A stretch of 64,000 nt of DNA from an uncultured delta proteobacterium (GTDB lineage: Bacteria > Desulfobacterota > RBG-13-43-22). Positions 1 to 64,000 of the stretch are shown here, one piece after another. The stretch is taken from assembly GCA_963843145.1 (NCBI GenBank), contig CAWJJC010000027.1:192001-256000 (forward strand). Reading direction: 5' to 3'. A program made the translations under genes and the position numbers. Numbering within the stretch: the first letter of the stretch is position 1; each line of letters begins with the position of its first letter. Below the pieces are notes generated by a model. It searched no databases, was not told the DNA's origin, and was given only the letters and a program-made list of their open reading frames with translations.

Positions 1-116
1 CTTTTTGAAGATGCAACCAGGTGGAAATCCCTGCCGGCCCCGCCCCAACAATCATAATCGGGCAATTCAATAAACCGATTGTCGCTTTTGATCCTCGCGA
101 AGGCATCACAAATCCT

Positions 117-1808
117 TTATAAAAGTTCTTTCAAACACCTGAGAAGTTCCTGGCCATGCGGGACCCCCCAACCTGTCACGGCATCAAAACCCCAGCAGGC
201 TTTATAGGGTTCACAGTAATATTTTCCAGGGCCTGAAACTGCGTTATTCCCTTTTTTAATATCAACGAAGGCGGCGTTGCCGACTTGCTTACCGTTTTTC
301 ATTTTTTTGTAGAGCATGGGAGTCAAGAATGGCAGCTTCTTGTCCGGGGGCAGCTTGGCTTTGATTCGAGCGATGAGCGCGGCCCAGACCGGTGCCGAAG
401 CGCTCGTTTTGCCTTGCGGCCACGACTGCTGGAGAAAAACCAATTGATAATACGGCCAGCCAGCCAGGGCTGACACATCGGGCACCACGCGTTTCTTCCC
501 TCTTGAGTAGTGGTTCGGATCAATATGACCAGTCTCCTGCCAAACCGGGCGATTGAATTTCCTGCAAACGCCGCCTCCGCTTGCGCTTCCCGGAAGCCTT
601 TGTCCGTGCGGATCATCAGGGTCTTTTTTCGAATCTTCCCTCCAGGCGACCTCCTCTAAGGTGGATTTTTCCAACATGGTTCCGCCAACGGCCAACACGT
701 ATGGGCTAGAGCTCGGAAAGTCGACGTGGTAACGGCCATCAGTAATTTGATTCCTCCAACCATCGTCCCCCGAGGCGACGCAGGTGGTGATGCCCTTCCT
801 GCTTACCTGATTCAATAGGGCATCGATTTTAAAGATTTCGCCCTTTGACCATCGACGGTCATCCTCGGCATAACCCCAACTGATAGATAATACGACCGGG
901 GTCGGCCTTGTATGGATCACCTTGGTGAGGAGATCGCACCAGCCCTTCTGTGTGTTTTTGGCAAAGAAGACCAAGATATTCGCCTTGGGACATAAGCCTG
1001 CGATGAGCTCCACATCCATCATCACCTCGAAAGTCATTAGCATTTTTTTTAATCGCAGCTCTGGATCTGGAATGCCGAGGATGTCCTTAAGCGTAAGGAC
1101 CTTGGCACCGGCCTTGGAACCGACCCGGATCAGCTTAATATTGGGAGCACGGGGAGGACGTTTATGTACGACATCCTTGAAATATTTAGTCAAGTCCTCT
1201 CTGAAATATCCCCCGCCAAATTGGGCGATCGCGATGGTCTGGCCCGCACCTTCCCCGAGGGGAAAATTATAATGGTTCGCGATCACCTTCGGTGTCCACG
1301 GTTCTGAAAGCACTTTTTTGCCAGTAGTTAAAGCGACACCTGACTTGGGAAATGCCATTTGTCGTTCGTCAAGCCCAAAGACCCCGGTCACGATTCCCTC
1401 GAGTTCCTTAGGGATTTTGAGCTTTCCCGCCCGGCCGCGATACAGGCCCTGAGTAGGCGATCGCTTCATCTCCCATTGAGGGTCAAAAGCTTTTTTCAAA
1501 TTCTCGGCAGTTCCGTTGACCTGCATGGTGCGCGTTAAGAGGGAGACCTTTTTTACTTTAAGTTTATACTTCTTCTCGAGCACTTCCTTTACCTTGTCGG
1601 CATCTGCCTCTTTGGCGCCAAATTTCTCCTTTAATTCCTTTGGGCTCATGATTCGGCCAGCAAATTCGTCCGGACCAGGAAGTTTCGGCCCCGATAATCC
1701 TATGGTTACGCTAATCTTCTCCCTGGGGTCGATATCGCCGACTTTTTTAGCGGTTGTATCCTTCCCGCGTTCGCTATCTTTTAGGTCCACAAGCGTATTC
1801 TTGGCCAT
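117..1808 (-). CDS. S53 (sedolisin/kumamolisin-like) serine peptidase with N-terminal pro-domain
   Basis: Pro-kumamolisin-like N-terminus (YRGRAGKLKIPKELEGIVTGVFGLDER). Catalytic Glu/Asp in FEVMMDVE, oxyanion Asp in ASGDDG, catalytic Ser in GKTSASAPVWAAL, C-terminal GFDAVTGWG. AGGAGG RBS upstream; no signal peptide. Confidence 0.93.
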   Translation of the reverse strand: MAKNTLVDLKDSERGKDTTAKKVGDIDPREKISVTIGLSGPKLPGPDEFAGRIMSPKELKEKFGAKEADADKVKEVLEKKYKLKVKKVSLLTRTMQVNGTAENLKKAFDPQWEMKRSPTQGLYRGRAGKLKIPKELEGIVTGVFGLDERQMAFPKSGVALTTGKKVLSEPWTPKVIANHYNFPLGEGAGQTIAIAQFGGGYFREDLTKYFKDVVHKRPPRAPNIKLIRVGSKAGAKVLTLKDILGIPDPELRLKKMLMTFEVMMDVELIAGLCPKANILVFFAKNTQKGWCDLLTKVIHTRPTPVVLSISWGYAEDDRRWSKGEIFKIDALLNQVSRKGITTCVASGDDGWRNQITDGRYHVDFPSSSPYVLAVGGTMLEKSTLEEVAWREDSKKDPDDPHGQRLPGSASGGGVCRKFNRPVWQETGHIDPNHYSRGKKRVVPDVSALAGWPYYQLVFLQQSWPQGKTSASAPVWAALIARIKAKLPPDKKLPFLTPMLYKKMKNGKQVGNAAFVDIKKGNNAVSGPGKYYCEPYKACWGFDAVTGWGVPHGQELLRCLKELL

Positions 1809-1846
1809 GACAGATCTCCTCCTGTAACGGTCTTCCGTAGAAGCGT

Positions 1847-3250
1847 TTATTTTATGTATTTCGTATCGAAGCCCTCAGGTGACCGATTAACTTTCTCAAT
1901 AAATCTATTCCATTTTTCTTCATTAGTCATAAATTCTGCCACCTTGAGCAGGGTCGCTTTCGTAACGGCGCGAATTATGGTGCAAATACTTTCTCGTGGC
2001 GCGTTTAAAGATCCGCAGGCGGCAAAGGTATCTCCATAGCATGGGGAGCACAATTTCTTGGCCCAGCATTGGACACACTTGGGAAAGCTGTCCTTGGAAG
2101 TCTGACTCATCAGCGCTGTCACCCTCCTAAAGTACTCACCTGGAAAATCTCTGTCATAGACGCTTCCCATGTATAGACTTTTGCTCATGACCGTATGGCA
2201 AGGGAATACCTTCCCTGTGCAGTCTACCGTAATCCCCTGGCAACCGGCGTCACAGAAACGGGCTTTCCCCTTCCGGGATGTGAGGGTATTCAAAATATCA
2301 AGCCAATAAGGAATTCTTATCGGGGAATCGGTCAACCAACTATCCATAATCCTCTCGGTCGAAGAAATGTAGCTTTGTTCCAAATCGGATAATAAAGCCT
2401 GATCAAAATATTCATCCGGTGATCCCCCGATGGCAGGGGTTAAGGATATTTCCCGGGCTCCCAAATTAAGTAAAAATTCGTAGATCGATTCGACGGGCTC
2501 CTTACATTCCCTGTGATAGTCAGTGAATACGGCTTGTATCCCGAATGCAACACCCGCATTTCGAAGCAGGTCGATTTTCTTCTTGACTAAGTAATAGGTA
2601 CCTTTCCCTGACGACAATTTGCGCTGCCTGTCATTAATGTGCGGGGGGCCATCCAGACTGATACTCACCGAGAAATGATATTTTTTAAAAAATTCAATCA
2701 TTTTTTGATCGATTAAGGTTCCATTGGTGCTGATCGAGAAATCCGGCATCAGCCTTTGATGGGCCATACAGTATTTTTCACTGGCTCGTACAGCCTCCCT
2801 GATGGCAGCAAAACCGATTAAGGGCTCACCTCCAAAAAACACAAGGCTCTGGACTTCCGGTGCGGTTTTGAATACTTTCTCGATGGCAGCACGGGCAGTA
2901 GCCGGGCTCATGACTCTGCTCTCAGGATGCAAGTCCATGTAGGCCTCGGCAAAACAATAAGAGCATTTGATATTACACGTTTGCGCTACCAATAAAACGA
3001 GGCGAGTGATTTTCGCCGGATCGGCTTTGATTGGATCATCCCTAATTGACTCCTTTAATTGCTCTGAAATGGATACCTCATCAATCGATAGAGAATCGGC
3101 AACCCGAGCCGGCAACGGATACAGGGTGAATGATTCCGTACTGAAGGCGGCGGCATTGAGATTTGACTTGAGGATTTTAATCACAACAAGCTTCCTTTTT
3201 TCGGTCCCATCGAGCTTCAAAGGAAATCGGTGGGGTTTAAGGAACCCCAC
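1847..3250 (-). CDS. Radical SAM/SPASM-domain peptide maturase (CteB/PapB/QhpD-like)
   Basis: CxxxCxxC (CNIKCSYC), FFGGEPL, STNGTL, ISLDGP. SPASM cysteines FCDAG...VFPCH...KCVQCWAKKLCSPC...SIC. Short N-terminal RRE-like segment. Start codon uncertain. Confidence 0.9.
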   Translation of the reverse strand: MGFLKPHRFPLKLDGTEKRKLVVIKILKSNLNAAAFSTESFTLYPLPARVADSLSIDEVSISEQLKESIRDDPIKADPAKITRLVLLVAQTCNIKCSYCFAEAYMDLHPESRVMSPATARAAIEKVFKTAPEVQSLVFFGGEPLIGFAAIREAVRASEKYCMAHQRLMPDFSISTNGTLIDQKMIEFFKKYHFSVSISLDGPPHINDRQRKLSSGKGTYYLVKKKIDLLRNAGVAFGIQAVFTDYHRECKEPVESIYEFLLNLGAREISLTPAIGGSPDEYFDQALLSDLEQSYISSTERIMDSWLTDSPIRIPYWLDILNTLTSRKGKARFCDAGCQGITVDCTGKVFPCHTVMSKSLYMGSVYDRDFPGEYFRRVTALMSQTSKDSFPKCVQCWAKKLCSPCYGDTFAACGSLNAPRESICTIIRAVTKATLLKVAEFMTNEEKWNRFIEKVNRSPEGFDTKYIK

Positions 3251-3435
3251 CGACAGACTGCACTGCTGTGTGACCGGTAAAGACGCCGGTACATGGACAA
3301 GTGGCCTTCATTTTGCGCCCCCCCGCCGTTGAGTCGACACAGACAAATCCAGACTAATGATCGAAAGGGTCAAAGCAGTAAGGGTAACCGTTCTAATTTC
3401 CTTACCCAGAGTCTTGAATACTCCTTGTTGCCTTA

Positions 3436-3696
3436 TCAATAAACTTTTTGCCCTGAGGGGCAGGGTGGAGGAATTGGGCTCGGATTAGGATCAGGAACCT
3501 TCCAATTTTTCTTGGCGGTCAGTATATCCTTGCAATCGTTGTAAGGTATGTCCTTGTAGCCTTTTGCCTGGAAGAAATTGTAAAGTGTTGTTTGGCTCTT
3601 TTTTGACAAGAAATCTCTTACAAGTTTTGGTTTCTTTTCTGTATCAATAATGAAGTTTATAAAATCGCTTCTGTTTCTTTGGGTTATAGACGCCAT
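3436..3696 (-). CDS. Putative RiPP precursor: Nif11-like leader plus Pro-rich core
   Basis: 86 aa with AAGGA RBS. Amphipathic leader DFINFIIDTEKKPKLVRDFLS...YNFFQAKGY..I resembles Nif11/NHLP-clan leaders; tail NWKVPDPNPSPIPPPCPSGQKVY. Directly upstream of the rSAM-SPASM gene. Confidence 0.65.
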   Translation of the reverse strand: MASITQRNRSDFINFIIDTEKKPKLVRDFLSKKSQTTLYNFFQAKGYKDIPYNDCKDILTAKKNWKVPDPNPSPIPPPCPSGQKVY

Positions 3697-3741
3697 TTTT
3701 CATCCTTTTCTTTTGGTTGAAGTTTTAAAGTTAAAAGTCGG

Positions 3742-3810
3742 TTAACTCAGGAAGATACCCATTTTTTGCCAACACCGTCGATACTTTTGTTTTTTTTCGT
3801 AACTCGTCAT
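3742..3810 (-). CDS. Small ORF, 22 aa (MTSYEKKQKYRRCWQKMGIFLS)
   Basis: Read manually on the minus strand. Strong SD AAGGAGG just upstream of ATG at 3810, TAA at 3742-3744. Below the ORF-track cutoff. Confidence 0.4.
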   Translation of the reverse strand: MTSYEKKQKYRRCWQKMGIFLS

Positions 3811-3907
3811 ATCCCTCCTTTCTTTTCCGTAGTTTTTATCAGTGGCTGCTTACGGGCTATTCATAAAGTACGCCTAATAGGCAAGTCCAGGCCTCTAGTT
3901 CGTCCGG

Positions 3908-4973
3908 CTAGGTTCCCAAAATCGGTTGTCCCATGGCCAGACTATCCAGAACCCGACGGCAATAGGGTTTATCCGGGTAAAAGTCTCCATACCCTTGCGG
4001 GGGCCGAATCATTCCATTCTTCTTACAAAGTCGGACATATGGGCACGATGGACAGGTCGTATCATCCGGCGCAACGGTCATTCGATATCCCTCGGAAGCC
4101 AGTACTTTTTGAATCATACCGAACTTGTATCTGCCCAGGCTATTTCTGTTGGAGTGCACCACACTAATATGTCGGTTGGCCATGACAATCAGGCATCCCT
4201 CGCGGTAGAGGGGAGGGACCCGAGGGATCCAGGGCATCTTGAGCATCTGAGAAACGACATTGGCCAGAGGGTTCTTCTTCACAATGGCACGGAAACCGCC
4301 CACGTCCAGAAGCGCAACCATTCGCACCAGTCTCACGAAGTCTTCCGGTTCAAGAAGCTCTTCCGATAGGGCAAAGGCGCCATTCTCTGTCCTGATAAGC
4401 TGTATGAGAATTAGATAGTCAATACTTGGAAATCTCCTAAACAGATCATCAACGAAAAGAGGCAGCTCCAACAGCAGGCTTTTTGTAACTGTTGTGAAAA
4501 TGGTAAGATCAATTCCCCTATTGACCGCCTCCTCAATGCCCCGCATCGTCCTTCGATGGGATCCCTTTCCCCGTATGCGGTCATGCAAGGCTTCGGGGCC
4601 ATCTAGGCTGATGGACATCGAAAAAAAGCTGCCGTAGTCGGCGAATCTTTTGCTGATCTCTTCCGTAATGAGTGTTCCATTGGTATTCAGGAAGATTGTT
4701 TCGTCATCCGACTTTAAAGCCATGGTCCAGGGTCTCGAACAAGCCTTCCCAGAGCAGGGGCTCACCCCCTGTAATATGCAGGTGACGGTATCCGGCATCA
4801 TCTCCTTCGACTATTATCTCTTTGACCAAATTGACGGGGAGAGTAGAGCTTCTGGAGATACTAGAGCGGGCAAAACAGTGCACACAGGAGCCGTTGCATC
4901 GAGTGGTCACTTCTATAGAGAGTTTTTCTTGCCCCACTCCTCGACAGATTTCATCTGAAGTGGTCCCCTTCAT
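3908..4973 (-). CDS. Radical SAM protein with short C-terminal Cys cluster, split by a 1-nt insertion near 4705
   Basis: The N-terminal part (ORF 4704..5012) has CNGSCVHC and ITGGEPLL. The C-terminal part (ORF 3908..4801) has NTNGTL, SISLDGP and CPSCPYVRLC. Removing base 4705 gives continuous GFKVGYETIFLNTNG. ATG overlaps the upstream stop (TGATG). Confidence 0.85.
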
Positions 4974-5965
4974 CAGCGATTCTCCCCATTCCTCAACGGT
5001 TTCAAAAGGCAACGAAGCTCATCAGCGAAGCCTGCAAGACCGCAATAATCCGCCCTGGCTGCGGCTGATTCCAGCTCGCCGCATATCCTCTCCCTGATTT
5101 TATCGATCATCCCGTTGATCAGGATATAATTAAGAACCCTTCCGGCAGGGCCGCCCTTTCGGTTCACTTTTTCGTCCTTGACTCGGTCCCATTTTTTCCT
5201 GATGTCGTTGGGAAGACAGGTGTACAGGGAAGAATGGGTTCCCTTTATCAAATCCTTCTCGATGTCCTGCAGATCATCGAGCAGCCTCCAGGCAATGCCG
5301 AAGGAGGAATAGACCGTCTGAACAGATCGAGAAAATTCTTCATTACCGGCGATTCTTTTGGCCATCAGGACGGGGGCGATCAGCCAGGTGGCCATCTGTT
5401 TCTTAAAGAAATCGCAATAGCTATCCAGAGACTCCGTTTGATCAGATGTGTCAATGCTGGAATAATAATCTTCGATAAAATCATAAACAATTGCCGGCCC
5501 ATCTTCCACTCCCCTGGCCAGTCTCTCGAAGCCATGGTTCATGATCATCCAGGATTGGCTTCTTAAAAGGAGGGCCAGGTGTGAAACAGGCAATTGTCCA
5601 TCGGTAAGATGGTCGTCAAAAGCATGAAGGAACATGGCCATGGTATGACCGGTCTTTGCATCTTTAATAAATTTTGTGCCCAGTTTTTTGTTTCCCGGAC
5701 AGGACCGATGGAGCCAAAAAAGGATCGACCAGGCTGGCGCGTAGAAGTAGTTGACAAAACTAAGGCCGTCACTAAGGGAAGCATGCAGGTATTTCATCAA
5801 GAACAGGGTTGCCTTGGTCCGCATGGATTGAGGCAAGTATTCACAGAATGACAGGATTTCCCGATTCAGCTCTCCACGGAAGGTTTCTTCTTCTCGGGAG
5901 AGGCCCACAGCGCCAAAATCGATCCGGGAGCAGAATGACAACATATCGGCGATCCTGCCTCTCAT
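4973..5965 (-). CDS. Class I isoprenoid synthase-fold protein (trans-IPPS/ComQ-like prenyltransferase candidate)
   Basis: Two Asp-rich motifs, FLHAFDDHLTDG and WRLLDDLQDIEKD, in an all-helical ~330-aa protein. TGATG overlap with the cyclase stop codon. Confidence 0.8.
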   Translation of the reverse strand: MRGRIADMLSFCSRIDFGAVGLSREEETFRGELNREILSFCEYLPQSMRTKATLFLMKYLHASLSDGLSFVNYFYAPAWSILFWLHRSCPGNKKLGTKFIKDAKTGHTMAMFLHAFDDHLTDGQLPVSHLALLLRSQSWMIMNHGFERLARGVEDGPAIVYDFIEDYYSSIDTSDQTESLDSYCDFFKKQMATWLIAPVLMAKRIAGNEEFSRSVQTVYSSFGIAWRLLDDLQDIEKDLIKGTHSSLYTCLPNDIRKKWDRVKDEKVNRKGGPAGRVLNYILINGMIDKIRERICGELESAAARADYCGLAGFADELRCLLKPLRNGENR

Positions 5966-8900
5966 CAAAAACCCCTCATCTCGACCAGTCGATCTATTTC
6001 TTCCAGATATGTTTCCATTTTCATTTCTTCATACCAGGCCCGTGCCTTCCCCAGATACGCCTCTCCCTTGATATTATCGAGCTTCTTATACTGGGCCTTT
6101 TCTTCGAGCAGGCATCTGCCAACCTCGAAGTAAAGCCTGGCCAGTTGAGGACGCGCCCCCAGGCGCTCCCCTTCCTGAACCGCTCTATGCCACCATCCGA
6201 GAGCTTTTTTGTGGTCATTGATCGTCCAGTAATAGGCTCCAGTAAGCCTGTACGAATCGGTCCGATGATAGGCCACTTTACGAGCAACCCTTCCCAGTGA
6301 TCTGATGGATTTGATGGCTTCCCTCTGGAATTTATCCATTTCCTCTCGATTTCCGCTTTTGGTTGATTCCCTCAAACAGTAGAGGTTATATTCCAGGTGA
6401 GTCTTAAAACAGTACGATATTTGAAAAGGGGCCGTTTCGGTTTGAACCCTAATTCTGTCGGCCTGTTCAAGGCACTCCTCCGCCTTATCGATTGCATTCA
6501 TCATGATGTGTATCCATGCCTGGAATGTATGGAACCCCCACCAAAAATTTGAATGTGCTTTTTGCCCAAAAGCAATTCCCTTTTCGCTCTCTATCAAAGC
6601 ATCATTGAGCTTCCCGGACTCGATCAGCAGCATCGTGCTAATCTCATATTTAAATACCTCGGAAAGACTATTCCCATAGACTTCGTAGAGATTTTGCAAT
6701 CTGTCCATGATCGCCCTGGCCTTGTCGAAGGAACCCTGGCAGATAGTGCCAAGGCCATGCCAGAACAAATATTGTGAGGCATTATAGATTTCTCCAATCC
6801 TGCAGTTCTTGTCTACGAGATCATCGTCATAATCCTTTAAGGCTTTCCAATTCCCCCCAAGGAAATGGTGTACCGTCTCGCAGACCTCATACATGGTGTA
6901 ATTCGTGACATCGCTTCGGCTGACGGTGTCGCTCAAAGCATTCAATGCCTTTTTGCTCAAGGCAAATGAAATTCCAGAATATGCAAACAAAGCGCTTGCC
7001 ATTACGAAGATCCCATAACCCTCTCGGAATTTTCGAAGATCGAAGGAACTGATGAACCTAAACAAATAGAAATATTCAATGAAAAATCTCTTGGCGTTGG
7101 TTAGGGATATGGAATTGATCTTTTTGGAGAACAGATCGACGATTTCGACATCTCGCTCCGTCGGCGTTTTCTTGAACTTCAGGAAGGGAAGGTGCAGGGA
7201 AACAAGAAAATGGGAAAAAGCCCACGAGAGCTTAATTAATTCAAAAACCGTGGCTTTAGGTAATTTCCCCCAGTAATAATCCAAGGTTTTGTCAAAATGC
7301 CTGATAGCCTCCTGGTGTTGCCCCCGGTTATATAAGGCCAGAGCAATGTTCTTTTCCAACATGGCCACCTTTTCGGGGTCAGCATTTTTGCCGGACTTTT
7401 TCAAATAGAGTTGGAGAGCTTCCTCATAATAATGCAGGGCCTCATCCGAGGCGGCTGATCGCAGGGCCTCCTCACCGGCCTTGATCAAGTATTCCTCGGC
7501 TTTCTCCAGACTCTCGGCCCGACAGTAATGATAGGCGAGCATGCCGTAGAACTCGTGAATTCGCTCGCTAAAGATTTTTTCTATGGACTGGGCCACTTTT
7601 TGGTGGATCTCTTTTCTCCTCTGGATCAGGATGGACTCATAGACCGCCTCTTGAGTTAAGGCGTGCGCAAAGAGATACTCTACCTCCTCCATTCGCTTCC
7701 TTTCCCTTATGAGCTGAATCTCCTTGAGGGCCTCGAGCCTGCTGTCGACCTTCTCGATGTGCCCGGCCACCGCGGTAAGGATCCGGTAGAAGAAGTTCCT
7801 GCCGATGACGGAGGCGATCCGGACCAGATTCTTTGTTCCTTCATCCAGCCGGTCGATACGGGCCATAATGAGGGCATGGATGCTCTGAGGAATGACGATA
7901 TCCTCGATCTTTTCCGTGACCCGGTATTCTCCCTTTTCCTGAACCACGGCCCTTTCAATGATCAAGGATCGCACTACTTCTTCAATAAAGAAGGGATTCC
8001 CTCCTGCTCTTTGGAGAATCTGCTCTCTCAGTAGATGGGGAAAACTTTTAATCTCGAGAAGATTATTGAGCAGTTGCCCACTCTCCGATTCTTTCAAGGG
8101 TTCCAGTTCGATCTTGGTCCAGTTGGTTGCATAGTTCTCCTGGATGAAGGCGATGATCCGCTCTCCGGTGTCGGTATAGCCGGGACGGAAGACTATAATA
8201 AAAAGAATCCGGCATTCTTCCACCAGGCGGAAGAGGGCCTTGAGAAGTTCTAGGGAACTCGTATCCACCCAGTGGAAGTCTTCCATATAGATCATCATTG
8301 GTCTGACTTCAGAGCCCCTAATGAGCAGCTCCCGCATGCTCCTAAAGATAAGCTTTTCTAAGGCCTCCCCTTCGATGCCCAGAACCCGCTGGGCGGATTT
8401 TTCGTTAAGCTTCATCCCCATGAGGGTAGCAATGAAGGGAAAGATCTCCCCGGCTTCCTCGGGATGAATGTCCCGAATGGCCCGCTCAAGTTTCCACTGG
8501 GCCTCTGCATCGGTGTCCTTGCCCCTGATCTGGGACCAATACTTCAAGGCGTCGACGATGGGATAAAAGCTTAGGCTTCTCCCCATGGAAATGGCACGAC
8601 CTTCGAGGAAGACGGTCTTTTTGACGGCTGCTGTTTGGCGCAGTTCGGCCAGAAGGCGGGACTTCCCGATCCCCGGCTCGCCGATGACGGTGATAATCCC
8701 TCCCTGACCATTGATGAGGCGAACGACCTGAAGCGATAGGAGATCCATTTCCTTCTCTCTTCCTACTAGAGGGGAATCAAAACCCACCGATCGCCTTGTT
8801 TTTTCCTTTTTCCCCACTACCCGATAAATCTTTACTGGTTCGGTCTTGCCTTTGACCCGAGCGGGGACGAGCGGTTCAAAATCAAAAAGCCAATCAGCCC

Positions 8901-9549
8901 GACGAAAGGTGTTGTGACCCACTAAAATCTCACCGGGCCGCGCCAGCGTAGACAACCGGGATGCCAGATTAACCGTATCTCCGGTAATTCCAAGGATTCC
9001 CTTTCCCAATGTTACTTCACCGGTAACGACCAGTCCTGTATTGATCCCTGAATGCATGGCCAAACGCTTTCCGACCGTGTACTCAAATTGAGGACTAATG
9101 TCCTCGATCCGTTCATGTATTTCTCTCGCCGCTCGGATCGCTCTAACCGGATCATCCTCATGAACCTTGGGCACCCCAAAGAACGCTACCACCGCATCAC
9201 CGATAAATTTCTGAATAGTCCCCTCATATTTACTCACTGTATCGCTCATCTCACCGAAGATCCGGTTCATGATCTTTTTAACCTCTTCAGGATCCAACCG
9301 CTCAGACATGGCCGTATATCCGGAGAGATCAGAGAAAAGAACCGTCACCTGCTTTCGTTCCTCTTCGATGGCTGATTCTATCTGTCTGGCAGCTAATACA
9401 TCTAATTGCCGCCCGCACCTGCCGCAGAACTGAAATCCCTCGGGATTTACGAAATGGCAGGCAGGGCAAATCCCCTCCAATTTGGTACCACATTTTCCAC
9501 AAAAATCCAGGCCATCGGGGTTATGATATTGGCATTGGGGGCATTTCAT
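5965..9549 (-). CDS. Double zinc ribbon + class III adenylate/guanylate cyclase + STAND AAA ATPase + TPR protein
   Basis: CPQC..CGKC..CPAC..CGRC; VTVLFSDLSGYT, KFIGDAVVAFF, GDTVNLASRL; Walker A GEPGIGKS, Walker B YMEDFHW; helical TPR C-terminus. Confidence 0.93.
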   Translation of the reverse strand: MKCPQCQYHNPDGLDFCGKCGTKLEGICPACHFVNPEGFQFCGRCGRQLDVLAARQIESAIEEERKQVTVLFSDLSGYTAMSERLDPEEVKKIMNRIFGEMSDTVSKYEGTIQKFIGDAVVAFFGVPKVHEDDPVRAIRAAREIHERIEDISPQFEYTVGKRLAMHSGINTGLVVTGEVTLGKGILGITGDTVNLASRLSTLARPGEILVGHNTFRRADWLFDFEPLVPARVKGKTEPVKIYRVVGKKEKTRRSVGFDSPLVGREKEMDLLSLQVVRLINGQGGIITVIGEPGIGKSRLLAELRQTAAVKKTVFLEGRAISMGRSLSFYPIVDALKYWSQIRGKDTDAEAQWKLERAIRDIHPEEAGEIFPFIATLMGMKLNEKSAQRVLGIEGEALEKLIFRSMRELLIRGSEVRPMMIYMEDFHWVDTSSLELLKALFRLVEECRILFIIVFRPGYTDTGERIIAFIQENYATNWTKIELEPLKESESGQLLNNLLEIKSFPHLLREQILQRAGGNPFFIEEVVRSLIIERAVVQEKGEYRVTEKIEDIVIPQSIHALIMARIDRLDEGTKNLVRIASVIGRNFFYRILTAVAGHIEKVDSRLEALKEIQLIRERKRMEEVEYLFAHALTQEAVYESILIQRRKEIHQKVAQSIEKIFSERIHEFYGMLAYHYCRAESLEKAEEYLIKAGEEALRSAASDEALHYYEEALQLYLKKSGKNADPEKVAMLEKNIALALYNRGQHQEAIRHFDKTLDYYWGKLPKATVFELIKLSWAFSHFLVSLHLPFLKFKKTPTERDVEIVDLFSKKINSISLTNAKRFFIEYFYLFRFISSFDLRKFREGYGIFVMASALFAYSGISFALSKKALNALSDTVSRSDVTNYTMYEVCETVHHFLGGNWKALKDYDDDLVDKNCRIGEIYNASQYLFWHGLGTICQGSFDKARAIMDRLQNLYEVYGNSLSEVFKYEISTMLLIESGKLNDALIESEKGIAFGQKAHSNFWWGFHTFQAWIHIMMNAIDKAEECLEQADRIRVQTETAPFQISYCFKTHLEYNLYCLRESTKSGNREEMDKFQREAIKSIRSLGRVARKVAYHRTDSYRLTGAYYWTINDHKKALGWWHRAVQEGERLGARPQLARLYFEVGRCLLEEKAQYKKLDNIKGEAYLGKARAWYEEMKMETYLEEIDRLVEMRGF

Positions 9550-9606
9550 TCTCGGGCTCTCCTTCGATAGAGACCCCTTAATAAAATTTCGGAAGGTGGC
9601 GGTGGA

Positions 9607-9649
9607 AATACAAAAGCCTCCATCAGGGCCTTACCCCATTGGAGGCTTC
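9607..9649 (-). terminator. Intrinsic terminator-like hairpin in the 5' leader of the cyclase operon
   Basis: Minus strand GAAGCCTCCA-N17-TGGAGGCTTTTGTATTT: 9-10 bp stem followed by a T-rich tract. Confidence 0.5.
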
Positions 9650-9871
9650 GTCTCGGAATTTTTTGAAACTCCCACTTCATATCCCAATCCAAAAGTTCTT
9701 TAGAGTTAGGTTAGGAAGTACACGAATATATTCAACTGTAGGATAAAACCTTAATCATACTTTAGACAAAATGTCAATGGCATTCTAGGTAAGCGAAGGG
9801 AAGGTCCTAAGGCCGGATGACTGGATGCGGGCCGGATAAGCGGTCGGCGGCTCCCTTCTCGGACTCCGCAA

Positions 9872-11234
9872 TCAGAATCCAATTTTGCTGCTGATCGTTA
9901 CCACCCGTTCCCGAATTTCTTCCCAATCCAGCGTCAACAGCTTTCGCTGCCGCATCACCATTTGCCCGGCAATAAAAACCGTGTCTACATCCGCCCCGGA
10001 GGCCGCATAGACTAAGTGGGAAAAGGGATGGTAGAGGGGGGTCAAATGGGGTTGGTTTAGATTGATCAAAATCAAATCCGCCTGTTTGCCCACTTCCAAA
10101 GAACCGATTTCTTTTTCCAGCCCCAGGACCTTGGCCGCCTCGAGGGTGGCCATTTCCAGGACGGAATGGGCCTCCAACACGGTAGGGTCGAGGCGATGGA
10201 CCTTGTGCAGGCGAGCGGCGGTGCCCATTTCCCGGAAGAGATCCAGGTCATTATTGCCGGCACAGCCGTCCGTGCCCAACCCCACGACTATCCCTCGGGC
10301 CAGCAGTTCCACAACCGGGGTGACCCCCGCCCCCAGCTTCATATTGCTTTCCGGGCAATGGCTAACACGTGTCCCCGCTTCGGCCAGGAGTGCCATTTCC
10401 TCCAGATCCGGATAATTCACATGGACCCCGATAGTGGAATCATCCAGACAACCCAACCTATGCAAATAACGAACCGGGGTCAGACCGGTTTGACCCTGGA
10501 CCAGGGCCACCTCCTCCCGGGTTTCCGCCAGGTGAATAAATAAAGGAATCGCCTTTTCCAGGGCCAGGGCCTTGGCCTTTTCCAGGGTCTTCGCGGAGCA
10601 GGTGTAAGGAGAATGGGGGAACAACCCCAGTCGGATCCCGAGGAGATTGTCCGGACCATTTTTCGATGAAATCCCGGGCCGAACGGATATTGTCGGCCGG
10701 GTCCGGGACACCCGGGGCCGGAAAATCAATCACCCCCGGGGCCAGGACAGCCCGCATGCCGGACTGATAAATCGCTCGGGCGGCGCCATCCAGGCAAAAA
10801 TAGCCGTCGGCCAGGGTGGTGGTCCCGGAGCGGATCATTTCAGCGCAGGCCAGGAGGCTTCCCCAGTAAACCGTCTCCGGGTTGATAAACCGGGCCTCCG
10901 CGGGGAAGATGTGCTTTTCCAGCCAGTCCTTCAGGGGCAGGTCGTCGGCCAGACCCCGGAAAAGGGTCATGGCCGAATGGGTGTGGGTATTGATCAGCCC
11001 CGGCAGGACCAGGAACCCCCGGCCGTCAATCACTTCCCGGGCCGTCCAGAGCTCCGGACAACGGGCGCCGAGATACGTAATCCGGCTGTCTTTGATGCCT
11101 ATGGAGCCGGTCGGAATCGGGTCGGGATGAGCCGGGGACAGGGTTAGGATCAGTCCGTCCTTGATCAAAAAATCAAAATCCTCCTCGACAGGCCCTTGTT
11201 GCGAGGGTAGTTTCGAATTTTGATATTTGGTCAT
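9872..11234 (-). CDS. Amidohydrolase, MTA/SAH deaminase (MtaD)-like, paralog 2; +1 frameshift near 10638
   Basis: PGLINTHTH, FPHSPYTC, IHLAET, HCPESNMKL, GLGTDG motifs spread over ORFs 10458..11234 and 9872..10729. Removing one G from CGGGATC restores SPRIRLGLFPH. Confidence 0.85.
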
Positions 11235-11270
11235 TTGAATTTGTTTCGGATTTCGAGTTTCGGATTTGAA
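11210..11270. repeat. Heptamer-periodic intergenic repeat (TTTCGGA family), copy 1
   Basis: GTTTCGAATTTTGATATTTGGTCATTTGAATTTGTTTCGGATTTCGAGTTTCGGATTTG matches 27256-27321 and the reverse complement of 36981-37046. Confidence 0.8.
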
Positions 11271-11292
11271 ACTGCCCGGTCGTCCCGGCTTA

Positions 11293-12636
11293 CTAATTTA
11301 GCCGGGCCAGCCGCAAAGACTCGGCGAAACGATTCGCCCGGGATAAAATTTCTTTAAGATCCAGGGTCAACAGCTCCCGGTTCTTCATCACCGTTCGGCC
11401 ATTGATGATCACCCGGGTGACATCGGCGCCCCGAGCCGCGTAGACTAGATGGGAATAGATGTTATAAAGTGGTGTCAGGTGCGGTTGATCCAGGTCCAAG
11501 AGTATAATATCGGCCTTTTTTTCGGCCTCCAGGGACCCCACCCGGGATTCCAGCCCCAGCACCCGGGCACCGCCGCGGGTAGCCATCCGGAACACGGTGC
11601 GGGCATCCATGACAGTGGGATCCAGACGATGGACCTTATGCAGTTTGGCCGCCGAATCCATTTCCTGAAACAAGTCCAAATTGTTGTTGCTGGCGCAGCC
11701 GTCGGTCCCCAGGCCGACGCAAACCCCCCGGCGTAACAGCTCTACCACCGGGGCCACCCCGGAGGCCAGTTTCATATTACTTTCCGGGCAATGGACCACC
11801 TTGACCCCCGCGGCCGCCAGGGTTTTCTGGTCGGCTTCCGGGAGCACCACGCAGTGAACGGCGATTAGATGCGCGTCGAGCAACCCCAATCGGGCCAGGT
11901 GCTGGGTCGGCGAGACCCCGTATTGTTTCAAAATCTGATCTGCTTCGGTTTGGGTTTCCGCCAGGTGGATGATCAGGGGAACCCCGGTTTCAGCCGACAA
12001 CCTTTTGGCCTGGAGGAGCAACTCCGGGCCGCAGGTGAACGGGGTGTGGGGTTCAACGGCCACAGAAATCAGGGGGTCATCCCGGTATTTCCGGATCAAC
12101 TCACGAGTATATTCAAACCCCTTTTCCAGGGGCCCGTAATTGGGGGAGGGAAAATCGTAAAGCACTTCTCCCACCAAAGCCCGCAGGCCGGCCTCCTGGG
12201 CGGCCCGAGCCACCTGGCCCTCGAAAAGGTACATGTCGCAGAAGGTGGTGGTACCGGACAAGATCATCTCCGCGCAAGCCAGCAAGGTCCCCCAATAGAC
12301 CCATTCCCCGGTCAGGCGGCGTTCCGCCGGAAAGATATGGTTTTCCAGCCAATCCATCAGCGGCAGGTCGTCGGCCAAGCCGCGCAGCAAGGTCATGGCC
12401 GCATGGGTATGGCTATTGATCAAACCGGGCAAAACGGCCCCTCCGCGGGCATCAACGACTTCCTTGGCCTTTAAGGCCAACGGCGCCAGCTCTTGTTCCG
12501 GTCCTACGGCCAAGATAGAATCTCCGCTAATCGCCAGGGCCCCGGGATGAAAAATATTCAGCCGGTCATCCATGGTGACTACCAGGCCGTTTTTTATGAA
12601 TAGATCAATGGGTTTTTCTGATATCCGAACGCTCAT
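11293..12636 (-). CDS. mtaD: Amidohydrolase, MTA/SAH deaminase (MtaD)-like, paralog 1
   Basis: PGLINSHTHAAMTLLRGLADDLPL, EPHTPFT, IHLAET, HCPESNMKLASG, GTDGCASNN; adjacent to PNP. Confidence 0.85.
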   Translation of the reverse strand: MSVRISEKPIDLFIKNGLVVTMDDRLNIFHPGALAISGDSILAVGPEQELAPLALKAKEVVDARGGAVLPGLINSHTHAAMTLLRGLADDLPLMDWLENHIFPAERRLTGEWVYWGTLLACAEMILSGTTTFCDMYLFEGQVARAAQEAGLRALVGEVLYDFPSPNYGPLEKGFEYTRELIRKYRDDPLISVAVEPHTPFTCGPELLLQAKRLSAETGVPLIIHLAETQTEADQILKQYGVSPTQHLARLGLLDAHLIAVHCVVLPEADQKTLAAAGVKVVHCPESNMKLASGVAPVVELLRRGVCVGLGTDGCASNNNLDLFQEMDSAAKLHKVHRLDPTVMDARTVFRMATRGGARVLGLESRVGSLEAEKKADIILLDLDQPHLTPLYNIYSHLVYAARGADVTRVIINGRTVMKNRELLTLDLKEILSRANRFAESLRLARLN

Positions 12637-12721
12637 CCTCCCCTATTCCTCTAAAAATTGAAATCTCAAAATGAAATTGAGGCACGCGGGTCTCTGGCAA
12701 AATAATTTAAATATTCTTTGG

Positions 12722-13576
12722 TTAGCTTTTAATTTTCCTCCCGCCCTTCAGCTCCTGCGGGGTCAATTTGGAAACCACCCCTTCGACCAGGGCCATCAAT
12801 CGGGGTTCGGCTTTTCGCGCCGTGGCAATAATGGCCTTCAGCGAAGCGGGCTCCTGGCAGTCCGGTCGGTTGACGTTGGAAATGACCGATATTCCCAGAA
12901 TTCGCAGACGGCACTGCACCGCGGTAATAACTTCCAGGACGGTGGACATGCCCACGGCTTGGGCCCCCATCTGTCTGAGCATTCGCGTTTCCGCCGGCGT
13001 CTCCAGGCTGGGTCCCTTGACCGCTACGTAGACCCCCCGGCGAAGCGGGATTTGTTTCTGCAGAGCCACTTTTTCGGCCAGGTCCGTCAAGCGGCGGTCA
13101 TAAACGGCGGAGAGGTCGGGAAAACGGTCTCCCCAATACTCCTGGTGGGAACCTACCAGAGGATTCTCTCCGGTAAGATTGATGTGATCCATGATCAGCA
13201 TCAGATCCCCGGACTCGAACCCGGGGTCCAGACCCCCGGCGGCATTGGAAACGATCAGGACCTTCACGCCTAATCCGGCCAGTACCCGAATAGGGAAACC
13301 GATCTCCTGGGGCGCATAGCCTTCATAGAGATGGAACCGGCCCTGAAGGGCGACTACCGGTTTACCGGCCAGGGTCCCCCAAACCAACTGGCCCTGATGG
13401 GACTCCACGGTGGAATGGGGGAAATAGGGTATTTGCTCATAGGGGATGGACCGGGCCTTTTTGATCCCGCCAGCCGACTCACCCAGACCGGTGCCCAGGA
13501 TAAGTCCGATGGGGGCCACGCCACCCATTTTCTTCTTCAAGTAGGAGACTGTTTTTAGAAATCGTTCTTTGTTCAT
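12722..13576 (-). CDS. punA: Purine-nucleoside phosphorylase (trimeric PNP I family)
   Basis: LILGTGLG, QGRFHLYEGY, SNAAGG, DHINL, GPSLETPAE, AVGMST. Likely start MNKERF at 13576. Confidence 0.9.
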   Translation of the reverse strand: MNKERFLKTVSYLKKKMGGVAPIGLILGTGLGESAGGIKKARSIPYEQIPYFPHSTVESHQGQLVWGTLAGKPVVALQGRFHLYEGYAPQEIGFPIRVLAGLGVKVLIVSNAAGGLDPGFESGDLMLIMDHINLTGENPLVGSHQEYWGDRFPDLSAVYDRRLTDLAEKVALQKQIPLRRGVYVAVKGPSLETPAETRMLRQMGAQAVGMSTVLEVITAVQCRLRILGISVISNVNRPDCQEPASLKAIIATARKAEPRLMALVEGVVSKLTPQELKGGRKIKS

Positions 13577-13862
13577 AGTTTCCTTTCCTTTGAGGCTTAG
13601 CTGAGGCCTGGATTCTGGATCGCGCTTCGCTTGTCCGGAATAACGAGCTGACGCGACTCGTTTAAAGCCTATTTTCATGCTTAGCGGGTGCTCTCTGGAG
13701 CCGGTGGGTTTAATACGAAAATCCTCCCTCTTGACGGCACCAGTTGCAGAATAATGATTTATGCTTTAATATACTAAAAAAAATTGTTGAACAAGAAATT
13801 TTATCCCAACGAACCTCCCTTTCCCCTGGCAAGGGAGGGTTGAATTTTAGGGGGATTTTTCC

Positions 13863-14774
13863 ATGGATCGAAGAGCTTTTTTGAAAGAGGTCGCCCTGTG
13901 GTCGGCCGGGTTGACCCTCGTTCCGCCTCTGGTGACGATGAAACCGGAAGCCCGAGCCGAAGGGAACAAATCTTTGGTGATAGTCGGAGAAGGTTCGGAT
14001 TATCCCGCCCTGGTATCTAAGGTGCTAGCCCCGCTGGGGGGGATGACCGCCCTGGTCAAGAAAGGGGACCGAGTGGTGGTCAAGCCCAATATCGGTTGGG
14101 ATCGCACCCCGGAACAGGCCGCCAATACCCACCCGGAGGTGGTCAAGGCCCTGGTCAAACAGGCCCTGGAGGCGGGGGCCGGCCAAGTGCTGGTCTTTGA
14201 CCGGACCTGCAACGAGGAGCGACGCTGTTACGTCAACAGCGGGATCAAAAAAGCCGTGGAGTCCCTCGGGGACCGTCGGGTGTCCTGTCCTTTTATCGAT
14301 CAGCGGAAATTTGTTCCGGTCCGTTTGGCTAAAGGTAAATCCCTCCAGGAATGGGAATTTTACAAAGACGCCCTCGAGGCCGACTGCTATATCAACGTAC
14401 CGGTGGCCAAACATCACTCCTCGGCCGGTCTCAGCCTGGGTCTGAAGAACATCATGGGGGTCCTCGGCGGTTCTCGCGGCAAAATCCACTTTTCTTTGGG
14501 ACAGCGGATCGCCGATCTGAATCTGGTGATCAAACCTCGGGTTACAGTCATCGACGCTACCCGGATCCTGCTGCGCAACGGTCCGCAGGGAGGGGATCTG
14601 CGGGATGTCAAAGTGCTTAATACCCTGCTGGCCTCCACCGACATCGTGGCTGTTGACGCCTATGCCGCCACTTTTTTTCAATTAAAACCCGAAGAGGTGG
14701 AATCGACCCGGGCGGCCTTTCAATTGGGTCTGGGAGAAATTGACCTGAAGAAGATAAAGATCCTTAAAGTCTGA
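13863..14774 (+). CDS. DUF362 domain protein with Tat signal
   Basis: MDRRAFLK twin-Arg motif; VVVKPNIGW, NTHPEVV, INVPVAKHH, LGLKNIMG. Confidence 0.88.
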   Translation: MDRRAFLKEVALWSAGLTLVPPLVTMKPEARAEGNKSLVIVGEGSDYPALVSKVLAPLGGMTALVKKGDRVVVKPNIGWDRTPEQAANTHPEVVKALVKQALEAGAGQVLVFDRTCNEERRCYVNSGIKKAVESLGDRRVSCPFIDQRKFVPVRLAKGKSLQEWEFYKDALEADCYINVPVAKHHSSAGLSLGLKNIMGVLGGSRGKIHFSLGQRIADLNLVIKPRVTVIDATRILLRNGPQGGDLRDVKVLNTLLASTDIVAVDAYAATFFQLKPEEVESTRAAFQLGLGEIDLKKIKILKV

Positions 14775-14804
14775 ACGAGTCGATTTCGTGCTTTGATTTT
14801 ATAG

Positions 14805-16352
14805 GTGCTCATGGCTTCCAATAAAGTTTCCGCTTGGCGTTGGGGAAGGAGGCTTTCCCAGGGTTTTTTTCTGGTCCTCTTCCTGCTGCTCTTTCGCCTG
14901 ACCGATTACGGCGGCCGGGATGAAATTCCTTACGCCGTAAATATTTTTTTCCGTCTGGATCCTCTGGTGGCCGCCAGCGCTATATTGGCCTCCCGAGTGG
15001 TCATCACCCTGGTCTGGTATTCCCTGATCGTGGTAGTCCTGACCCTGATTCTGGGTCGGGTTTTCTGCGGCTGGTTCTGTCCCTTGGGCACCCTGCTCGA
15101 TCTGTCCCATCAGCTCATCCCTCCCCGGAAGGATGTCCGGCCAAACCGCTACCGCACCTGGAAATATCTTCTCCTGGGTATCATTCTGCTGACCGCCCTG
15201 CTGGGCTTACCGTTGGTGGGTTACTTTGACCCCTTTTCCATCCTGGTGCGGAGTTTGACGGTCTCGGTGGATCCCTTTTTTAATCGGTTCATCACCGCCC
15301 CGTTCGACTTCTTGTACCGTTACGGCCCTTCCTGGGTTTCGGCCATCAGCGAACCGATTTACGGTGTGGTCAAAAAAACCCTTCTGCCCTATCAGCAGAA
15401 AGTGTTTACCCTCAGCCTGGTGTCCCTCCTCATTCTCCTGACGGTCTTTGGCCTGGAGCGTCTGGGGCGCCGTTTCTGGTGCCGCAATCTCTGCCCGCTG
15501 GGGGGGCTGCTGGCGTTGCTTTCTCGGTTCTCCTGGCTGCGGGGACGCCACGATGAAACCGCCTGCACCCAGTGCGGTCTGTGCGCCAAAGTCTGCCGCC
15601 TCGGGGCCGTCGATGCGGACCGCCGTATCTCCCCCGCGGACTGCAACCTCTGCCTGGATTGCCAGGATCTTTGCCCGGAGCAGATCATCGGCTTTACTTT
15701 TAAAAAACCGGACACCCCGCAGCCGGCGCTCGGAATTTCCCGCCGGGCCTTCGCCGGGATGCTGGCTTCGGGTCTGGTGCTCCCGGCTTATTCCCAAATC
15801 GGGGCACAAACCCGGGTGGTCAACCCGGAATTAATCAGACCGCCGGGTTCCCTGGAGGAGAAACGATTCCTGGAGCGCTGTGTGCGCTGCGGGGAGTGTC
15901 TAAAGGTCTGCCCTTTGAACGCCTTGCACCCCATCGGTCTGGAATCCGGCTGGGGCGGTATCTTCACCCCCCGACTGATCCCCCGGATCGGCTATTGCGA
16001 GTTCAATTGCACCCTCTGCGGCCAGGTCTGCCCCACCGGGGCGATCGAGCATTTGGATCTCCCCCGAAAACAGAAAACCGTCATCGGTCTGGCCCATTTT
16101 GACAAAAACCGTTGTCTGCCTTATGCCCGCGGCGTCGCTTGTATCGTTTGCGAGGAGCATTGCCCCACACCGGACAAGGCCATCAAATTTAGGGAAGCTG
16201 AGGTACTCGATCAAAACGGCCGTCTGGTCCGGATGAAACAGCCTTACGTCATCGATCGCCTTTGTATCGGGTGCGGGATCTGCGAAAACAAATGCCCTCT
16301 GGAGGGAAAGGCGGCTGTGTTGGTAAACCGAGGTTCAATGACCGGAGCGTAA
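14805..16352 (+). CDS. Membrane polyferredoxin (NapH/MauN-like fused to MauM/NapG-like 4Fe-4S domain)
   Basis: GRVFCGWFCPLG, RRFWCRNLCPLG, several CxxCxxCxxxCP motifs, IRPPG. Confidence 0.88.
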   Translation: MLMASNKVSAWRWGRRLSQGFFLVLFLLLFRLTDYGGRDEIPYAVNIFFRLDPLVAASAILASRVVITLVWYSLIVVVLTLILGRVFCGWFCPLGTLLDLSHQLIPPRKDVRPNRYRTWKYLLLGIILLTALLGLPLVGYFDPFSILVRSLTVSVDPFFNRFITAPFDFLYRYGPSWVSAISEPIYGVVKKTLLPYQQKVFTLSLVSLLILLTVFGLERLGRRFWCRNLCPLGGLLALLSRFSWLRGRHDETACTQCGLCAKVCRLGAVDADRRISPADCNLCLDCQDLCPEQIIGFTFKKPDTPQPALGISRRAFAGMLASGLVLPAYSQIGAQTRVVNPELIRPPGSLEEKRFLERCVRCGECLKVCPLNALHPIGLESGWGGIFTPRLIPRIGYCEFNCTLCGQVCPTGAIEHLDLPRKQKTVIGLAHFDKNRCLPYARGVACIVCEEHCPTPDKAIKFREAEVLDQNGRLVRMKQPYVIDRLCIGCGICENKCPLEGKAAVLVNRGSMTGA

Positions 16353-16390
16353 ACGGTCTAAGAATTTAGCTCCAATTCAAGGCAGAGGAC

Positions 16391-17498
16391 CTATGAATTC
16401 GGATTTTTCTTTTTCTTGGTCCGGAGCCACAAAAAAGCTTCAATAAAGGGATCAATATTTCCGTTTAAGACACTGTCCACATTTCCTATTTCCAATTGAG
16501 TTCGGTGATCTTTCACCAGTCGGTAAGGAGCTAAGGTGTATGAACGGATTTGGCTCCCCCAAGAAATCTCCGATTGCCCTTCGTGGAGTTCTCGCTTTTT
16601 TTCTTCTTTTTTCTGCAACTCCAATTCGTAGAGGCGTGATTTCAACACCTTAAAGGCCATATCCTTGTTCCGGTGCTGAGACTTTTCGTTCTGGCATTGG
16701 ACGACGATCCCGGTGGGAAAATGGGTCAGCCGAATTGCCGAACTGGTTTTATTGACGTGCTGACCGCCGGCGCCGCTGGCTCGAAAAGTATCCACCCGCA
16801 CATCCGCCTCATTGACTTCAATATCGAGGTCCTCTTCCACTTCGGGATAAACAAAAACGGAGGCAAAGGAGGTGTGCCGCCGTCCTCCGGCATCGAAGGG
16901 AGAGATTCGGACCAGTCGGTGAATCCCGGTTTCAGAGTGAAGATACCCGTAGGCGTATTTCCCTTCCACGGTAAAGGTCACGCTTTTGGTGCCGGCCTCA
17001 TCCCCGGGAAGCATATCGATCACTTCGGTCTTGTAGTTCCGCGTTTCCGCCCAGCGCAGATACATGCGTAAAAGCATTTCGGCCCAATCCTGGGCCTCGG
17101 TACCGCCGGCCCCGGCATGAATGGCCACAATGGCATTGTTGATGTCGGTTTCCCCGGAAAGTAGCTTAGTAAACTCCATCTGCGAAAGCTTTTTTTCGAG
17201 GGCCCCCAGCTTCTCCCGGACCTCGGCGAGCGTCTCGCTATCCGCCTCTTCCTGGGCCAGATCAAGGAGGATATCCGTTTCCTCCAATTGGTCCCGAGTC
17301 TCCTCCCATTCGCCGAGGGCGTTGAGGATTTTTCCCCGCTCCTTCAATAAAACCCGGGCTTGCTCGGGCTGGTTCCAGAATTGGTCTTGGGCGATCGCCT
17401 TTTCTAAGACTTGTAAACGGGCCTGTTTCCCTTCCAGGTCAAAGATATTCTCCCAATTTAAATAATCGGTCTTTGGCCTGATCTATTTCTTCGCGCAT
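16391..17498 (-). CDS. prfB: Peptide chain release factor 2 with programmed +1 frameshift
   Basis: SPF and GGQ motifs. ORF1 ATG CGC GAA...TAT CTT TGA C with the slippery site at 17438-17444 and an upstream purine-rich SD-like GGGAGA; the +1 frame continues DLEGKQARLQ...FWNQPEQA. Confidence 0.96.
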
Positions 17499-17503
17499 AC
17501 TCT

Positions 17504-19117
17504 TTATCTCCTTTTCTTTATTCTACTTTTACGAATGATCCACCCTTTGCCGAGCAATCCGCTGATGACCACCAAAAAACAAATACCCACCAGCCAATCT
17601 CCATAGCGGCTGTAAAATGTGCTTCCTTCCCGCAAAGGGATTATAGCCTGAATGGTGGCTTTTTCAAAGAGGGAACTTTTCCGAACAATCCGGCCGGAGG
17701 AATCGATCAGGGCGCTGAAACCGGTATTGGCCGCTCGGGCGATCCAGACCCTGTTTTCCACCGCCCGTAGAGTTAACATGGAAAGGTGCTGGTAGGGGGC
17801 CGAAGTCGGCCCGAACCAGGCGTCATTGGTGATATTTACTAAAAGACGGCAACCGTCCTGTCTTAAGGCCCGACTGATTTCGGGAAAGATGCTTTCGAAG
17901 CAAACCAAGACCCCGATTTTCCCCTGGGGAAGGTTGAGGCCATAAGGCCGGGGACCGGCACTGAAGTCACCGATCGATTCCACCATCCGGCTGACAAAAG
18001 GCAGGAACCGTTTCAGGGGAACGTATTCGCCGAAGGGCACTAAATGAACCTTATCATAATAGGCCACTTGACCGGACGGAGAGAGGAGGTAAGCCCGATT
18101 ATAATATTGAAGACGATTATTTTGCTGGCCCACGGCCGGGCTTCCAAAAAGTAAATAGGCATTTCTTTCACGACTCAACTCAAAAAGTCTGCCGGTAAGC
18201 CGTTGCTCATTGAGAAAGTAAAACGGGACAGCGGTTTCCGGCCAGATCAACAAAGGGCTGGTTTTACTCAAGAAGGGTTTTGTTTCTATCTTGGAGAGCG
18301 CCGTGAGCGATTCATTAGATAAATCGGTATAAATATTAATCGTTTTTTCCTGATAAGCAGGATTCCACTTTAATGATTGGTCTATATTCCCCTGAATAAT
18401 AGAGACCTCTAACTTATCGGTGTGGTCGTCAGCCTTCCGCTCTGCGGGCAAAGCAGCGTAACCATGGGCAATAACGAGGAGCATCAGACCTCCGGCCAGC
18501 ACCGCTTCGCCCCATTTAGCGGACCACGGACGATAGTCGCCGGACTTTAGAAAAATCTGGTAAAGCGCTTGATTTATCATGATAATTAAAAACGAAAGTC
18601 CATAAACTCCGGTGAATTCAACGATCTGAATCAGGGGAAGCACGTTATACTGACTGTAACCGATCAAAGCCCAGGGAAACCCGGAGAGCAGGACAGCCCG
18701 CAGATACTCTAATCCGACCCAAAGGGCCGGGGCCCAGATCAGGGAGAAGAGTCCGCCAGCCGGGAATAAACCCCAAAGGAACCCGAAGACTGCTGGAAAC
18801 AGGGCCAGATACAGGGCCAAAAGGACCAGCATGGAGATACTGATCGGGGTACTGAGGTGGCCGTAATAGCGCATGGAGTAGGTGACCCAGTAAAAAACAC
18901 CCAGGGAATAAATAAACCCCATGGTGTAGCCAAAGGCCAGGCGCTTCCGGGCGGGTTGACCTTCAAGGGACTTGAATAAGGGAATAAAAGCGATCCAGGC
19001 CAGGAACGACCAAGACGTTTTGGGAAAAGAAAGGGTGAGTAAGGCGGCGCTTAAAAGAAGATAGCCAAGCTGTTGTCCTCTTTTATTGGAGAAAAGCGAC
19101 TCCACCGTCGGCGACAT
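17504..19117 (-). CDS. lnt: Apolipoprotein N-acyltransferase
   Basis: TM N-terminus, GFPW, QGNI, IWPETA, YDKVHLVPFGEY, VCFES, NITNDAWFG, RAANTG; conserved lnt-prfB order. Confidence 0.95.
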   Translation of the reverse strand: MSPTVESLFSNKRGQQLGYLLLSAALLTLSFPKTSWSFLAWIAFIPLFKSLEGQPARKRLAFGYTMGFIYSLGVFYWVTYSMRYYGHLSTPISISMLVLLALYLALFPAVFGFLWGLFPAGGLFSLIWAPALWVGLEYLRAVLLSGFPWALIGYSQYNVLPLIQIVEFTGVYGLSFLIIMINQALYQIFLKSGDYRPWSAKWGEAVLAGGLMLLVIAHGYAALPAERKADDHTDKLEVSIIQGNIDQSLKWNPAYQEKTINIYTDLSNESLTALSKIETKPFLSKTSPLLIWPETAVPFYFLNEQRLTGRLFELSRERNAYLLFGSPAVGQQNNRLQYYNRAYLLSPSGQVAYYDKVHLVPFGEYVPLKRFLPFVSRMVESIGDFSAGPRPYGLNLPQGKIGVLVCFESIFPEISRALRQDGCRLLVNITNDAWFGPTSAPYQHLSMLTLRAVENRVWIARAANTGFSALIDSSGRIVRKSSLFEKATIQAIIPLREGSTFYSRYGDWLVGICFLVVISGLLGKGWIIRKSRIKKRR

Positions 19118-19144
19118 GGGTTGGTTGGGAGGATAGAAAAGGGC

Positions 19145-19750
19145 TTAACTGAAATGGTTTAATTTATAATAAGTCTGGTAGCGCAGCACTTTGAAAAGAT
19201 ATTTTTTCGTGTCCTTGAAGGGCGGGACACCGTTGTGGCGTAGGACCTGATTGGGGCCCGCATTATAGGCCGCTATAGCCAGATGTTTATCTCCTTTAAA
19301 GGCATCCAACATTTCCCGTAGGTAGCGAACCCCCCCATAGATATTGTACTTGGGATTGAATGGGTCAGTGATTCCCATTTCTTCTGCCGTGACGGGGTCA
19401 ATCTGCATCAATCCCTTAGCACCTTTCGGAGAAACGGCCAAAGGGTCAAACCGGGATTCGGCATGAATTACTGCTTTTACCAGGGCCGGATCCAGGGCAT
19501 ACTTTTTGGATGCGCTCCGAATCCAATGATCGTAGGTGTTAACCGAGGCTGATCGCTCTTCGAGGGTGAGGTGAAATAAACGAGCGTCCGGAATTGGGGT
19601 CGGTTCCGAGAGGGCGATCTTTTCGCTGAAAAATTCCTGGGATACCCCCTCTTTCTCGGAAAAAAGGAAAAAGAATCCATTCAATCCCAGAATCAACCCT
19701 GCCACCCCAATATGAGCCATTTTTTGAATAATTTGTTTGGTCATAATCAC
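19145..19750 (-). CDS. Lytic transglycosylase (SLT domain)
   Basis: AVIHAESRF, GAKGLMQI, AAYNAG motifs. Confidence 0.9.
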   Translation of the reverse strand: MIMTKQIIQKMAHIGVAGLILGLNGFFFLFSEKEGVSQEFFSEKIALSEPTPIPDARLFHLTLEERSASVNTYDHWIRSASKKYALDPALVKAVIHAESRFDPLAVSPKGAKGLMQIDPVTAEEMGITDPFNPKYNIYGGVRYLREMLDAFKGDKHLAIAAYNAGPNQVLRHNGVPPFKDTKKYLFKVLRYQTYYKLNHFS

Positions 19751-20279
19751 AACCCGCCTTATTGCCGAAAACCCATTGCTTAAGTTTTCCCCGGTCGAAT
19801 CGGTTGAGCGTTCGTACGATAGCTATCTTGATCCAAATTACCAAGATGAGTAAGCAATAAAAAATAGAGCTCAACCTGTTCGGCATTTTTTACCCGGATG
19901 TTATTTTTTGGGAATAGGATTGATAGTAAGGAATTCTAGGATGAATGTCAATGACTATGTTCGGAGTTAGTCAGCCTCAACCGCTGGACTGGCCTGATTA
20001 ACACTCAGAACCACCAATCGTTTAGAACAAAAATATGTATTAGTTTACGTATTAATACAAATTGTTATTATACAATTTATAATAATTTACTTTATATGAA
20101 ATTTGAAATTAGAATTCCAACCTTGTTATTCAAAGTGTTGCGATTTCCTTACTATTTGGGTAGACTAAAAATCACTTCTCGGGTTAAATTTATTTTCGGA
20201 TTATTCATTAAAGAATTATTGAATGGATCATTTAACCATTTATTTTCAGGCGAGTCTAATTAGTTGAAAAATTTGATTT

Positions 20280-20825
20280 ATGACGGATGACCAATTAATC
20301 CACCGGATTCGGGACGGGGATATCGGGGCCTTTGAGCAACTGGTCATCCGTTATCAGAAACCGATATATGCCTTTGTTTTGCGGATGCTGAAAAATCCCA
20401 TGGACGCGGAGGATACCGTTCAGAAAGTATTTCTCCTGGCCTATCAAAACTTGAAAGGATTTCGTTTTGAATCCAGCTTTAAAACCTGGCTTTTTCGCAT
20501 TAGCATCAACCAATGCCATAATCATTTCCGGCAGCAGAAAAAGAGAGAATTCACTCCGTTGGAGGAAATACCCATAGCCGACCCTAAAAATAACCAGGAG
20601 GATGAATTTTCACGAAAGGAATTAAGGGGACAGGCCCAGAAGGCCATTGAAAGGCTTCCCCCCAAACAAAAAATGGTACTACTATTACGGGTAGACCAGG
20701 ACCTTTCCTTTGAAGAAATCGGAAAGGCCCTTAATATGAGAGCCAATTCGGCCAAGGTTAATTTTCACTATGCCCTGGAAAAAGTGAAGGACTGGATCAA
20801 GACCCACCATGAAAACCAAAAGTAG
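20280..20825 (+). CDS. ECF RNA polymerase sigma-70 factor
   Basis: DAEDTVQKVFL, FKTWLFRISIN, region 4 LSFEEIGKAL. Confidence 0.92.
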   Translation: MTDDQLIHRIRDGDIGAFEQLVIRYQKPIYAFVLRMLKNPMDAEDTVQKVFLLAYQNLKGFRFESSFKTWLFRISINQCHNHFRQQKKREFTPLEEIPIADPKNNQEDEFSRKELRGQAQKAIERLPPKQKMVLLLRVDQDLSFEEIGKALNMRANSAKVNFHYALEKVKDWIKTHHENQK

Positions 20826-21489
20826 CTGCGCGAAAATTAGGAAACGGCTGGGGGATTATACCGGTCAACCGCTGACCGGCACCGGAGCCGAACAACTCCG
20901 GGATCATCTTTCCCGCTGTCCGGATTGTCAAAGATTTCACGAAGAAAACACCAAGATCGTAGACGTCCTCCGACTGGATTCCCCGCCCGACCCCGGATCG
21001 GAGTTCTGGAGCCGGATGACCTCCGGGATCATGGCCGAGGTACGTCATCTGGAAAGCCGGCCTCAACTCTGGTACAGGAGAGCCTGGTCCAACCCTTGGG
21101 CCTGGCCGGTGTACGCCTGGTCTCCGGCCCTGATTCTCCTGATCTTCATCGCCGGCTTCTATTATTATGCTTCTTTTTCTAAACCCATTTTATTAGTTAA
21201 AAACGGGTTACCCGCGGCAGAATCGCGACTTGAGGATATCGGGGATTCCTTGGCGGACCCGCTCCTGACCCTAACCCCTCAGGAATCAGCCCGCCTGGGA
21301 AAAAAGATGGAGCACCGATTGGCCCTCGAACTGTATGCCAAAAATGTTGAAGCGGAGGAAGCCGTGTTAGACTGGGATTTGTCTAACCGCCTGGAAACGT
21401 TATCCATCAAAGACCTAAATGAAGTAGCGGATAAATTGCAGACCGGCACCCCTGCCGGGGCCAAGGAGGTCACGGAAAATGTGTCGTAA
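20809..21489 (+). CDS. Zinc-binding (zf-HC2) anti-sigma factor
   Basis: HLSRCPDC motif, one TM helix, overlaps the ECF sigma gene. Confidence 0.85.
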   Translation: MKTKSSCAKIRKRLGDYTGQPLTGTGAEQLRDHLSRCPDCQRFHEENTKIVDVLRLDSPPDPGSEFWSRMTSGIMAEVRHLESRPQLWYRRAWSNPWAWPVYAWSPALILLIFIAGFYYYASFSKPILLVKNGLPAAESRLEDIGDSLADPLLTLTPQESARLGKKMEHRLALELYAKNVEAEEAVLDWDLSNRLETLSIKDLNEVADKLQTGTPAGAKEVTENVS

Positions 21490-22027
21490 GTTAATATTAG
21501 GGACTTTGATCGGGTGTCTGGCTTTCGGGACGAGCTCCCTCATGGCCCAAACCTACCGAGAACCCCTGGATCAACGGGAAAAATCCCGGGAGCGGATTCA
21601 GATGGTCCGCATGTTGAAATTGACCCAGGCCTTAAAGTTGGACCGGGAGGCGGCCGGCCGCTTTTTCGCTGTGGGCGCCCAATACGAGCAGACCAAACGG
21701 CATATCAGGCGTGATCTTCAGGAGGATATTCAGCGCCTGCGGAACCTCACCCGAGATCTTAACGCTCCGGAAAAAGAACTGCGGGAGACGGTCCTGCGGA
21801 TCAAGAACCAAAAAAAGGATTTGAACGACCTGAATAATAAACAGATCGAAGAAGAATTGAGCCTCCTCCGGCCGGATCAACAGGCCCGCTATATCCTCTT
21901 TACGATTGACTTTCATAGGGAAATGGAAGGCATTCTACGAGAAATCCGGGAAGAACGGCCGATGGAAAAGGGTCCTGAGCATGGACCCCGGCCTCCGCTG
22001 GAAGGTTATAAGGAAAGAAGCCGCTAA
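21479..22027 (+). CDS. Periplasmic coiled-coil protein (Spy/CpxP-like)
   Basis: Signal peptide, helical, LLRPDQQ resembles the LTxxQ motif; third gene of the ECF operon. Confidence 0.6.
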   Translation: MCRKLILGTLIGCLAFGTSSLMAQTYREPLDQREKSRERIQMVRMLKLTQALKLDREAAGRFFAVGAQYEQTKRHIRRDLQEDIQRLRNLTRDLNAPEKELRETVLRIKNQKKDLNDLNNKQIEEELSLLRPDQQARYILFTIDFHREMEGILREIREERPMEKGPEHGPRPPLEGYKERSR

Positions 22028-22037
22028 TTTATTCCTG

Positions 22038-22781
22038 ATGAAACTGAAAGACAGAGTAATCCTGGTTACCGGCGCCGGCCAGGGGATCGGCCGGGCCATC
22101 GCGGTGTTGTCCGCCCGGGAAGGTGCCCGAGTCGCCCTGGTCGATCGTAATGAAACCACTGCCCGGGAAACCCTTGATCAAATAAATTCACTCGGGAGCG
22201 AGGGGCTTTTAATCCTCAGGGATATAACTTTGGATCAGGCCGTTCCGGAAATCATCGAACGGGTCCGGGCCCGTTGGACTCGTCTCGATATTTTAGTCAA
22301 CAACGCTGGGTTTGACCGGCCCGCAGGCATCTTTAAGATCAAAGATCCGGAATGGGACGCCGTCCTGGGGGTCCACCTCAAAGCGGCCATGGCCTTTATG
22401 CGGGCCGCCATGCCGGTTATGAGAGACCAGGGCTACGGTCGAATCGTCAACCTCTCCTCCATCTACGGCAAAACCGGGGGTCAGGGAGAGATCGCCTACG
22501 CCACCGCCAAGGCCGGGATCATCGGCCTGACCAAGAGCGTGGCCAAAGAAGTGGGCAAGTTCGGGGTCTGCGTCAATGCCGTCCTCCCCGGCCTGACCGC
22601 CACCCCCGCCATCCAGACCATGATGGCTGAAAGATTCAAAGAAAAAATCCTCTCTCAAACCCCTTTGGGTCGCATGGCCCAACCCGAAGAAATCGCCCAA
22701 GCGGTGATCTTTCTGGCCTCCGACGAAGCCAGCTATATTACCGGCGCCTGTCTGGAGGTCTCCGGCGGCTGGGAGATGTAG
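22038..22781 (+). CDS. SDR oxidoreductase (FabG-like)
   Basis: TGAGQGIG, LVNNAG, YATAK catalytic motif. Confidence 0.92.
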   Translation: MKLKDRVILVTGAGQGIGRAIAVLSAREGARVALVDRNETTARETLDQINSLGSEGLLILRDITLDQAVPEIIERVRARWTRLDILVNNAGFDRPAGIFKIKDPEWDAVLGVHLKAAMAFMRAAMPVMRDQGYGRIVNLSSIYGKTGGQGEIAYATAKAGIIGLTKSVAKEVGKFGVCVNAVLPGLTATPAIQTMMAERFKEKILSQTPLGRMAQPEEIAQAVIFLASDEASYITGACLEVSGGWEM

Positions 22782-22957
22782 CCTCCCTTGTCAATCCCCC
22801 TGTTCCACTTTTCATCTGTCCGGCTTCGCTGCCAAGCAACAGGCATCTATATTTAAAGCTCCCTTACTCCTACACGTACTCGTACACGGAAATCTCCCCG
22901 CCGCTGACTTGAACCATGGGACCAAAACAATCCTCCAATCTCCATAAGCATTAAGCA

Positions 22958-22986
22958 TTGACATTTTTTCTTTTCCCTTTTAGTCT
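22958..22986 (+). promoter_or_regulatory. Sigma70-type promoter of the Liv-type operon
   Basis: TTGACA-17 bp-TAGTCT, ~30 bp upstream of 23017. Confidence 0.55.
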
Positions 22987-23016
22987 ACCAATCAGCGCTA
23001 AAGAAAAGGAGGAAGG

Positions 23017-24294
23017 TTGATGAAAGGTATTTCAAAACTTTTGGGATCGTTCGGGTTGTTTTTGGTTCTCTTAACCTTTTCTGCATTTACAGTACAGGCC
23101 GCGGATCCGATCATTATCGGGGTACCCACCTCCCTTGGTTTTCTGGAGGGGGCGGAGGGGCTCAACAGCGTTCAAATGGCGGTGGAGGAAATCAATGCCA
23201 AGGGCGGGGTATCGATAAAAGGCGAAAAGCACCTGCTGAAGGTCGAGGCCATCGATATCCGTGATGCGGCGCCCGGGGTGCCGGTTCCGGAAGCCCTCCT
23301 GGGAATCGAGAAACTCATTCTGGAGAAGAAAATCAAGGCCATCGTTTTGGCTCCCTTTCGCTCGGAGGCCTTATTAGCCAGTATGGATTTAATCTCCAAA
23401 TACAAGATACCCATGCTGGCGACTACCGCTATGTCTCCGGCCTACACCAAGAAGGTTTTGGAAGATTATAATAAATACAAATATTGTTTTCGGGTTTGTC
23501 TGGATGCCGGGTACCTGGTCGGCTATTTAAAAGGGTCCATGGAATCCATCCACAAGGAGTATGGTTTCAAGAAAGTGTATCTGATGCACCAGGATGTGGC
23601 CTGGGCGCGGGGAACGGCCAACGCCATGGCCGGCATATTAAAAGGGGCCGGCTGGGAAGTGCTGGGGGTGGAATCCTATCCCACCGGAGCCGGCGATTTT
23701 TCCGCCGGTTTGATGAAAGCCCGACAGGCCGGTGCCCAAGTCATCCTGCCGATCTTCGATATGCCCCAAAGCGGCATCCTGGTTAAGCAGTGGAACAGCA
23801 TGAAGGTTCCGGCCCTGATGCTCGGTTTTATTTCGCCTTTGGCCGGCCCGGCCGCCTGGAAAAGTTTTGACGGTAAAATCGACGGGGCCATGAACCTGAT
23901 TTTTGAAATTGGCAATATTCCGGTTAAAAAAGTACCCAAATCGGTTGTCTTCTATGATGCCTACAAAAAGAAATACAACAAGGAGATCGAAGCCGGACAC
24001 TGCCCGGCGCCGGCCTACGAATCCGTCTATATCCTGGCCGAAGCCCTGGAACGGGCCGGCACGATGGATCCGGATGCCGTAGTCAGCGCCCTGGAGAAGA
24101 CCGATCGTCAGGGGGCTATCGGCCGGATCCGGTTCGCCAAGAACCACCAGGTCGTCTATGGAAACGACCCCAAGGAGACGGCCATGGCGGCCATGATCCA
24201 GTGGTCCAAAACCGGGACCCGGGAAATCGTCTTTCCTGAAACTATAGCCGACACCAAGATTCACTTGCCGGAAGGGCTGAAAGCGACCAAGTAA
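23017..24294 (+). CDS. ABC transporter substrate-binding protein (LivJ/K-like)
   Basis: Signal peptide, MAVEEINAKGG, periplasmic binding protein type 1 pattern. Confidence 0.9.
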   Translation: MMKGISKLLGSFGLFLVLLTFSAFTVQAADPIIIGVPTSLGFLEGAEGLNSVQMAVEEINAKGGVSIKGEKHLLKVEAIDIRDAAPGVPVPEALLGIEKLILEKKIKAIVLAPFRSEALLASMDLISKYKIPMLATTAMSPAYTKKVLEDYNKYKYCFRVCLDAGYLVGYLKGSMESIHKEYGFKKVYLMHQDVAWARGTANAMAGILKGAGWEVLGVESYPTGAGDFSAGLMKARQAGAQVILPIFDMPQSGILVKQWNSMKVPALMLGFISPLAGPAAWKSFDGKIDGAMNLIFEIGNIPVKKVPKSVVFYDAYKKKYNKEIEAGHCPAPAYESVYILAEALERAGTMDPDAVVSALEKTDRQGAIGRIRFAKNHQVVYGNDPKETAMAAMIQWSKTGTREIVFPETIADTKIHLPEGLKATK

Positions 24295-24422
24295 ATTCCA
24301 TAAAGCGCAAGGCGTGAGGGGTAAGGGGTTAATCCCCTAGCCTCCGCCTTGAGCCGTTTTGCTTATTTATGTTTTCTTTTTTTTCGCCTAACGACTGACT
24401 CCTTACCCCTAACGGTTTTGAA

Positions 24423-25295
24423 ATGCTTCTCGGCACCCTGATCTACGGCTTCATCAACAGCGTCATCCTGGCCCTGGTGGCCCTGGGTTTCAATTTGACC
24501 TTCGGCATCAGCGGAGTGGCCAATTTCGCTTACGGGGCCTTTTACATTTTTGCCGGGTACGGGGCCTGGATACTTATGAACACCCTGAAATTTCCTTATG
24601 CCCTGGCGATCCTCGGGGCGCTGATTCTGACCATGGTCCTCGGGGCGCTCATGTATCGGCTGGTCCTGCTTCGAATCCGGGGCCTGGTCATTTCCGAAGT
24701 CATCGCCACCTTCGGAATCGGGTTGGCCATCCTGGAGATCTTCCGCTACCTTGGGTTTATCGGTTTTGAATACAACCTCCCGGTCTTCATCGATGGCAGC
24801 CTGGAAATCCGCGGTGTTTTTGTGGATTATCAACGGCTCTTCATCGTCGGACTGGGTTGCGCTATCGCCTTGTTCCTCTGGCTGTTTACCCACTACACCA
24901 AAATCGGTCTGGCCTTCCGAGGCATCGCCCAGGAAGAGCGGACGGCCCTGTCTCTGGGCATCAACTCCGATTGGGTGGCCACCTTGAGCGTAGCCTTCGG
25001 GGCCGGATTGGCCGCCCTGGCGGCGATTCTGATCCTGCCCCTGGGGACCATTTCCGTGGAGGGGGGCTATGATATCCTGATCAATGCCCTGGCGGTGTGC
25101 ATTGTGGGCGGACTGGGCAGCACCCTGGGAGTGGTCGTGGCCAGTTTTCTGATCGGCTACGCGCAGATGATCACCGCCACCTACCTGGAACCCCACTGGA
25201 CCATGATCGTCAGCCTGGTGGCCATCCTGGCTATTCTGGCCCTTAAGCCTTCGGGCCTTTTCGGCAGCCAGAAGGAACTGGAAGAAAGGATCTAG
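24423..25295 (+). CDS. livH: Branched-chain amino acid ABC permease (LivH-like)
   Basis: LVALGFNLTFGISGVANFAYG, IVGGLGS, LKPSGLFG. Confidence 0.9.
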   Translation: MLLGTLIYGFINSVILALVALGFNLTFGISGVANFAYGAFYIFAGYGAWILMNTLKFPYALAILGALILTMVLGALMYRLVLLRIRGLVISEVIATFGIGLAILEIFRYLGFIGFEYNLPVFIDGSLEIRGVFVDYQRLFIVGLGCAIALFLWLFTHYTKIGLAFRGIAQEERTALSLGINSDWVATLSVAFGAGLAALAAILILPLGTISVEGGYDILINALAVCIVGGLGSTLGVVVASFLIGYAQMITATYLEPHWTMIVSLVAILAILALKPSGLFGSQKELEERI

Positions 25296-25301
25296 AACCT
25301 T

Positions 25302-25377
25302 TCACCGCCAAGACGCCAAGGACGCAAAGTAACCAAGAATAAATTTTTTCTTTGCGCTCTTTGCGCCTTTGCGGTGA
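25302..25377. repeat. Empty inverted-repeat pair (CACCGCAAAGACGC family)
   Basis: TCACCGCCAAGACGCCAAGGACGCAAAG - 20 bp - CTTTGCGCTCTTTGCGCCTTTGCGGTGA, between livH and livM. Confidence 0.85.
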
Positions 25378-25390
25378 TATCAAAAGCCCT

Positions 25391-26399
25391 ATGTATATCC
25401 GCAAAGAACGCATCGATCGGGGTATCAAAGTCAGGACAGGGGATATTTTTGCCCTGTCCTCGGGCTGGGATCTGCTCTACCTGCTGGTCCCCCGGGTGTT
25501 GCCGCTCCTGATCGTCATCATCCTGAGCTTCACGCTCAGTCTATACTGGCAGAAGGTCCTCATTTCCACGGCCGTTTTTGCCCTGCTGGCCATGAGTTGG
25601 GACTTCCTGGCTTCAGCCGGCATGGTCTCCCTGGGCCAGGCCTATTTTTTCGGCCTGGGGGCCTACCTGACCGGCATTCTGTCGCATTATTTTCATTGGC
25701 CCATTTGGCTGACCATTCCGCTCGGCGCGGTTTTGGGAGGCCTGGTGGCGACCATCACCCTGCTCCCGGTATTGAGGCTGCGGGGGATTTATTTTTCCAT
25801 GATCACCCTGGTCCTGCCTTTGATGCTGGTCCGGGTCATCGAGGCCACCAAGATCTTCGGCGGCACGGAAGGAATCAGTGGATTGGCCCCCTACCCCAAC
25901 CGCTGGGTGGAGCTCTATCTCAGCTTGACCGCCGTCTGGGTCTGTCTCTTCGCCCTCCGGCGGCTCCTGAATTCCGATTACGGCCTGACCCTGAAGGCCA
26001 TCTGCGACAACGATCGCTCGGTGATGAGTTCCGGGATCAATATTTACTGGTACAAGGCCCAGGCCCTCTTCGTCGCCGGAGCGGTGGGCGCTTTCGCCGG
26101 GGCCTTCATGACCCACTCCTACATGTTCGTGGGCATGCCGGTCTTCGCCCTGGACTATTCGATCCTGCCCATCGCCGCGGCCGTGGTGGGGGGCACGGGC
26201 ACCATGGCCGGACCGCTGCTGGGGGCCTTTATCCTGGTCCCGCTCTCCGAAGCCCTGCGCGGCCTGGGCGGGTCTGCGCATCGTCATTTATGCCCTCTCC
26301 TTGACCGTGTTTACCGTAGCCCTGCCGGAGGGGATCTTCCATTACATTCAGCGCAAGTATCAACAGTTCGAACGCCAGGTAAAAGTGGAATCCGAATGA
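25391..26399 (+). CDS. livM: Branched-chain amino acid ABC permease (LivM-like); +1 frameshift near 26270
   Basis: GMVSLGQAYFFGLGAY, LRLRGIYF. The correct tail GLRIVIYALS...PEGIFHYIQRKY...* lies in another frame and ends at TGA 26397-26399, overlapping the livG ATG. Confidence 0.85.
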
Positions 26400-27151
26400 G
26401 CGCCCCGATCCTGAACGTTTCCAACCTTTCCAAACGCTTCGGCGGAGTCCAGGCCGTGGAGTCCATCTCCTTTAAAGTGCAGCCCGGTGAATTGATGGGC
26501 ATCATCGGACCTAACGGATCAGGGAAGACCACCTTGGTCAACCTGATCACCGGCTTTATCCGTCCGGACAGCGGCTCGATCTATTATCGGGATCGGGAAA
26601 TTACCGGCTGGATGCCTTATCGGATCAGCCGGCAGGGATTGGCCCGAACCTTTCAGATGGTCCGCCCTTTTTACCACCTGCCGGCCTTCAAGAATATGGT
26701 CATTCCCCTTTCCTCGCCCAGGGTAAAAAAGTTGTCCGGAGGGCGCTACGGCGACCGGGACGCCGTGGCCAAGGACCTGCTGGAAGAAGTGGGTTTTGAA
26801 CGGGATTCCTCGGTGATCAACAAGGTGGCCGGCGCCCTGCCCCACGGCTATCTCAAGCGTCTGGAACTGGCCAAATGTCTGGCCCTGCGGCCCGAACTGA
26901 TCATCCTGGATGAGCTCTTTTCCGGTCTGAGTCTGGCCGAGGTGGCCGGGATCCTGCCGATCATCGAAAAAATGAAATCCGAGGGCAAGACCATCCTGAT
27001 GATCGAACACCGCTTGCGGGAACTCTTCCGTATCGCCGATCGGGTGATCGTCCTCAATTTCGGGCAAAAAATCGCCGACGGCCGGCCGGACCAGGTCATG
27101 CAGGGCGAGGAAGTTAAAAAGGCCTACCTGGGGACTGAAGGAGAAGGATAA
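26396..27151 (+). CDS. livG: ABC ATP-binding protein (LivG-like)
   Basis: GPNGSGKTT, ARTFQ, LDE, IEH. Confidence 0.9.
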   Translation: MSAPILNVSNLSKRFGGVQAVESISFKVQPGELMGIIGPNGSGKTTLVNLITGFIRPDSGSIYYRDREITGWMPYRISRQGLARTFQMVRPFYHLPAFKNMVIPLSSPRVKKLSGGRYGDRDAVAKDLLEEVGFERDSSVINKVAGALPHGYLKRLELAKCLALRPELIILDELFSGLSLAEVAGILPIIEKMKSEGKTILMIEHRLRELFRIADRVIVLNFGQKIADGRPDQVMQGEEVKKAYLGTEGEG

Positions 27152-27255
27152 ATAAAATCAAATTCGAAATTTAAAACCGGTGGCCTTTGAACTCCAGCGG
27201 TCCATCAAGTGGGGGAATCCCCTTCCCAACTCCTCCCGATCCGGAGGGGGGAGAA

Positions 27256-27321
27256 GTTTCGGTTATTTGAATTTTGAACATTGCTGTTTGTTTCGGATTT
27301 CGTGCTTCGGATTTCGAATTT
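27256..27321. repeat. Heptamer-periodic repeat, copy 2, next to a GC-rich REP-like segment (27201-27255)
   Basis: GTTTCGGTTATTTGAATTTTGAACATTGCTGTTTGTTTCGGATTTCGTGCTTCGGATTTCGAATTT, close to the reverse complement of 36981-37046. Confidence 0.8.
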
Positions 27322-27345
27322 AAGAATTTAAAGGATAAGAAGAAG

Positions 27346-28095
27346 GTGTTGCTGGACGTCAAACATTTGATGATTTTTTATGAGAACGCTCTGGCCCTGA
27401 ACGACTTCAGCCTCCAGGTGGATGCCGGGGAGATTGTGGCCGTCATCGGCTCCAACAGCGCCGGGAAAACCACCCTGATGAATGCCATCTCCGGCTTGAT
27501 CCTGGACATTCAGGTCAAGGAAAAGCGTAAGGGCGGAGAACGCATTACCCTACTGGGGGAAGTCTGGTTCAATCGGGAGGACCTCAGCCGGGTGAGCCCG
27601 GACAACCGGGTTAAAAAGGGGATCGTCCTCTGCCGGGAACGGCATCCCATTTTCCCTGAAAGCGATGTGCTGGAAAACCTCCACATCGCGGGTTATCTGC
27701 GCAGCCGGAAAGAAATCAAGGAAACGGTGGACCTGGTTTTCACCCTTTTTTCCAATCTGGCCGGTCACAAAAACCAGAAGGCCGGTTTTTTGAGCGGCGG
27801 GGAACAGCAGATGCTGACCATCGGCATGGCCCTGGTGGTCCGTCCCAGCCTGCTCCTCCTGGACGAGCCCCTGCTGGGTCTGAGTCCGGCCATGCAAACC
27901 AAATTGCTCTCGGCCATCAAAACCATCCGGCAGGAGACCCGGGTGACGATTCTGATCAGCGAACAGTTCGCCCGGCCGATCCTGCCCATGATCGACCGGG
28001 GCTACGTGATCGAAAACGGCATGCTGACCCTATCCGGCACCAGCCGGGAACTCATGGAGAACCCGGAGGTGGTCTCGGCCTATTTCGGGGTATAA
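27346..28095 (+). CDS. livF: ABC ATP-binding protein (LivF-like)
   Basis: GSNSAGKTT, LSGGEQQML, LLDEP; likely GTG start at 27346. Confidence 0.9.
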   Translation: MLLDVKHLMIFYENALALNDFSLQVDAGEIVAVIGSNSAGKTTLMNAISGLILDIQVKEKRKGGERITLLGEVWFNREDLSRVSPDNRVKKGIVLCRERHPIFPESDVLENLHIAGYLRSRKEIKETVDLVFTLFSNLAGHKNQKAGFLSGGEQQMLTIGMALVVRPSLLLLDEPLLGLSPAMQTKLLSAIKTIRQETRVTILISEQFARPILPMIDRGYVIENGMLTLSGTSRELMENPEVVSAYFGV

Positions 28096-28099
28096 GATT

Positions 28100-28668
28100 T
28101 ACCGCAAAGACGCAAAGGACGCGAAGAGGCATTTTCTCCGTCCGGAAAAGACCCGGACGGAGAAAATGCCTGGTCAAGAGAACAGTTCTAAAGCAACTAT
28201 GGATATCAATCCATTAAGCAATGTAATTATCGGGGCGGCCATTGAGGTCCATAAAAACCTGGGTCCCGGTTTACTGGAATCCGCTTATGAGGAGAGTATG
28301 TGTTGGGAATTGGCTCACCAAAAGGTGCCCTTTGAAAGGCAAAAACTCTTGCCCTTAAGTTATAAGGGGCACGCCTTAGACTGCGGATACCGTTTGGATA
28401 TTTTGGTCGACAACCAAATCGTACTGGAACTAAAATCGGTGGAACGGCTTGAACCCATTCACAAAGCCCAATTGTTGACCTACCTGAAGCTCTCGGGTTT
28501 TCCGATGGGGTTACTCATGAATTTCAATACTCCTTTAATGCGCCAAGGCATCGTGCGACTCGTAAACAATTTCAAGGAATAGCCCCGCCGGTGGGGTGAA
28601 GTTGTTTTATTGGCGGCGAGGGCCGCCAATAAAAAGAATTTTTTGCGCCCTTCGCGTCTTTGCGGTGA
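28100..28668 (+). mobile_element. Putative small cassette: IR - hairpin - GxxExxY gene - hairpin - IR
   Basis: Left ACCGCAAAGACGCAAAGGACGCGAAG (28101-28126) vs reverse complement of the right end (28641-28668) TCACCGCAAAGACGCGAAGGGCGCAAAA; perfect internal hairpins at 28127-28171 and 28605-28634. Confidence 0.6.
28199..28582 (+). CDS. GxxExxY protein (PD-(D/E)XK nuclease-like)
   Basis: IIGAAIEVHKNLGPGLLESAY, YRLDILV, LELKSVE, HKAQLLTYLK, GLLMNF. Confidence 0.93.
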   Translation: MDINPLSNVIIGAAIEVHKNLGPGLLESAYEESMCWELAHQKVPFERQKLLPLSYKGHALDCGYRLDILVDNQIVLELKSVERLEPIHKAQLLTYLKLSGFPMGLLMNFNTPLMRQGIVRLVNNFKE

Positions 28669-28678
28669 GTACGCTTTT

Positions 28679-30352
28679 ATGCATTCAAACAAAATCCATA
28701 TCTGCAAGGCCTTCCAGGAACAGGCGGAGAAGACCCCCCGGAAAGCGGCCCTCGTCTACCTCGGCACTTCCTATTCCTACGCCGGACTTTTGAAGTCCGT
28801 GCGGGCTTTGGCCGCCAGCCTCCAGGCCTTGGGCCTGAAAGAAGGGGACAAGGTCGTTCTCTACCTGCCCAATTCCGTCCAGTGGGTCCTGGCCTGGCTG
28901 GCCGTTCAATGGATCGGCGGGGTGGCCGTGCCCATTACCCCTATCTACACGGCCCGCGACTTGAACTACATCGCCGGCGACACCGGCGCCGTGGCCGTAT
29001 TCTGCTCCGATCGAAATTTCGGCTATGTGCAGCAGGTCCTGGACTCCACTCCGCTCAAAACCATCGTCGTCACTAACCTGGCCGACTTACTCCCCTGGTG
29101 GAAGCGGTTTCTGGGTTGGGCCTTCGACATTATCCCCAGAGGAAGCGTGGCCAAAAGACCAGAGGTGCATCCCTTTCGTAGTCTCCTTTCCGGTCCGGCC
29201 GCATCGATCCCGGAGATCCGGGGAGGCGGTGAGGGGATAGCCGAAATCCTGTACACCGGCGGCACCACCAAACACCCCAAGGGAGTGCCCATCAGCCACC
29301 GGCTCTACCTGGGCTGCGCCCAAGAGCAGATCGGCGTCAGCGAACCCCTCTTTCCTTTGACCGAAAACGTGATCGCCGGTGGGGCCCCGCTGTTTCACGT
29401 CCTCGGCCAGACCTGCAGTCTGGGAACGATTTTCTTCGGGGGCACCCTGCTGGTCTTTCCCAAGGTGCAGTTGGACGCCCTGATGCACGCCATCCAGCGT
29501 TTCCGGGCCAAGACGCTGATCGGCGTGCCGGCCCTTTACCGGATGATCCTGGAACACGATCGACTGGATCTCTATGACCTCGGTTCCCTTCAATATTGCT
29601 TCAACGGCGGGGATGTACTTCCTCTGGAAATCGAAAAAAGGTGGCGGGATAAGTTCCAAAAGCCTATCTTCCAAGGGTATGGCGCTACCGAAACCTGCGG
29701 CGGAGTGACCATGGTGCCGACCGATCGTCCCACTCCGCCCCGGAGCATGGGCCGGGTCCTGGCCAGTAAATCCGTTCGGATTATCGACGCCACCACCCGG
29801 GAAATCGTACCCCGGGGAGAACCCGGGGAGTTAATCGTCTCCTCCCAACCCATGGTCGAAGCCTATTGGAATAAGCCGGAAGAGACGGCCGAAGCCTTTC
29901 TCACCCTAGAAGGGAAAAGGTGGTACCGGACCAGCGATATTGTCTCCGAGGACGAACAGGGGTACTTCTACTTTGTCGATCGAACCGTGGATACCATCAA
30001 ACACAAAGGCTATCGGGTTTCGGCTTCCGAGATCGAGGCCGTGCTTCAGGAACATCCGGCGGTCATCGAATCCTGCGTGGTGGGCATCCCCGACGAGAAA
30101 GTGGGCCAGCGGATCAAGGCCTTTGTGGTCTTAAAGAAAGATATCAAGGGTGTCACCGGCTACGACCTGATCAAGTGGGCCCGGGAACGACTGGTCTCCT
30201 ACAAGCTTCCCCAGTACATCGAGTTCCGCGATATGCTGCCCAAGTCCAAGGTGGGCAAGCTCCTGCGCCGGGAAATCCGCGGGGAGGAAGGCCGACGACA
30301 GGAAAAGGACGAAAAGAGCGACGCCGTGATGAAGGACAGCGGGATGGGATAG
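28679..30352 (+). CDS. AMP-binding acyl-CoA ligase (long-chain fatty acid-CoA ligase-like)
   Basis: YTGGTTKHPKG, QGYGATE, YRTSD, DR...K..G, LPKSKVGK. Confidence 0.92.
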   Translation: MHSNKIHICKAFQEQAEKTPRKAALVYLGTSYSYAGLLKSVRALAASLQALGLKEGDKVVLYLPNSVQWVLAWLAVQWIGGVAVPITPIYTARDLNYIAGDTGAVAVFCSDRNFGYVQQVLDSTPLKTIVVTNLADLLPWWKRFLGWAFDIIPRGSVAKRPEVHPFRSLLSGPAASIPEIRGGGEGIAEILYTGGTTKHPKGVPISHRLYLGCAQEQIGVSEPLFPLTENVIAGGAPLFHVLGQTCSLGTIFFGGTLLVFPKVQLDALMHAIQRFRAKTLIGVPALYRMILEHDRLDLYDLGSLQYCFNGGDVLPLEIEKRWRDKFQKPIFQGYGATETCGGVTMVPTDRPTPPRSMGRVLASKSVRIIDATTREIVPRGEPGELIVSSQPMVEAYWNKPEETAEAFLTLEGKRWYRTSDIVSEDEQGYFYFVDRTVDTIKHKGYRVSASEIEAVLQEHPAVIESCVVGIPDEKVGQRIKAFVVLKKDIKGVTGYDLIKWARERLVSYKLPQYIEFRDMLPKSKVGKLLRREIRGEEGRRQEKDEKSDAVMKDSGMG

Positions 30353-30444
30353 GATGGGAATAAAGGGCGTTACTGGTTAAGAAGAGCGATGCCGGATACT
30401 GAATAGAAAAACAATAATTCCCGCTGAGTGCCAATTCCCGCCCT

Positions 30445-30903
30445 TTACAATTTTCGGTCGATCTTCTCGGGGTGATCGTTGACCCATTTCAGGAGGGCAT
30501 TAACTAGGCTTTCCACATCCTCGAGTTGCTGGCTGCAGATTTCGTAGAGTTCCTGATTCGAGATTTCCTGATAGAAATGGACCATTCGGTTTCTGTATCC
30601 CGCCATTTTTTCCAGCGCCCGCCCATCCTCTGCGCTTAGTATTCCCTGCTCGGCGAGTCGTTGGGCGATTTCCTTGTACTCCGTAACCGCCAGGCCGAAT
30701 CCCTTCGCCAGCATATGCCGCCCCAGATCCAGCAAGGCCTCCAAGGCTCGACGCAAATAAGATTCAGCCGAGGCCGAATTCCGGCGGTCAGAGATAAAAG
30801 ATTCGAACGACTCCAGCGGCAGGGATTTCAGCCTTTCCAGCATATCCCGGATCCAGGCGCTGCGTTCGGCAATCACTTGAGCCCTTAACAAATTTGGGGT
30901 CAC
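30445..30903 (-). CDS. HepT-like HEPN RNase toxin (DUF86)
   Basis: RNRMVHFY (RxxxxH) motif; GTG start overlaps the MNT stop codon. Confidence 0.88.
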   Translation of the reverse strand: MTPNLLRAQVIAERSAWIRDMLERLKSLPLESFESFISDRRNSASAESYLRRALEALLDLGRHMLAKGFGLAVTEYKEIAQRLAEQGILSAEDGRALEKMAGYRNRMVHFYQEISNQELYEICSQQLEDVESLVNALLKWVNDHPEKIDRKL

Positions 30904-31325
30904 CGCCCGCCTTCTTTCAGGATCGCCCGGATTCGCTCCCGCTGGAAATAACTCAGATCCCCTGCTCTTCTTAAAAAATAAAGTTCGTCTTCGGCTTGTT
31001 GATCGAAATCCCGGCAATAAAGGATTTCGCCGCGAATGATATCGAGGGCCAGGAAAGCATCCGCCTCCGGCAAGACCACCAGGTCAATTCTCCCGGCCCC
31101 GAACAACGCTTCCAGGGCCAGGGTCAATTCTACCCGGTCCTCCGCAGAGAGTCTCGTACCTTTTTCGGGTTGGATTCCCATATCCACATCCGAAGGGAGA
31201 GCGGAAACCGGTGCCGCCCTTCCTTCGAGCCGGCCGAAAATCTCCCCCGCTCGACTGCCAAAAACATAAATAGACGCCAGTCGGTATTGGTCAGCCAGAT
31301 GATGAAGTCGTTGTGTTGCCGTCAT
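30900..31325 (-). CDS. Minimal nucleotidyltransferase (MntA-like antitoxin)
   Basis: YVFGSRA...SDVDMG...IDLVVL...IIRGEILY; upstream of HepT. Confidence 0.85.
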   Translation of the reverse strand: MTATQRLHHLADQYRLASIYVFGSRAGEIFGRLEGRAAPVSALPSDVDMGIQPEKGTRLSAEDRVELTLALEALFGAGRIDLVVLPEADAFLALDIIRGEILYCRDFDQQAEDELYFLRRAGDLSYFQRERIRAILKEGGR

Positions 31326-31552
31326 GCCCGTCGCCCTCACAAGGAGGTAAATTCATTCTAATCCAATTTTCGGTTAGTATTTCAAATCTGTTAAATTTGT
31401 CAAGAAGTTATAGCCGAGTTCCGGTTTTGAGATTTCCGATTCGCAAAAATTAATCTGGTCAAATCTTCGAAAAGGCAGGGCCAGCCTGATAGGCATCAAA
31501 GGCCACTGAGTTTGGGCCTGCTTTAAATAAAATTAGTCGCTAGATAGAATTC

Positions 31553-31580
31553 TTGACTTTAGACGGAAATTATCTATAAT
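31553..31580 (+). promoter_or_regulatory. Sigma70 promoter of the AbrB-VapC pair
   Basis: TTGACT-16 bp-TATAAT. Confidence 0.6.
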
Positions 31581-31609
31581 GAAAGAAAATCGTTCAATTG
31601 GAGGAAAAT

Positions 31610-31864
31610 ATGCCGATTATCGCTATCTCCGCCAAAGGTCAGGTGACGATTCCCAAAGAGGTAAGGAAGGCCATGAATCTTAAATCGGCCGACCGGGTGA
31701 TTATCGTCATGGAAGGAGACCAGGCGGTCATAAAACCGATCCGAGGTACCCTGATGGATATTGGAGGGTCCATCGCCATTCCTGAAGCGGAAAGGCCCAT
31801 TAATTTTAAGCAGGTCAGGGAATCCGTACGAAAAAAAATGGGCCAACGGGTGGCGAAGAAATGA
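31610..31864 (+). CDS. AbrB/MazE/SpoVT-family antitoxin
   Basis: ISAKGQVTIPKEVRKAM. Confidence 0.9.
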   Translation: MPIIAISAKGQVTIPKEVRKAMNLKSADRVIIVMEGDQAVIKPIRGTLMDIGGSIAIPEAERPINFKQVRESVRKKMGQRVAKK

Positions 31865-32280
31865 CCGCTCCCATCAAGAAGTTTTTCATCGACACCAACA
31901 TCATTCTTCGTTACTTGACCAAGGATGACCCGGTCCAATTTCCGCGTTGTCGTCAACTCTTTAAAAAGGCCCAGGACGGTGAGGTACTTCTAATAACCTC
32001 AACCCTGGTTATAGCAGAAATAATCTGGACCCTGTCCTCTTATTACCGGGTCCCCAAAGACCAGATCATCGAGAAACTATCCATAATTATTGGAAGCGAT
32101 GCCGTCCAAATCCTCGACAAAGATCTGATCGCCGAGGCCCTGGTGCTTTATGCCCGAAAAAACGTAGATTATATTGACGCCTATAATGCCGTTCTCCTGA
32201 AGCATCTCAACCTCAAGGAGATCTATTCCTACGACCGGGATTTTGATAAGATCGACGGAATTGATCGTCTGGAGCCTTGA
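31861..32280 (+). CDS. vapC: PIN-domain (VapC) toxin
   Basis: FIDTNIILR, AE, DYIDA, YSYDRDFD; ATGA overlap with the antitoxin. Confidence 0.9.
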   Translation: MTAPIKKFFIDTNIILRYLTKDDPVQFPRCRQLFKKAQDGEVLLITSTLVIAEIIWTLSSYYRVPKDQIIEKLSIIIGSDAVQILDKDLIAEALVLYARKNVDYIDAYNAVLLKHLNLKEIYSYDRDFDKIDGIDRLEP

Positions 32281-32395
32281 TACGAAACAACGAATAGGTG
32301 CACTATTTTCATGCTTCCGGGTGCCCGCCCCAGGCATCTGTGGTTAATACGGAATCAGGACCGATGTCAAAAATACTTGCTAAGCCCTTTACTTC

Positions 32396-32443
32396 TGCAT
32401 AGTAAACTATTCACTTGACATGCATAGTTGATGACCCTATCAT
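32396..32443 (+). promoter_or_regulatory. Sigma70 promoter plus probable autoregulatory operator of the Phd-VapC pair
   Basis: TTGACA(32415)-17 bp-TATCAT; palindrome ATAGTAAACTAT (32399-32410); TGCATAGT repeated at 32396 and 32421. Confidence 0.6.
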
Positions 32444-32476
32444 TTATCCAATTGACCCCCAAGGAAAGGAGGCCGC

Positions 32477-32749
32477 ATGGAGGAAGTAAGTGCTTTGGAC
32501 CTAAGAACTAAATTCGGCGCAATTTTGGATCTCCTCGAAGAAAAAGGCGAACCCATACTTATAAAAAAGCGGCATAAACTGCGGGCGGTTCTGGTAACCC
32601 CCGATCAGTTTGAGCGGCGGTTTGTGGATTGGCAGGCGGAGGAAAAGCAAAAAGAACTTTTGAACCACATCAAGAAGCTGCGAGAGCAGCGGGTCAGGGG
32701 GGAAAGCGGCCTGGAGGTTTTGAGAAAGCTGCGCGGATACGATCGATGA
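32477..32749 (+). CDS. Phd/YefM-family antitoxin
   Basis: VSALDLRTKFGAILD...EPILIKKRHKLRAVLV. Confidence 0.85.
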   Translation: MEEVSALDLRTKFGAILDLLEEKGEPILIKKRHKLRAVLVTPDQFERRFVDWQAEEKQKELLNHIKKLREQRVRGESGLEVLRKLRGYDR

Positions 32750-33186
32750 TCTGGGTGATTGATGCTTCCGTGGCCCTAAAATGGTTTATCGTGGAAGAGG
32801 CCCATCCCGCCGCGGAGAAGGTCCTGACCGCCCTGATCGCTCGACCCCAGTCCTTCGCCGTGCCCGAGCTATTTGCCTTTGAAGTATTTTCCGTTCTGCA
32901 TCGCCTTCACCCCCAACCCCGCCTGGCATTTGAAGAAGGCCTCTTGCCCTTGTTACAGGGGGGGCTGCTGCGGATGCCCATGACCAAAAACCTGGCCGCC
33001 CTGGCCCAGCGCTTTATCCATCTGGGGTTGACCGGCTACGATGCCTGTTATGCCGCCCTGGCCCGAGATTTGAGCGGCTTCTGGCTGACCTACGATCAAA
33101 AGGCCCATCAGGCCATCAAAAAAGAAAAGGTATCCTGGTCTTTGGAAAAGGGTCTCCCTCCGGACTGGCCTTCCGAGTTGGGATAG
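32746..33186 (+). CDS. vapC: PIN-domain (VapC) toxin
   Basis: VIDASVALKWF, E, LTGYDACYAALA, LTYD. Confidence 0.88.
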   Translation: MIWVIDASVALKWFIVEEAHPAAEKVLTALIARPQSFAVPELFAFEVFSVLHRLHPQPRLAFEEGLLPLLQGGLLRMPMTKNLAALAQRFIHLGLTGYDACYAALARDLSGFWLTYDQKAHQAIKKEKVSWSLEKGLPPDWPSELG

Positions 33187-33587
33187 ATTCATCGGGACTG
33201 TTCGTTCAACCATACCTTGATTAAGGCCTCTCGATCGACACCGATGGCTTCCCATATTTTATCATTTCCTTAACCAAAGACTCGCTGAAATCCAAGGTAA
33301 TACGTGCCGCCAAAATTTGACTTGACAAACCCGGCGGGGCCGTGATCAAATTCAAGCCAAATCTCCAATCATATCAAGTTATTCTAATCCGGTTACCCAG
33401 GCAAGGATAATCTGGAAATGCGAAAAATAGGTTCCAAAAGGCGGTTGGCAGCTATTGCCCCTTTATCACTCTGTTTCCTTTCGGTCCTGATCTTCTCCGG
33501 TCCTATCATCCAGCGTGACGGTGACGTCTTATCCCGGCAACTGAATTTTGAGTGCCCGAACATTGACATATTGATTTCCCTAGGGAA

Positions 33588-36500
33588 ATGAACCGCATGC
33601 CGCACTCGAAAAAGAACCCGGCAATTCCCCGATTGGGTCCCCACCGGACCACTCCCCCTTCCCTGTTCAAGGCTATTCCCCGACAGCACCTGATTGATCT
33701 GTTCCAAAAAAACGGAGACAAAAAACTGATATTGATCATCGGTCAGGCCGCCCAGGGGAAATCCACCACGGCCGCCTCCTGGTATTTTCTGGACCGGCAG
33801 CGACCTTCGGCCTGGCTCAACCTCGAGCCCGAGGATTCCGACCCGATAAACCTGTTTTACCTACTGATCCAAGCCGTCCACCAGAATGGAAAGGAGAAAG
33901 AATACCCCGCCCTGTTGAACCTTCCGTCCCTGATCGCGGGCCCCCGGGAGGGTAGCTCCCGTTACCGGGAATGGACCCGGGCCCTTCTGGAAACCTTCGA
34001 TCACCGGCAGCAGCTTTTTTTCGACGGACTCGACCGGCTGAACCCGCAGGCGGAATCCTACCAATTTCTTCAGACCCTGATCGAGGAGATCCCGGCTTCC
34101 ATGCGCCTGATTCTCCTGTCCCGGGCCTACCCGTCTCTGACCCTCGAATTCCAGGAGCTGAAGGTAAAAAACCAGGTCCTGCTTTTAAAAAACGAAGACC
34201 TGGCCTTTTCCCCGCCGGAAATCAAAACCTACCTTCGGGAACTCCACGGGCTCTCCTTGGTTGACCGTCAAGCGGAACGCATCCATACCGCCACGGAAGG
34301 ATGGATCGGCGGAATAAACTTGTTGGCCGGGACCCTCGCTCTGCTCCCGCCGGCATCCCTGGAACGGCACTTGAACCAGGAATTGCCTTCCCGCTTTCAG
34401 CGTGATGTTTTCCAGTATTTCGGTAAGGAAGTGTTTGCTTCCCTGCCCCCGGCCCAGCAAGACTATCTTATCCGTTCCTCCATCCTCGATTCCCTGGATC
34501 CCAGCGTCAACCGGGCCCTTTTCCGCCGAAAAGACTGGGAGGCCTGCCTGAAGGAACTGACCCGGAAAAACCTCTTTATCCAATCCTTTACGAACCCGAA
34601 ACTGGGCTTGACTTTTAGGTTTCATCAGCTTTTCCGGGATTTCCTGGGGACCCTGCGCCAGGCGAGATTGTCGGCCCAAGAGGTGGAAGTCCTGCATTCC
34701 CAGGCCGGTGATTATTATACAAGGCAAGGAAACCCGGAAAAGGCTATCCATCACTATCTGGAGGCCGGGGCCTATCCCCAAGCCGCGACGCTGATCAAAA
34801 AAATCGGCCTGGATCTGATCAAAAGCGCCCGCCTGGGCGATCTTTCCCGCTGGCTACAGGCCCTGCCTCAAACGTTCATCCAGACCGACCCCCACCTGCG
34901 CTTGTATTGCATTCTTCCCAACCGGTACAGCCTGTCGGATGACAGCCTGAAGACCCTCAAAGAAGTGATCGCCCTCTTCCAACAGCGTGGAGATCGATCC
35001 GGCCAGTTCCTGGGACTGGCCTACTTGATCGAGGCCGAGTTCACCTTAGGAAACTACCGGCCGGAACTCATTCGCGAAGGGGAGGTCCTTCTCCAGACCA
35101 TGCAAGAAGATTCTTGCCTCTATGAACGGGCTATGCTCTGGACCCAGATCGGTCTGACCCAAACCGTCCGGGGCAACCCCCGCCGCGGGTACTGGGCCTG
35201 CCAGAAGGCCTATCTCCTGGCCAACGGGTTGGCCGATCCCCTGCTGCAGGTCATCGCCCTGTCCCATGCCGTGACCTCCCTATCCACTTTGGGGGAGTTC
35301 CAGCCGGCCGAACGCTTCCTCCAGGAAATGAATTCCCTGGCCTGGCGTTTTCCTCAGTTCGAAATTCGCCTGTTCCTTCAAATCGCCAAAACCACTTACC
35401 AGATTTTTCACGGTGAGGCCGAGGAGGCGGTGGAGCCGTGCTTAACCCTTCAGATGGAAACGGAAAAACACGGCCTTGTCTATCTCTACCCGATGGCCCT
35501 GTTCTACACGTTTATTTCCATGACCTATGCCCGTCGGGACCGGCAGGCCGATCGGATGGGGCAACAATTGTTGAATCTGGCAATAACCTTTAACAATGGA
35601 TTCCTGGCCGGGGCCATCCACTTTCTCTCCGGCCTATCGGCCTACTGGTCCGGCCGACAGGACGAAGCCCGGGAGCGGATCGACCGGTCCATTGTACTGC
35701 TTGAGGCGCCCGGCTCTTTTTCCGAACTCCATCTGAACGGGGCTCGGTTGGCCCGGGGTCTGCTGCACGACGGTCCAGGAAAGCGTCCGGGGGCCATCGA
35801 AGATCTTCTGGATCTGCTCCAATCCCTGGAATCGGTCGAAAGCCGCCTGTTCCTGACCGAGTGCTGCCTGGCCCTGGGACTGCTGTATCACGACCAGGGA
35901 CAGGGGGAACAGGCCCGGAGATATCTTCACCAGGGGTTGAACTCGGCCCGGCGGGGGGACTACCGCCATTTCATGATCATCAGTCCCCAAGACACGGTCC
36001 GGGCCTGCCTGCTGGCCCAGGAATATCTCCCGGAGGACGCCGGGGCGGAATATGCCGGTCGGCTGGTCCGGGAGAAATTCGGCCGGCAGGCCGTGGCCGA
36101 ACTGGAGGCCCTGTCCCGGCATCCCAGCCCGAGGGTAAGCCGGAAGGCCTGGGAATTTCGCCGGATCATCCACCGTTCGGGTCGCCCCGAATAGGGATCA
36201 GGACCTTCGGGGGGCTGCGCCTGGAATACGACCAGCGGTCGGCCATCATCGAGCCCTGGGGCAGCGGCCAGCCCCGCCGCCTGCTCCTGGCCCTCCTTTC
36301 CCAACGGAATGAAAAAATCTCCAAGGGGGCCCTCATCCAAGCCCTCTGGCCCGAAGAGGAAGCGGACGCCTCCGAAAAAAATTTCAAGACCATACTGCAA
36401 AGGCTGCGCAAGGGCTTGGAACCGAACATCCGTCCGGATTTCGGGTCTTCCTATGTTCACCTGCACCACAACCTGGTTTTTCTGGACCCGGAGTTGTGCC

Positions 36501-37024
36501 GGGTTGACGCCCGGGAGTTCAACGACCTCTACCGGGAAGGCGTCCGGCTGGAGAACGAAGGGGATGACAAGGGGGCCCTGGACTGTTTTTCCCGAGCCGC
36601 CGACCTTTATGAAGGCGATTTCATTCCCGAGGAAACCTATGACTCCCAAGTGCTGCGACGCCGGGAAGATTTTAAGAACATCTATATCGATCTGCTCACC
36701 CGCCTGGCCCGCCGGCACACCCGAGCGGGGGCCTCCAAGAAGGCCGTATCCTGCCTGAAACAAGCCATCGAGACCGATCCCCTGCTGGAGGAGGCCTACC
36801 GGGACCTGATGACCCTCTATGCAGAAAAAAACCTCTACAACGAGGCCCTCCGCGTTTTCGAGGCCTGCCGCAAGGTCCTTAAGGAAGAGATGGATTCCTC
36901 TCCCGATCCGCTCACTATGGCCATCTACCGCGGGATCCGGGACCGAGCTGAACAAAGGTTTAGCCAGGGACAACGGAGTCAAATTCGAAACTCGAAATCC
37001 GAAATCCGAAACAAATTCAAATGA
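33588..37024 (+). CDS. MalT-like STAND ATPase-TPR regulator with C-terminal OmpR-type wHTH + BTAD; frameshift near 36188
   Basis: Walker A GQAAQGKST, FDG, DLAFS, TEGWIGG, FRFHQLF. The downstream frame gives IRTFGGLRL...ALWPE...LQRLRKGL...DPLLEEAYRDLM (SARP/BTAD). Confidence 0.85.
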
Positions 37025-37220
37025 CCCAAATTCAAATAACCGAAACGTCTCCCACTCCCTTGATGGGAGGGGGGCTTCGACGTGAGTCCTTCGGCAGTGA
37101 GCCCTTCGACTTTGAGCTCAGGGCCGAACTGCTCAGCCGAACGTTGGGGGGTGGGTGAATTCTCAAATCTTCGACTCATCCGTCTTCACCCCCTCCCTCC
37201 CCACTCAAGAGGGAGAGATC
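36981..37220. repeat. Composite REP cluster: heptamer repeat copy 3, CCCTCCC/GGGAGGG palindrome, CTTCGAC...GCTCAG units
   Basis: AAATTCGAAACTCGAAATCCGAAATCCGAAACAAATTCAAATG; CCCACTCCCTTGATGGGAGGGG; CCCTTCGACTTTGAGCTCAGGG. Confidence 0.75.
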
Positions 37221-37246
37221 CATTCAACAATGCCTTGGTTAAAAAG

Positions 37247-37403
37247 TGACGACCTCGCAAAAAGTTCTTAGCGCAGTCATTGCGAGGAGCAAAGCGACGA
37301 AGCAATCCCCGCGAATCAGCCAGTTACCATGGTGGGGATTGCTTCCCCCGAATCAAGTTCGGGGTCGCAATGACGGGTTTTTCGACTTTTTGCGAAACCT
37401 TCA
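37247..37403. mobile_element. MITE/REPIN-like element with terminal IRs and nested palindrome
   Basis: TIRs TGACGACCTCGCAAAAAGT / ACTTTTTGCGAAACCTTCA enclosing GTCATTGCGA...GAAGCAATCCCC...GGGGATTGCTTC...TCGCAATGAC. Confidence 0.7.
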
Positions 37404-37529
37404 ATAGTGTGAGGTAAATTTTTCAAACAATCATCTCCCTACAAGACGATCCACCGGGACGTTTTATCTAATTTAAATTTTATATCAGATAGTTATAAAA
37501 CTTCTCTCTTTATCTCCCCCCCATTGACG

Positions 37530-37564
37530 TTGTTACCTGTTTGTTACCTCCTCTATTGTAAAAT
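37530..37564 (+). promoter_or_regulatory. 11-bp-period direct repeat upstream of a -10 box (candidate SARP/OmpR-type binding site)
   Basis: TTGTTACCT at 37530 and 37541; TAAAAT at 37559-37564. Confidence 0.5.
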
Positions 37565-37753
37565 CACCCACTAATCTAACCCGTTTAGCTATAAGTGTTT
37601 TCAGCCCCCCTGGGGCCGGTCCTTCGCGGGCGGGTGAAGACAAGCATTCCAGCCCATTTCCAAAAAAGATATTTTTTTTAAATTTGCCGGCAACGAGGTT
37701 ACCCGGGGAATTCCCTCCGCCGGGGCAGTATCTTTTCCAGGAAGGAATCGATA

Positions 37754-38053
37754 ATGGAGAAAAAAGAAGAGCAACGCCTGACGCCTCGCCAACCCTTAGA
37801 GCAAACCGTTCGTTTGGAGCGGAATCGTTTTTTTGCCGGGGAGGGTGGGCCTGTTCAGGAAATCGGCCAGGTCCTGGATATCAGTCCCCTGGGAATTGGC
37901 GTCAAGACCGATTCGCCGTTGGAGCCCCGTGAGATAGTCCGGGTCTACCTTCCGGTCCAGGCCGTGGACATCCCCCTGCCGGTCTTCTCCGAAGTCCGCT
38001 GGGTGAAGGCCGATAATCATTACTACCGCGCCGGGTTGCAGTTCATGCGTTAA
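37754..38053 (+). CDS. PilZ domain protein
   Basis: QRLTPR (RxxxR) and DISPLG (DxSxxG), EVRWV, AGLQF. Confidence 0.88.
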   Translation: MEKKEEQRLTPRQPLEQTVRLERNRFFAGEGGPVQEIGQVLDISPLGIGVKTDSPLEPREIVRVYLPVQAVDIPLPVFSEVRWVKADNHYYRAGLQFMR

Positions 38054-38065
38054 GAAAAAGGCTTG

Positions 38066-38256
38066 CACCGCAGAGGCGCGGGGGACGCAGAGAATTTTTA
38101 TTTGCTTTGCGGGGAGATGCCCGCAAAGCAAAACGACTCAGCCGCTTCGCGGGCAAGAGGTTGTCGATCGAGCAACGATGAAACCCTTCATTTATGCCGT
38201 GCAGCAAACGTCCAGGCCAAGTAGTTTTCAACCGGCGGGAGATGCCGCCGGTTGAA
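38066..38256. repeat. CACCGCAGAG-family half repeat plus two perfect hairpins with GAGATG loops
   Basis: CACCGCAGAGGCGCGGGGGACGCAGAG; TTTGCTTTGCGGG-GAGATG-CCCGCAAAGCAAA (38101-38132); TTCAACCGGCGG-GAGATG-CCGCCGGTTGAA (38227-38256). Confidence 0.7.
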
Positions 38257-38317
38257 GCTCTTAATATTGGGTTTACGGTTAATTAAATAAGGTTCCCCCC
38301 CATATAATAAGGAGGAC

Positions 38318-41300
38318 TTGTCAATGTCCAGGCCGACCATCCCTAACTCGAGGCACATAAAAAATTCGATTAATAATTTGGCGCCATTCCTGGTGGTCTT
38401 CTTGGCCCTGGCCTTGTTTCCAGTGGCCCCATCCTGGGCACAAACTAAAACCCTAACGATTATCCCCCCCAGCTATGGAATGGTTGGGAGCCTGCCATCA
38501 GGTATAAACTGCAATTCGGGTGGACCGTCTTGCATGGCAGGATACGAGCAGGGAACCATCGTTACCTTAAAGGCTATCCCCGTCGCAGGCTCGTATTTCA
38601 GCATCTGGTCCGGCGATGCCTGCAACGGAAATGTCTCGCTCACCTGCCTGGTCACCATGGATGCGGACAAAACGATCACGGCGTCTTTCACCCAAATTGT
38701 CCCGGTCATGCAGACCTGGCTGAAAACCTATGGTGGAGAGTATTCGGATTACGGTTACGCCATCCGGCAAACCTCGGATGGCGGATACATCGTGGCCGGT
38801 TCCACCGAGCCCTCTGATGAAGGTTATAGCAATGCCTGGGTAACAAAGCTTGACCAGGCCGGAAATGTGCTCTGGCAAAAAACCTACGGTGCCTCAAGCT
38901 CCGATTCCGTTAATTCCATACAGCAGACCTCGGACGGCGGATACATCGTGGCCGGTTCTACCGAGTCCTTTGGGGAAGGTTATATCGATGTTTGGGTGTT
39001 AAAACTTGACTCGAATGGAGAGGTACTCTGGCTAAAGACCTATGGCGCGGTGGGTGACGATTACGCCAATTCCGTACAGCAGACCTCGGACGGCGGGTAC
39101 ATTATTGTCGGTTATACCAGCTCCTTCGGGGTAGGTGATCTAGATGTCTGGGTGTTAAAGCTCAGGTCTGATGGATCTGTCGACTGGCAAAAGAGATATG
39201 ACGGTTCTGGGGGTGACGATTACGCTAATTCCGTACAGCAGACCTCGGACGGCGGGTACATTATCGCCGGTTATACCAGCCCCTTGGGGAACAGCCGCGG
39301 CGGCGACGCCTGGGTATTAAAGCTTCAGTCGAATGGAGATGTCCTCTGGCAAAAGACCTACGGTAACGAAAGGGAAGATACGGCCTTAGCCATCCAGCAG
39401 ACTGTGGATGGCGGATATATCGTTGCGGGTTATACCCACCCTAGTCCTAGCGATCCAAGACTCTATTATAGATACATTGCCTGGGTAATAAAGCTTGGCC
39501 AACAGGGAGATGTGCTCTGGCAAAATAACTACGAGGTCGATTTCGACACTTTCGCTAATTCTATCCAGCAGACTCCAGACGGTGGATTTATCGTGGCCGG
39601 GAAAACCGGAGGCGCCGAGGGAAGTTTTTTCAAAGCCCTGGTAATAAAACTTAACCCTGATGGAGATGTCGATTGGGGAAAAACCTACACCAACGATCGT
39701 AATGATGGCTGGAATGACGCTAACACCATCCAGCAGACCTCTGATGGCGGCTACGTCCTGGTTGGCTCAACCAATTCCTTCGGAGCAGGCGAATATTACG
39801 ATTATTATGATGCCTGGGTGTTAAAGCTTGACTCGACAGGAAATATATCCGGGGAGCTTCCGGTAAACTTTATTGCTGCAGAAAAATGTGATAGTCAGCT
39901 CCACAGATGTTAGTCCCGCCACTTCCAATGCCACCGTATCGGACACAAACGTTACCGGCCAGGATATCGATGTCACACCTCCCACGGGCTCGATTCTAAT
40001 CGACGGCGGGGCCGCTTCCACCAACTCAACCTCAGCCACCTTGACCCTGACCTGCAGTGATACCGGCAGCGGTTGCTCCAAGATGCAGTTTTCCAACGAC
40101 GATATCACCTATTCCATTCCTGAAGTTTATGCTGCCACCAAATCCTGGCCCCTGTCTTCCGGGTATGGTTTCAAAACGGTTTATGTGAAATTTCAGGACT
40201 TCTCAGGGAACTGGTCTTCCGTTTACAATGCCTCCATTATTTTAGTCTCAGCCTTGGACACTACATTTAATTCGGCTCTAGATGGTCCCGTTTACGCCAC
40301 CGCCATCCAGCCCGACGGCAGAATCTTGATCGGCGGCGGGTTCACCACCGTCGCTGGTTCATTGCACAACCACATTGCCCGGCTGAACGCAGACGGAAGT
40401 CTGGATACTTCTTTTAACAACTCCGGTGTGAATGATTATGTGTATTCCATCGCCCCACAGTCCGATGGAAAGATTTTGGCTGGTGGGTCTTTCACCAAGC
40501 CTAATGGAGACCCCTGGTACCTCGCCCGATTCAATCCGGATGGGACCTTGGACGATACTTTCAATCCCTCAGTGAACGGATTGATTCTATCCATTGTACT
40601 ACAACCGAATGGAAAAATCTTGATTGGCGGTACCACCTTCACCTCCGTAAATGGATCAAGCCGAAATTACCTGGCCCGCCTCAATGCCGACGGTAGTCTA
40701 GATGAAAGTTTTTCTCCCAATGTTAACGGGGCGGTTTATACGGTCTCCCTTCAAGCTAATGGAAAGATCCTTATCGGCGGGAAATTTACTCCCGCCATAA
40801 TCCGAATAAACACTACAGGAGAAATTGATGATACCTTTAATGCCAATATTTCCGACTTTACCCTCCCCACTAATAGTGGTGTCAATACCATCGCTGTGCA
40901 AGCTGACGGCAAAATATTGATCAGCGGGGATTTTACATCTGTGGATAGCGAGCCTCGGAATTATCTGGCCCGGCTATACTCAAACGGAAACATTGATTTA
41001 TCATTTGACCCCAACCTCTCTCCTGATCGAGCTGTCTCCATCGCCCTTCAGACCGATGGAAAGATCCTTATCGGCGGGTATTTCACGTCTGTCGGCGGAA
41101 CCACGCGCAATTATCTGGCCCTGCTCAATGGAGATGGATCATCGGATGCCACCTTTGACCCCAATATGGAAAGCTGGGTCTTTTCCATTTCCCTCCAGTC
41201 GGATGGGGGTATAATAATCGGAGGTCAATTCGGTAGTGGTGGTGCCAGCATCCCACGCTTCATTGGTCGGCTCAATAATCCCGATGCCGCCACCCAATCT

Positions 41301-44300
41301 CTCAACGCCTCCAATGACGGGACAACTGTCACCTGGCTGCGAGGCGGCGCCTCGCCGGAGGTGGAGTATGTGACTTTTGATCAATCAACTGACCACTCGG
41401 TCTGGACCTCACTGGGTCCCTCGAACCGCATCCCCGGGGGGTGGGAACTTACCGGACAGTCACTTCCATCAGGACAGGATTTGTATATTCGAGCACGTGG
41501 CGATGCCAAGGGCGGTTATTCGAATGCCTCGTCTTCGCTCATTGAGTCAATAACCCAGATAAATCTTTCGCCTCAAACTTTCACGATTTCCGCCTCAGCA
41601 GGGCCCAACGGGACAATTGCGCCATTAGGTTCTACAATAGTGCCCAATGGGGGAAGCCAGTCATATACGATTAATCCAAATTCCGGTTACCACGTGGCCG
41701 ATGTTTTGGTGGATGGAGTCTCGCAGGGGTCCAGGACTTCCTACGATTTTACCAACGTAACGTCCAACCATACCATTTCAGCCACGTACGATTTATTACC
41801 TCGGACAATCTCCATTGCTCCGTCGTCACCTTACGATTTCACCAATATTGCTGTGGGAGCTTCGGCGAACCAAATATTTACCATCTCGAATTCCGGAGGA
41901 ACCGACCTTTCAGTGACGGAGATAAACCTCGGTGGTTCGGCCGATTACATCTTGAATAGGGGCAACGGCAGCGGAGTAACCTGTGGGAGCACCTATCCAA
42001 GGACCCTGACCCCCGGCGGAAGCTGTACGGTGGCTGTAACCTTCCAGCCTTCCTCCCTTGGTTCAAAAACCGCGACCCTTTCGGTGGGTTCGAACGATCC
42101 TGTTACCCCTTCAGCCTCCGTGGCCATCAGCGGCTCCGGAGTCTATGGCACCTGCAACTGGACGAGTGTAACTGGTGGGAACTGGACCACTGCATCCAAT
42201 TGGTCCTGCGGACACGCACCGGGGACTAATGATGATGCGTTCATAACACTTGCCGGAACCTATACGGTAACCGTTACCGCCAACACAACCGTGAATAGTC
42301 TTACCCTTGGCGGGTCCAGCGGGACCCAGAGCCTCACAGTTTCAGGACCTCTCGGCCTGAACAATGCCAGCACCGTCGGGACCTACGGTGCACTCAATTT
42401 GAGTGGCGGCACCCTTGCGGGGAGTGGTACTCTCTCAGTCAGCGGAACGATGAACTGGACAGGGGGTGGCGGCACCATGAGCGGGCCCGGGACGACGAAC
42501 ATTACGGGTGCTTTCAACATCGATAACGGCGGTTACCCCGGGACCAGAAAGAATCTCACTTCACGGACGCTGAACATCGCCGGAACAGCGACCATTATCA
42601 ACAGTACTGGAATTAATCTCAGCAGTGCAACCATCAACAACCAAACGGGGGCGTCGTTTAGCTTCCCAAGCGACAGCTATTTGTATAACAGCGGCGGAAC
42701 CAACGCCTTTAACAATGCGGGGACGGTGACCAAGAGCGCCGGAAGCGGAACCACCACCATCGAGGTTCCGTTCACCAACACGGGCACGGTGAATGCCAAT
42801 AGCGGAACCTTCAGTCTTGCCCTGGCCGGTGGAGGCACGAGCATTGGATCTTTCAGCGTCGTCTCCGGGGCAACGCTTCAGTTGGCCGGCAGCGGGACCC
42901 ACACTCTGGGTACGGGATTGAGCCTTACGGGAGCCGGCACTGTGGATTTCTACTCCGGTACGGTGACCGTCAACTGCACCTACAATGTGACCGGGACCAC
43001 CAAGTTCAGCGGCGGGACCACGACCTTCAGCAGCGGGGCAGCGGTGAGCAGTGTCGGGAGCACACTCTGGGTTAATGGCGGCACGGCAAATTTCAACAAC
43101 ACGCAGGCCTGGACAGATCCAACCACTTTGACGGTCGACGGCAGTAGTACGGCCAACTTCAACAGGGGGCAGGCTCTCAACATTCCCACAGTGAATGCAT
43201 TTCAAGGCACATTGGGGGGAACTGACACCCTCAATGTAAGCAACACCCTCACCTGGGGGAGGCTTTATGCGGCTGGCGGGACCATGAGCGGGCCCGGGAC
43301 GACGAACATTACGGGTGCTTTCAACATCGATAACGGCGGTTACCCCGGGACCAGAAAGAATCTCACTTCACGAACGCTGAACATCGCCGGAACAGCGACC
43401 ATTATCAACAGTACTGGAATTAATCTCAGCAGTGCAATCATCAACAACCAAACGGGGGCGTTGTTTAGCTTCCCGAGCGACAGCAATTTGTATAACTACA
43501 GCGGAACCAACGCCTTTAACAATTCGGGGACGGTGACCAAGAGCGCCGGAAGCGGAACCACCACCATCGAGGTTCCGTTCAGCAACACGGGTACGGTGAA
43601 TGCCAATAGCGGAACCTTGAGTCTTGCCCTGGCCGGTGGAGGCACGAGCATTGGATCTTTCAGCGTCGTCTCCGGGGCAACGCTTCAGTTTGCCGATAGC
43701 GGGACCCACACTCTGGGTACGGGATTGAGCCTTACGGGAACCGGCACTGTGGATTTCTACTCCGGTACGGTGACCGTCAACTGCACCTACAATGTGACCG
43801 GGACCACCAAGGTGAGCGGCGGAACAACGACCTTCGGGAGCGGAGCCGCAGTGAGTGCTGTCGGGAGCACACTCTCGGTGAACGGCGGTACGGCGAATTT
43901 CAACAACGCGCAGGCCTGGACGGATCCAACCACTTTGACGGTCGACGGCAGTAGTACGGCCAACTTCAACAGGGGGCAGGCTCTCAACATTCCCACAGTG
44001 AATGTATTTCAAGGCACATTGGGGGGAACTGACACCCTCAATGTAAGCAACACCCTCACCTGGGGGAGGCTTTATGCGGCTGGCGGGACCATGAGCGGGC
44101 CCGGGACGACGAACATTACGGGTGCTTTCAACATCGATAACGGCGGTTACCCCGGGACCAGAAAGAATCTCACTTCACGGACGCTGAACATCGCCGGAAC
44201 GGCGACCATTATCAACAGTACTGACATGAATCTCAGCAATGCAACCATCAACATCCAAACGGGGGCGTTGTTTATATTCCAGAGCGACAATTCTTTGTTC

Positions 44301-47300
44301 AACTACAACGGAACCAACGCCTTTAACAATGCGGGGACGGTGACCAAGAGCGCGGGGACCGGAGCATCTACCATTAACGTGCCGTTCGCCAATACGGGCA
44401 CGGTGAATGCCAATATCGGCACGCTTTCATTTACAGACATCTTTACAAATTCTTCGACAGGCATTATTCAGGGAACGGGAACCTTAAACCTTCCCACCGG
44501 ATCATCTTTTACCAATAATGGCGCAATCAATCCGGCCGCGGCAGGCACGGCTGGCAAATTAACTATAAGCAGTGCCCTTACAAAAATCGGAGTGGTCAAC
44601 CTTGACATTGGCGGAACCACGGCAGGGACAACCTATGATCAGCTTGCCGTAAGCGGCGCCGCGACACTCGGCGGGACCCTCAACGTAACCCTAATCAACG
44701 GCTTTAACCCGTCAATCGGCGACGCTTATACCATCATGACTTGTGGGTCAAGAACTGGGACTTTCGGCACGTTGAATTTACCCTCCCTCGGGGATAAATC
44801 CTGGAATACGCCAACCTATAATGCCGGATCTTTAGTCCTTTCTGTCTCGGCGAAGACCTACACCCTGACTTATGCCGCCGGGGCTGGTGGAACAATTTCG
44901 GGGACTACGTCCCAGACGGTCAGCTACGACGCCAACGGTTCAGCGGTGACGGCGGTGCCGGACACCGGTTACTCCTTCGTGAATTGGAGTGACAGTTCTA
45001 CGGCTAACCCGCGAACTGACACCCATGTGACGGCGGATATCTCGCTCACCGCCAACTTCGCCCTCAATACCTACACGATTACCGCAGCGTCCGGAACCAA
45101 CGGGACCGTGACGCCATCCGGGGCCACGACGGTGTCATATGGAGGAAGCCAGACTTACTCCATTACCCCTGTCACGGGGTACCACGTGGCCGATGTATTG
45201 GTGGACGGCGTCTCGGCCGGTGCAATGACCTCATATCCCTTCACTAGTGTAGCTGCCAACCATACCATCTCAGCCTCTTTCGCCATCAACGCCTACACCC
45301 TGACCTACGCCGCCGGGCCCGGAGGAACGATCTCGGGCACTACGCCCCAGACAGTCAACTACGGCGCCAATGGCTCATCGATGACGGCGGTGCCAAACTC
45401 CGGCTATTACTTTGTAAACTGGAGTGACCGTTCGACGGCTAACCCGCGGACAGACACCACCGTGACGGCCGATGTAACTGTAACGGCTAACTTCGTGGCC
45501 GGGCCGCCGCTGCAGTCCACGGCCACCCCGGCCGGCGGGTCTTATAATACCGCCCAGACCGTCACCTTAACCCAAATAGGCGGCCAACCGGGCGCCGTTA
45601 TTTATTACACCACGGATAATAGTGACCCGACCGCTAGCAGTACGCTCTACACGAATCCGATTGCCATATCAACCAACACCACCCTTAAGTTCGCCGCTTA
45701 TGCCGGAGGGGCCTGGGAGACACCAGTAAAAACAGAGGCTTATACCTTTAATGCCAACCTCGGAGGAAGCCTTCCGGCAACGATTTCCGCATCGGTGAAC
45801 GGTCCTATTCCGATTACGGTGACTTTCGACAATCAGACCGGCTCAGCCATTACCACGATCAAGCCGGATTGCTTCAATACCTACTTTGAGGTGAGAGACT
45901 CCCAAGGCCATCTCCTACCCTCGCTTTGCCGGATCCCTATGGCCTACGGCATTCCTAAAGATGTCGGAACCATACCGACAGGGCAATCCACACTCACCTG
46001 TAACCTGGACGAGATGTTCGATCACAGCGTATTAAGCGGTCTTTCCGGACCCTACACCGTCCAGGCTACCTACTCGAACTATATCCAGGACCCGGACCTT
46101 GTCAACGGTACTTGCCAGGATCCAACCAATGGATGTACCGCTCTCTGGACCGGGGCCATTACCGCCAGCCCGGCCACCATTACCTTGACCAACACCTTTA
46201 CCCTGACTTATACCGCCGAGACTGGCGGCTCGATCTCGGGAACGAGTCCGCAGACAGTCAACCCTGGTGGAAGCGGGACGGAAGTAACTGCGGTACCTAA
46301 TACCGGTTACCACTTCGTAGGCTGGAGCGATGGAGTTCTGACGGAATCCCGGACAGACAGCAACGTGACGGCCAATATTTCGGTCACCGCCAACTTCGCC
46401 ATCGACACCTACACTCTAACCTACGCCGCCGGGTCCGGCGGAACCATTTCGGGGCCTACGTCCCAGACGATCAACTACGGCGCCGACGGCTTAGCGGTGA
46501 CGGCAGTGCCGGATACCGGGTATTACTTTTGTGCAATGGAGTGACGCTAGGACGGACAATCCGCGGACAGACGCCCATGTAACGACCAATATCTCGGTGA
46601 CCGCTAGTTTCGCCCTCAATAGCTACACGATCACCGCAACCTCAGGGGCCAACGGAAACGTGACGCCATCCGGGGCCACGACAGTGTCATATGGAGGCAG
46701 TCAGACTTACTCCATTACCCCCGCCACCGGGTACCACGTGGCCGATGTATTGGTGGACGGTATCTCGGTTGGTGCGGTGACCTCATACCCCTTCACCAAT
46801 GTTACTGCCAACCATACCATCACCGCCTCTTTTGTCATAAACACCTATACCCTGACATATACTGCCGGGAGTGACGGAGCGATCTCGGGCACCTCGTCCC
46901 AGACGGTCAACGTACGACGCCGACGGCTCAGCGGTAACGGCGGTGCCGAACCCCGGCTACTACTTCGTGAACTGGAGTGACAGTAGGACGGACAATCCGC
47001 GGACGGATACCCACGTGACGACCGATATCTCGGTTACCGCCAACTTCGTCGCCGGGCCGCCGTTGCAGTCCACGGCCACCCCGGCTGGCGGGACCTACAA
47101 TACCGCCCAAACCGTCACCTTAACCCAAATAGGCGGCCAACCGGGCGCCGTTATTTATTACACCACGGATAATAGTGACCCGACCGCAAGTAGCACGCTG
47201 TACACGAATCCCATTGCGATTTCAAGCAACACCACCCTTAAGTTTGCCACTTATGCCGGAGGGGCCTGGGAGACACCAGTAAAAATAGAGGCTTATACCT

Positions 47301-50300
47301 TTAATGCCAACCTCGGAGGAAGCCTTCCGGCAACGATTTCCGCATCGGTGAATGCTCCTATTCCGATTACGTTGACTTTCGACAATCAGACCGGCTCAGC
47401 CATTACTACGATCAAGCCGGATTGCTTCAATACCTACTTCGAAGTGAGAGACTCCCAAGGCCAGCTCCTTCCCTCGCTTTGCCGGATCCCTACGGCCTAC
47501 GGCATTCCTAAAGATGTCGGAACCATACCGACAGGTCAATCCACGCTCGCCTGTAACCTGGACGAGATGTTCGATCCAAGCGTATTAAGCGGTCTTTCCG
47601 GACCCTACACCGTCCAGGCAACCTACTCGAACTATATCCAGGACCCGGACCTTGTCAACGGTACTTGCCAGGATCCAACCAATGGATGTACCGTCCTCTG
47701 GACCGGGGCCATCGTTGTAACCCCAGCCACCGTTACTTTGACCAACACCTTTACCCTGACTTATACCGCCGGGATTGGCGGCTCGATCTCGGGGAATACC
47801 TCCCAGACAGTCAGTCCTGGGGCCAACGGCTCAACAGTAACGGCGCTACCTAATACCGGTTACCACTTCGTAGGCTGGAGCGATGGAGTTCTGACGGAAT
47901 CCCGGACAGACAGCAATGTGATGGCCAATATTTCGGTCACCTCCAACTTCGCCATCGACACCTACACTCTAACCTACGCCGCCGGGTCCGGCGGAACCAT
48001 TTCGGGGCCTACGTCCCAGACGGTCAACTACGGCGTCGACGGCGCGGCGGTGATGGCGGTGCCGGACACCGGCTACCACTTCGTGAATTGGAGTGACAGT
48101 TCGACGGCTAACCCGCGAACGGACACCCACGTGACTGCGAATATCTCGGTCACCGCTGGCTTCGTCCTCAATACCTACACGATTACAGCAACCTCCGGGG
48201 CCAACGGAACCGTAACGCCATCCGGGGCCACGACAGTGTCATATGGAGGCAGTCAGTCCTACTCCATTACCCCCGCCACCGGGTACCACGTGGCCGATGT
48301 ATTGGTGGACGGCGTCTCGGTGGGTGCGGTGACCTCATACCCCTTCACCAATGTTACTGCCAACCATACCATTACCGCCTCTTTTGCCATCAACACCTAT
48401 ACCCTGGCCTACATTGCCGGGACTGGCGGAGCGATCTCGGGCAGCAACGTCCCAGACGGTCAATTACGACGCCGACGGCTCGCGGTAACGGCGGTGCCGA
48501 ATTCCGGCTATTACTTCGTGAACTGGAGCGACGACAAAACGGATAATCCGCGAACGGACACCCACGTAATGGCCGATATCTCGGTCACCGCCAACTTCGC
48601 AGCCGGGCCGCCATTGCAGTCCACAGCCACCCCGGCAGGCGGGACCTATAATACCGCCCAGACCGTCACCTTAACCCATATCAGCGGTCAACCGGGTGCC
48701 GTAATTTACTTCACCACGGATAATAGTAATCCGACACTTAGCAGCACGCCGTACACGAAACCGATTCCGATTTCAACCGACACTACCCTAAAGTTCGCTG
48801 CTTATGCAGGAGGTGCCTGGGAGGCGGTGAGAACTGAGGTCTACACCTTTATTTCTAATACTGAACTCGGTGGAAGCCTGCCAGCAACGATTTCCGCATC
48901 AGTGAATGGTCCTATTCCAGTTACGGTGACCTTCAACAATAATACTGGATCAGACATAGCCACGATTCCACCGGATTGCTTCAATACCTATTTCGAGGTA
49001 AAGGACTCGCAAGGCCATCTCCTCCCCTCCCTTTGCCGGATTCCCACGGCCTACGGCATCCCGAACGATGTGGGGACCATACCGGCAGGCCAATCCACAC
49101 TCACTTGTAACCTGGCCGAGATGTTTGATCCCAGCATAATAAGTAGTCTCTCCGGAACGTACACCGTCCAGGCCACCTACTCGAACTATATCCAGGACCC
49201 GGATCTCGTTAACGGGACTTGCCATGATCCTGATGGAGAATTGTACCGCTCTATGGACCGGGGCTATCGCCGCAAGCCCCGCCACCATAACCTTGACTAA
49301 CACCTACTCCCTTACTTATACCACCGGCACTGGCGGCTCGATCTCGGGACCTACGTCACAAACGGTCAACCCTGGTGCCAGCGGCTCACCGGTGACGGCG
49401 GAGCCGGAAACCGGCTATTACTTCGTGAATTGGAGTGACAATAAGACGGATAATCCGCGAATGGACAGCAACGTTATGGCCAATATCTCGGTCACGGCCA
49501 ACTTCGTCGCCGGACCGCCATTGCAGTCGACGGCCACCCCGGCCGGCGGATCTTATAATACCTCCCAGACCGTCACCTTAACCCAAACAGGCGGCCAACC
49601 CAATGCCACTATTTATTACACCACGAATGGGAGTGACCCGACCTTAAATGGCACGGCGTATACGGATCCTATTCTAATTTCAGCGACGACCACCCTGAAA
49701 TTCGCCGCTTCTGCCGGAGGGGTCTGGGAAACGGTGAAAACCGAGGCCTACACCATTATTTCCGATACCGAACTTGGAGGCACCCTTTCCGTATCGGTGG
49801 ATGGCCCTGTCCCGGTTACGGTGACTTTAAAGAACAAAACCGGCTCAGATATCACTACGATCAAGCCGGATTGCTTCAATACCTTCTTCGAGGTGTTTCC
49901 CTGCGATCCCTCAAATCCCACCTGCAAACCTTTACCTTCGCTTTGCCGAATCCCCACGGCCTATGGCATTCCAAACGATGTCGTTACCATACCCGACAGC
50001 AGTCAATTTACACTCAGTTGTAACCTGGCTGATATGTTCGATCCCAGCATATTAAATAGTTTTTCCGGATCTTATACCGTCAAAGCCACCTACTCGAACT
50101 ATATCCAGGACCCGGATTTAGTAAATGGTACTTGCAACTCCTCCACCCTGTACCGCCCTCTGGACCGGGGCCATCGCCGCCGCAACCCCGGCCCCCATTA
50201 TCTTGCCCAATATCTACACCATCACCGGCATTGTTATAGGCGGGAACGGGACCATCAGTTGCACCTCGCCGGTTATCCTTAACGCCACATCAACGTGTAC

Positions 50301-53076
50301 CATAACGCCCAACGCCGGTTATCAGTTGGCCACCTTGACTGACAACGGTGGAAACGTGTTCAGCTCGGTTAGCAACAACAGTTATACTATCTCGAATGTT
50401 ACGACCAATCATATAGTTATTGCCACCTTTGCCATTGGCACCTACACCCTGACTTACACCGCCGGGACCGGTGGAACGATTTCTGGCGCCCCGTACCTGA
50501 CGCAAACAGTCAGCTACGGAGCCGACGGCACAACCGTGACAGCGGTTTCCAACCCCGGCTACCACTTCCTAGGCTGGGATGACGGATCGACCGATAACCC
50601 GCGAACAGACATTAATGTGACAAGTAATATATCGGTCACGGCCAACTTCGCCATGAATGAACGGCCTAATGCCAACAGCCAGGATGTTGTCACGGATGAG
50701 AACGTACCTATATCGATCACCCTAAGTGCGGTCGACCTCTACAACCCCAGTCTCGCCTTTAGCATTTCCAGCTATCCTGCCAACGGCACTCTCAGCGCTA
50801 TCGGGTCTTCCTCATGTTCCACCGGAAGTTCAGGCTTCATCTGCACCGGTACTGTGATTTATACCCCAACCGCCAACTTCAACGGACACGATAGCTTTTC
50901 GTTCAAGGTTACTGAAGGAGTGCTGGAAAGCGATACGGCCGCGGTTTCGCTTTTAGTGAGGCCGGTAAATTCCGTACCGGTGGCCTTACCCCAAATATTG
51001 ACCACCGATAACTATTCCCAATTGTCGATTACCCTGTCAGGCAACGATCTGGAAACCACTCCTGGAAATCTGACCTTCACCGTCGTAACAGCCCCCGCTC
51101 ACGGGACACTGAGCGGCACGCCACCATCTGTGGTTTATACGCCGGACCCCACCTATAAAGGGCCTGACCCCTTCACTTTCACAGTGACCGACCGCGGCGA
51201 TCCGGATAACTGTGGGCCAGTAGGTCCTGCCTGTTCGGCGCCCAAGACCAGCGCTGAAGCGACGGTGTCGCTCACCATCACCGACGGCACCCCGCCTATG
51301 ACATCCATTACCAAGACCCCGGCGACGCTGAGCAACGATCCCAACCCCATCTTCGGCTTCACAGGTACTGATAACACTACGGCGACGGGAGACTTGGCCT
51401 TTGAGTGCAGCCTTGACAGCGCTGGCTTTTCTGTCTGCGGCAATCCTGGGTACCCTACGACCCAGTATCACGGTCTTGGGGAAGGTCTGCACACCTTCCT
51501 GGTACGCGCCAAGGATCAATCCGGTAATATGGACACCAACCCGCCCAGCTATAGTTGGACCATCGATACTTCGCCGCCGGACACGTTGATCGATACTAAT
51601 CCAGACCAACACGCCAAGAGCGCCACGGCGACCTTCACTTTCCATGCCACCGAGGGTAATAGTACCTTTTCCTGTACGCTTGATGGTGGATCGCCGGATA
51701 ACTGCGACAGCGGCAGCAAGGACTACAACAACCTGTTCGACGGTTCGCACACCTTCACGGTCGCCGCCAGGGACCAGGCGGGAAACGTTGATCCCTCTCC
51801 CGCCACCTATACCTGGACCATCGACACGACAGTCCCGGATACGGCCATTGACAGCCACCCGGCCGATCCGACCACCAATACCAGCGCGACCTTCACTTTC
51901 CACGGTTCTGACCCTTCCGGACAGGATACGTTCCAGTGCAGCCTGGATGAAGCGGCTTTCACCGCCTGCACCAGTGGGATTACTTACAATAACCTGGCCC
52001 TCGGGACCCATACCTTCCAGGTTAGGGCCACTGACCAGGCCGGCAACACGGATGCAAACCCGGCCGGCTACACCTGGACCATTGGCCAGGTCACTCTAGA
52101 CAACTACACCATTGACACGGATTTCAGTCGATTCGACGGGTTCGATGTGGTTTTTGCCAGGGGTTTCGGGTCTTCCTTGAAGCTCAACAGCACCAACCCG
52201 GACTCCTTCAACTATCAGATCAAACTGACCAACAACACCGGGAAGACAATAAGTCCGGCCAATGGGAATACGGCGACGGCCATCATCACCGTGCCCGGAC
52301 TGCCTCCCTCCTGCGGGGGTGTACCTTGTAATTCGAAGATGGGGCAACTCGGGGATCCGGCCTTCGTCATCAGGGGACAAAGGATCGTACACCTCTGGCC
52401 AGGCCATGACCGCGACTTTGACGACGACGATGATATGCCGGTCAGTGTGCAGTACATGACCCTGCCGCAATACCAATCCAACGGCAACAGTTGCACCGAC
52501 AGGGGCGGATACGGGGCCATTTTACCTTCCAATGGAGCGCCGAAGTGCATCAAGATCACCGGTTTTAACATTCCGGTGAAGCACTCGGCTCGGATCAGGC
52601 TGAACTTCCAATTCCGCCTTAAGGGCACAGACGGTTGGGATCCCCGGTCACAGCAGCTCTTCTTTGCCGGGTTTGTCTTCCAGGCCGCCACGTCGGTGAG
52701 CTTCGGAGCGAACATCCAAACAACTGCCGAATCCTCCGGATTGGTCGGCGCCGGCAGCAAGGCGACGGCTATCGGAGGTTATGCCTTTGACGCTTCAGGC
52801 GCACCGCTTACCGGTTATACGGTTCGGCTCTTTACGAAGATGGGCAACGCCTCCTGCACCAGCAATACCAAGCTGGTTGCCCAGGATCAAATTGACGAAA
52901 ATGGTTTCTATTATATCTGGCGTACGGGGACGAATCAGCATATCGTAGCGCCGAATCTGCCCTCAGGCATGCAGTACGCGGTCCAGCTCTGCAATGGATC
53001 TACCCCCATTGCCATCAAGACCATCGATAGCAGACTTTCCGATAAGGAATTTGAACAGGTGGACTTTGAGCAATAG
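38318..53076 (+). CDS. Giant (~4,900 aa) secreted multidomain surface protein/adhesin, split into 6 ORFs by indels
   Basis: Signal peptide (APSWA/Q); QQTSDGGYIVAG propeller repeats; delta-60-like QPDGKILIGG repeats; ASH/choice-of-anchor-D-like Ig; G/T/N-rich beta-helix repeats; InlB-B-like repeats (GYHFVNWSD); CHB_HEX_C-like YYTTD domains; cadherin/Big-like domains. Repeat units continue across each ORF break (~39880, ~46530, ~46910, ~49230, ~50140). Confidence 0.85.
42471..44420 (+). repeat. 807-bp near-identical tandem repeat (~2.4 copies) in the beta-helix region
   Basis: ACCATGAGCGGGCCCGGGACGACGAAC units start at ~42471, 43278 and 44085; antisense ORFs 42561 and 43368 are offset by 807. 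Confidence 0.9.
44856..50200 (+). repeat. ~1.55-kb higher-order tandem repeat (about 3 copies plus a partial copy)
   Basis: ACCTACACTCTAACCTACGCCGCCGGGTCCGG at 46407 and 47959 (offset 1552); the Cys-containing module starts at ~45760, 47312, 48866 and 49773. Confidence 0.85.
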
Positions 53077-53215
53077 GCGCACGACCAATGGCTGATCCTA
53101 AGTTAACTAATTCATAATTATCGACAAAGGGAGAAGACTTATGCCGAAAATTAAAAATACAATATTAAGGATGTTTAAAAATTGCTTAACCAACTTAAAA
53201 AGGGAGGTGTTACCC

Positions 53216-54070
53216 ATGGAAAAGAGTGAAAAAGCATGGTTTGGAATGTATGGTCTCTTGATAGCTTTGTCCATTATAGGCCTGAGTCTGATCTTGAGCC
53301 CCGGCTCAACGCAGGCGGCCGGTGTTAACTGCACAACAGGGATGTCCCAAAGCACCGACGTCGACAAAGATGGGTTTACTGATTACCAAGAGTGTTACGG
53401 ATTTAACCTGATAAATGGGACGCGCGCTTATGGTAAATCAGAAACCTGTCCTCCTGGAGGTATCTGCCTCGATCCGGACAACAAAGATCTGTTTGTCATC
53501 CTGGTACCGGCATTACCCAGTTACCTTCCCTTGAATCCCTTGCAGAATGTCTCTGACCCTGTTTCGGCGGGCGGCCTGGGAATAAATGTCCACCTGATCA
53601 CTCCATCCCAGGCCAATCCGGATCGGACGGTAACTACCGCTTCAACCCAGAAGGCTGTCATGATAACCGAGAGTCTGGATACGACCAGCCCTACCCTTCT
53701 CGGGTTTTCCAATACCGGAACTCCGGACAATCTGGACAACACAACTATTTATACACAGAGGATAATAAATTTCATCTCGACCACCTGCAATGGGGCGATC
53801 AGTTGCGCTGATTCAGTTACGGGCGCGAGGGGTGATGCCCTCGTTCAACAATATATGTTGCATATTATCAATCATGAAGTCGGACACGTGGTTGGTCCCC
53901 TTGCCCCGACCTACAATGCAACCTATGGCGGCTACCACTATAAAACGGCAAATAACGGATATATCATGGACCAGTCGATCTATTATACTTCAAAAGGCGG
54001 TAAGGTTGTTTTTTACATCGGGACGGGTTATACCGCTAAGGATCAGAGCTCAATCAAGTTGGTGCCCTGA
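53216..54070 (+). CDS. Secreted protein with Ca-binding DxDxDG motif and HEXXH zinc-metalloprotease motif
   Basis: GGAGGT RBS, signal/TM segment, DVDKDGFTDYQE, HIINHEVGH, downstream YIM (possible Met-turn). Confidence 0.65.
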   Translation: MEKSEKAWFGMYGLLIALSIIGLSLILSPGSTQAAGVNCTTGMSQSTDVDKDGFTDYQECYGFNLINGTRAYGKSETCPPGGICLDPDNKDLFVILVPALPSYLPLNPLQNVSDPVSAGGLGINVHLITPSQANPDRTVTTASTQKAVMITESLDTTSPTLLGFSNTGTPDNLDNTTIYTQRIINFISTTCNGAISCADSVTGARGDALVQQYMLHIINHEVGHVVGPLAPTYNATYGGYHYKTANNGYIMDQSIYYTSKGGKVVFYIGTGYTAKDQSSIKLVP

Positions 54071-54189
54071 TTTAGCCGTGACCATCCGTCGCTTGTTCCC
54101 TCTCTCCAGCCAAGGTTGGGACGGCTATTTATGGATAATGGATAAAGCCACTATATTGAATTAAATAATAACAAAGAAAGGAGAAGAAA

Positions 54190-54690
54190 ATGAAAAAGAG
54201 AACAGGTGTAATCAGTATCATGTTGTTGAGCGGATTAATTCTCTGGGCCGCACAGCCAGCCATGCTTTGTGCGGGAGGAGGAACATCAGAAGGTACTTTG
54301 TGGGATCCTTTCATAAATCTAACACCCCTTAACGGTATTGTCTTCATGCTAAACGGTACACTAAGCATCTCCTACGAGCCAGGACAGACCAGCCCTTCTT
54401 GCGGCGGCCAATACGTAGCGAACATGTTTTACACGGTTAGACTGAACAAAGACTCCAAAACGTACACGTTCAATGGGTCTACTGACGGAGTCTGCACTGG
54501 AGATATAGGGGTACCGGGGTCGGGGGGACAGGGCGACGTGATAATGGGTTTCCTGGGAAGTGCGGTTAGGTCGATTTTTCCGAATGCTAAGAACCCGAAG
54601 TGGAATTTGATATCGGTCAGCACTCCCTGGATATCACCACTTAGTGATGCCTTTGTGGCCGATATTTTCATTGAAGCCTTAAAGAAATAA
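54190..54690 (+). CDS. Secreted hypothetical protein
   Basis: AAGGAG RBS, N-terminal signal peptide, two Cys in the mature part; no recognised motif. Confidence 0.7.
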   Translation: MKKRTGVISIMLLSGLILWAAQPAMLCAGGGTSEGTLWDPFINLTPLNGIVFMLNGTLSISYEPGQTSPSCGGQYVANMFYTVRLNKDSKTYTFNGSTDGVCTGDIGVPGSGGQGDVIMGFLGSAVRSIFPNAKNPKWNLISVSTPWISPLSDAFVADIFIEALKK

Positions 54691-54849
54691 GAATTCAGCT
54701 AAAAAAAAGAGGTTGATGCGGGACGGAAAGGCCCTTTATTGTCCGGTGGGTCTTTCTGTGCCCAACCTTATCTCAATTTAGGTGCCAGCCACCTTATTGA
54801 TTAAACTTGTCGACATCACCTAATCTTTTCAATTTTCGTGCCTGTCACC

Positions 54850-55515
54850 ATGGCGAGAATACCGAGAATAGTTGCTTCAGGGCTTCCTCACCATATTTTG
54901 CAGCGGGGCAGCAGACGGCAGCAGACCTTTTTTTACGAAAAAGATTACTCGAATTTCATTGAAATTTTGGCCGAAAAGTGCAGGCGTCATGGGGTTGAAA
55001 TTTGGGTTTACTGCCTGATGCCCAACCACGTCCACCTGATTGCCGTTCCTCAAAACGAGAACGGGCTGCGAAAAGCCAAAGGAGAAGCCCACAAGCAATA
55101 CGCCGAAAAAGTCAACCAGCGAGAGGGCTGGCACGGTCACCTGTGGCAGGGTAGATTCTCGTCTTATGTGATGGATGAAAACCATCTGATAGTCGCCGCC
55201 CGTTATATTTCCATGAATCCAGTTCGGGCCAGGATCGTCAAATCCCCAGAGGAATACCCCTGGAGCAGCGCCCGCTCATACAAAACAGGAAGAGACGATT
55301 ATCTGGTTAGAGTGAAACCTCTTTTGGATATTATCGGCAATTGGGAGAATTTTATTGCCGGACCAATCACCCATAAGGATCTAACGATTATAAAGCGTCA
55401 CGAACGGACCGGTCGTCCCCTTGGAGACTCGCTTTTTCTCACCGAACTTGAAAACAGGCTGGATAAAATTATCCGTCCCGGCAAAAGAGGCCCCAAAAAA
55501 AAATGGAGGCCTTAA
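54850..55515 (+). CDS. REP-associated tyrosine transposase (RAYT, Y1 HUH family)
   Basis: PHHILQRG, YCLMPNHVHLI (HUH), HLWQGRF, YISMNPVRA, YPWSS; short palindrome AGGTGCCAGCCACCT upstream (54780-54794). Confidence 0.9.
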   Translation: MARIPRIVASGLPHHILQRGSRRQQTFFYEKDYSNFIEILAEKCRRHGVEIWVYCLMPNHVHLIAVPQNENGLRKAKGEAHKQYAEKVNQREGWHGHLWQGRFSSYVMDENHLIVAARYISMNPVRARIVKSPEEYPWSSARSYKTGRDDYLVRVKPLLDIIGNWENFIAGPITHKDLTIIKRHERTGRPLGDSLFLTELENRLDKIIRPGKRGPKKKWRP

Positions 55516-55552
55516 ACAAATTGACATCCTGTCCCGCTGCAGGCGAGGGGCC

Positions 55553-57245
55553 ATGCTGAAGACCCTCCCTATCCTTATCTCTCTCCTGGCACCCGCCCTA
55601 ACGGGAATCCTTCTGGCCCTGGCCTTTCCCAACTACCACCAGGGTCGGTTAGCCTGGGTGGCCTTCGTCCCTCTTCTTCTGGTTATCCGGAAGAAAAGAC
55701 CCTGGCCGGCCTTTTTTATGGGCTGGCTTTGCGGGGTAATTTTTTTCCTGGGTATCACCCCCTGGTGGATCAAAGAGTTTAAATTTGTAAGTCCCCTGGC
55801 CAGTGGACTCGGTTATCTCTATCTGGGCTTCTATTTCGGGCTTTTCGGGCTTTTCCTGAGTTGGTTCGACAGGAACCACCAGGTGTACTTACTTGGTTGC
55901 CGCCCTCTTTCTGGGTGGCCCTTGAGTACCTCCGCGCCAACCTATCCTTTCTGGCCTTTCCATGGGCGCTCCTCGGGCATACCCAGTACCAAAATCTCCC
56001 CATAATCCAAATGGCCTCATTCGCCGGAGTCTATGGAGTATCGTTTATAATTATACTAGTAAATGCAGCCCTGGCGGATCTATTGGTACAATTGTTCCCC
56101 CCTCACTCTATCACCCTCTCCACTCCGGGGTGTGGGCCCCTCCGGGCCGGAATCCGCCAAGGGAGAGAACGAGAAGGAGAAAGCTGGAAGGCTGGAAGAA
56201 TTGAAGGAGGGAATCTGGCGAGAACGGATTGTCTATAGAAAAAAGGCTATATACCGGCTGGCACGTCATGGTGATTGTTGCCGGGGTTTGGAATTGCGGG
56301 ATGGACGTCCTTACCTCCGGACCTTAAGGCAAACCCCTTAAGGGTGGCGGTGGTCCAGGGGAACATTCCGCAAAACTTAAAATGGAATCGGGAGTACCGG
56401 GAGCAGATTATTTCCCAGTATGAAAGGCTGACGGAAGAGGCGGAGAAGTCAGAACCGCAACTGATCGTCTGGCCCGAAACGGCCACCCCCGGATTCGTCC
56501 TGAACGATTTTTCTCTCTTAAGACGGATGGCCTCTCTGCTGGCCGGGGCCAAAGCCTACCTGCTTATCGGCAGCTCGGAGTACCCCAAATTTTCCGGGCC
56601 CCACTTCAAGCTCTCACTGAGTAAGGGGAATACCGCCTTGCTTTTCTCTCCCCAGGGCCGGGTCCTCGGCCAGTACCTGAAGATGCGCCTGGTGCCCTTT
56701 GGGGAGTATATCCCCTATAAAGACTTCATTCCTTGGCCCGATTTCATTGTCCAAAAGGGGAAAAGGACCTTCGATATCGCCGGGCGCGAAGTCACCCTCT
56801 TCCGGGTAGGCGGGGACCCGTTCGGCACCCTGATTTGCTGGGAGGTTTTGTTCCCCGATCTGACCCGGAATCTGGTAAAAAAGGGGGCGGGATTCGCGGT
56901 CAACCTGACCAACGAAGCCTGGTTTGGCAAGATCGCCTTTCCGCAGCAGATGCTTTCCTCCTGCGTCTTCCGGGCGGTGGAAAACAGAATCAACCTGGTG
57001 CGGTGCGCCAATACCGGCATTTCCTGCTTCATCGATCCTTACGGGCGAGTAACCAGTCAGGGTATCCAAGAATGGGCCAGGATAGCTTCGTCGAGGGGAC
57101 CCTGGCCCAAACGATTTATCTGGATCGGCCCGGAACTTTTTATACCCAATACGGCGATATTTTGGTATATCTATCCGCGGCTTTTACATTCATTATTTTG
57201 GTTTACTCCTTTTGGAAACCGAAGCACCGTGCCCAAGGTTCATAG
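55553..57245 (+). CDS. lnt: Second apolipoprotein N-acyltransferase paralog; at least 3 frameshifts and an internal REP-like insert
   Basis: LAWVAFVPLL, WVALEYLRA, FPWALLGHTQY, QGNI, IVWPETA, KMRLVPFGEY, LICWE, NLTNEAWFG, RCANTG, TFYTQYGD spread over ORFs 55421, 55861, 56275 and 56733. Confidence 0.82.
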
Positions 57246-57253
57246 GACTCATT

Positions 57254-57465
57254 ATAGGTGGTTTCGCGAAAAACGAATTGGTCATCGAGACTCCCTTAGT
57301 CGTCATCGTGAAACTAAGGATCTTAATACCTATTGATAAGCCGATATTTTTCATGGGGTTTTCCCTGAGCTAAAGACCAGATCCTTCGTTTCACTCAGGA
57401 TGACAGGCTGGCGAAGGGCTCAGAATGTCAAGCGCACTCCGACGGACTTTTTGCGAACCTATCAA
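57254..57465. mobile_element. MITE/REPIN-like element, same TIR family as 37247-37403
   Basis: Left GGTTTCGCGAAAAA, right GACTTTTTGCGAACCTATCAA; internal GTCATCGTGAAACTAAGGATCT...AGATCCTTCGTTTCACTCAGGATGAC palindrome. Confidence 0.65.
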
Positions 57466-57485
57466 TCATAAGACAGTCAAAAACA

Positions 57486-59894
57486 TTGAAAGTTCCCAAA
57501 CACCTTCCCCCAATATTATTTTACAGTTTCAGCGCCATAGCGATTTTGATCGCGGCGGCATGTTTTTACCTGGCTTTACCTGGATAGGTAAGCCCTTCTC
57601 AGGGGTATTGGTTTACAAGTTCCCCCATGTCGGTTCTTTCAATTGCCGGGACTGGTATTGTGTCCCAGCAGATCTTAAATTCATGGACACGGTCAAGACC
57701 GTGGACGGTAAAAAAGTCCGCACCGGCCGGGATGTGGTAAAGCTGGCCGAGACCAAAAATGTGGGCACGCCCATCCTTTTTTACATTAATTCCAAAGGGG
57801 TGTCCCGGAGCACAACCCTTTAGGTACAATTGTTTTCCTTGGGGGATTTCCTGTTGATCTTCATCGTCCCCCTCATCGGCGGGCTGATCTTTTATACACT
57901 CGGCTTTGTGGTCTATCTCCTCAAACCCAATACCCGCACCAGTTGGGTATTTTTCTTTTCCAGCACTATCATTGGTTTTTACACCGTCAGCGGGTTCGAG
58001 ATCCAATCCACCTACTTTTTCGTCAACCTGCACTATTTCATCATCCCCTTCATGCCGGCCTCCCTTTTTCATATCGGCACCATCTTTCCTGAGAAGAAAC
58101 AACTCCTGGTCCGCTATCCCTGGCTGGAATATGTGATCTATGCTCCGGCTCTGTTTTTGGCCATCGGATACCAACTATACCTGTTCACCTTTTCCTGGGA
58201 CAACCCGCCGGCCTGGATCCCTCATATTTCCCAGATAACCAATGTCAACCGAACTTTTACCCTTTCATGCGTGGCCGGTTTGGCCATACTGATTATCCAT
58301 TCCCTGTTTAAGGCGTCGACCGTCATCGCCCGCCAGCGGGCCCGCCTGATTTTAATCGGAATAACCATCGCCTTTCTGGCCCCGGCACTGATCATGCTGG
58401 CCGTCAATTTCTTCAAGATCGATTTCCCCTGGAACTTCCTGGTATTTTTCACTACTTTTTTCCCAGCCTCCATCGCCTATTCCATCATTCGCCACAATCT
58501 ATTTGATGCCGACGCCCTGATCAAACGCACCCTGGGCTACGCCATCATGACCATCATCCTGGTCGGAACCTACGCCTTGATAAGTTTGGGGCTCAATTTC
58601 TTTCTGGGACAATACCAGATCGCCCAATCTCAGGCCTTTCCCGTATTGTTCACCCTGGTCTTTATCCTGATCTTCAACCCCCTACGCGAACAGTATTCAG
58701 GATCTGGTTGACCGGCTCTTTTTCCGCAAGGAGTACGACGCCAAGCAGATCATCGATCGCCTGGGCTCGGCCATGACCTCGCTGATGGACCTGCCGCAGA
58801 TCCTGCGGCAGTTGGTGACTACTTTTTCCCAGGACATGTTTATCGATAACAGCGCCGTATTACTATTGGATAATTCCGGAACTGCTTACCAGGTCCGTCT
58901 TTCCGAAGGGGATAAACGTTTTCGGATGGAAGGGATTAGTTTTCAAAAAGATGAAGCTCTGCCCCAGATCATCGAAAAAGAAAAAAAGGAAATCACCAAA
59001 TACGACGTCCTGGAAGACCCGAAATATAAAGACATCTGCCTGGACTGTGCCCAGAATTTCTCCACCCTCTATGCCAGCCTGATCATCCCCATGGTCCTGC
59101 GGGGAGAGGTCATCGGATTTCTAAGTCTGGGCGACAAGAAATCAGGAAAATTCTACAACCGGGAGGATATCGACCTGCTGCGGACCCTGGCCGGTCAGGG
59201 GGCCGTGGCCATCGAGAATGCCCGGATGGCGGAGCAGATGAAGAACGAGGAGGCGGTCCGGGCCAACCTGGCCCGCTACCTGTCCCCCCAGATCGTGGAC
59301 CAGATCATCAAGAACGACGTCCAGGTCAACCTGGGCGGTGACCGCAAGGAGGTTACCGTCCTGTTCAGCGATATCCGGAACTTTACCTCCATCAGCGAGT
59401 CCATGAATCCGGACGAACTGGTGAGTTTTCTCAATGAATACTTCACCGAGATGGCCCGAATCATTTTCGAAAATCAGGGGTCGCTCGACAAGTACATCGG
59501 CGACGCCATCGTGGCCGTCTTCGGCAGCCTTATCCCCCTGGAAAACTCGGCCGAGGCCGCGGTCAAGGCTTCGATCGAGATGATGCGGGAAATGGTCCGT
59601 CTGAACGAAAAATGGAAAAACCAGTACGGATTTAATATGGAGATGGGCATCGGGGTCAACACCGGGGAGGTCTTCCTGGGCAACATCGGCTCCCCAGATC
59701 GGATGGAGTTTACCGTCATCGGGGACACAGTCAACACCGCCTCCCGCTTTTCCGGCTTGGCCAGAGGGCGGCAGATTCTGGCTACCCGACCGGCTTGGGA
59801 ACGGTTGGGTTCGGAATTTGAGGTATCCCAACTTCCCTCCACGCGGGTTAAAGGGAAAGCCGAAGAAGTGGAAGTTTTTGAAGTGATCTATTGA
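57486..59894 (+). CDS. Membrane sensor (PDZ-like + multi-TM + GAF) class III adenylate cyclase; ~3 frameshifts
   Basis: N-terminal TM then WIGKPFSG, D.V..VDG PDZ-like; TM block ending YSIIRHNLFDAD; GAF (LGDKKSGKFYNREDIDLL); VTVLFSDIRNFT, KYIGDAIVAVF, GDTVNTASR. Confidence 0.82.
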
Positions 59895-60611
59895 AAATTA
59901 CACATCAGGTTAAGGAGGATCTAAATGCGGCAACCGTTAATGATGCCGCCCCTTCACCCGCGGCCGTTACCCGCCCTATCCCATCCGAATGGACGTCCTT
60001 AAACACGCTGGTATACTTTTTAACCAAATCCTTCTGCCGTCTAGTTTTCAAATTCCTTTATCAAATCAGGGTGGAAATGGAAAAGGATTTGAAAGAACTT
60101 CAGTCTTCTTCGGTAGTTATACTTCCTAAACATCAAGATTGGACTGATATCCCTTTGTTGATGCTATCGTTCCCTTTCCCTGTTCAATTCGTTGCCAAAC
60201 ACGAACTTTTTCAAAATGGAACCATGAGAGCTTATCTTTCAGCAGGAGGCACCATACCGTTGGACCGCACCCATCCGACCCGGACGCTCAATGGCCTTAA
60301 ATACCTTTTTGCCCGGTTAAAAACAAATGGCAAAATTGTCCTGTTCCCTGAAGGCACCTATTTTAAAGATTTCGTCGGACCGGGAAAGACTCGCTTGATT
60401 CAAATGGTTTTAACCTTTCAATCGGGAGCAAGAATCCCAATCCTTTTTTTGCCCGTCGGGATACGATATGAAGGGAAAGGTGTTCTGGAGAAAGAAACTA
60501 ACTATTCGGACGGGCTCACCGCTATTAGCACGGGAAAGATCAGAAGCGCCGGATCTGACTCGTCGGGCAATGCAGGAGATGAGCCGTTTAAGCCAATTAC
60601 CTCAGGGTTGA
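59891..60611 (+). CDS. 1-acyl-sn-glycerol-3-phosphate acyltransferase (PlsC-like); probable frameshift near 60478
   Basis: KHQDWTD (HxxxxD), FVAKHELF, LFPEGT; a more plausible tail FWRKKLTIRTGSPL...MQEMSRLS* lies in a shifted frame. Confidence 0.8.
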
Positions 60612-60700
60612 AAATTTCCTCCAAGGCTTAGAATAGGACCCTCTAGAGGTGATCATTTATCGTTTTGCCCGGGACCGTATGGGTGCGCAATTCGAAGTCC

Positions 60701-61625
60701 AAGTTATTGTCAAATGTTGTGTATGGGCTTAGGCGGCGATCCGTTGTTCAACAATCCCATCCACAAATTTTACCCCTTTAATAATTTCTCCGAGGCGCTC
60801 CGGGTGGTATAACCGAATCCACCTTTTCTGAGCACAACGGCATAACTGGAAGGCCATCGTTACGACCGTCAAGGCCGAGAAGCAGTTCCTGGCTTTTACC
60901 GTTCTCAATCGGACTGTGGCAAAGGTCGATTCGATCGGATTGCTGGTCCGAATGTGCCTCCAATGCTCCGCCGGAAAATCATAAAAAGTTAACAAGGCTT
61001 CCCGGTCCTTTTCCAGGCAGGCCACGGCTTGGGGGTATTTGGCTTCATAGGTCTGGATAAAGGCATCAAAGTTTTTAACGGCTTCGGCCTTGTTTGGGGC
61101 CATCCAGATCTGCTGCAATTTGGCCTTAGCCTTCGCCTGCAGGCCCTTGGGCAGCTTGTTGAGCACGTTGGCGGTCTTATGGACCCAACAGCGCTGCCAG
61201 CGGGTAGTATCGTAAGCCTTGGCCAGGGCCTTCCAAAAGCCCAAGGCACCGTCGCCGATGCCTAACATCGGGGGAGTCTTCAGTCCCCGGCGTTTCAAAT
61301 CCAGCAGCACCTCCAGCCAGGATTGCTCGCTTTCCCGAATGCCCCCTTCGAGGGCCACCAGTTCCTTATGGCCGTCTTCTGTGGCCCCGATGATGACCAG
61401 CAGGCATTGCCGGTCATCCATGCGCACATTGCAATAAATGCCGTCAGCCCAGAAGTAGACGTAGCGTTTCTTGGACAGGTCCCGCTGTTGCCACTGCCGA
61501 TAATCATCCTGCCAAACGGTCTTTAAACGGCTGATGGTGGCCGGCGAAAGACCGGGAGCATCTTTGCCCAACAGAGCAGCCAGCGGTTCGGTAAAGTCAC
61601 CCGTTGAAATCCCTTTTAAATACAA
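60701..61625 (-). mobile_element. 5'-truncated IS256-family element (transposase 60729-61625 plus right TIR)
   Basis: YLKGISTGDF, WADG, IGDGALGFW, QRCWVHK, RTSNPIES. TIR-like AAGTTATTGTCAAATGTTGTGTA at 60701-60723. The N-terminal ~120 aa and the left TIR are absent. Confidence 0.88.
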
Positions 61626-61665
61626 CTTTTAATCTGAACCGGTTTTGAAGCTGGATTCCAAAAAG

Positions 61666-61792
61666 TTAAGCCTCGCCCCCCGTTCCAGCTCCCATCGCCT
61701 TGTTCTCTAGCCAATCGATCTCGATCATCCCCTTTAGCCTTTCAAATTCGGGATCCCCGGTAACGACCTGGGCCTTTTCTAAAGCAATTATA
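61666..61792 (-). pseudogene. C-terminal remnant of a PIN/VapC toxin
   Basis: Manual translation ALEKAQVVTGDPEFERLKGMIEIDWL, typical of a VapC C-terminus. Confidence 0.55.
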
Positions 61793-61984
61793 GTGCCCCA
61801 GGAACTATTGAAAAATAAGATTAAATGGGCTATAACTTAATGTCTAAGTTCATAAGTCTTTAGAATAGGATCATAAATCCAGTGCAGTGGAGTTGTCCTT
61901 GGGGACATTCTTGAATTAGTTGACTTACCATGATTTATTTTTAGCCGCAGATTCACGCAGACTAAGGGAGAGGACCAGGGGATC

Positions 61985-62055
61985 TCACCGCAAAGAAGCT
62001 AAGGGCGCGAAGAAAGGCAAGAGACATTTCACCGCAGAGTCGCGGGGGGCAGAAA
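61985..62055 (+). repeat. Two solo CACCGCA(A/G)AG-family half repeats
   Basis: TCACCGCAAAGAAGCTAAGGGCGCGAAG (61985) and TCACCGCAGAGTCGCGGGGGGCAGA (62029). Confidence 0.7.
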
Positions 62056-62359
62056 TAGAAGAGGGAAGATAGAAGCAAGAGAAAACATGGCCGGCCTCCG
62101 GCGGTGGTCCCTCGGCGTAGAACAAACTTCCCATTCAGAGGGTCTTCCAGAATGCCTTTATCAGGAATTTATCATCCCCTGAGAAAAGCCTGGATTCCCG
62201 CTCAAAAGCGCTGCGGGAATGACGGTCTATGAATGGGAAAGGGATAACCCGCAGGGACTCCGCGGGAAGGCGTCACCGCCCTGCGAAACGCGGGGTTGTG
62301 TTGCACCTATCTGGCGGGATGCATTATTTCTGGGGAACCGGCGTCCGCTCCGCCCCGGA

Positions 62360-62640
62360 CCTCTGGTCCGGCCCCTTTTTCCTGACCAGCGCCACCAGCG
62401 CTTTCGTGGAGATAGCCGCCCGGATAGAGGGAACATCCAGCGGCGATTGCTGGTTCTTCTCTGGAGTCAAGGCAAAAGTTCTCCCATCCTTTCGGCGAAT
62501 AAGTACCTTACCGGTGGATTCCGCCCGGTCCAGGACACGGGCCAGTTTTTACCTGGCTTCCGAATAGGTTTTGGTTTCGCCGGCAATAGAGAGGGCTTTC
62601 TTCATATCGATTTTAACCAGCCTCAGGGGTATGGTTTCAA
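62360..62640 (-). pseudogene. Decayed TA module: PIN-toxin fragment joined to a Phd/YefM antitoxin with an in-frame stop
   Basis: Manual translation ETIPLRLVKIDMKKALSIAGETKTYSEAR*KLARVLDRAESTGKVLIRRKDGRTFALTPE...SPLDVPSI; TAA at 62549-62551. Confidence 0.6.
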
Positions 62641-62816
62641 CTATCTTTAGACCTTCCTGCAATTAAGGGGACACCTTACTTAATAAAAAAAATATACAGT
62701 GTCCCCCCTATGAAAGAATGACGTGAAATCGTTTGACTTTTTATTCAATTAAAGTCTATCCTCCCCTGTTAAAAAGAGAATCTCGAGAAAACCTTGATCA
62801 CCCTTAAGAGGATTTT

Positions 62817-63737
62817 TTGATGGCATCCGAAATCAAAATCGAAGACCTGGTTCCCATGAATGATACTCAAAAGGTTATCGAGGAAGTCCAAAAGATTGTC
62901 TTTATGATGTACCCAGGATTTGATTTTGATCCGGTGCACAAAGTGTTCAACGATGTCCTGAAGTTTTTTCGGGGTGATTATCCGGGCTATCGCCGGTGCA
63001 CTCTTCAGTTCCACGACCTGAAGCATACCATGGACTGTTTGATGGCCATGGCCAGGCTAATTCACGGCGCCTTCGTCGAGGAATTCATATTTCCGGAGCA
63101 AGATGTATTTCTGGGACTCGCAGCCGCCCTTATGCACGACACCGGATATATTCAAACCACCGACGACAAGTCTGGAACCGGTGCCCAGTACACCCTAACC
63201 CATGTTTCGCGCAGCATTGAATTCTGCAATAAATACTTCTCTGAAAATAAATTTTCGCTTTACGATTCCAGGGTTTGCCACAATTGCTTAAAATGTACCG
63301 GCCTGGATATGAAAACCAAGGACATTCTTTTTGATTCTCATGAACACGAAATGTTAGCCAAGATGGTGGGAACATCTGACTTGCTCGGACAAATGGCAGA
63401 TCGAACCTACCTCTCGAAGATCACATTCCTATTCAAGGAATTCAAAGAGGGCGGGGTCCCTGGCTTTAGAGATGAATTCGAACTACTCCAGAAAACTCCT
63501 GGTTTTTGGGAATTCACCCTTCACAGGTTTGCCACCGAGATGAGCGGTACGGATCATTTCATGCGCAACCATTTCAGAGTCCGCTGGGGTATTGACCGTG
63601 ACTTATATAAAGAGGCCATTGAAGGCAACATCAAGTACCTCAAATTTCATTTGGAACATCATCCGACCGATTACAGAAGATATCTGAGACGCGGTGGCTT
63701 GCTGAGAAAACTTGACGAATTTGAAAAGCAATCCTGA
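62817..63737 (+). CDS. HD-superfamily metal-dependent phosphohydrolase
   Basis: FHDLKHT, AALMHDTGY, HVSRS, GTSDLLGQMADR. Confidence 0.8.
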   Translation: MMASEIKIEDLVPMNDTQKVIEEVQKIVFMMYPGFDFDPVHKVFNDVLKFFRGDYPGYRRCTLQFHDLKHTMDCLMAMARLIHGAFVEEFIFPEQDVFLGLAAALMHDTGYIQTTDDKSGTGAQYTLTHVSRSIEFCNKYFSENKFSLYDSRVCHNCLKCTGLDMKTKDILFDSHEHEMLAKMVGTSDLLGQMADRTYLSKITFLFKEFKEGGVPGFRDEFELLQKTPGFWEFTLHRFATEMSGTDHFMRNHFRVRWGIDRDLYKEAIEGNIKYLKFHLEHHPTDYRRYLRRGGLLRKLDEFEKQS

Positions 63738-64000
63738 AGGGGAGGAATTTCAAGGTAGATCAAACTAGCAGTTGGCCTGCCTTTTTCAGCGTTTAGGTGG
63801 CTAAAAAAGGTCCTAAAAGCTGATCCCTGCCTCCCTGGCCTTCAAGCAGGCCCTGACGATTTTTTGCATCTCGGAAACGGCCCAGAAGGCCTCCTTGAGC
63901 AATTGTTTGAACCGAGTCGACAGAGGTAAGTTGGGGACATCTTGAATTAGTTGACTTATGAAAGAGAGAGGTTGGCTTCGGAGCCAACCTGTTTTCAAGG

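Follow-up and report, generated by a model that had tools for sequence, protein, structure and literature searches.

The window analyzed here, a stretch of 64,000 nucleotides, carries at its left edge a series of minus-strand genes that the first-pass annotation had proposed to be a RiPP-type locus. These genes encode, from upstream to downstream, a protein with cyclase and STAND domains (5965–9549, 1194 aa), a DDxxD protein with a predicted IPPS fold (4973–5965, 330 aa from its ATG), a first radical SAM protein, rSAM1 (3908–4976, ~355 aa, with Radical_SAM on both halves), a precursor peptide (3436–3696, 86 aa), an rSAM-SPASM protein with a Radical_SAM domain (open frame 1847–3250, or 1847–3184 from the likely GTG start) and an S53 peptidase with a Pro-kuma_activ domain (117–1808). 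A conserved GC-rich hairpin was detected on the same strand at 3226–3254 in a terminator-like scan. The 5′ end of a 400-aa GGR-like flavoprotein gene occupies positions 1–109; starting at 109, it leaves the window, in agreement with the earlier suspicion that the locus might pass the left edge. The cyclase-STAND, DDxxD, peptide, rSAM-SPASM and S53 genes were all confirmed as previously called, with matching domain assignments for the cyclase protein, both radical SAM genes and the S53 peptidase. The two TGATG stop/start overlaps were read directly in the sequence, one at 5965 between the cyclase stop and the IPPS-fold ATG (...TTTTGATGAGA) and the other at 4973 between the IPPS-fold stop and the rSAM1 ATG (...CGCTGATGAAG). 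Two small peptides had been claimed, and only one was supported; the small frames at 3308–3439, 3745–3810 and 3217–3300 were discarded as peptides because their proteins are not conserved in 12 related loci.

The claim of two radical SAM genes held as far as the domain is concerned, Radical_SAM being found on both, but rSAM1 is not a single open frame here. It is split in the assembly into the frames 4704–4976 and 3908–4801 by one extra nucleotide, g at 4705, which is absent from the loci L018, L026 and L049. A 231-nt contig from run X2 (depth 2.4, single contig) lacks base 4705 and shows 0 other differences; therefore, the frameshift is probably an assembly error. If it were real, this copy of the cassette would be defective. 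The protein has a CX3CX2C motif and four C-terminal Cys, a pattern that fits one auxiliary cluster of the twitch-like type, and these Cys are conserved in 55 homologues (positions 27, 31, 34, 308, 311 and 317 at 1.0, and 339 at 0.98, L018 numbering). Weak similarity was detected to the mycofactocin radical SAM model TIGR03962 of NCBIfam (31.4 and 30.5 bits, cut-off 265) and to the decarboxylase BlsE (7vob, 9.5e-9).

The gene set was also sought elsewhere, in a sample of 80 metagenome loci around the IPPS-fold gene. Among the loci with enough room, the IPPS-fold gene was immediately preceded by a cyclase-STAND gene in 56/57 (54 by script plus L026 and L035, where the genes overlap by 1–2 nt) and immediately followed by rSAM1 in 68/68. 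A small ORF ending in Tyr accompanied the enzymes in all 42 loci with room (37 by HMM, four with divergent leaders and one, in L044, upstream), in line with the proposal of a RiPP-type locus and with the co-occurrence that it implied. The repetition of this gene order across the related loci examined indicates that the cassette is not due to chance: the genes are real and the cassette is recurrent. Its conserved core consists of the cyclase-STAND protein, the IPPS-fold enzyme, rSAM1 and the small peptide. The rSAM-SPASM and S53 genes, previously treated as central, are accessory, being present in 4/10 and 3/10, respectively, of the metagenome loci with >7 kb downstream; minimal clusters without a peptidase were also observed (L013, L019 and L020). 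The presence of the cassette is patchy and polymorphic within the genus. A literature search for the combination of cyclase, IPPS-fold protein, radical SAM and peptide retrieved no description, so that this gene cluster, which recurs in bacteria, has apparently not been described before, as the first-pass annotation had supposed.

The precursor peptide, whose gene is single copy in the genome, has a helical leader (residues ~1–63) and, after it, a variable core (...PIPPPCPSGQKVY) with Tyr at its C-terminus. In an alignment of 40 sequences (A3), no columns are invariant except M1, F15 and the terminal Y. This last residue is present in 48/48 distinct neighboring peptides and in 143 among the best 150 of 347 cluster representatives, against a background of C-terminal Tyr of 2.8–3.1% (20/708 long ORFs, 2.8%). 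The invariant C-terminal Tyr, missed in the earlier reading, is the likely target of modification. The preceding residue is free (G in 13/48, then S, C, K and others), and the tail sub-types CPxxxxxY, WPPPPxY, GxDYY and xxCY go with particular accessory enzymes. The proposal of a Nif11-like precursor was borne out by profile–profile comparison with 20 Nif11 proteins (hhalign 91.9%, E 7e-7; 21 controls ≤2.0%) but not by the Pfam Nif11 model, which does not reach the peptide; judged from these profiles, the relationship of the leader to Nif11 is remote.

No Pfam or NCBIfam model, polyprenyl_synt included, matched the 330-aa enzyme at E ≤ 0.01. Its AlphaFold2 model (alignment A1; pLDDT 90.2, pTM 0.90) gave GGPP/FPP synthases as the top Foldseek matches (E 8e-5, TM 0.55–0.67) and superimposed on 9jsc_A with a VIA Z of 22.4 (rmsd 3.0 Å over 286 residues). 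According to this model, the enzyme carries a trans-isoprenyl-diphosphate-synthase (trans-IPPS) fold, as the first-pass annotation had suspected. In profile comparison it resembles canonical synthases weakly (hhalign 19%, E 0.0012), with WRLLDDLQD aligned onto their FQxxDDxxD, and "class 1 isoprenoid biosynthesis enzyme" is the NCBI name for two among the 120 homologues listed. Two Asp-rich motifs with their neighboring residues (H115, D118, D119, H120 and D123; R228, D231, D232, D235 and D239) are invariant in 26 sequences reaching down to 37% identity, which argues for catalysis, and the protein is regarded as a putative peptide prenyltransferase. In complex models with the precursor peptide, the leader was placed on the enzyme with an ipSAE of 0.65 (best control 0.01), a value reached by 58/80 solved complexes and 2/110 mismatched pairs; contacts agreed by at least 62% between runs and the partner pLDDT was at least 74. 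The modelled interface joins peptide residues 11–30 and 49–69 to enzyme residues 32–69, in the N-terminal helices, and in these models the peptide tail (70–86) and its Tyr were not confidently placed in the active site.

Between the peptide and rSAM-SPASM genes, the hairpin has a 12-bp GC-rich stem (TCGGTGGGGTT-N5-AACCCCACCGA) and is present in 13/13 loci with rSAM-SPASM, with a compensatory change in only 2/12 pairs. It had no match in Rfam and could act in attenuation, mark the end of a transcript or serve as a palindromic binding site for a protein. The rSAM-SPASM protein, of 445 aa from a conserved GTG at 3184, matched Pfam Radical_SAM (1.1e-18) and, under the 21.5 cut-off, SPASM (18.3 bits). 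Its best NCBIfam scores were obtained with PapB (186.8, cut-off 340), rSAM_nif11 (180.7, 518.7) and QhpD (170.6, 453), and its best PDB match was 5wgg (2.8e-21), which we take to be CteB. A Cys lies among the 13 residues that precede the final Tyr in 14/14 peptides with this gene beside them and in 5/21 that lack it; the count excludes 13 peptides whose flanking DNA was too short. In some tails, such as that of L018, neither Asp nor Glu follows the leader, and the partner in a thioether, if there is one, can therefore not always be one of these residues.

The S53 protein is a kumamolisin-like serine-carboxyl peptidase with a pro-domain (Pfam Pro-kuma_activ, 5.1e-11) that aligns with pro-kumamolisin 1t1e (2.7e-54), including the E/D, D and GTS motifs; no hydrophobic stretch was found at its N-terminus in a Kyte–Doolittle scan. 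It is a putative leader peptidase, and S8 subtilases replace it in other loci. The GGR-like FAD enzyme (G000:C27:190907-192109, equivalent to L002 14907-16109) starts 7 nt past the S53 stop. It aligns with positions 3–297 of the 297 of TIGR02032, GG-red-SF (E 2.8e-34, 119.1 bits, cut-off 158.8), and weakly with MenJ (52 bits) and the UbiH family. This gene is downstream in 6/10 metagenome loci with >7 kb of room and absent in 4/10, and was also detected in L012–L014 and L018–L020; the flavoprotein is a member of the cluster and its second isoprenoid-family enzyme. Neither a signal peptide nor a clear membrane segment was detected in any cassette product, and no ABC signature in 32 loci of at least 9 kb, in line with the first-pass annotation, in which no exporter was visible.

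The cyclase protein consists, by Pfam, of a double zinc ribbon (DZR, 8.2e-11), a class III cyclase domain at ~63–242 (Guanylate_cyc, 1.8e-22), AAA_16 at 260–450 (4.5e-21) and TPRs at ~700–1194 (TPR_12, 4e-9). Its residues 51–742 align with the NCBIfam model TIGR03903, "TOMM system kinase/cyclase fusion protein" (E 1.2e-90; 305 bits, cut-off 705.75), and among PDB entries it matches class III cyclases best, such as 2w01 (3.5e-29). The catalytic residues of the cyclase are kept in relatives (metal Asp D74 in 34/34 and D118 in 35/35, N194 in 35/36, R198 in 36/36), as is the Walker A GKS of the STAND NTPase (40/40). Across 35 loci, the identity of residues 701–970 and 971–1194 tracks that of the IPPS-fold enzyme (Spearman 0.87 and 0.78, values that overstate independence because the loci are related), and that of residues 56–700 does not (-0.15, 0.02 and -0.10). 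Compared with the same-genus genome G336, residues 1–760 are 72–94% identical per 40-aa bin and those beyond 760 only 20–47%, with 44% identity in the IPPS-fold enzyme; the pattern between the two halves is reversed in L049. The recombination boundary, at ~680–760, falls where the TPR region begins. This co-variation of the TPR half with the biosynthetic genes lends support to the earlier link between the locus and the STAND cyclase, although the TPR half adjoins those genes and plain linkage could yield the mosaic.

Taken together, the preferred explanation of the cassette is a novel prenylated-peptide system of the ComQ/ComX or PalQ/PalX kind, centered on the C-terminal Tyr and with a Nif11-like leader, a reading of its chemistry and signalling to which about an even chance is given. 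The leader would dock onto helices 2–3 of the IPPS-fold enzyme, as modelled, and the enzyme would bind a prenyl diphosphate through its two Asp-rich motifs and alkylate the terminal Tyr. By analogy with PalQ, an isoprenoid lipid is thus probably attached to the last residue of the small peptide. Further changes to this residue or to the prenyl group could be made by rSAM1, with its one auxiliary cluster, and the flavoprotein, judged by its family, could saturate the prenyl double bonds. In the present sub-type, the Cys in the CPxxxxxY tail would be turned into a thioether by the rSAM-SPASM, and the leader would be cleaved off by the S53 peptidase. Recognition of the product would fall to the TPR half of the STAND protein, whose oligomerization may turn on the class III cyclase and give a cyclic nucleotide output, as the mosaic leads us to propose. 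A dedicated intracellular sensor enzyme accompanies the cassette, and this suggests a novel type of signal made from a modified peptide.

Alternatively, the peptide could be a scaffold for a small molecule or cofactor, as in mycofactocin or PQQ, a possibility considered unlikely. The Tyr would be worked by the radical SAM, given an isoprenoid tail, reduced or hydroxylated by the flavoprotein and cut off as a quinone- or tocopherol-like product used inside the cell, with the STAND cyclase acting only as a regulator. The last residue is indeed the only invariant one in the core, the products all look cytoplasmic with no exporter encoded, peptidases recur across loci, and rSAM1 and the flavoprotein have their weak relatives in the mycofactocin radical SAM and BlsE, and in MenJ and the UbiH family. 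However, the pairing of tail sub-types with accessory enzymes suggests that the product keeps more than the Tyr, peptidases are missing from the minimal clusters, the locus has a patchy, polymorphic distribution within the genus with no dependent oxidoreductases linked, and the penultimate residue is free, unlike MftA, in which Val-Tyr is fixed. Another view, quite unlikely in our opinion, is that of a natural product made from a modified peptide, with antimicrobial or other activity; the STAND cyclase would then be a transcriptional or physiological regulator of the cluster, or an unrelated, carried-along neighbor, and not a receptor. Sets of rSAM, rSAM-SPASM, B12-rSAM, S8 and S53 are typical of RiPP tailoring, the name of TIGR03903 places such cyclases in other RiPP loci, and linkage alone could explain the mosaic; but no exporter signature or immunity gene was recognised, the cyclase stop overlaps the next start with the pairing kept almost throughout, and the recombination boundary falls at the TPR start.

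It is improbable that the IPPS-fold protein is instead a leader-binding scaffold for the radical SAM or a separate synthase of an unusual isoprenoid. No family HMM matches it, and in the modelled interface the leader contacts no part of it other than the N-terminal helices. PalQ is reported to remain active after mutation of the SARM Asp (PMC10853753), so the motifs alone are no proof of mechanism; nevertheless, their invariance down to 37% identity argues for catalysis, and the frequent GGR-like partner also speaks against this alternative. Finally, it is very improbable that the locus is an island for defence against phages, with a Pycsar-like cyclase under the control of a STAND sensor. The locus is variable within the genus, the cyclase domain is matched by PADLOC PycC models (2.5e-19 at best) and both radical SAMs by pVip models, but these matches cover generic cyclase and radical SAM cores only, and no PADLOC model matches the IPPS-fold, flavoprotein or S53 proteins. 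Moreover, the loci showed no effector of the kind activated by cNMPs, and a defence system of this type would leave the peptide and its invariant Tyr without a role.

Among known systems, the accessory rSAM-SPASM resembles PapB, QhpD and 5wgg, with all scores below the family cut-offs. As with the ranthipeptide/SCIFF maturases PapB and CteB, the substrate tail always has a Cys (14/14 here), although some tails differ in having no Asp or Glu after the leader. An rSAM-SPASM beside a serine peptidase and a flavoprotein recalls the QhpD/QhpE/QhpG trio, the peptidase here being S53 and not S8. The cyclase–STAND NTPase architecture is that of TIGR03903, by name part of another RiPP system, but with a double zinc ribbon in place of the kinase domain and with different partner enzymes. 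As in mycofactocin (MftA/MftC) and PQQ, a small peptide acts through its C-terminal Tyr, together with a radical SAM with auxiliary cluster(s) and peptidase(s), all cytoplasmic; by contrast, the TIGR03962 score is ~31 bits against 265, there is no fixed Val-Tyr, and the cassette has an IPPS-fold enzyme and a STAND cyclase and no separate RRE protein, glycosyltransferase or dehydrogenase.

The PalQ/PalX/PalP system of Paenibacillus alvei, compared here by its description in PMC10853753, shares with the cassette a structured leader (NHLP there, Nif11-like here), a conserved C-terminal aromatic residue, a co-encoded signalling protein and a leader–enzyme binding predicted by a structure model. 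PalQ, of the isoprene-synthase superfamily, prenylates the conserved C-terminal Trp of its NHLP-leader peptide and this Trp only; the other electron-rich residues tried were not accepted, and its gene adjoins that of a histidine kinase (PMC10853753). All characterised trans-IDS-like peptide prenyltransferases target Trp, according to the review PMC13290415. The residue here is a Tyr, and the partner is a cytoplasmic STAND cyclase instead of a membrane histidine kinase. The cassette also differs in its obligatory radical SAM partner, its frequent GGR-like reductase and its host, an anaerobic Desulfobacterota-type lineage judging from the names of related records.

ComQ/ComX/ComP quorum sensing shows pherotype polymorphism, with the sensor part varying along with the biosynthetic genes. 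Similarly, in the cassette the sensor half of the STAND protein co-varies with the biosynthetic genes and the output half is conserved. In the Bacillus system, as outlined in PMC10853753 and PMC13290415, the gene of a trans-IDS-like prenyltransferase also lies beside peptide and receptor genes with no dedicated exporter. ComQ modifies an internal Trp and is described as having no true second Asp-rich motif (PMC10853753), whereas both motifs are invariant here. The output of the cassette would be a cyclic nucleotide and not phosphotransfer, and extra radical SAM chemistry is encoded.

Between 117 and 9549 the minus strand contains five long ORFs and a single clear small gene. The largest product, a protein of 1194 aa (5965-9549), here called the sensor, contains in Pfam a double zinc ribbon, a class III cyclase domain (1.8e-22), an AAA_16 STAND NTPase (4.5e-21) and TPR repeats. 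It is followed by a protein of 330 aa (4973-5965) with DDHLTD and DDLQD motifs and no match in Pfam or NCBIfam, a putative peptide prenyltransferase referred to as the IPPS-fold enzyme, and by a first radical SAM gene, rSAM1 (3908-4976), whose frame is split in the assembly. A small ORF of 86 aa, the precursor peptide (3436-3696), a second radical SAM gene with a Radical_SAM domain, rSAM-SPASM (frame 1847-3250), and a kumamolisin-like S53 peptidase gene (117-1808) complete the set, all on the minus strand. The two TGATG stop/start overlaps described in the first-pass annotation were present when the sequence was read directly. The possibility that the locus extends past the left edge was also borne out: a gene for a geranylgeranyl-reductase-like (GGR-like) flavoprotein of 400 aa starts 7 nt past the S53 stop and is followed by an S58 peptidase gene on the opposite strand.

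The genome assembly consists of 32 contigs and is 97.9% complete, with 6.9% contamination. Compared with three close homologues, rSAM1 has one extra nucleotide, at 4705, which breaks its frame. In four DNA runs of one study, kept as contigs and holding small shares, a single contig spans this site (231 bases, otherwise identical, low depth), and it lacks the extra base. A TRZ/ATZ-type amidohydrolase gene at 9872-11234 on the minus strand is likewise split, into the overlapping frames 9872-10729 and 10458-11234. Its counterpart in a genome of the same genus, G336, is an uninterrupted frame of 452 aa (14146-15504 of the related locus L016), and tblastn placed the adjacent amidohydrolase match at G336:C24:51172-52452. 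Two apparent frameshifts within 11 kb hint at an error-prone assembly. In view of the contig without the extra base and of the amidohydrolase gene being intact in the sister genome, the rSAM1 break was read as probably an assembly error.

The start of rSAM-SPASM is most likely the GTG at 3184, to judge from the conservation of this codon and of a ribosome-binding site ahead of it. A 12-bp GC-rich hairpin (3226-3254, minus strand) stands about 40-70 nt before this start and was kept in all 13 loci with the gene. Its sequence is strongly conserved in the window and 12 related loci, with little covariation, and its possible roles are those of an attenuator, an RNA-end element or a binding site for a protein. 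An Rfam scan of the intergenic regions, hairpin included, gave no match other than one by chance (E 0.74), and a promoter/terminator scan was uninformative, with 6 promoter-like sites where shuffled sequence gave 10.6 on average. Only one of the two small peptides initially proposed was supported. The three other candidate frames were not conserved in comparison with 12 related loci, where their matches were fragments of the hairpin palindrome only, on both strands.

The recurrence of the locus was analyzed through the IPPS-fold enzyme. A search of 5.8 billion proteins returned 644 relatives at E ≤ 0.001; among the 120 relatives listed, identity was 59-100% over at least 81% of the query, and two bear the name "class 1 isoprenoid biosynthesis enzyme". 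The protein is patchy in the phylum, being present in 9 of 401 sampled genomes at E ≤ 1e-10, this genome counted. Scanning the genome collection with the single protein yielded 3 loci only, and a pattern scan of metagenomes yielded at least 228 encoding loci, out of which 80 were kept for the synteny counts. Where the flanking DNA gave room, a cyclase-STAND gene lay directly upstream of the IPPS-fold gene in 56 of 57 loci (a script counted 54, having missed L026 and L035 only through gene overlap) and the first rSAM directly downstream in 68 of 68. A small ORF ending in Tyr was found in all 42 loci with room, 37 by HMM, 4 with divergent leaders and 1 upstream; the co-occurrence of homologous enzymes with a small ORF, on which the RiPP reading of the first-pass annotation depended, was thus confirmed. 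These counts are not all independent, since the 80 loci include duplicates (L020 = L054 = L055; L030 = L058; L098 = L100). Two unusual arrangements were also observed: in L044 the precursor gene (253-495) precedes the IPPS-fold gene rather than following the rSAM, and L087 has tandem precursor genes (12187-12432 and 12488-12754), both encoding peptides ending in PDSY, with longer and divergent leaders.

The genes after the peptide gene vary. In some loci the GGR-like gene stands alone (e.g., L013 and L019), in others it is accompanied by rSAM-SPASM and S53, as in the window (L018, L026, L029, L045 and L049), and in others S8 subtilases, B12-binding rSAMs, other rSAMs or a PNPOx-like protein were found. 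Ten loci extend more than 7 kb downstream; of these, 6 contain the GGR-like gene, 4 rSAM-SPASM and 3 S53. Therefore, the core of the cassette is limited to four genes, those for the sensor, the IPPS-fold enzyme, rSAM1 and the peptide, and rSAM-SPASM and S53, initially regarded as central, are accessory. The first-pass annotation was largely right in what it observed and right in kind in its reading, which needs to be re-centred on this core and on the terminal Tyr of the peptide.

In the alignment of 40 peptides the N-terminal domain is conserved (DFIxFIxDA...L..FF..GY.DI..DC..IL), and the core after it varies in both length and sequence. The general features of a RiPP precursor, namely a small gene adjoining the enzymes (42 of 42 loci), a conserved leader and a hypervariable core, were all found. 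The final Tyr is the sole invariant residue of the core and forms the C-terminus of each of 48 distinct neighbouring peptides. When the peptide profile was run against 1.84 billion cluster representatives, 347 members were obtained at E ≤ 0.001, and 143 of the best 150 of them end in Tyr, the 7 exceptions looking truncated or extended; as background, Tyr ends about 3% of the ORFs in the same DNA. The tails fall into the sub-types CPxxxxxY, WPPPPxY, GxDYY and xxCY. The rSAM-SPASM gene adjoins only peptides with a Cys at most 13 residues from the Tyr (14 of 14), and a tail Cys was present in 5 of 21 peptides from loci with room for the gene and lacking it, 13 peptides with too little flanking DNA having been dropped.

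The description of the precursor as Nif11-like held in part. The Pfam model PF07862 misses the window peptide (no match at E ≤ 10), and among 7 related peptides it reached 15.2 bits in one, with a cut-off of 23.8. By contrast, hhalign of the peptide alignment against 20 PF07862-positive proteins of the phylum gave 91.9% (E 7e-7, 53 columns), with 0.2% for the reversed control and at most 2.0% for 20 column-shuffled ones. Since this profile-profile match is far above the controls, the leader is, at the level of sequence profiles, a remote Nif11 relative. Many Nif11 leaders carry a Gly-Gly type cleavage motif; a conserved GG column was absent from the alignment.

Prediction of the IPPS-fold protein from its single sequence was useless (pLDDT 44.4), whereas AlphaFold2 with an alignment of 26 homologues reached a pLDDT of 90.2. 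This model matched GGPP, FPP and long-chain prenyl diphosphate synthases in Foldseek (E 8e-5, TM 0.55-0.67), and VIA gave a Z of 22.4 with an rmsd of 3.0 A over 286 residues, in agreement with the isoprenoid-synthase fold proposed initially. H115, D118, D119, H120 and D123, as well as R228, D231, D232, D235 and D239, are invariant in the 26 sequences, so that both Asp-rich motifs, of the kind expected in trans-IDS-like peptide prenyltransferases for Mg-diphosphate binding, are invariant. The second of them can be aligned to FQxxDDxxD in the canonical synthases of the genome, with a weak profile match (hhalign 19%, E 0.0012). The protein had no match to PF00348 at E ≤ 0.01, and a genome-wide search with this model found two ordinary polyprenyl synthases elsewhere and not this gene. 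Nothing meaningful was found with the profile of the enzyme among PDB sequences (best E 0.11).

A model of the enzyme in complex with the peptide gave an ipSAE of 0.65, the best control giving 0.01, and passed a threshold that 58 of 80 solved complexes, and also 2 of 110 mismatched pairs, had passed. From run to run at least 62% of the contacts recur, and the pLDDT of the partner is 74 or more. Confident contacts join residues 11-30 and 49-69 of the peptide leader to residues 32-69 of the enzyme, and the tail of the peptide is unplaced. Recognition of the leader by its modifying enzyme is thereby predicted.

The first rSAM contains CX3CX2C and four conserved C-terminal Cys (C-x2-C-x5-C...C), a set that, as read from the sequence, would suffice for one auxiliary cluster and not for a full SPASM domain. 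Its closest solved relatives are weak ones: BlsE (9.5e-9), SkfB, viperin and MoaA. In the translation of rSAM-SPASM (1847-3184), CNIKCSYC and a C-terminal CX3C...CX6C...CX2CX5CX2C were found; the assignment to the SPASM type agrees with the CX3CX2C motif, the Cys-rich C-terminus and Radical_SAM (1.1e-18), though the Pfam SPASM score of 18.3 bits is under the cut-off of 21.5. The model of the PapB ranthipeptide maturase, NF047865, gave 186.8 bits, below its equivalog cut-off of 340. The S53 sedolisin was corroborated by Pro-kuma_activ (5.1e-11) and by EVxxDxE, SGDDG and GxTSASAP in register with the catalytic motifs of 1t1e (2.7e-54). The GGR-like flavoprotein matched TIGR02032 over model positions 3-297 of 297 with 119.1 bits (E 2.8e-34; cut-off 158.8), and more weakly MenJ, halogenases and UbiH-type hydroxylases; we take its GYVWHVP to resemble the YxWxFP motif of GGRs. 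A simple hydropathy scan detected no signal peptide or clear membrane segment in any product. The ABC signature LSGG[QEM] gave one spurious match in 32 loci of at least 9 kb, in a crude search blind to MFS or other exporters.

The sensor has the Pfam domains of a STAND class III cyclase. Its relatives conserve the Walker motifs and the metal and transition-state residues of the cyclase, which argues that the sensor is under selection as an enzyme. At residue 114, the first substrate-specifying position, the window has Lys and 33 relatives have Glu (19), Gln (6), Arg (5) or Lys (3); given this variation, members of the family may make different cyclic nucleotides.

In 35 loci with a near-complete homologue, the identity of each region to the window sensor was compared with the identity of the IPPS-fold enzyme. 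Spearman rho was -0.15 for residues 56-255, 0.02 for 256-480 and -0.10 for 481-700, rising to 0.87 for 701-970 and 0.78 for 971-1194. In G336, where flanking genes at the same chromosomal site are 92-97% identical to those of the window, 40-aa bins of the sensor share 72-94% identity as far as residue 760 and 20-47% after it; the IPPS-fold enzymes share 44%, and G336 has other accessory genes (S8, rSAM and another FAD enzyme). Locus L049 has the reverse pattern, with bins of 30-67% before residue 640 and 72-95% in most beyond 680, two of the latter dipping to 45-62%, and an enzyme 85% identical. The switch in identity, around residues 680-760, falls together with the first TPR (702-758). This mosaic is the pattern to be expected if the TPR half recognises the product of the cassette; plain linkage is an alternative source of the same pattern, and the loci compared are related.

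The G336 locus L016 (G336:C24:37000-56500) carries another version of the cassette at this site, with a peptide ending in LLETGY and two apparent frameshifts in the sensor gene, near window-protein residues 50-56 and 968-970. In G169, a third genome of the genus, the cassette is absent and other genes occupy the site, which is thus a presence/absence and allelic hotspot. There, a 375-aa Fe-S protein gene and a 607-aa malic-enzyme-like gene were found between the amidohydrolase and S58 genes (L136, G169:C6:1-7500).

Taken together, the best reading, which we hold with evenly balanced confidence, is a putatively prenylated and rSAM-modified Tyr-terminal peptide that would be sensed by the STAND-TPR cyclase. 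Its main rival, a small molecule or cofactor derived from the peptide, was judged improbable. The cassette did not match the mycofactocin system: the MftC-type model TIGR03962 gave scores of 31.4 and 30.5 bits (cut-off 265), and mycofactocin precursors have a fixed C-terminal Val-Tyr, whereas the penultimate residue of the cassette peptides is variable. A sensed, Tyr-terminal peptide could also be part of a widespread pherotype-like communication system of anaerobes, in which a ribosomal peptide, lipidated on its C-terminal Tyr and reworked by a dedicated rSAM, would be read directly by the TPR of a cytoplasmic STAND receptor with a cyclic nucleotide as output; this extension is tentative and somewhat doubtful. 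The mosaic of the sensor resembles the pherotype polymorphism of comQXP. With similar reserve, the pherotype-like system would imply the first Tyr-directed trans-IDS-like prenyltransferase and a RiPP-to-cNMP signalling axis without described counterpart.

If the reading is right, Tyr would join the residues lipidated by isoprenoid-synthase-fold enzymes, so far only Trp according to PMC13290415, and a new tool for C-terminal peptide lipidation would be at hand. It would also define an extensive family of uncharacterised peptides, with 347 clusters at 50% identity and no fewer than 228 metagenomic loci, that is simply diagnosed by a Nif11-like leader with a terminal Tyr, and would propose a ligand class for many orphan bacterial STAND/TPR cyclases. 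The domain-level mosaic would then predict cognate and non-cognate signal-receptor pairs, as in Bacillus pherotypes.

No description of this gene set was found in a search of largely open-access main texts, passages of PMC8939145 and PMC2887384 included, and a prior description may exist elsewhere; no model in the NCBIfam library (June 2026) describes the cassette family. A search with PADLOC for Pycsar or another catalogued defence system gave only PycC and pVip, matching the generic cyclase and rSAM cores, and nothing for the IPPS-fold, flavoprotein and S53 proteins; the reading as a defence system was set aside on this result. Trp, the acceptor in ComQ, PalQ and ChrPC-P, is not the conserved residue here, which is the C-terminal Tyr. 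According to a 2026 review, all characterised trans-IDS-like peptide prenyltransferases target Trp (PMC13290415). Among them, PalQ belongs to the isoprene-synthase superfamily, was formerly annotated as a terpene synthase, and prenylates the conserved C-terminal Trp of a peptide with an NHLP leader; its activity needs this Trp at the terminus, and its cluster includes a histidine kinase (PMC10853753). The cassette follows the same logic of a terminal aromatic residue and a leader peptide; the residue is Tyr, not Trp, and the leader is Nif11-like, not NHLP. It also includes an obligatory rSAM and, frequently, a reductase, and its signalling partner is of another kind.

Follow-up and report, generated by a model that had tools for sequence, protein, structure and literature searches.

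Which reaction is served by the divergent isoprenoid-type enzyme encoded at 4973..5965 (minus strand) of the window, i.e. the whole stretch of 64,000 nucleotides that was analysed, and is the small peptide encoded nearby its substrate? The open reading frame, with an ATG start at 5965 and a TGA stop at 4975-4973, translates into 330 residues resembling a 'class 1 isoprenoid biosynthesis enzyme', and the gene is present as a single copy in its own genome. A preliminary description, which gave no strand, had assigned the product to the trans-isoprenyl-synthase fold and considered it a possible ComQ-like peptide prenyltransferase or a terpene cyclase. Peptide prenylation by enzymes with the fold of isoprenyl diphosphate synthases (IPPSs) is of interest for quorum-sensing biology and for late-stage peptide lipidation tools, and to our knowledge it is known for tryptophan only (ComQ, PalQ and StheQ).

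Predicted fold of the enzyme

The AlphaFold (AF2) model of the protein has a pLDDT of 94.8. Its best match in VIA-align was the GGPPS 3n3d (Z 22.2, rmsd 2.9, 284 residues aligned), ranks 1-41 were occupied by IPPS-type prenyltransferases and their subunits, and the top matches in Foldseek were likewise all IPPSs (best E 1.7e-5). The fold proposed in the preliminary description is supported by this model, which is trans-IPPS-like and closest to the trans-isoprenyl diphosphate synthases.

At the sequence level, no Pfam model reached its cut-off and NCBIfam returned no families. PF00348 (polyprenyl_synt) scored 15.3 bits (E 0.012) against a gathering cut-off of 27 bits, over residues 174-238 only, and matched 4 of 77 family members at E ≤0.01. 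Weak matches over residues 175-251 were obtained with Terpene_synth_C (PF03936, 12.1 bits, cut-off 26.3) and Terpene_syn_C_2 (PF19086, 14.0 bits, cut-off 23.7); the former model matched 5 of the 77 members at E ≤0.01 (best E 8.9e-7). A single-sequence search of the PDB gave no matches at E ≤10, and a search with the family profile gave weak IPPS matches only (best E 0.0025). Since no Pfam or NCBIfam cut-off was reached, it is by fold and motifs that a prenyl diphosphate is proposed as the substrate. An Atlas search with the homologue P0080 returned only unnamed or auto-named clusters, the commonest phyla of the look-alikes being Thermodesulfobacteriota, Myxococcota and Actinomycetota, and 'Terpene synthase' is the automatic name of one cluster of relatives there. 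The family is large: clustering at 90% leaves 722 matches, and clustering at 50% gives 252 clusters.

Metal-binding motifs and loss of the elongation residues

The translation was aligned with 77 homologues sharing 25-82% identity. The first metal-binding motif, H114-A-F-D117-D118-H119-L-T-D122 (5600..5626, minus strand), contains DDHLTD at residues 117-122 (nt 5600-5617), and the second, W226-R227-L-L-D230-D231-L-Q-D234-I-E-K-D238 (5252..5290, minus strand), contains DDLQD at residues 230-234 (nt 5264-5278). Both of these core motifs, already pointed out in the preliminary description, are invariant or nearly so in the family. No variation is seen at H114, H119, D122, Y167, A225, R227, D230, D231, D234 or D238, and D117, D118, R135, W139 and W226 are conserved in 90% or more of the sequences (n=77). 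The extended signatures H..DDH..D and [WF]R..DD..D...D are found in 74 and 75 of the 77 members, respectively, and the conservation of both motifs in the alignment is beyond chance. Seven acidic residues distributed over the two motifs show little or no variation down to 25% identity, as do R135 and R227, and this argues for a live metal/diphosphate site. Two facing Asp-rich helices are the diphosphate-ionising site of the IPPS fold. We know of no IPPS or terpene synthase with two histidines within the first motif, and H114 and H119 could signal another metal or another chemistry.

In elongating enzymes, IPP and the diphosphate are bound by GGKR, by RRG after the first motif, by KT, and by FQ before the second motif. 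The G[GA]KR motif was present in none of the 77 family members, and an RRG-like triplet within 15 residues after the first motif in none of the 74 that carry that motif, in agreement with the absence of both noted earlier. When aligned to the genome's own IPPS, the KT position is taken by Q190-M191 and the FQ position by W226-R227, with the second motif falling on FQ..DD..D. The same genome encodes two canonical PF00348 enzymes (243.7 and 181.3 bits), both with GGKR, RRG, KT and FQ..DD, and no further PF00348 genes were found genome-wide.

The IPPS fold and the two Asp-rich motifs are what would be expected of an ordinary chain-elongating FPP/GGPP synthase, and canonical trans-IPPSs such as the GGPPS 3n3d are indeed the best structural match and carry their two Asp-rich motifs on facing helices. 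However, identity to the canonical enzymes is only 9-14%, none of GGKR, RRG, KT and FQ is kept, and the two invariant histidines of the first motif and the extra invariant D238 after the second set the protein further apart. The PF00348 score lies below its cut-off, the genome already holds two canonical IPPSs, and strong matches to the protein occur in 8 of 401 genomes of the phylum, a patchy distribution that fits an accessory trait. A role in chain elongation is accordingly very hard to defend.

The alternative of a terpene synthase or cyclase, making or cyclising a terpenoid that is either free or attached to the peptide, with no prenyl transfer to tyrosine, would be consistent with the weak Terpene_synth_C and Terpene_syn_C_2 matches and with the auto-named Atlas cluster. 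The spacing of D230, D234 and D238 is also that of the NSE/DTE metal triad, since the three lie at i, i+4 and i+8, but here all three are Asp, whereas the triad reads (N/D)Dxx(S/T)xxxE and sits on the helix opposite DDxxD. The fold is far nearer to the IPPSs (Z 22) than to the terpene cyclases, none of which exceeded Z 12.5 against the model in VIA-align, and there are no other terpenoid genes in the cassette. A free terpene would, moreover, leave unexplained why the gene is so strictly tied to those of a peptide and of a radical SAM enzyme of the peptide type, as described below, and we consider a cyclase improbable.

The radical SAM partner

The gene for a radical SAM enzyme, here called rSAM1, follows at 3908..5012 (minus strand), with a CX3CX2C motif and a C-terminal CX2CX5C motif. 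In the window it is split, the Pfam Radical_SAM model matching both pieces, and its true start is likely to be the ATG at 4973, which overlaps the upstream stop as TGATG. DNA alignment with the loci L062 and L001 places a one-base insertion near 4704-4706, and the intact L001 orthologue is matched by the window gene in two frames (tblastn). Owing to this frameshift, the cassette of the window may not be functional. Small shares of the sequence are present in four DNA runs of soil metagenomes, all from a single study, whose contigs leave 4700-4736 unbridged, and there was no RNA run among the sequencing runs listed as holding it.

An rSAM1 of SPASM-like type lies directly downstream of the IPPS-fold gene in all 69 metagenome loci with at least 300 nt of downstream sequence, and in 10 of 11 genome loci, albeit many loci are closely related to one another, so that these counts overstate their independence. 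The neighbourhoods examined go down to about 37% identity, with most loci at 49% or above; the distant members (25-40%) belong to Actinomycetota and Myxococcota. Among ten long or odd-length homologues examined, five were fusions of the terpene synthase-like protein with a Radical_SAM domain. Some distant members are fused to flavoproteins, either VAO-like or GGR/QhpG-like. One such partner, P0163, resembles the geranylgeranyl-reductase family (140.7 bits, cut-off 158.8) and also QhpG, a peptide-Trp hydroxylase (73.4 bits); the latter likeness means that the fusion is not unambiguous evidence for an isoprenoid.

The closest relative of rSAM1 in the PDB is BlsE (37.8 bits), and it scored 93.8 bits against AhbD and 70.4 bits against MftC, both far below the cut-offs. 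BlsE, AhbD and MftC are decarboxylases. The likeness of rSAM1 to them is weak and falls mainly over the generic radical SAM core.

An enzyme that is inseparable from rSAM1, and sometimes fused to it, might also be an accessory to it, that is, a non-prenyl catalytic or substrate-presenting subunit that involves no isoprenoid and, for example, uses a His/Asp metal site to bind the leader or the carboxylate of the terminal Tyr. From its sequence, rSAM1 seems to have no N-terminal extension able to serve as a leader-recognition domain, and no PqqD-like protein was found among the ORFs scanned in the window. The invariant H114 and H119 are atypical of Mg-diphosphate sites, and, as noted, no isoprenoid family model reached its cut-off. 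However, non-catalytic partners usually lose their motifs, whereas both Asp clusters and R135/R227 are kept here down to 25% identity, on facing helices with the diphosphate-ionising geometry of the fold. The likeness of P0163 to the geranylgeranyl reductases speaks for an isoprenoid as well. We regard the accessory role as unlikely, although it is the alternative that we take most seriously.

A precursor peptide with an invariant C-terminal tyrosine

The alignment and a leader model identify a precursor peptide of 86 residues at 3436..3696 (minus strand), with a conserved leader, a variable core that contains ...PPPCPSGQKVY, and a C-terminal Tyr encoded at 3439-3441. It is the sole match to the leader model in the whole genome (E 1.6e-25). 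When a model of the leader only was used to search 80 metagenome loci, 44 small ORFs were matched and all 44 (41 unique) ended in Tyr, compared with 72 of 3531 (2%) for the other small ORFs. A match was present in 38 of the 41 loci with room for it, and the remaining three have a divergent Tyr-ended ORF at the same place. The window and nine genome loci gave the same picture (10 of 10 precursors Tyr-ended). Conservation within the core is confined to this final residue. The position before it is taken, in the 41 unique precursors, by G (12), S (7), A (5), K (4), C (3), R (3), N (2), E (2), H (1), Y (1) or D (1), with Val absent from these eleven residue types, and Trp occurs within the last 25 residues of only 10 of the 41. 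A conserved leader and a variable core beside peptide-type maturases is the arrangement by which RiPP clusters are recognised, and the cassette shows it. A resemblance of the leader to the Nif11 type, seen by eye, was left unconfirmed by PF07862 (1 of 10 precursors, E 0.028) and by NCBIfam (none).

A complex of the IPPS-fold protein with the precursor, both supplied as alignments, was predicted with a score of 0.50, against 0.01 for the best of three controls, with a partner pLDDT of at least 69 and runs agreeing in at least 60% of contacts. The score falls in a band (≤0.60) that holds 18 of 157 solved pairs, and also both of the two mismatched pairs that passed out of 215, and the prediction lends weak support to the peptide link. 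A link to the neighbouring peptide, as proposed earlier, is also backed by the strict synteny and the fusions; the earlier suggestion of a ComQ-like enzyme is not.

Mycofactocin (MftA/MftC) is likewise a system in which a SPASM-type radical SAM enzyme processes a small peptide with an invariant Tyr at its C-terminus. The differences are that the score of rSAM1 on the MftC model is well short of the cut-off of 265, that the penultimate Val of the mycofactocin Val-Tyr C-terminus is not conserved here, and that no genes resembling MftB, D, E or F were seen in the cassette. We know of no IPPS-fold enzyme in the mycofactocin pathway.

Other genes of the cassette

The gene directly upstream (5965..9549, minus strand) encodes a protein of 1194 residues in which Pfam recognises a double zinc ribbon, a class III nucleotide cyclase, a STAND-like AAA_16 domain and TPRs. 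Its stop overlaps the start of the IPPS-fold gene as TGATG, it is found at this place in 59 of 60 loci, and it gave a partial match to the TOMM kinase/cyclase model TIGR03903 (305 bits, cut-off 705.75). Downstream of the precursor, a second radical SAM maturase of 467 residues (1847..3250, minus strand) shows likeness to PapB, nif11-rSAM and QhpD below the cut-offs. The cassette can do without this module, which 16 of the 80 metagenome loci carry at ≥45% identity. Cys occurs in the last 15 residues of the core in 15 of the 16 loci with this maturase versus 5 of 20 loci with room that lack it, from which it follows that the core peptide itself would be part of the product in those clusters. An S53/S8 (pro-kumamolisin-type) peptidase of 563 residues (117..1808, minus strand; Pfam Pro-kuma_activ and Peptidase_S8), with no obvious signal peptide and a cytoplasmic look, is a candidate leader peptidase. 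It was found in six loci (the window, L001, L049, L050, L062 and L070) and is absent from most.

Mycofactocin and the pearlins are small molecules that are built on a peptide and cut off, and the present peptide might similarly be a scaffold on which Tyr is turned into a small prenylated molecule, with a role as cofactor or signal, that is then released. Conservation of the last core residue alone next to a variable penultimate one, the peptidase in six loci, the likeness of rSAM1 to MftC, AhbD and BlsE, and the VAO and GGR/QhpG flavoprotein fusions are all consistent with such a route. On the other hand, hypervariable cores are also normal in ordinary RiPPs, the second maturase correlates with a Cys in the core, and most loci have no peptidase; the scaffold route is given a slim chance.

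A scan of the window for promoters and terminators gave nothing above shuffled sequence, and the plasmids searched by tblastn gave no match. A reading as a defence system was dropped, with PADLOC returning nothing for the IPPS-fold protein and only generic likeness for its neighbours, to the cyclase PycC and to the radical SAM protein pVip.

Comparison with known prenyltransferases

According to the accessible part of PMC10853753, PalQ of Paenibacillus alvei is a C-terminal Trp prenyltransferase of the isoprenoid-synthase superfamily, encoded beside a RiPP precursor, strict for a C-terminal aromatic residue and earlier annotated just as a 'terpene synthase'. Compared by description only, the protein studied here resembles it in superfamily, in the adjoining precursor and, as we infer, in a C-terminal aromatic target. 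The target of PalQ is Trp, whereas the conserved residue here is Tyr, and the radical SAM partner that is obligate here goes unmentioned for PalQ in that part of the source, as it does for ComQ in the accessible part of 10.64898/2026.08.29.745113.

ComQ and StheQ are described in the latter preprint, as far as its accessible text goes, as Trp prenyltransferases of ComX-type pheromones with a FARM and a pseudo-SARM (NDXXX) and no second metal site. They share with the present family a trans-IPPS fold, a retained FARM-type first motif, loss of the elongation function and an adjoining small precursor. Judged by these descriptions, they are set apart by a pseudo-SARM and a single Mg site, as opposed to an invariant DDxxD plus D238 here, by Trp as acceptor, as opposed to the putative Tyr here, and by the radical SAM partner, which here is obligate and sometimes fused. 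A further shared trait is a gene of sensor or regulator type in the locus, ComP/ComA for ComQ and the cyclase/AAA/TPR protein here. Given the complete second motif with D238, the conserved Tyr rather than Trp and the obligate radical SAM enzyme, the name 'ComQ-like' is not supported as a family assignment by the published accounts available to us.

Ord1 (9v4g) and MoeN5 (5b02) have the same fold and transfer prenyl groups to acceptors other than IPP (Z 16.8 and 17.8, respectively). They are no closer to the protein than ordinary IPPSs are, and their acceptors are small molecules. The preprint, in the part accessible, presents Ord1 as similar to StheQ and as using FARM-side metals (10.64898/2026.08.29.745113); its Z of 16.8 compares with 22.2 for the GGPPS. 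By the same account one metal site suffices in ComQ, StheQ and Ord1, and the intact second motif differs in this respect.

Proposed function and implications

The IPPS-fold enzyme, the radical SAM enzyme and the Tyr-ended peptide are strictly coupled. A literature search, which covered papers available without subscription, found no description of such a combination, and we regard it as an undescribed peptide-maturation cassette. The reading that we prefer, at a probability of about 45%, is that a class-I prenyl-diphosphate enzyme, acting with its radical SAM partner, modifies the C-terminal Tyr of the precursor. The IPPS-fold protein would be a catalytically competent ionisation-type (class I) enzyme that has lost the residues for IPP binding and elongation, and it would act as one unit with rSAM1 on the adjoining precursor, with the C-terminal Tyr as target. 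In a first step, rSAM1 may activate or decarboxylate the terminal Tyr. With its two Asp-rich motifs, the IPPS-fold enzyme would then ionise a short prenyl diphosphate and pass the resulting prenyl cation on to the phenol or enamide derived from Tyr. In clusters like that of the window, the second radical SAM enzyme could finally cross-link the nearby Cys and the S53 peptidase remove the leader.

Should the preferred reading hold, peptide prenylation would gain an acceptor residue and an enzyme partnership that are new to it, and the RiPPs a further class. In the opposite case, the invariant His/Asp site would point to a chemistry not yet known for the IPPS fold.

It is also conceivable, albeit improbable, that the cassette is a signalling or cofactor system, in which the Tyr of a scaffold peptide would become a prenylated, decarboxylated phenol, or a quinone-like compound, with the cyclase/STAND/TPR protein as its intracellular receptor. 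The receptor, its gene always being co-transcribed on this reading, would turn binding into a cyclic-nucleotide signal, and a logic like that of ComQXPA would have been built, in anaerobic Desulfobacterota and in other phyla, from components that are all different. As a signalling or cofactor system, the cassette would provide the first Tyr-directed and the first radical SAM-coupled peptide prenylation by the IPPS fold, and would be a self-contained system with no described counterpart.

Fold and active site of the IPPS-fold protein

The open reading frame at 4973-5965 on the minus strand encodes the IPPS-fold protein of 330 amino acids. Its ATG at 5965 shares the A with the TGA of the upstream gene for a 1194-residue protein (TGATG), so that in the window this gene is translationally coupled to the cassette. 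The frame's own stop (TGA, 4975-4973) and an ATG of the next gene downstream, which encodes a radical SAM enzyme, overlap in the same manner. The two Asp-rich motifs named in the preliminary description, DDHLTD and DDLQD, were confirmed as FDDHLTDG (D117, D118, D122) and LLDDLQDIEKD (D230, D231, D234, D238). When 77 homologues with 25-82% identity to the protein were aligned, H114, H119, D122, Y167, A225, R227, D230, D231, D234 and D238 were invariant and D117, D118, R135, W139 and W226 were conserved in at least 90%, so that the motifs are beyond chance. Two features are unusual: HxxDDHxxD, present in 74 of the 77 members, places two invariant His within motif 1, and the further invariant D238 gives D230, D234 and D238 an i, i+4, i+8 spacing, which is that of the NSE/DTE triad in terpene cyclases.

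The GGKR motif and the RRG loop had been described as absent, and this holds both for the protein and for its family, where G[GA]KR occurs in 0 of 77 members and an RRG-like triplet after motif 1 in none. The two canonical polyprenyl synthases of the same genome (243.7 and 181.3 bits in a PF00348 search) visibly carry GGKR, RRG, KT and FQ..DD. Profile-aligned with an IPPS of the same genome, over residues 181-236 only, the protein has Q190-M191 in place of KT and W226-R227 in place of FQ.

Sequence models did not place the protein in a family. Pfam gave sub-threshold matches only, to polyprenyl_synt (15.3 bits, cut-off 27), Terpene_syn_C_2 (14.0 bits, cut-off 23.7) and Terpene_synth_C (12.1 bits, cut-off 26.3), NCBIfam and PDB sequence searches gave no match, and the family profile reached at best E 0.0025 against IPPS chains, over residues 174-240 only. 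The family comprises 722 proteins at E ≤0.001 among 90%-identity clusters, two of them named "class 1 isoprenoid biosynthesis enzyme" by NCBI, and falls into 252 clusters at 50% identity. Weak matches to DUF5685 (PF18937, function unknown) were seen in one homologue, P0114, and in one member of the alignment; DUF5685 may represent a remote branch of this fold.

The AlphaFold2 model, built from the 77-row alignment, has a pLDDT of 94.8 and a pTM of 0.93. In a VIA-align comparison with about 48,000 chains the trans-IPPSs ranked first (GGPPS 3n3d, Z 22.2, rmsd 2.9, 284 aligned residues, 11% identity), in one group with MoeN5 (Z 17.8) and Ord1 (Z 16.8), which are enzymes that do not use IPP as acceptor. 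Foldseek agreed on an IPPS-like fold, as the preliminary description had anticipated. From the fold searches, the motif counts and the profile alignment, the modeled protein is an IPPS fold with an intact two-motif metal/diphosphate site that has lost its IPP-binding and elongation residues. Ordinary chain elongation, which fold and motifs would allow, is thus scarcely credible, and membership of PF00348 was rejected on the score and the elongation residues. That the protein is a terpene synthase or cyclase, as the triad-like spacing might suggest, is improbable; class I terpene cyclases lie farther from the model (Z ≤12.5).

Gene order and partner genes

The cassette lies on the minus strand and consists, in order, of genes for a zinc-ribbon/cyclase/AAA_16/TPR protein (5965-9549, 1194 residues), the IPPS-fold protein, the radical SAM enzyme rSAM1 (3908-5012), a precursor of 86 residues (3436-3696), a second radical SAM maturase (1847-3250) and an S53 peptidase (117-1808). 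Downstream of the precursor gene, a GC-rich stem-loop of 12 pairs (3226-3254, minus strand, from a consensus scan only) separates it from the second maturase gene and overlaps the start of the latter; it might attenuate read-through.

Among 11 genome loci, rSAM1 directly follows the IPPS-fold gene in 10, including one in which the latter is truncated by the contig end (L040), and the cyclase/AAA/TPR gene directly precedes it in 10. In the eleventh locus (L041, G295:C44) the IPPS-fold gene is a decayed fragment of 68 residues (7317-7520) with an internal stop codon, the cyclase/AAA/TPR gene is kept and rSAM1 is gone; this is a cassette in decay. The same order was found in 80 metagenome loci (IPPS-fold gene 49-86% identical): rSAM1 is directly downstream in all 69 with at least 300 nt on that side, and the cyclase/AAA/TPR gene directly upstream in 59 of 60 with at least 300 nt there, the small precursor ORF intervening in the single exception. 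Since many loci are close relatives (L003, L080 and L081, for instance, have one common precursor), these counts are not independent events. Strong matches are patchily distributed: they were found in 8 of the 401 genomes sampled from the phylum and, within the window's own family, in 2 of the 13 other genomes sampled.

Ten homologues are long or of odd length: five are fused to a Radical_SAM domain, three to a flavoprotein, and two have no extra domain. The IPPS-fold gene is thus obligately paired, and occasionally fused, with a radical SAM enzyme. The flavoprotein fusions are distant members whose partners belong to families acting on prenyl chains or phenols: that of P0163 comes close to the cut-off of the geranylgeranyl-reductase family (140.7 vs 158.8 bits) and likewise resembles the peptide-Trp hydroxylase QhpG (73.4 bits), and those of P0232 and P0269 are FAD_binding_4 proteins (VAO/PCMH-type). 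For the zinc-ribbon/cyclase/AAA_16/TPR protein, the model "TOMM system kinase/cyclase fusion" gave a partial match (305 bits against a cut-off of 705.75); this protein could be a sensor of the product rather than a generic regulator.

In the window rSAM1 is split over two frames by one extra base near 4704-4706, relative to the related loci L062 and L001, which creates an in-frame TGA; this may be an assembly error or a genuine pseudogene, and public contigs leave the site uncovered. A nearby Amidohydro_1 gene is likewise split, its two ORFs (9872-10729 and 10458-11234, minus strand) overlapping; this looks like another frameshift and hints that the assembly carries indel errors. It adjoins, on the same strand, an intact paralogue of 447 residues (11293-12636) and a PNP_UDP_1 phosphorylase (12722-13678). 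We take these genes to resemble MTA/5'-deoxyadenosine deaminase and phosphorylase, which would salvage the by-product of radical SAM enzymes, a putative tie to the cassette. Farther along, a 318-residue ORF (16391-17347, minus strand) with SPF and GGQ motifs in its translation looks like release factor 2 without its N-terminal part, which would fit the programmed +1 frameshift of prfB.

The precursor peptide

Precursors from nine genome loci and the window, ten in all, were aligned. About 60 leader residues are conserved, the core is variable, and the last residue is always Tyr. A Nif11-like leader, suggested by eye, was not confirmed by Pfam (1 of 10 precursors, E 0.028). With a model of the leader columns only, 3575 small ORFs from either strand of the 80 metagenome loci were screened. 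The model matched 44 (41 unique), and all 44 end in Tyr, as do 72 of the 3531 other small ORFs (2.0%). Of the 41 loci in which a complete rSAM1 is followed by 800 nt or more, 38 have such a match, and the remaining three have a divergent Tyr-ended ORF at the same position. The genome itself contains a single precursor of this kind and a single IPPS-fold gene of the family. The position before the terminal Tyr is variable (G 12, S 7, A 5, K 4, others), and Trp occurs among the last 25 residues of just 10 of the 41 unique precursors.

The second maturase is optional: 16 of the 80 metagenome loci encode it (identity ≥45%). Cys occurs in the last 15 core residues in 15 of these 16, vs 5 of 20 loci with room for the gene but without it. 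In the window (maturase at 1847-3250) and among loci L044-L088, the Cys that accompanies the maturase lies 6-12 residues ahead of the terminal Tyr, often in a PCPxxxxY-like context. The co-occurrence suggests a thioether cross-link and agrees with the similarity of the second maturase to PapB-type thioether enzymes, which is below threshold (186.8 bits, cut-off 340). The C-terminal Tyr is the only conserved core residue, and with the Cys assigned to the optional maturase it is therefore the sole conserved core target for the universal pair of IPPS-fold enzyme and rSAM1.

Proposed function

We propose, with a probability of about 45%, that the IPPS-fold enzyme ionises a prenyl diphosphate and passes the prenyl group to the precursor Tyr, or to a Tyr derivative produced by rSAM1. 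Prenyl donors could be provided by the genome's canonical FPP-type synthase. The translation of rSAM1 contains a C-terminal CX2CX5C motif, although Pfam SPASM gave no match; because its best named relatives are decarboxylases (BlsE 37.8, AhbD 93.8, MftC 70.4 bits, all far under the cut-offs), it may decarboxylate the terminal Tyr. A predicted enzyme-precursor complex scored 0.50, with 0.01 for the best control, a weak pass and so a weak lead for the pairing. An accessory, non-prenyl role at a His/Asp metal site is unlikely, though likelier than the other rivals, and a route in which the peptide is a scaffold for a small molecule derived from Tyr is about as improbable as a terpene synthase or cyclase role.

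As far as the consulted portions of the sources go, the nearest functional analogues are PalQ, which acts specifically on a C-terminal Trp (PMC10853753), and ComQ/StheQ, which has a pseudo-SARM (NDXXX) and lacks the second metal site (10.64898/2026.08.29.745113). The family studied here differs from ComQ/StheQ, as described in those portions, in its invariant DDxxD plus D238, in its proposed acceptor (Tyr instead of Trp) and in its radical SAM partner, and membership of the ComQ family was rejected on these three points. Of the ComQ-like peptide enzyme first suggested, the non-elongating character stands, and so does the link to a peptide, through synteny and fusions; the ComQ assignment does not, and the conserved target is Tyr. 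Mycofactocin follows a similar logic, in that a SPASM-type radical SAM enzyme is paired with a peptide ending in Tyr, but its Val-Tyr end and the MftC score set it apart.

A search of the openly accessible literature found no account of this cassette. The IPPS-fold enzyme is part of a widespread cassette, undescribed in the literature searched, that gives a sharply testable prediction.

What the first reader, a model, noticed from the sequence alone, without database searches (positions are those of the whole stretch)
28100..28668. GxxExxY nuclease-like gene packaged in a symmetrical IR/hairpin cassette: candidate mobile element class
Seen: IR-left (28101-28126), perfect 19-bp stem (28127-28171), GxxExxY ORF, 13-bp stem (28605-28634), IR-right (28641-28668). 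The unit sits cleanly between livF and the acyl-CoA ligase. Same-family repeats recur at 25302-25377 (empty pair), 38066 (half plus hairpins), 61985 and 62029. Established: GxxExxY proteins are PD-(D/E)XK-fold proteins of unknown function. Inference: the protein recognises or mobilises these repeats, analogous to RAYT-REP systems, or the RNA folds the gene out as an intervening structure within the operon mRNA.
Basis: partly seen in the sequence, partly recalled or inferred. Interest (0 to 1): 0.75.

Follow-up and report, generated by a model that had tools for sequence, protein, structure and literature searches.

The report
Repeat-bracketed nuclease cassette in bacterial operons
A small, uncharacterised DNA-cutting gene sits between two matching repeat ends and turns up at many different gene junctions across bacteria, along with empty copies of those ends, which suggests an undescribed kind of mobile genetic element.

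Summary
The 570-bp unit (28099-28668) is a GxxExxY gene (TIGR04256/PF13366) with an intact PD-(D/E)XK site, modelled closest to Cas4/RecB-type nucleases, between inverted arms (TCACC plus CGCARAG heptamers). An inverted repeat brackets 52 of 84 GxxExxY genes but 4 of 265 control ORFs. Cassettes 92-97% identical sit at unrelated loci, with homology starting at the arm tip. In one operon, four different junctions carry the gene in different genomes. Facing arm pairs hold GxxExxY (38) or no gene (38). Arm type follows protein clade. The gene is under purifying selection. There is no target-site duplication, single arms are not palindromes, and arm mismatches show no G-U bias, so it fails the IS and RAYT/REP tests and the RNA-looping idea gains no support. 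Best reading: a REPIN/RAYT-like gene-plus-repeat element run by a different enzyme class. Binding, cutting and movement were not shown. This copy is old: three related operons all have it. Nine literature searches found no description.

The parts
28099..28126 (+). Left arm: T(T/C)ACC end followed by three CGCARAG-type heptamers at 9-nt spacing
   Evidence: homology among near-identical cassettes starts at this tip
28127..28171 (.). Left inner hairpin, perfect 19-bp stem, 7-nt loop; lineage-specific accessory part
28199..28582 (+). GxxExxY gene, 127 aa, PD-(D/E)XK nuclease fold with E27, D67, E77-x-K79 and Q91-xxx-Y95
28605..28634 (.). Right inner hairpin, perfect 13-bp stem, 4-nt loop; also passes a terminator-like scan on the + strand
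28641..28668 (-). Right arm, inverted copy ending GGTGA, 10 nt before the ligase ATG at 28679
25302..25377 (.). Empty arm doublet (28 nt between the 24-nt arm matches) at the livH/livM junction of the same operon; candidate non-autonomous form
   Evidence: L001 and L002 have a doublet at the same junction with 58- and 71-nt inner parts
38065..38134 (+). Orphan left arm plus hairpin, no gene and no right arm detected
61985..62052 (+). Two orphan arms in direct orientation (61985 and 62029)
27346..28095 (+). Host flank: LivF-like ABC ATPase; its stop is 3 nt before the left end
28679..30352 (+). Host flank: long-chain acyl-CoA ligase family gene

Best explanation
The unit is the gene-carrying form of a two-part repeat-nuclease element. 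The non-autonomous part is a doublet of inverted arms; the full part is the same doublet with a GxxExxY gene inside. SHOWN: the arms define sharp ends, the cassette occupies many unrelated operon junctions, empty doublets are common, arm type follows protein clade, and the catalytic residues are conserved under purifying selection. INFERRED: the GxxExxY protein recognises its own arm type in DNA (the heptamers repeat about once per helical turn) and cuts at or near the arm ends or at the hairpins between them. Host repair or recombination then copies doublets or whole cassettes to new intergenic sites, or drops the gene into an existing doublet, without a target-site duplication. The enzyme class is a hydrolytic nuclease, so I expect the joining step to be done by host enzymes. 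Placement a few bases after a stop codon and just before the next start lets the gene ride on the host operon transcript at low cost; targeting and survival bias cannot be separated here.
For: IR score >=14 around 52 of 84 genes with full 200-nt flanks (97 genes found; the 84 include the window's own) vs 4 of 265 control ORFs of the same loci; positives carry 14 phylum labels. Outer arms face inward in 39 of 45 genes with arms on both sides. 89 distinct neighbour-family pairs among 97 genes. Cassettes L004, L029, L030, L033 are 92-97% identical at unrelated loci, two in one genome bin, with homology starting at the left arm tip; five others share homology ending at GGTGA. Filled versus empty junctions: purC/purD, argS/SPOR gene, fabD/fabG in two Sphingomonas; four junctions of the argS-gatCA-mutL operon are filled in different genomes. 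Facing pairs under 1.5 kb apart: 38 hold GxxExxY, 38 do not, and those are at most 272 nt inside with one doubtful ORF call. Three arm types map on the protein tree with 2 changes, the minimum; L006, L020 and L039 each hold two genes with different arm types. D67, E77 and E27 in 92 of 92 proteins, K79 in 91; dN/dS 0.025-0.19 in 17 of 18 pairs, one saturated. Gene GC lower than flanks in 53 of 56.
Against: No binding, cleavage or movement was observed; all evidence is comparative. I know of no element moved by a lone PD-(D/E)XK protein (recalled), and the fold matches are general nucleases with Z 6-8 only. Filled/empty pairs are between species or genera, so gain cannot be told from loss. The window's copy is shared by all 3 related operons, so movement is slow there. 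The arm-type result rests on only two events, 7 non-majority genes on the tree, a quick tree with 46 of 89 forks unresolved, and type labels chosen after I had seen the flanks and the tree. The 80 genome loci are the closest of 235 confirmed hits and are rich in Desulfobacterota, so counts are not independent. Two copies in one bin could be two strains. No match in the phage collection and only 8 plasmid records, so no vehicle for transfer between hosts was seen.
Confidence: 0.5

Rival explanations
1. The arms are a MITE-like family moved in trans by another, unseen enzyme (an HUH, serine or tyrosine recombinase, or a host repair system). GxxExxY is cargo kept for another reason, for example as a defence or addiction nuclease.
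For: Orphan arms (105 of 247) and empty doublets are common without the gene. A PD-(D/E)XK nuclease has no known strand-transfer chemistry (established knowledge, recalled). At the radA/FAD-protein junction a related genome carries a different, unflanked gene, and a four-helix-bundle gene with its own repeats fills a junction that GxxExxY fills elsewhere, so these junctions accept varied cargo.
Against: No facing arm pair under 1.5 kb encloses another credible gene. Arm type follows the protein clade within single genomes. PADLOC gives only weak Cas4 matches, E 0.01 or worse.
Confidence: 0.25
2. The arms act as RNA: they pair in the operon transcript and loop out the gene, to be processed or to insulate host translation, with the protein possibly acting on that RNA.
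For: The predicted fold of 28090-28690 pairs the two arms, z -8.9. 52 of 81 genes are co-oriented with both neighbours. Left and right arms of one cassette are slightly more alike than shuffled pairs (18.75 vs 17.99 of 22, n=20, p 0.0016). tRNA splicing endonucleases appear low in the fold lists.
Against: Arm mismatches: 32 G-U on the sense strand, 28 A-C, 50 other, so no strand bias. Any inverted repeat folds well, so the z-score does not discriminate. 6 of 45 two-sided genes have direct, unpairable outer arms. Arm sequence, not just pairing, is kept across phyla. No Rfam family at gathering score. This reading does not explain new insertions.
Confidence: 0.1
3. The arms are operator or binding sites for the protein as a host-beneficial DNA-binding or repair factor (a domesticated system). 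Cassettes spread only rarely, through host recombination between arms.
For: Strong purifying selection and long residence at one site in some lineages (also L056/L059/L075 and L069/L074); near absence from plasmids and phages, as reported for RAYTs.
Against: Near-identical cassettes at unrelated loci and several copies per genome; broken or partial copies (3 of 97 split, others truncated), although some breaks may be sequencing errors.
Confidence: 0.15

Closest known systems
RAYT-REP/REPIN systems (REPtrons) and TIRtrons
   Same: One small nuclease gene flanked by its repeat family; gene-less doublets of inverted repeats with a variable spacer, in extragenic space; different repeat flavours beside different enzyme clades (passages of 10.1101/2021.07.10.451892, PMC3116915, PMC3733652).
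   Different: The enzyme is PD-(D/E)XK, not HUH/Y1. Single arms are heptamer arrays, not palindromes. The gene itself appears at many loci and in several copies per genome, whereas RAYTs are described as single-copy and staying in one extragenic space.
Insertion sequences with terminal inverted repeats and their MITEs
   Same: Sharp inverted ends around one ORF, plus internally deleted, gene-less derivatives.
   Different: No transposase family match, only 127 aa, no target-site duplication in 33 cassettes, and confinement to gene junctions.
Cas4 / RecB / lambda-exonuclease-type PD-(D/E)XK nucleases
   Same: Top Foldseek match is Cas4 SSO0001 (4ic1, E 4e-4), then lambda exonuclease; VIA-align Z 7.7, rmsd 4.3 over 101 residues to 4ic1, tied with BpuSI, Z 8.1. 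E, D, ExK and QxxxY are conserved (the QxxxY label for this group is recalled).
   Different: Minimal 127-aa domain, no sequence match in the PDB, no conserved cysteine set among the invariant columns, and tied to dispersed repeats.
Free-standing homing endonuclease genes (recalled, not read here)
   Same: Intergenic nuclease gene that could spread by break and repair without target duplication.
   Different: Homing enzymes return to one cognate site; this gene has 89 neighbour pairs among 97 copies and a dedicated repeat family.
Four-helix-bundle (TIGR02436) genes with their own flanking repeats
   Same: Small genes at operon junctions with inverted repeats: 5 of the 9 other IR-flanked small ORFs match TIGR02436 and a sixth is a similar fragment. 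They can fill the same junction as GxxExxY.
   Different: Unrelated protein and unrelated repeats; I found no paper on that association either.

Membership tests
GxxExxY / PDDEXK_3 protein family | Score above curated cut-off; GxxExxY motif | tested here: met
   147.9 bits vs 35; 142.2 vs 22; atlas hits all PF13366
PD-(D/E)XK nuclease superfamily | Restriction-like core fold with D...(D/E)xK catalytic residues | tested here: met
   Model pLDDT 96; best fold matches are PD-(D/E)XK enzymes; D67, E77, K79 conserved
PD-(D/E)XK nuclease superfamily | Measured nuclease activity | not testable with these tools
   Needs purified protein
RAYT-REP/REPIN | HUH/Y1 transposase | tested here: not met
   Family scans and fold assign the protein to PD-(D/E)XK
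RAYT-REP/REPIN | Each repeat unit has a palindromic core | tested here: not met
   247 arms fold no better than shuffles, -2.01 vs -1.97 kcal/mol; separate inner hairpins exist in about half of 33 cassettes
RAYT-REP/REPIN | Extragenic inverted doublets with variable spacer, repeat also flanking the enzyme gene | tested here: met
   38 gene-less facing pairs; 95 of 105 orphan arms outside ORF interiors, which cover 70% of bases
RAYT-REP/REPIN | Hundreds of copies per genome | tested here: inconclusive
   Only windows of up to 64 kb were held: 7 arms in the window, 24 matrix hits away from the genes in 20 kb of L020
RAYT-REP/REPIN | Enzyme gene single-copy and staying at one site | tested here: not met
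   Near-identical copies at unrelated loci, several per genome
Insertion sequence (DDE type) with MITEs | Terminal inverted repeats with sharp ends | tested here: met
Insertion sequence (DDE type) with MITEs | Target-site duplication | tested here: not met
   33 cassettes: shared direct match 3.64 nt vs 3.57 in shuffled pairings, p 0.35; no length or offset enriched. Old insertions could have lost them.
Insertion sequence (DDE type) with MITEs | DDE transposase inside the element | tested here: not met
   The only ORF is GxxExxY
Homing endonuclease gene | One cognate insertion site, cut in the empty allele | tested here: not met
   89 neighbour pairs among 97 genes; cutting of an empty doublet was not testable
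Known structured RNA family | Rfam match at gathering score | tested here: not met
   0 matches in the window; only two sub-threshold miRNA hairpin matches
Known anti-phage defence system | Match to a defence model | tested here: inconclusive
   PADLOC best E 0.01, Cas4; library dates from 2023
Integron gene cassette | attC site and a linked integron integrase | not tested
   No attC model or integrase scan was run

The most novel reading that the evidence does not exclude
GxxExxY is the enzyme of a widespread, undescribed class of mobile element: a 127-residue Cas4/RecB-like nuclease that recognises co-evolving heptamer arms and spreads both itself and gene-less doublets into operon junctions without target duplication. 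It may be one of several parallel small-gene-plus-dedicated-repeat systems (four-helix-bundle genes being a second) that compete for the same junctions and explain much intergenic repeat DNA in Desulfobacterota and other little-studied phyla.
Probability: 0.4. Interest if true: 0.88.

Novelty: categorically new. Interest (0 to 1): 0.74.

Why it matters
The family is very large (20,928 clusters at 50% identity reach E 0.001; the weaker ones may include other PD-(D/E)XK proteins) and is listed as of unknown function (PMC3424549). The finding gives it a candidate substrate, so its function becomes directly testable with a 30-bp oligo. If the protein moves its arms, it would be a mobile-element type outside the DDE, HUH and recombinase classes and among the smallest known, with natural protein-arm specificity variants. 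It would also supply a source for an abundant repeat family. Even under the cargo reading, the repeat family and its strict link to one gene family appear undescribed in the library searched.

Tried and rejected
Chance: rejected. Recent insertion at this site: rejected, 3 of 3 related operons carry it. Target-site duplication: none. Inner hairpins as core parts: rejected, absent from compact 432-480-bp cassettes. Inner hairpins as plain terminators: unlikely for the family, since the T run lies 5' and pairs with the A run, although the window's right hairpin passes the scan. Dedicated promoter: one consensus match against 0.8 expected. Read-through fusion to the ligase: the window's gene is in frame with it across one TAG, but L001 and L002 have further in-frame stops there (read by eye). 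First arm matrix was too narrow, missed the window's own cassette arms and was replaced. The same-type arm test had a faulty pattern (n=3) and was redone. The careful tree did not finish; the quick tree was used. Homodimer prediction gave no answer. PDB sequence searches found nothing relevant. No phage match. Literature: nine searches found no paper linking GxxExxY/PF13366 to flanking repeats; the library lacks most subscription papers, and curators' comments on the family models were not visible. The metagenome and viral contig collections stayed unchecked, and no strain-level comparison was possible with one genome per species.

Full report
OBSERVATION. The arms at 28101-28125 and 28642-28666 are 88% complementary, and the stems at 28127-28171 (19 bp) and 28605-28634 (13 bp) are perfect. 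The ORF from ATG 28199 is a GxxExxY protein (TIGR04256, 147.9 bits; PF13366) between a LivF-like ATPase and an acyl-CoA ligase. The window holds seven arms: the cassette pair, an empty pair at 25302-25377, and orphans at 38065, 61985 and 62029. Five lie within 4 mismatches of the left arm, against 0 on average in 100 simulated windows.

DATA SET. One genome scan with the protein alone confirmed 235 relatives, of which the best 80 loci were returned. Eight plasmid records were added. With the window these hold 97 GxxExxY genes. Selection was by protein similarity only, so it is blind to flanks, but it is rich in Desulfobacterota and the loci are not independent.

THE REPEAT LINK IS GENERAL. A motif-free test (best ungapped inverted match between the 200 nt on each side) scored 14 or more at 52 of 84 genes with full flanks, and at 4 of 265 other ORFs from the same loci. 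The majority arm reads TCACC-GCARAG-NN-CGCARAG-NN-CGC; the matrix found arms on both sides of 45 of 84 genes, on one side of 16 and on neither of 23, and outer arms faced inward in 39 of the 45 (6 hits at this threshold in 1.13 Mb of simulated sequence). Most of the misses carry variant arms: a wider heptamer rule typed 89 of 97 genes. Facing pairs under 1.5 kb apart enclosed GxxExxY in 38 cases and not in 38; the latter have at most 272 nt inside and one doubtful ORF call. Of 105 arms away from any GxxExxY gene, 95 lie outside ORF interiors, which make up 70% of the bases. Some empty doublets keep both inner hairpins and look like the cassette with the gene removed (L050).

THE CASSETTE CHANGES PLACE. 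The 97 genes have 89 distinct neighbour-family pairs (mechanical ORF calls inflate this somewhat). L004, L029, L030 and L033 are 92-97% identical in DNA, lie beside unrelated genes, and share homology from the left arm tip inward; L029 and L030 come from one genome bin. Five further copies share homology that stops at GGTGA. Filled and empty forms of one junction occur: purC/purD (447 vs 30 nt), argS/SPOR gene (filled in three genomes, 0 nt in a fourth), and fabD/fabG in two Sphingomonas species. In the argS-SPOR-gatC-gatA-small gene-mutL operon of five genomes, four different junctions carry GxxExxY in different subsets; others carry arms only, or a four-helix-bundle gene ('SPOR' is my recalled label, one search gave it no family). 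Gain and loss cannot be told apart at these distances. Against recent movement here: the window, L001 and L002 all have the gene at livF/ligase and an empty doublet at livH/livM. In 33 simple cassettes (432-700 bp) there was no target-site duplication. The left end lies within 19 nt of the upstream stop in 20 of 21 measurable cases, and the next ATG/GTG 3-46 nt after the right end. The gene is lower in G+C than its flanks in 53 of 56 loci.

THE PROTEIN. The model is confident (pLDDT 96). Foldseek ranks Cas4 SSO0001 first (E 4e-4), then lambda exonuclease; VIA-align gives Z 8.1 to BpuSI and 7.7 to Cas4, a general PD-(D/E)XK signal that does not pick a subfamily. E27, D67 and E77 are present in 92 of 92 locus proteins, and K79 and Q91 in 91. 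dN/dS is 0.025-0.19 in 17 of 18 hand-picked close pairs, with one saturated, and 0.07 for window vs L002. So an active nuclease is likely, but was not measured.

PROTEIN AND ARM TRAVEL TOGETHER. A starred clade joins a Desulfobulbaceae gene with four Verrucomicrobiota genes; four of the five were typed CATGAAG, and the fifth was untyped but shows the same motif. A second starred clade has CACAGAT/CACGAAA-type arms in its three typed members. L006, L020 and L039 each hold two genes within 10 kb with different arm types. The three types need 2 changes on the tree (84 typed rows). This is suggestive only: two events, a poorly resolved quick tree, and labels set after seeing the data.

DNA OR RNA. 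The region can fold with arms paired (z -8.9), as any inverted repeat would. Mismatches between partner arms are 32 G-U (sense), 28 A-C and 50 other, which gives no sign of selection on the transcript strand. Partner arms are slightly more alike than shuffled partners, which fits pairing, joint origin or gene conversion. Inner hairpins vary in stem sequence yet stay almost perfect (5 mismatches in 33 hairpins) and often carry a TGAGAGG loop on the left and its complement on the right, which points to DNA-level palindromes inside a longer composite inverted end. Single arms are not palindromic.

MECHANISM. I favour (0.5) a two-part element in which GxxExxY recognises and cuts its arms and host repair completes copying or insertion. 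Rivals: arms moved by another enzyme with GxxExxY as cargo (0.25), a domesticated host factor (0.15), an RNA-level device (0.1). That the arm-bounded cassette has changed position during evolution I hold at about 0.85.

COMPARISON AND NOVELTY. It is organised like RAYT-REPIN systems and TIRtrons (passages read in 10.1101/2021.07.10.451892, PMC3116915 and PMC3733652), but fails their defining tests: no HUH enzyme, no palindromic unit, and a gene that is not fixed in place. It fails DDE insertion sequences on enzyme and target duplication. PMC3424549 lists PF13366 as of unknown function with multiple transfers (one passage read). 10.1101/2021.01.26.428298 mentions the domain once beside a reverse transcriptase (one passage). 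Other papers were seen only as search listings; no supplements were read, and these could hold repeat catalogues that include the arms. Nine searches found no description of the association. I rate it categorically new under the best reading, and a new variant of a known kind if the cargo reading holds. Interest 0.74.

Noticed in passing
L005:6318-6692, L014:14925-15290, L020:12617-12985, L023:4755-5156 and 13247-13633: Four-helix-bundle genes (TIGR02436) flanked by their own inverted repeats; 5 of the 9 IR-flanked small ORFs among 431 tested, plus one similar fragment. They fill junctions that GxxExxY fills in other genomes. Possibly a parallel system.
   Followed up: partly
window 27232-27321, 11219-11269, 36979-37070: A second repeat family (TTTCGGATTTCG-type short tandem units). 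One copy sits at the livG/livF junction, where L002 has the same family and L001 has an empty GxxExxY-type doublet instead.
   Followed up: partly
window 36930-37400: Cluster of several further palindromic or repeat types in one intergenic stretch, including an inverted pair at 37255-37395. By recall such types often flank GIY-YIG or DUF559 genes; not tested.
   Followed up: no
window 25352-27151: livM and livG appear as one ORF, probably through a frameshift late in livM; L001 has two separate genes of 335 and 251 aa. May be a sequencing error.
   Followed up: partly
window 30445-33186: Three toxin-antitoxin-like pairs right after the operon: HepT/MntA-like, AbrB/MazE-type with PIN, Phd/YefM-type with PIN.
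   Followed up: no
window 38318-53076: Large repetitive surface-protein region with DUF5122 propeller and InlB B-repeat-like domains, broken into several ORFs.
   Followed up: no
window 60729-61625: Mutator-family (IS256-type) transposase gene about 360 nt from the two orphan arms at 61985 and 62029; no link shown.
   Followed up: no
proteins P0001-P0012: Tandem two-domain GxxExxY proteins of about 240-295 aa head the library search.
   Followed up: no
L084:2960-3423: In Sphingomonas parapaucimobilis the right arm lies inside the 3' end of the GxxExxY coding sequence.
   Followed up: partly
L076:3325-3480: The 5' end of the GxxExxY gene is replaced by sequence that by recall resembles the end of a GIY-YIG gene; not scanned.
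   Followed up: no
L090:645-1320: In Phocaeicola massiliensis the radA/FAD-protein junction holds an unrelated cysteine-rich ORF of about 215 aa where Bacteroides finegoldii has the GxxExxY cassette.
   Followed up: partly
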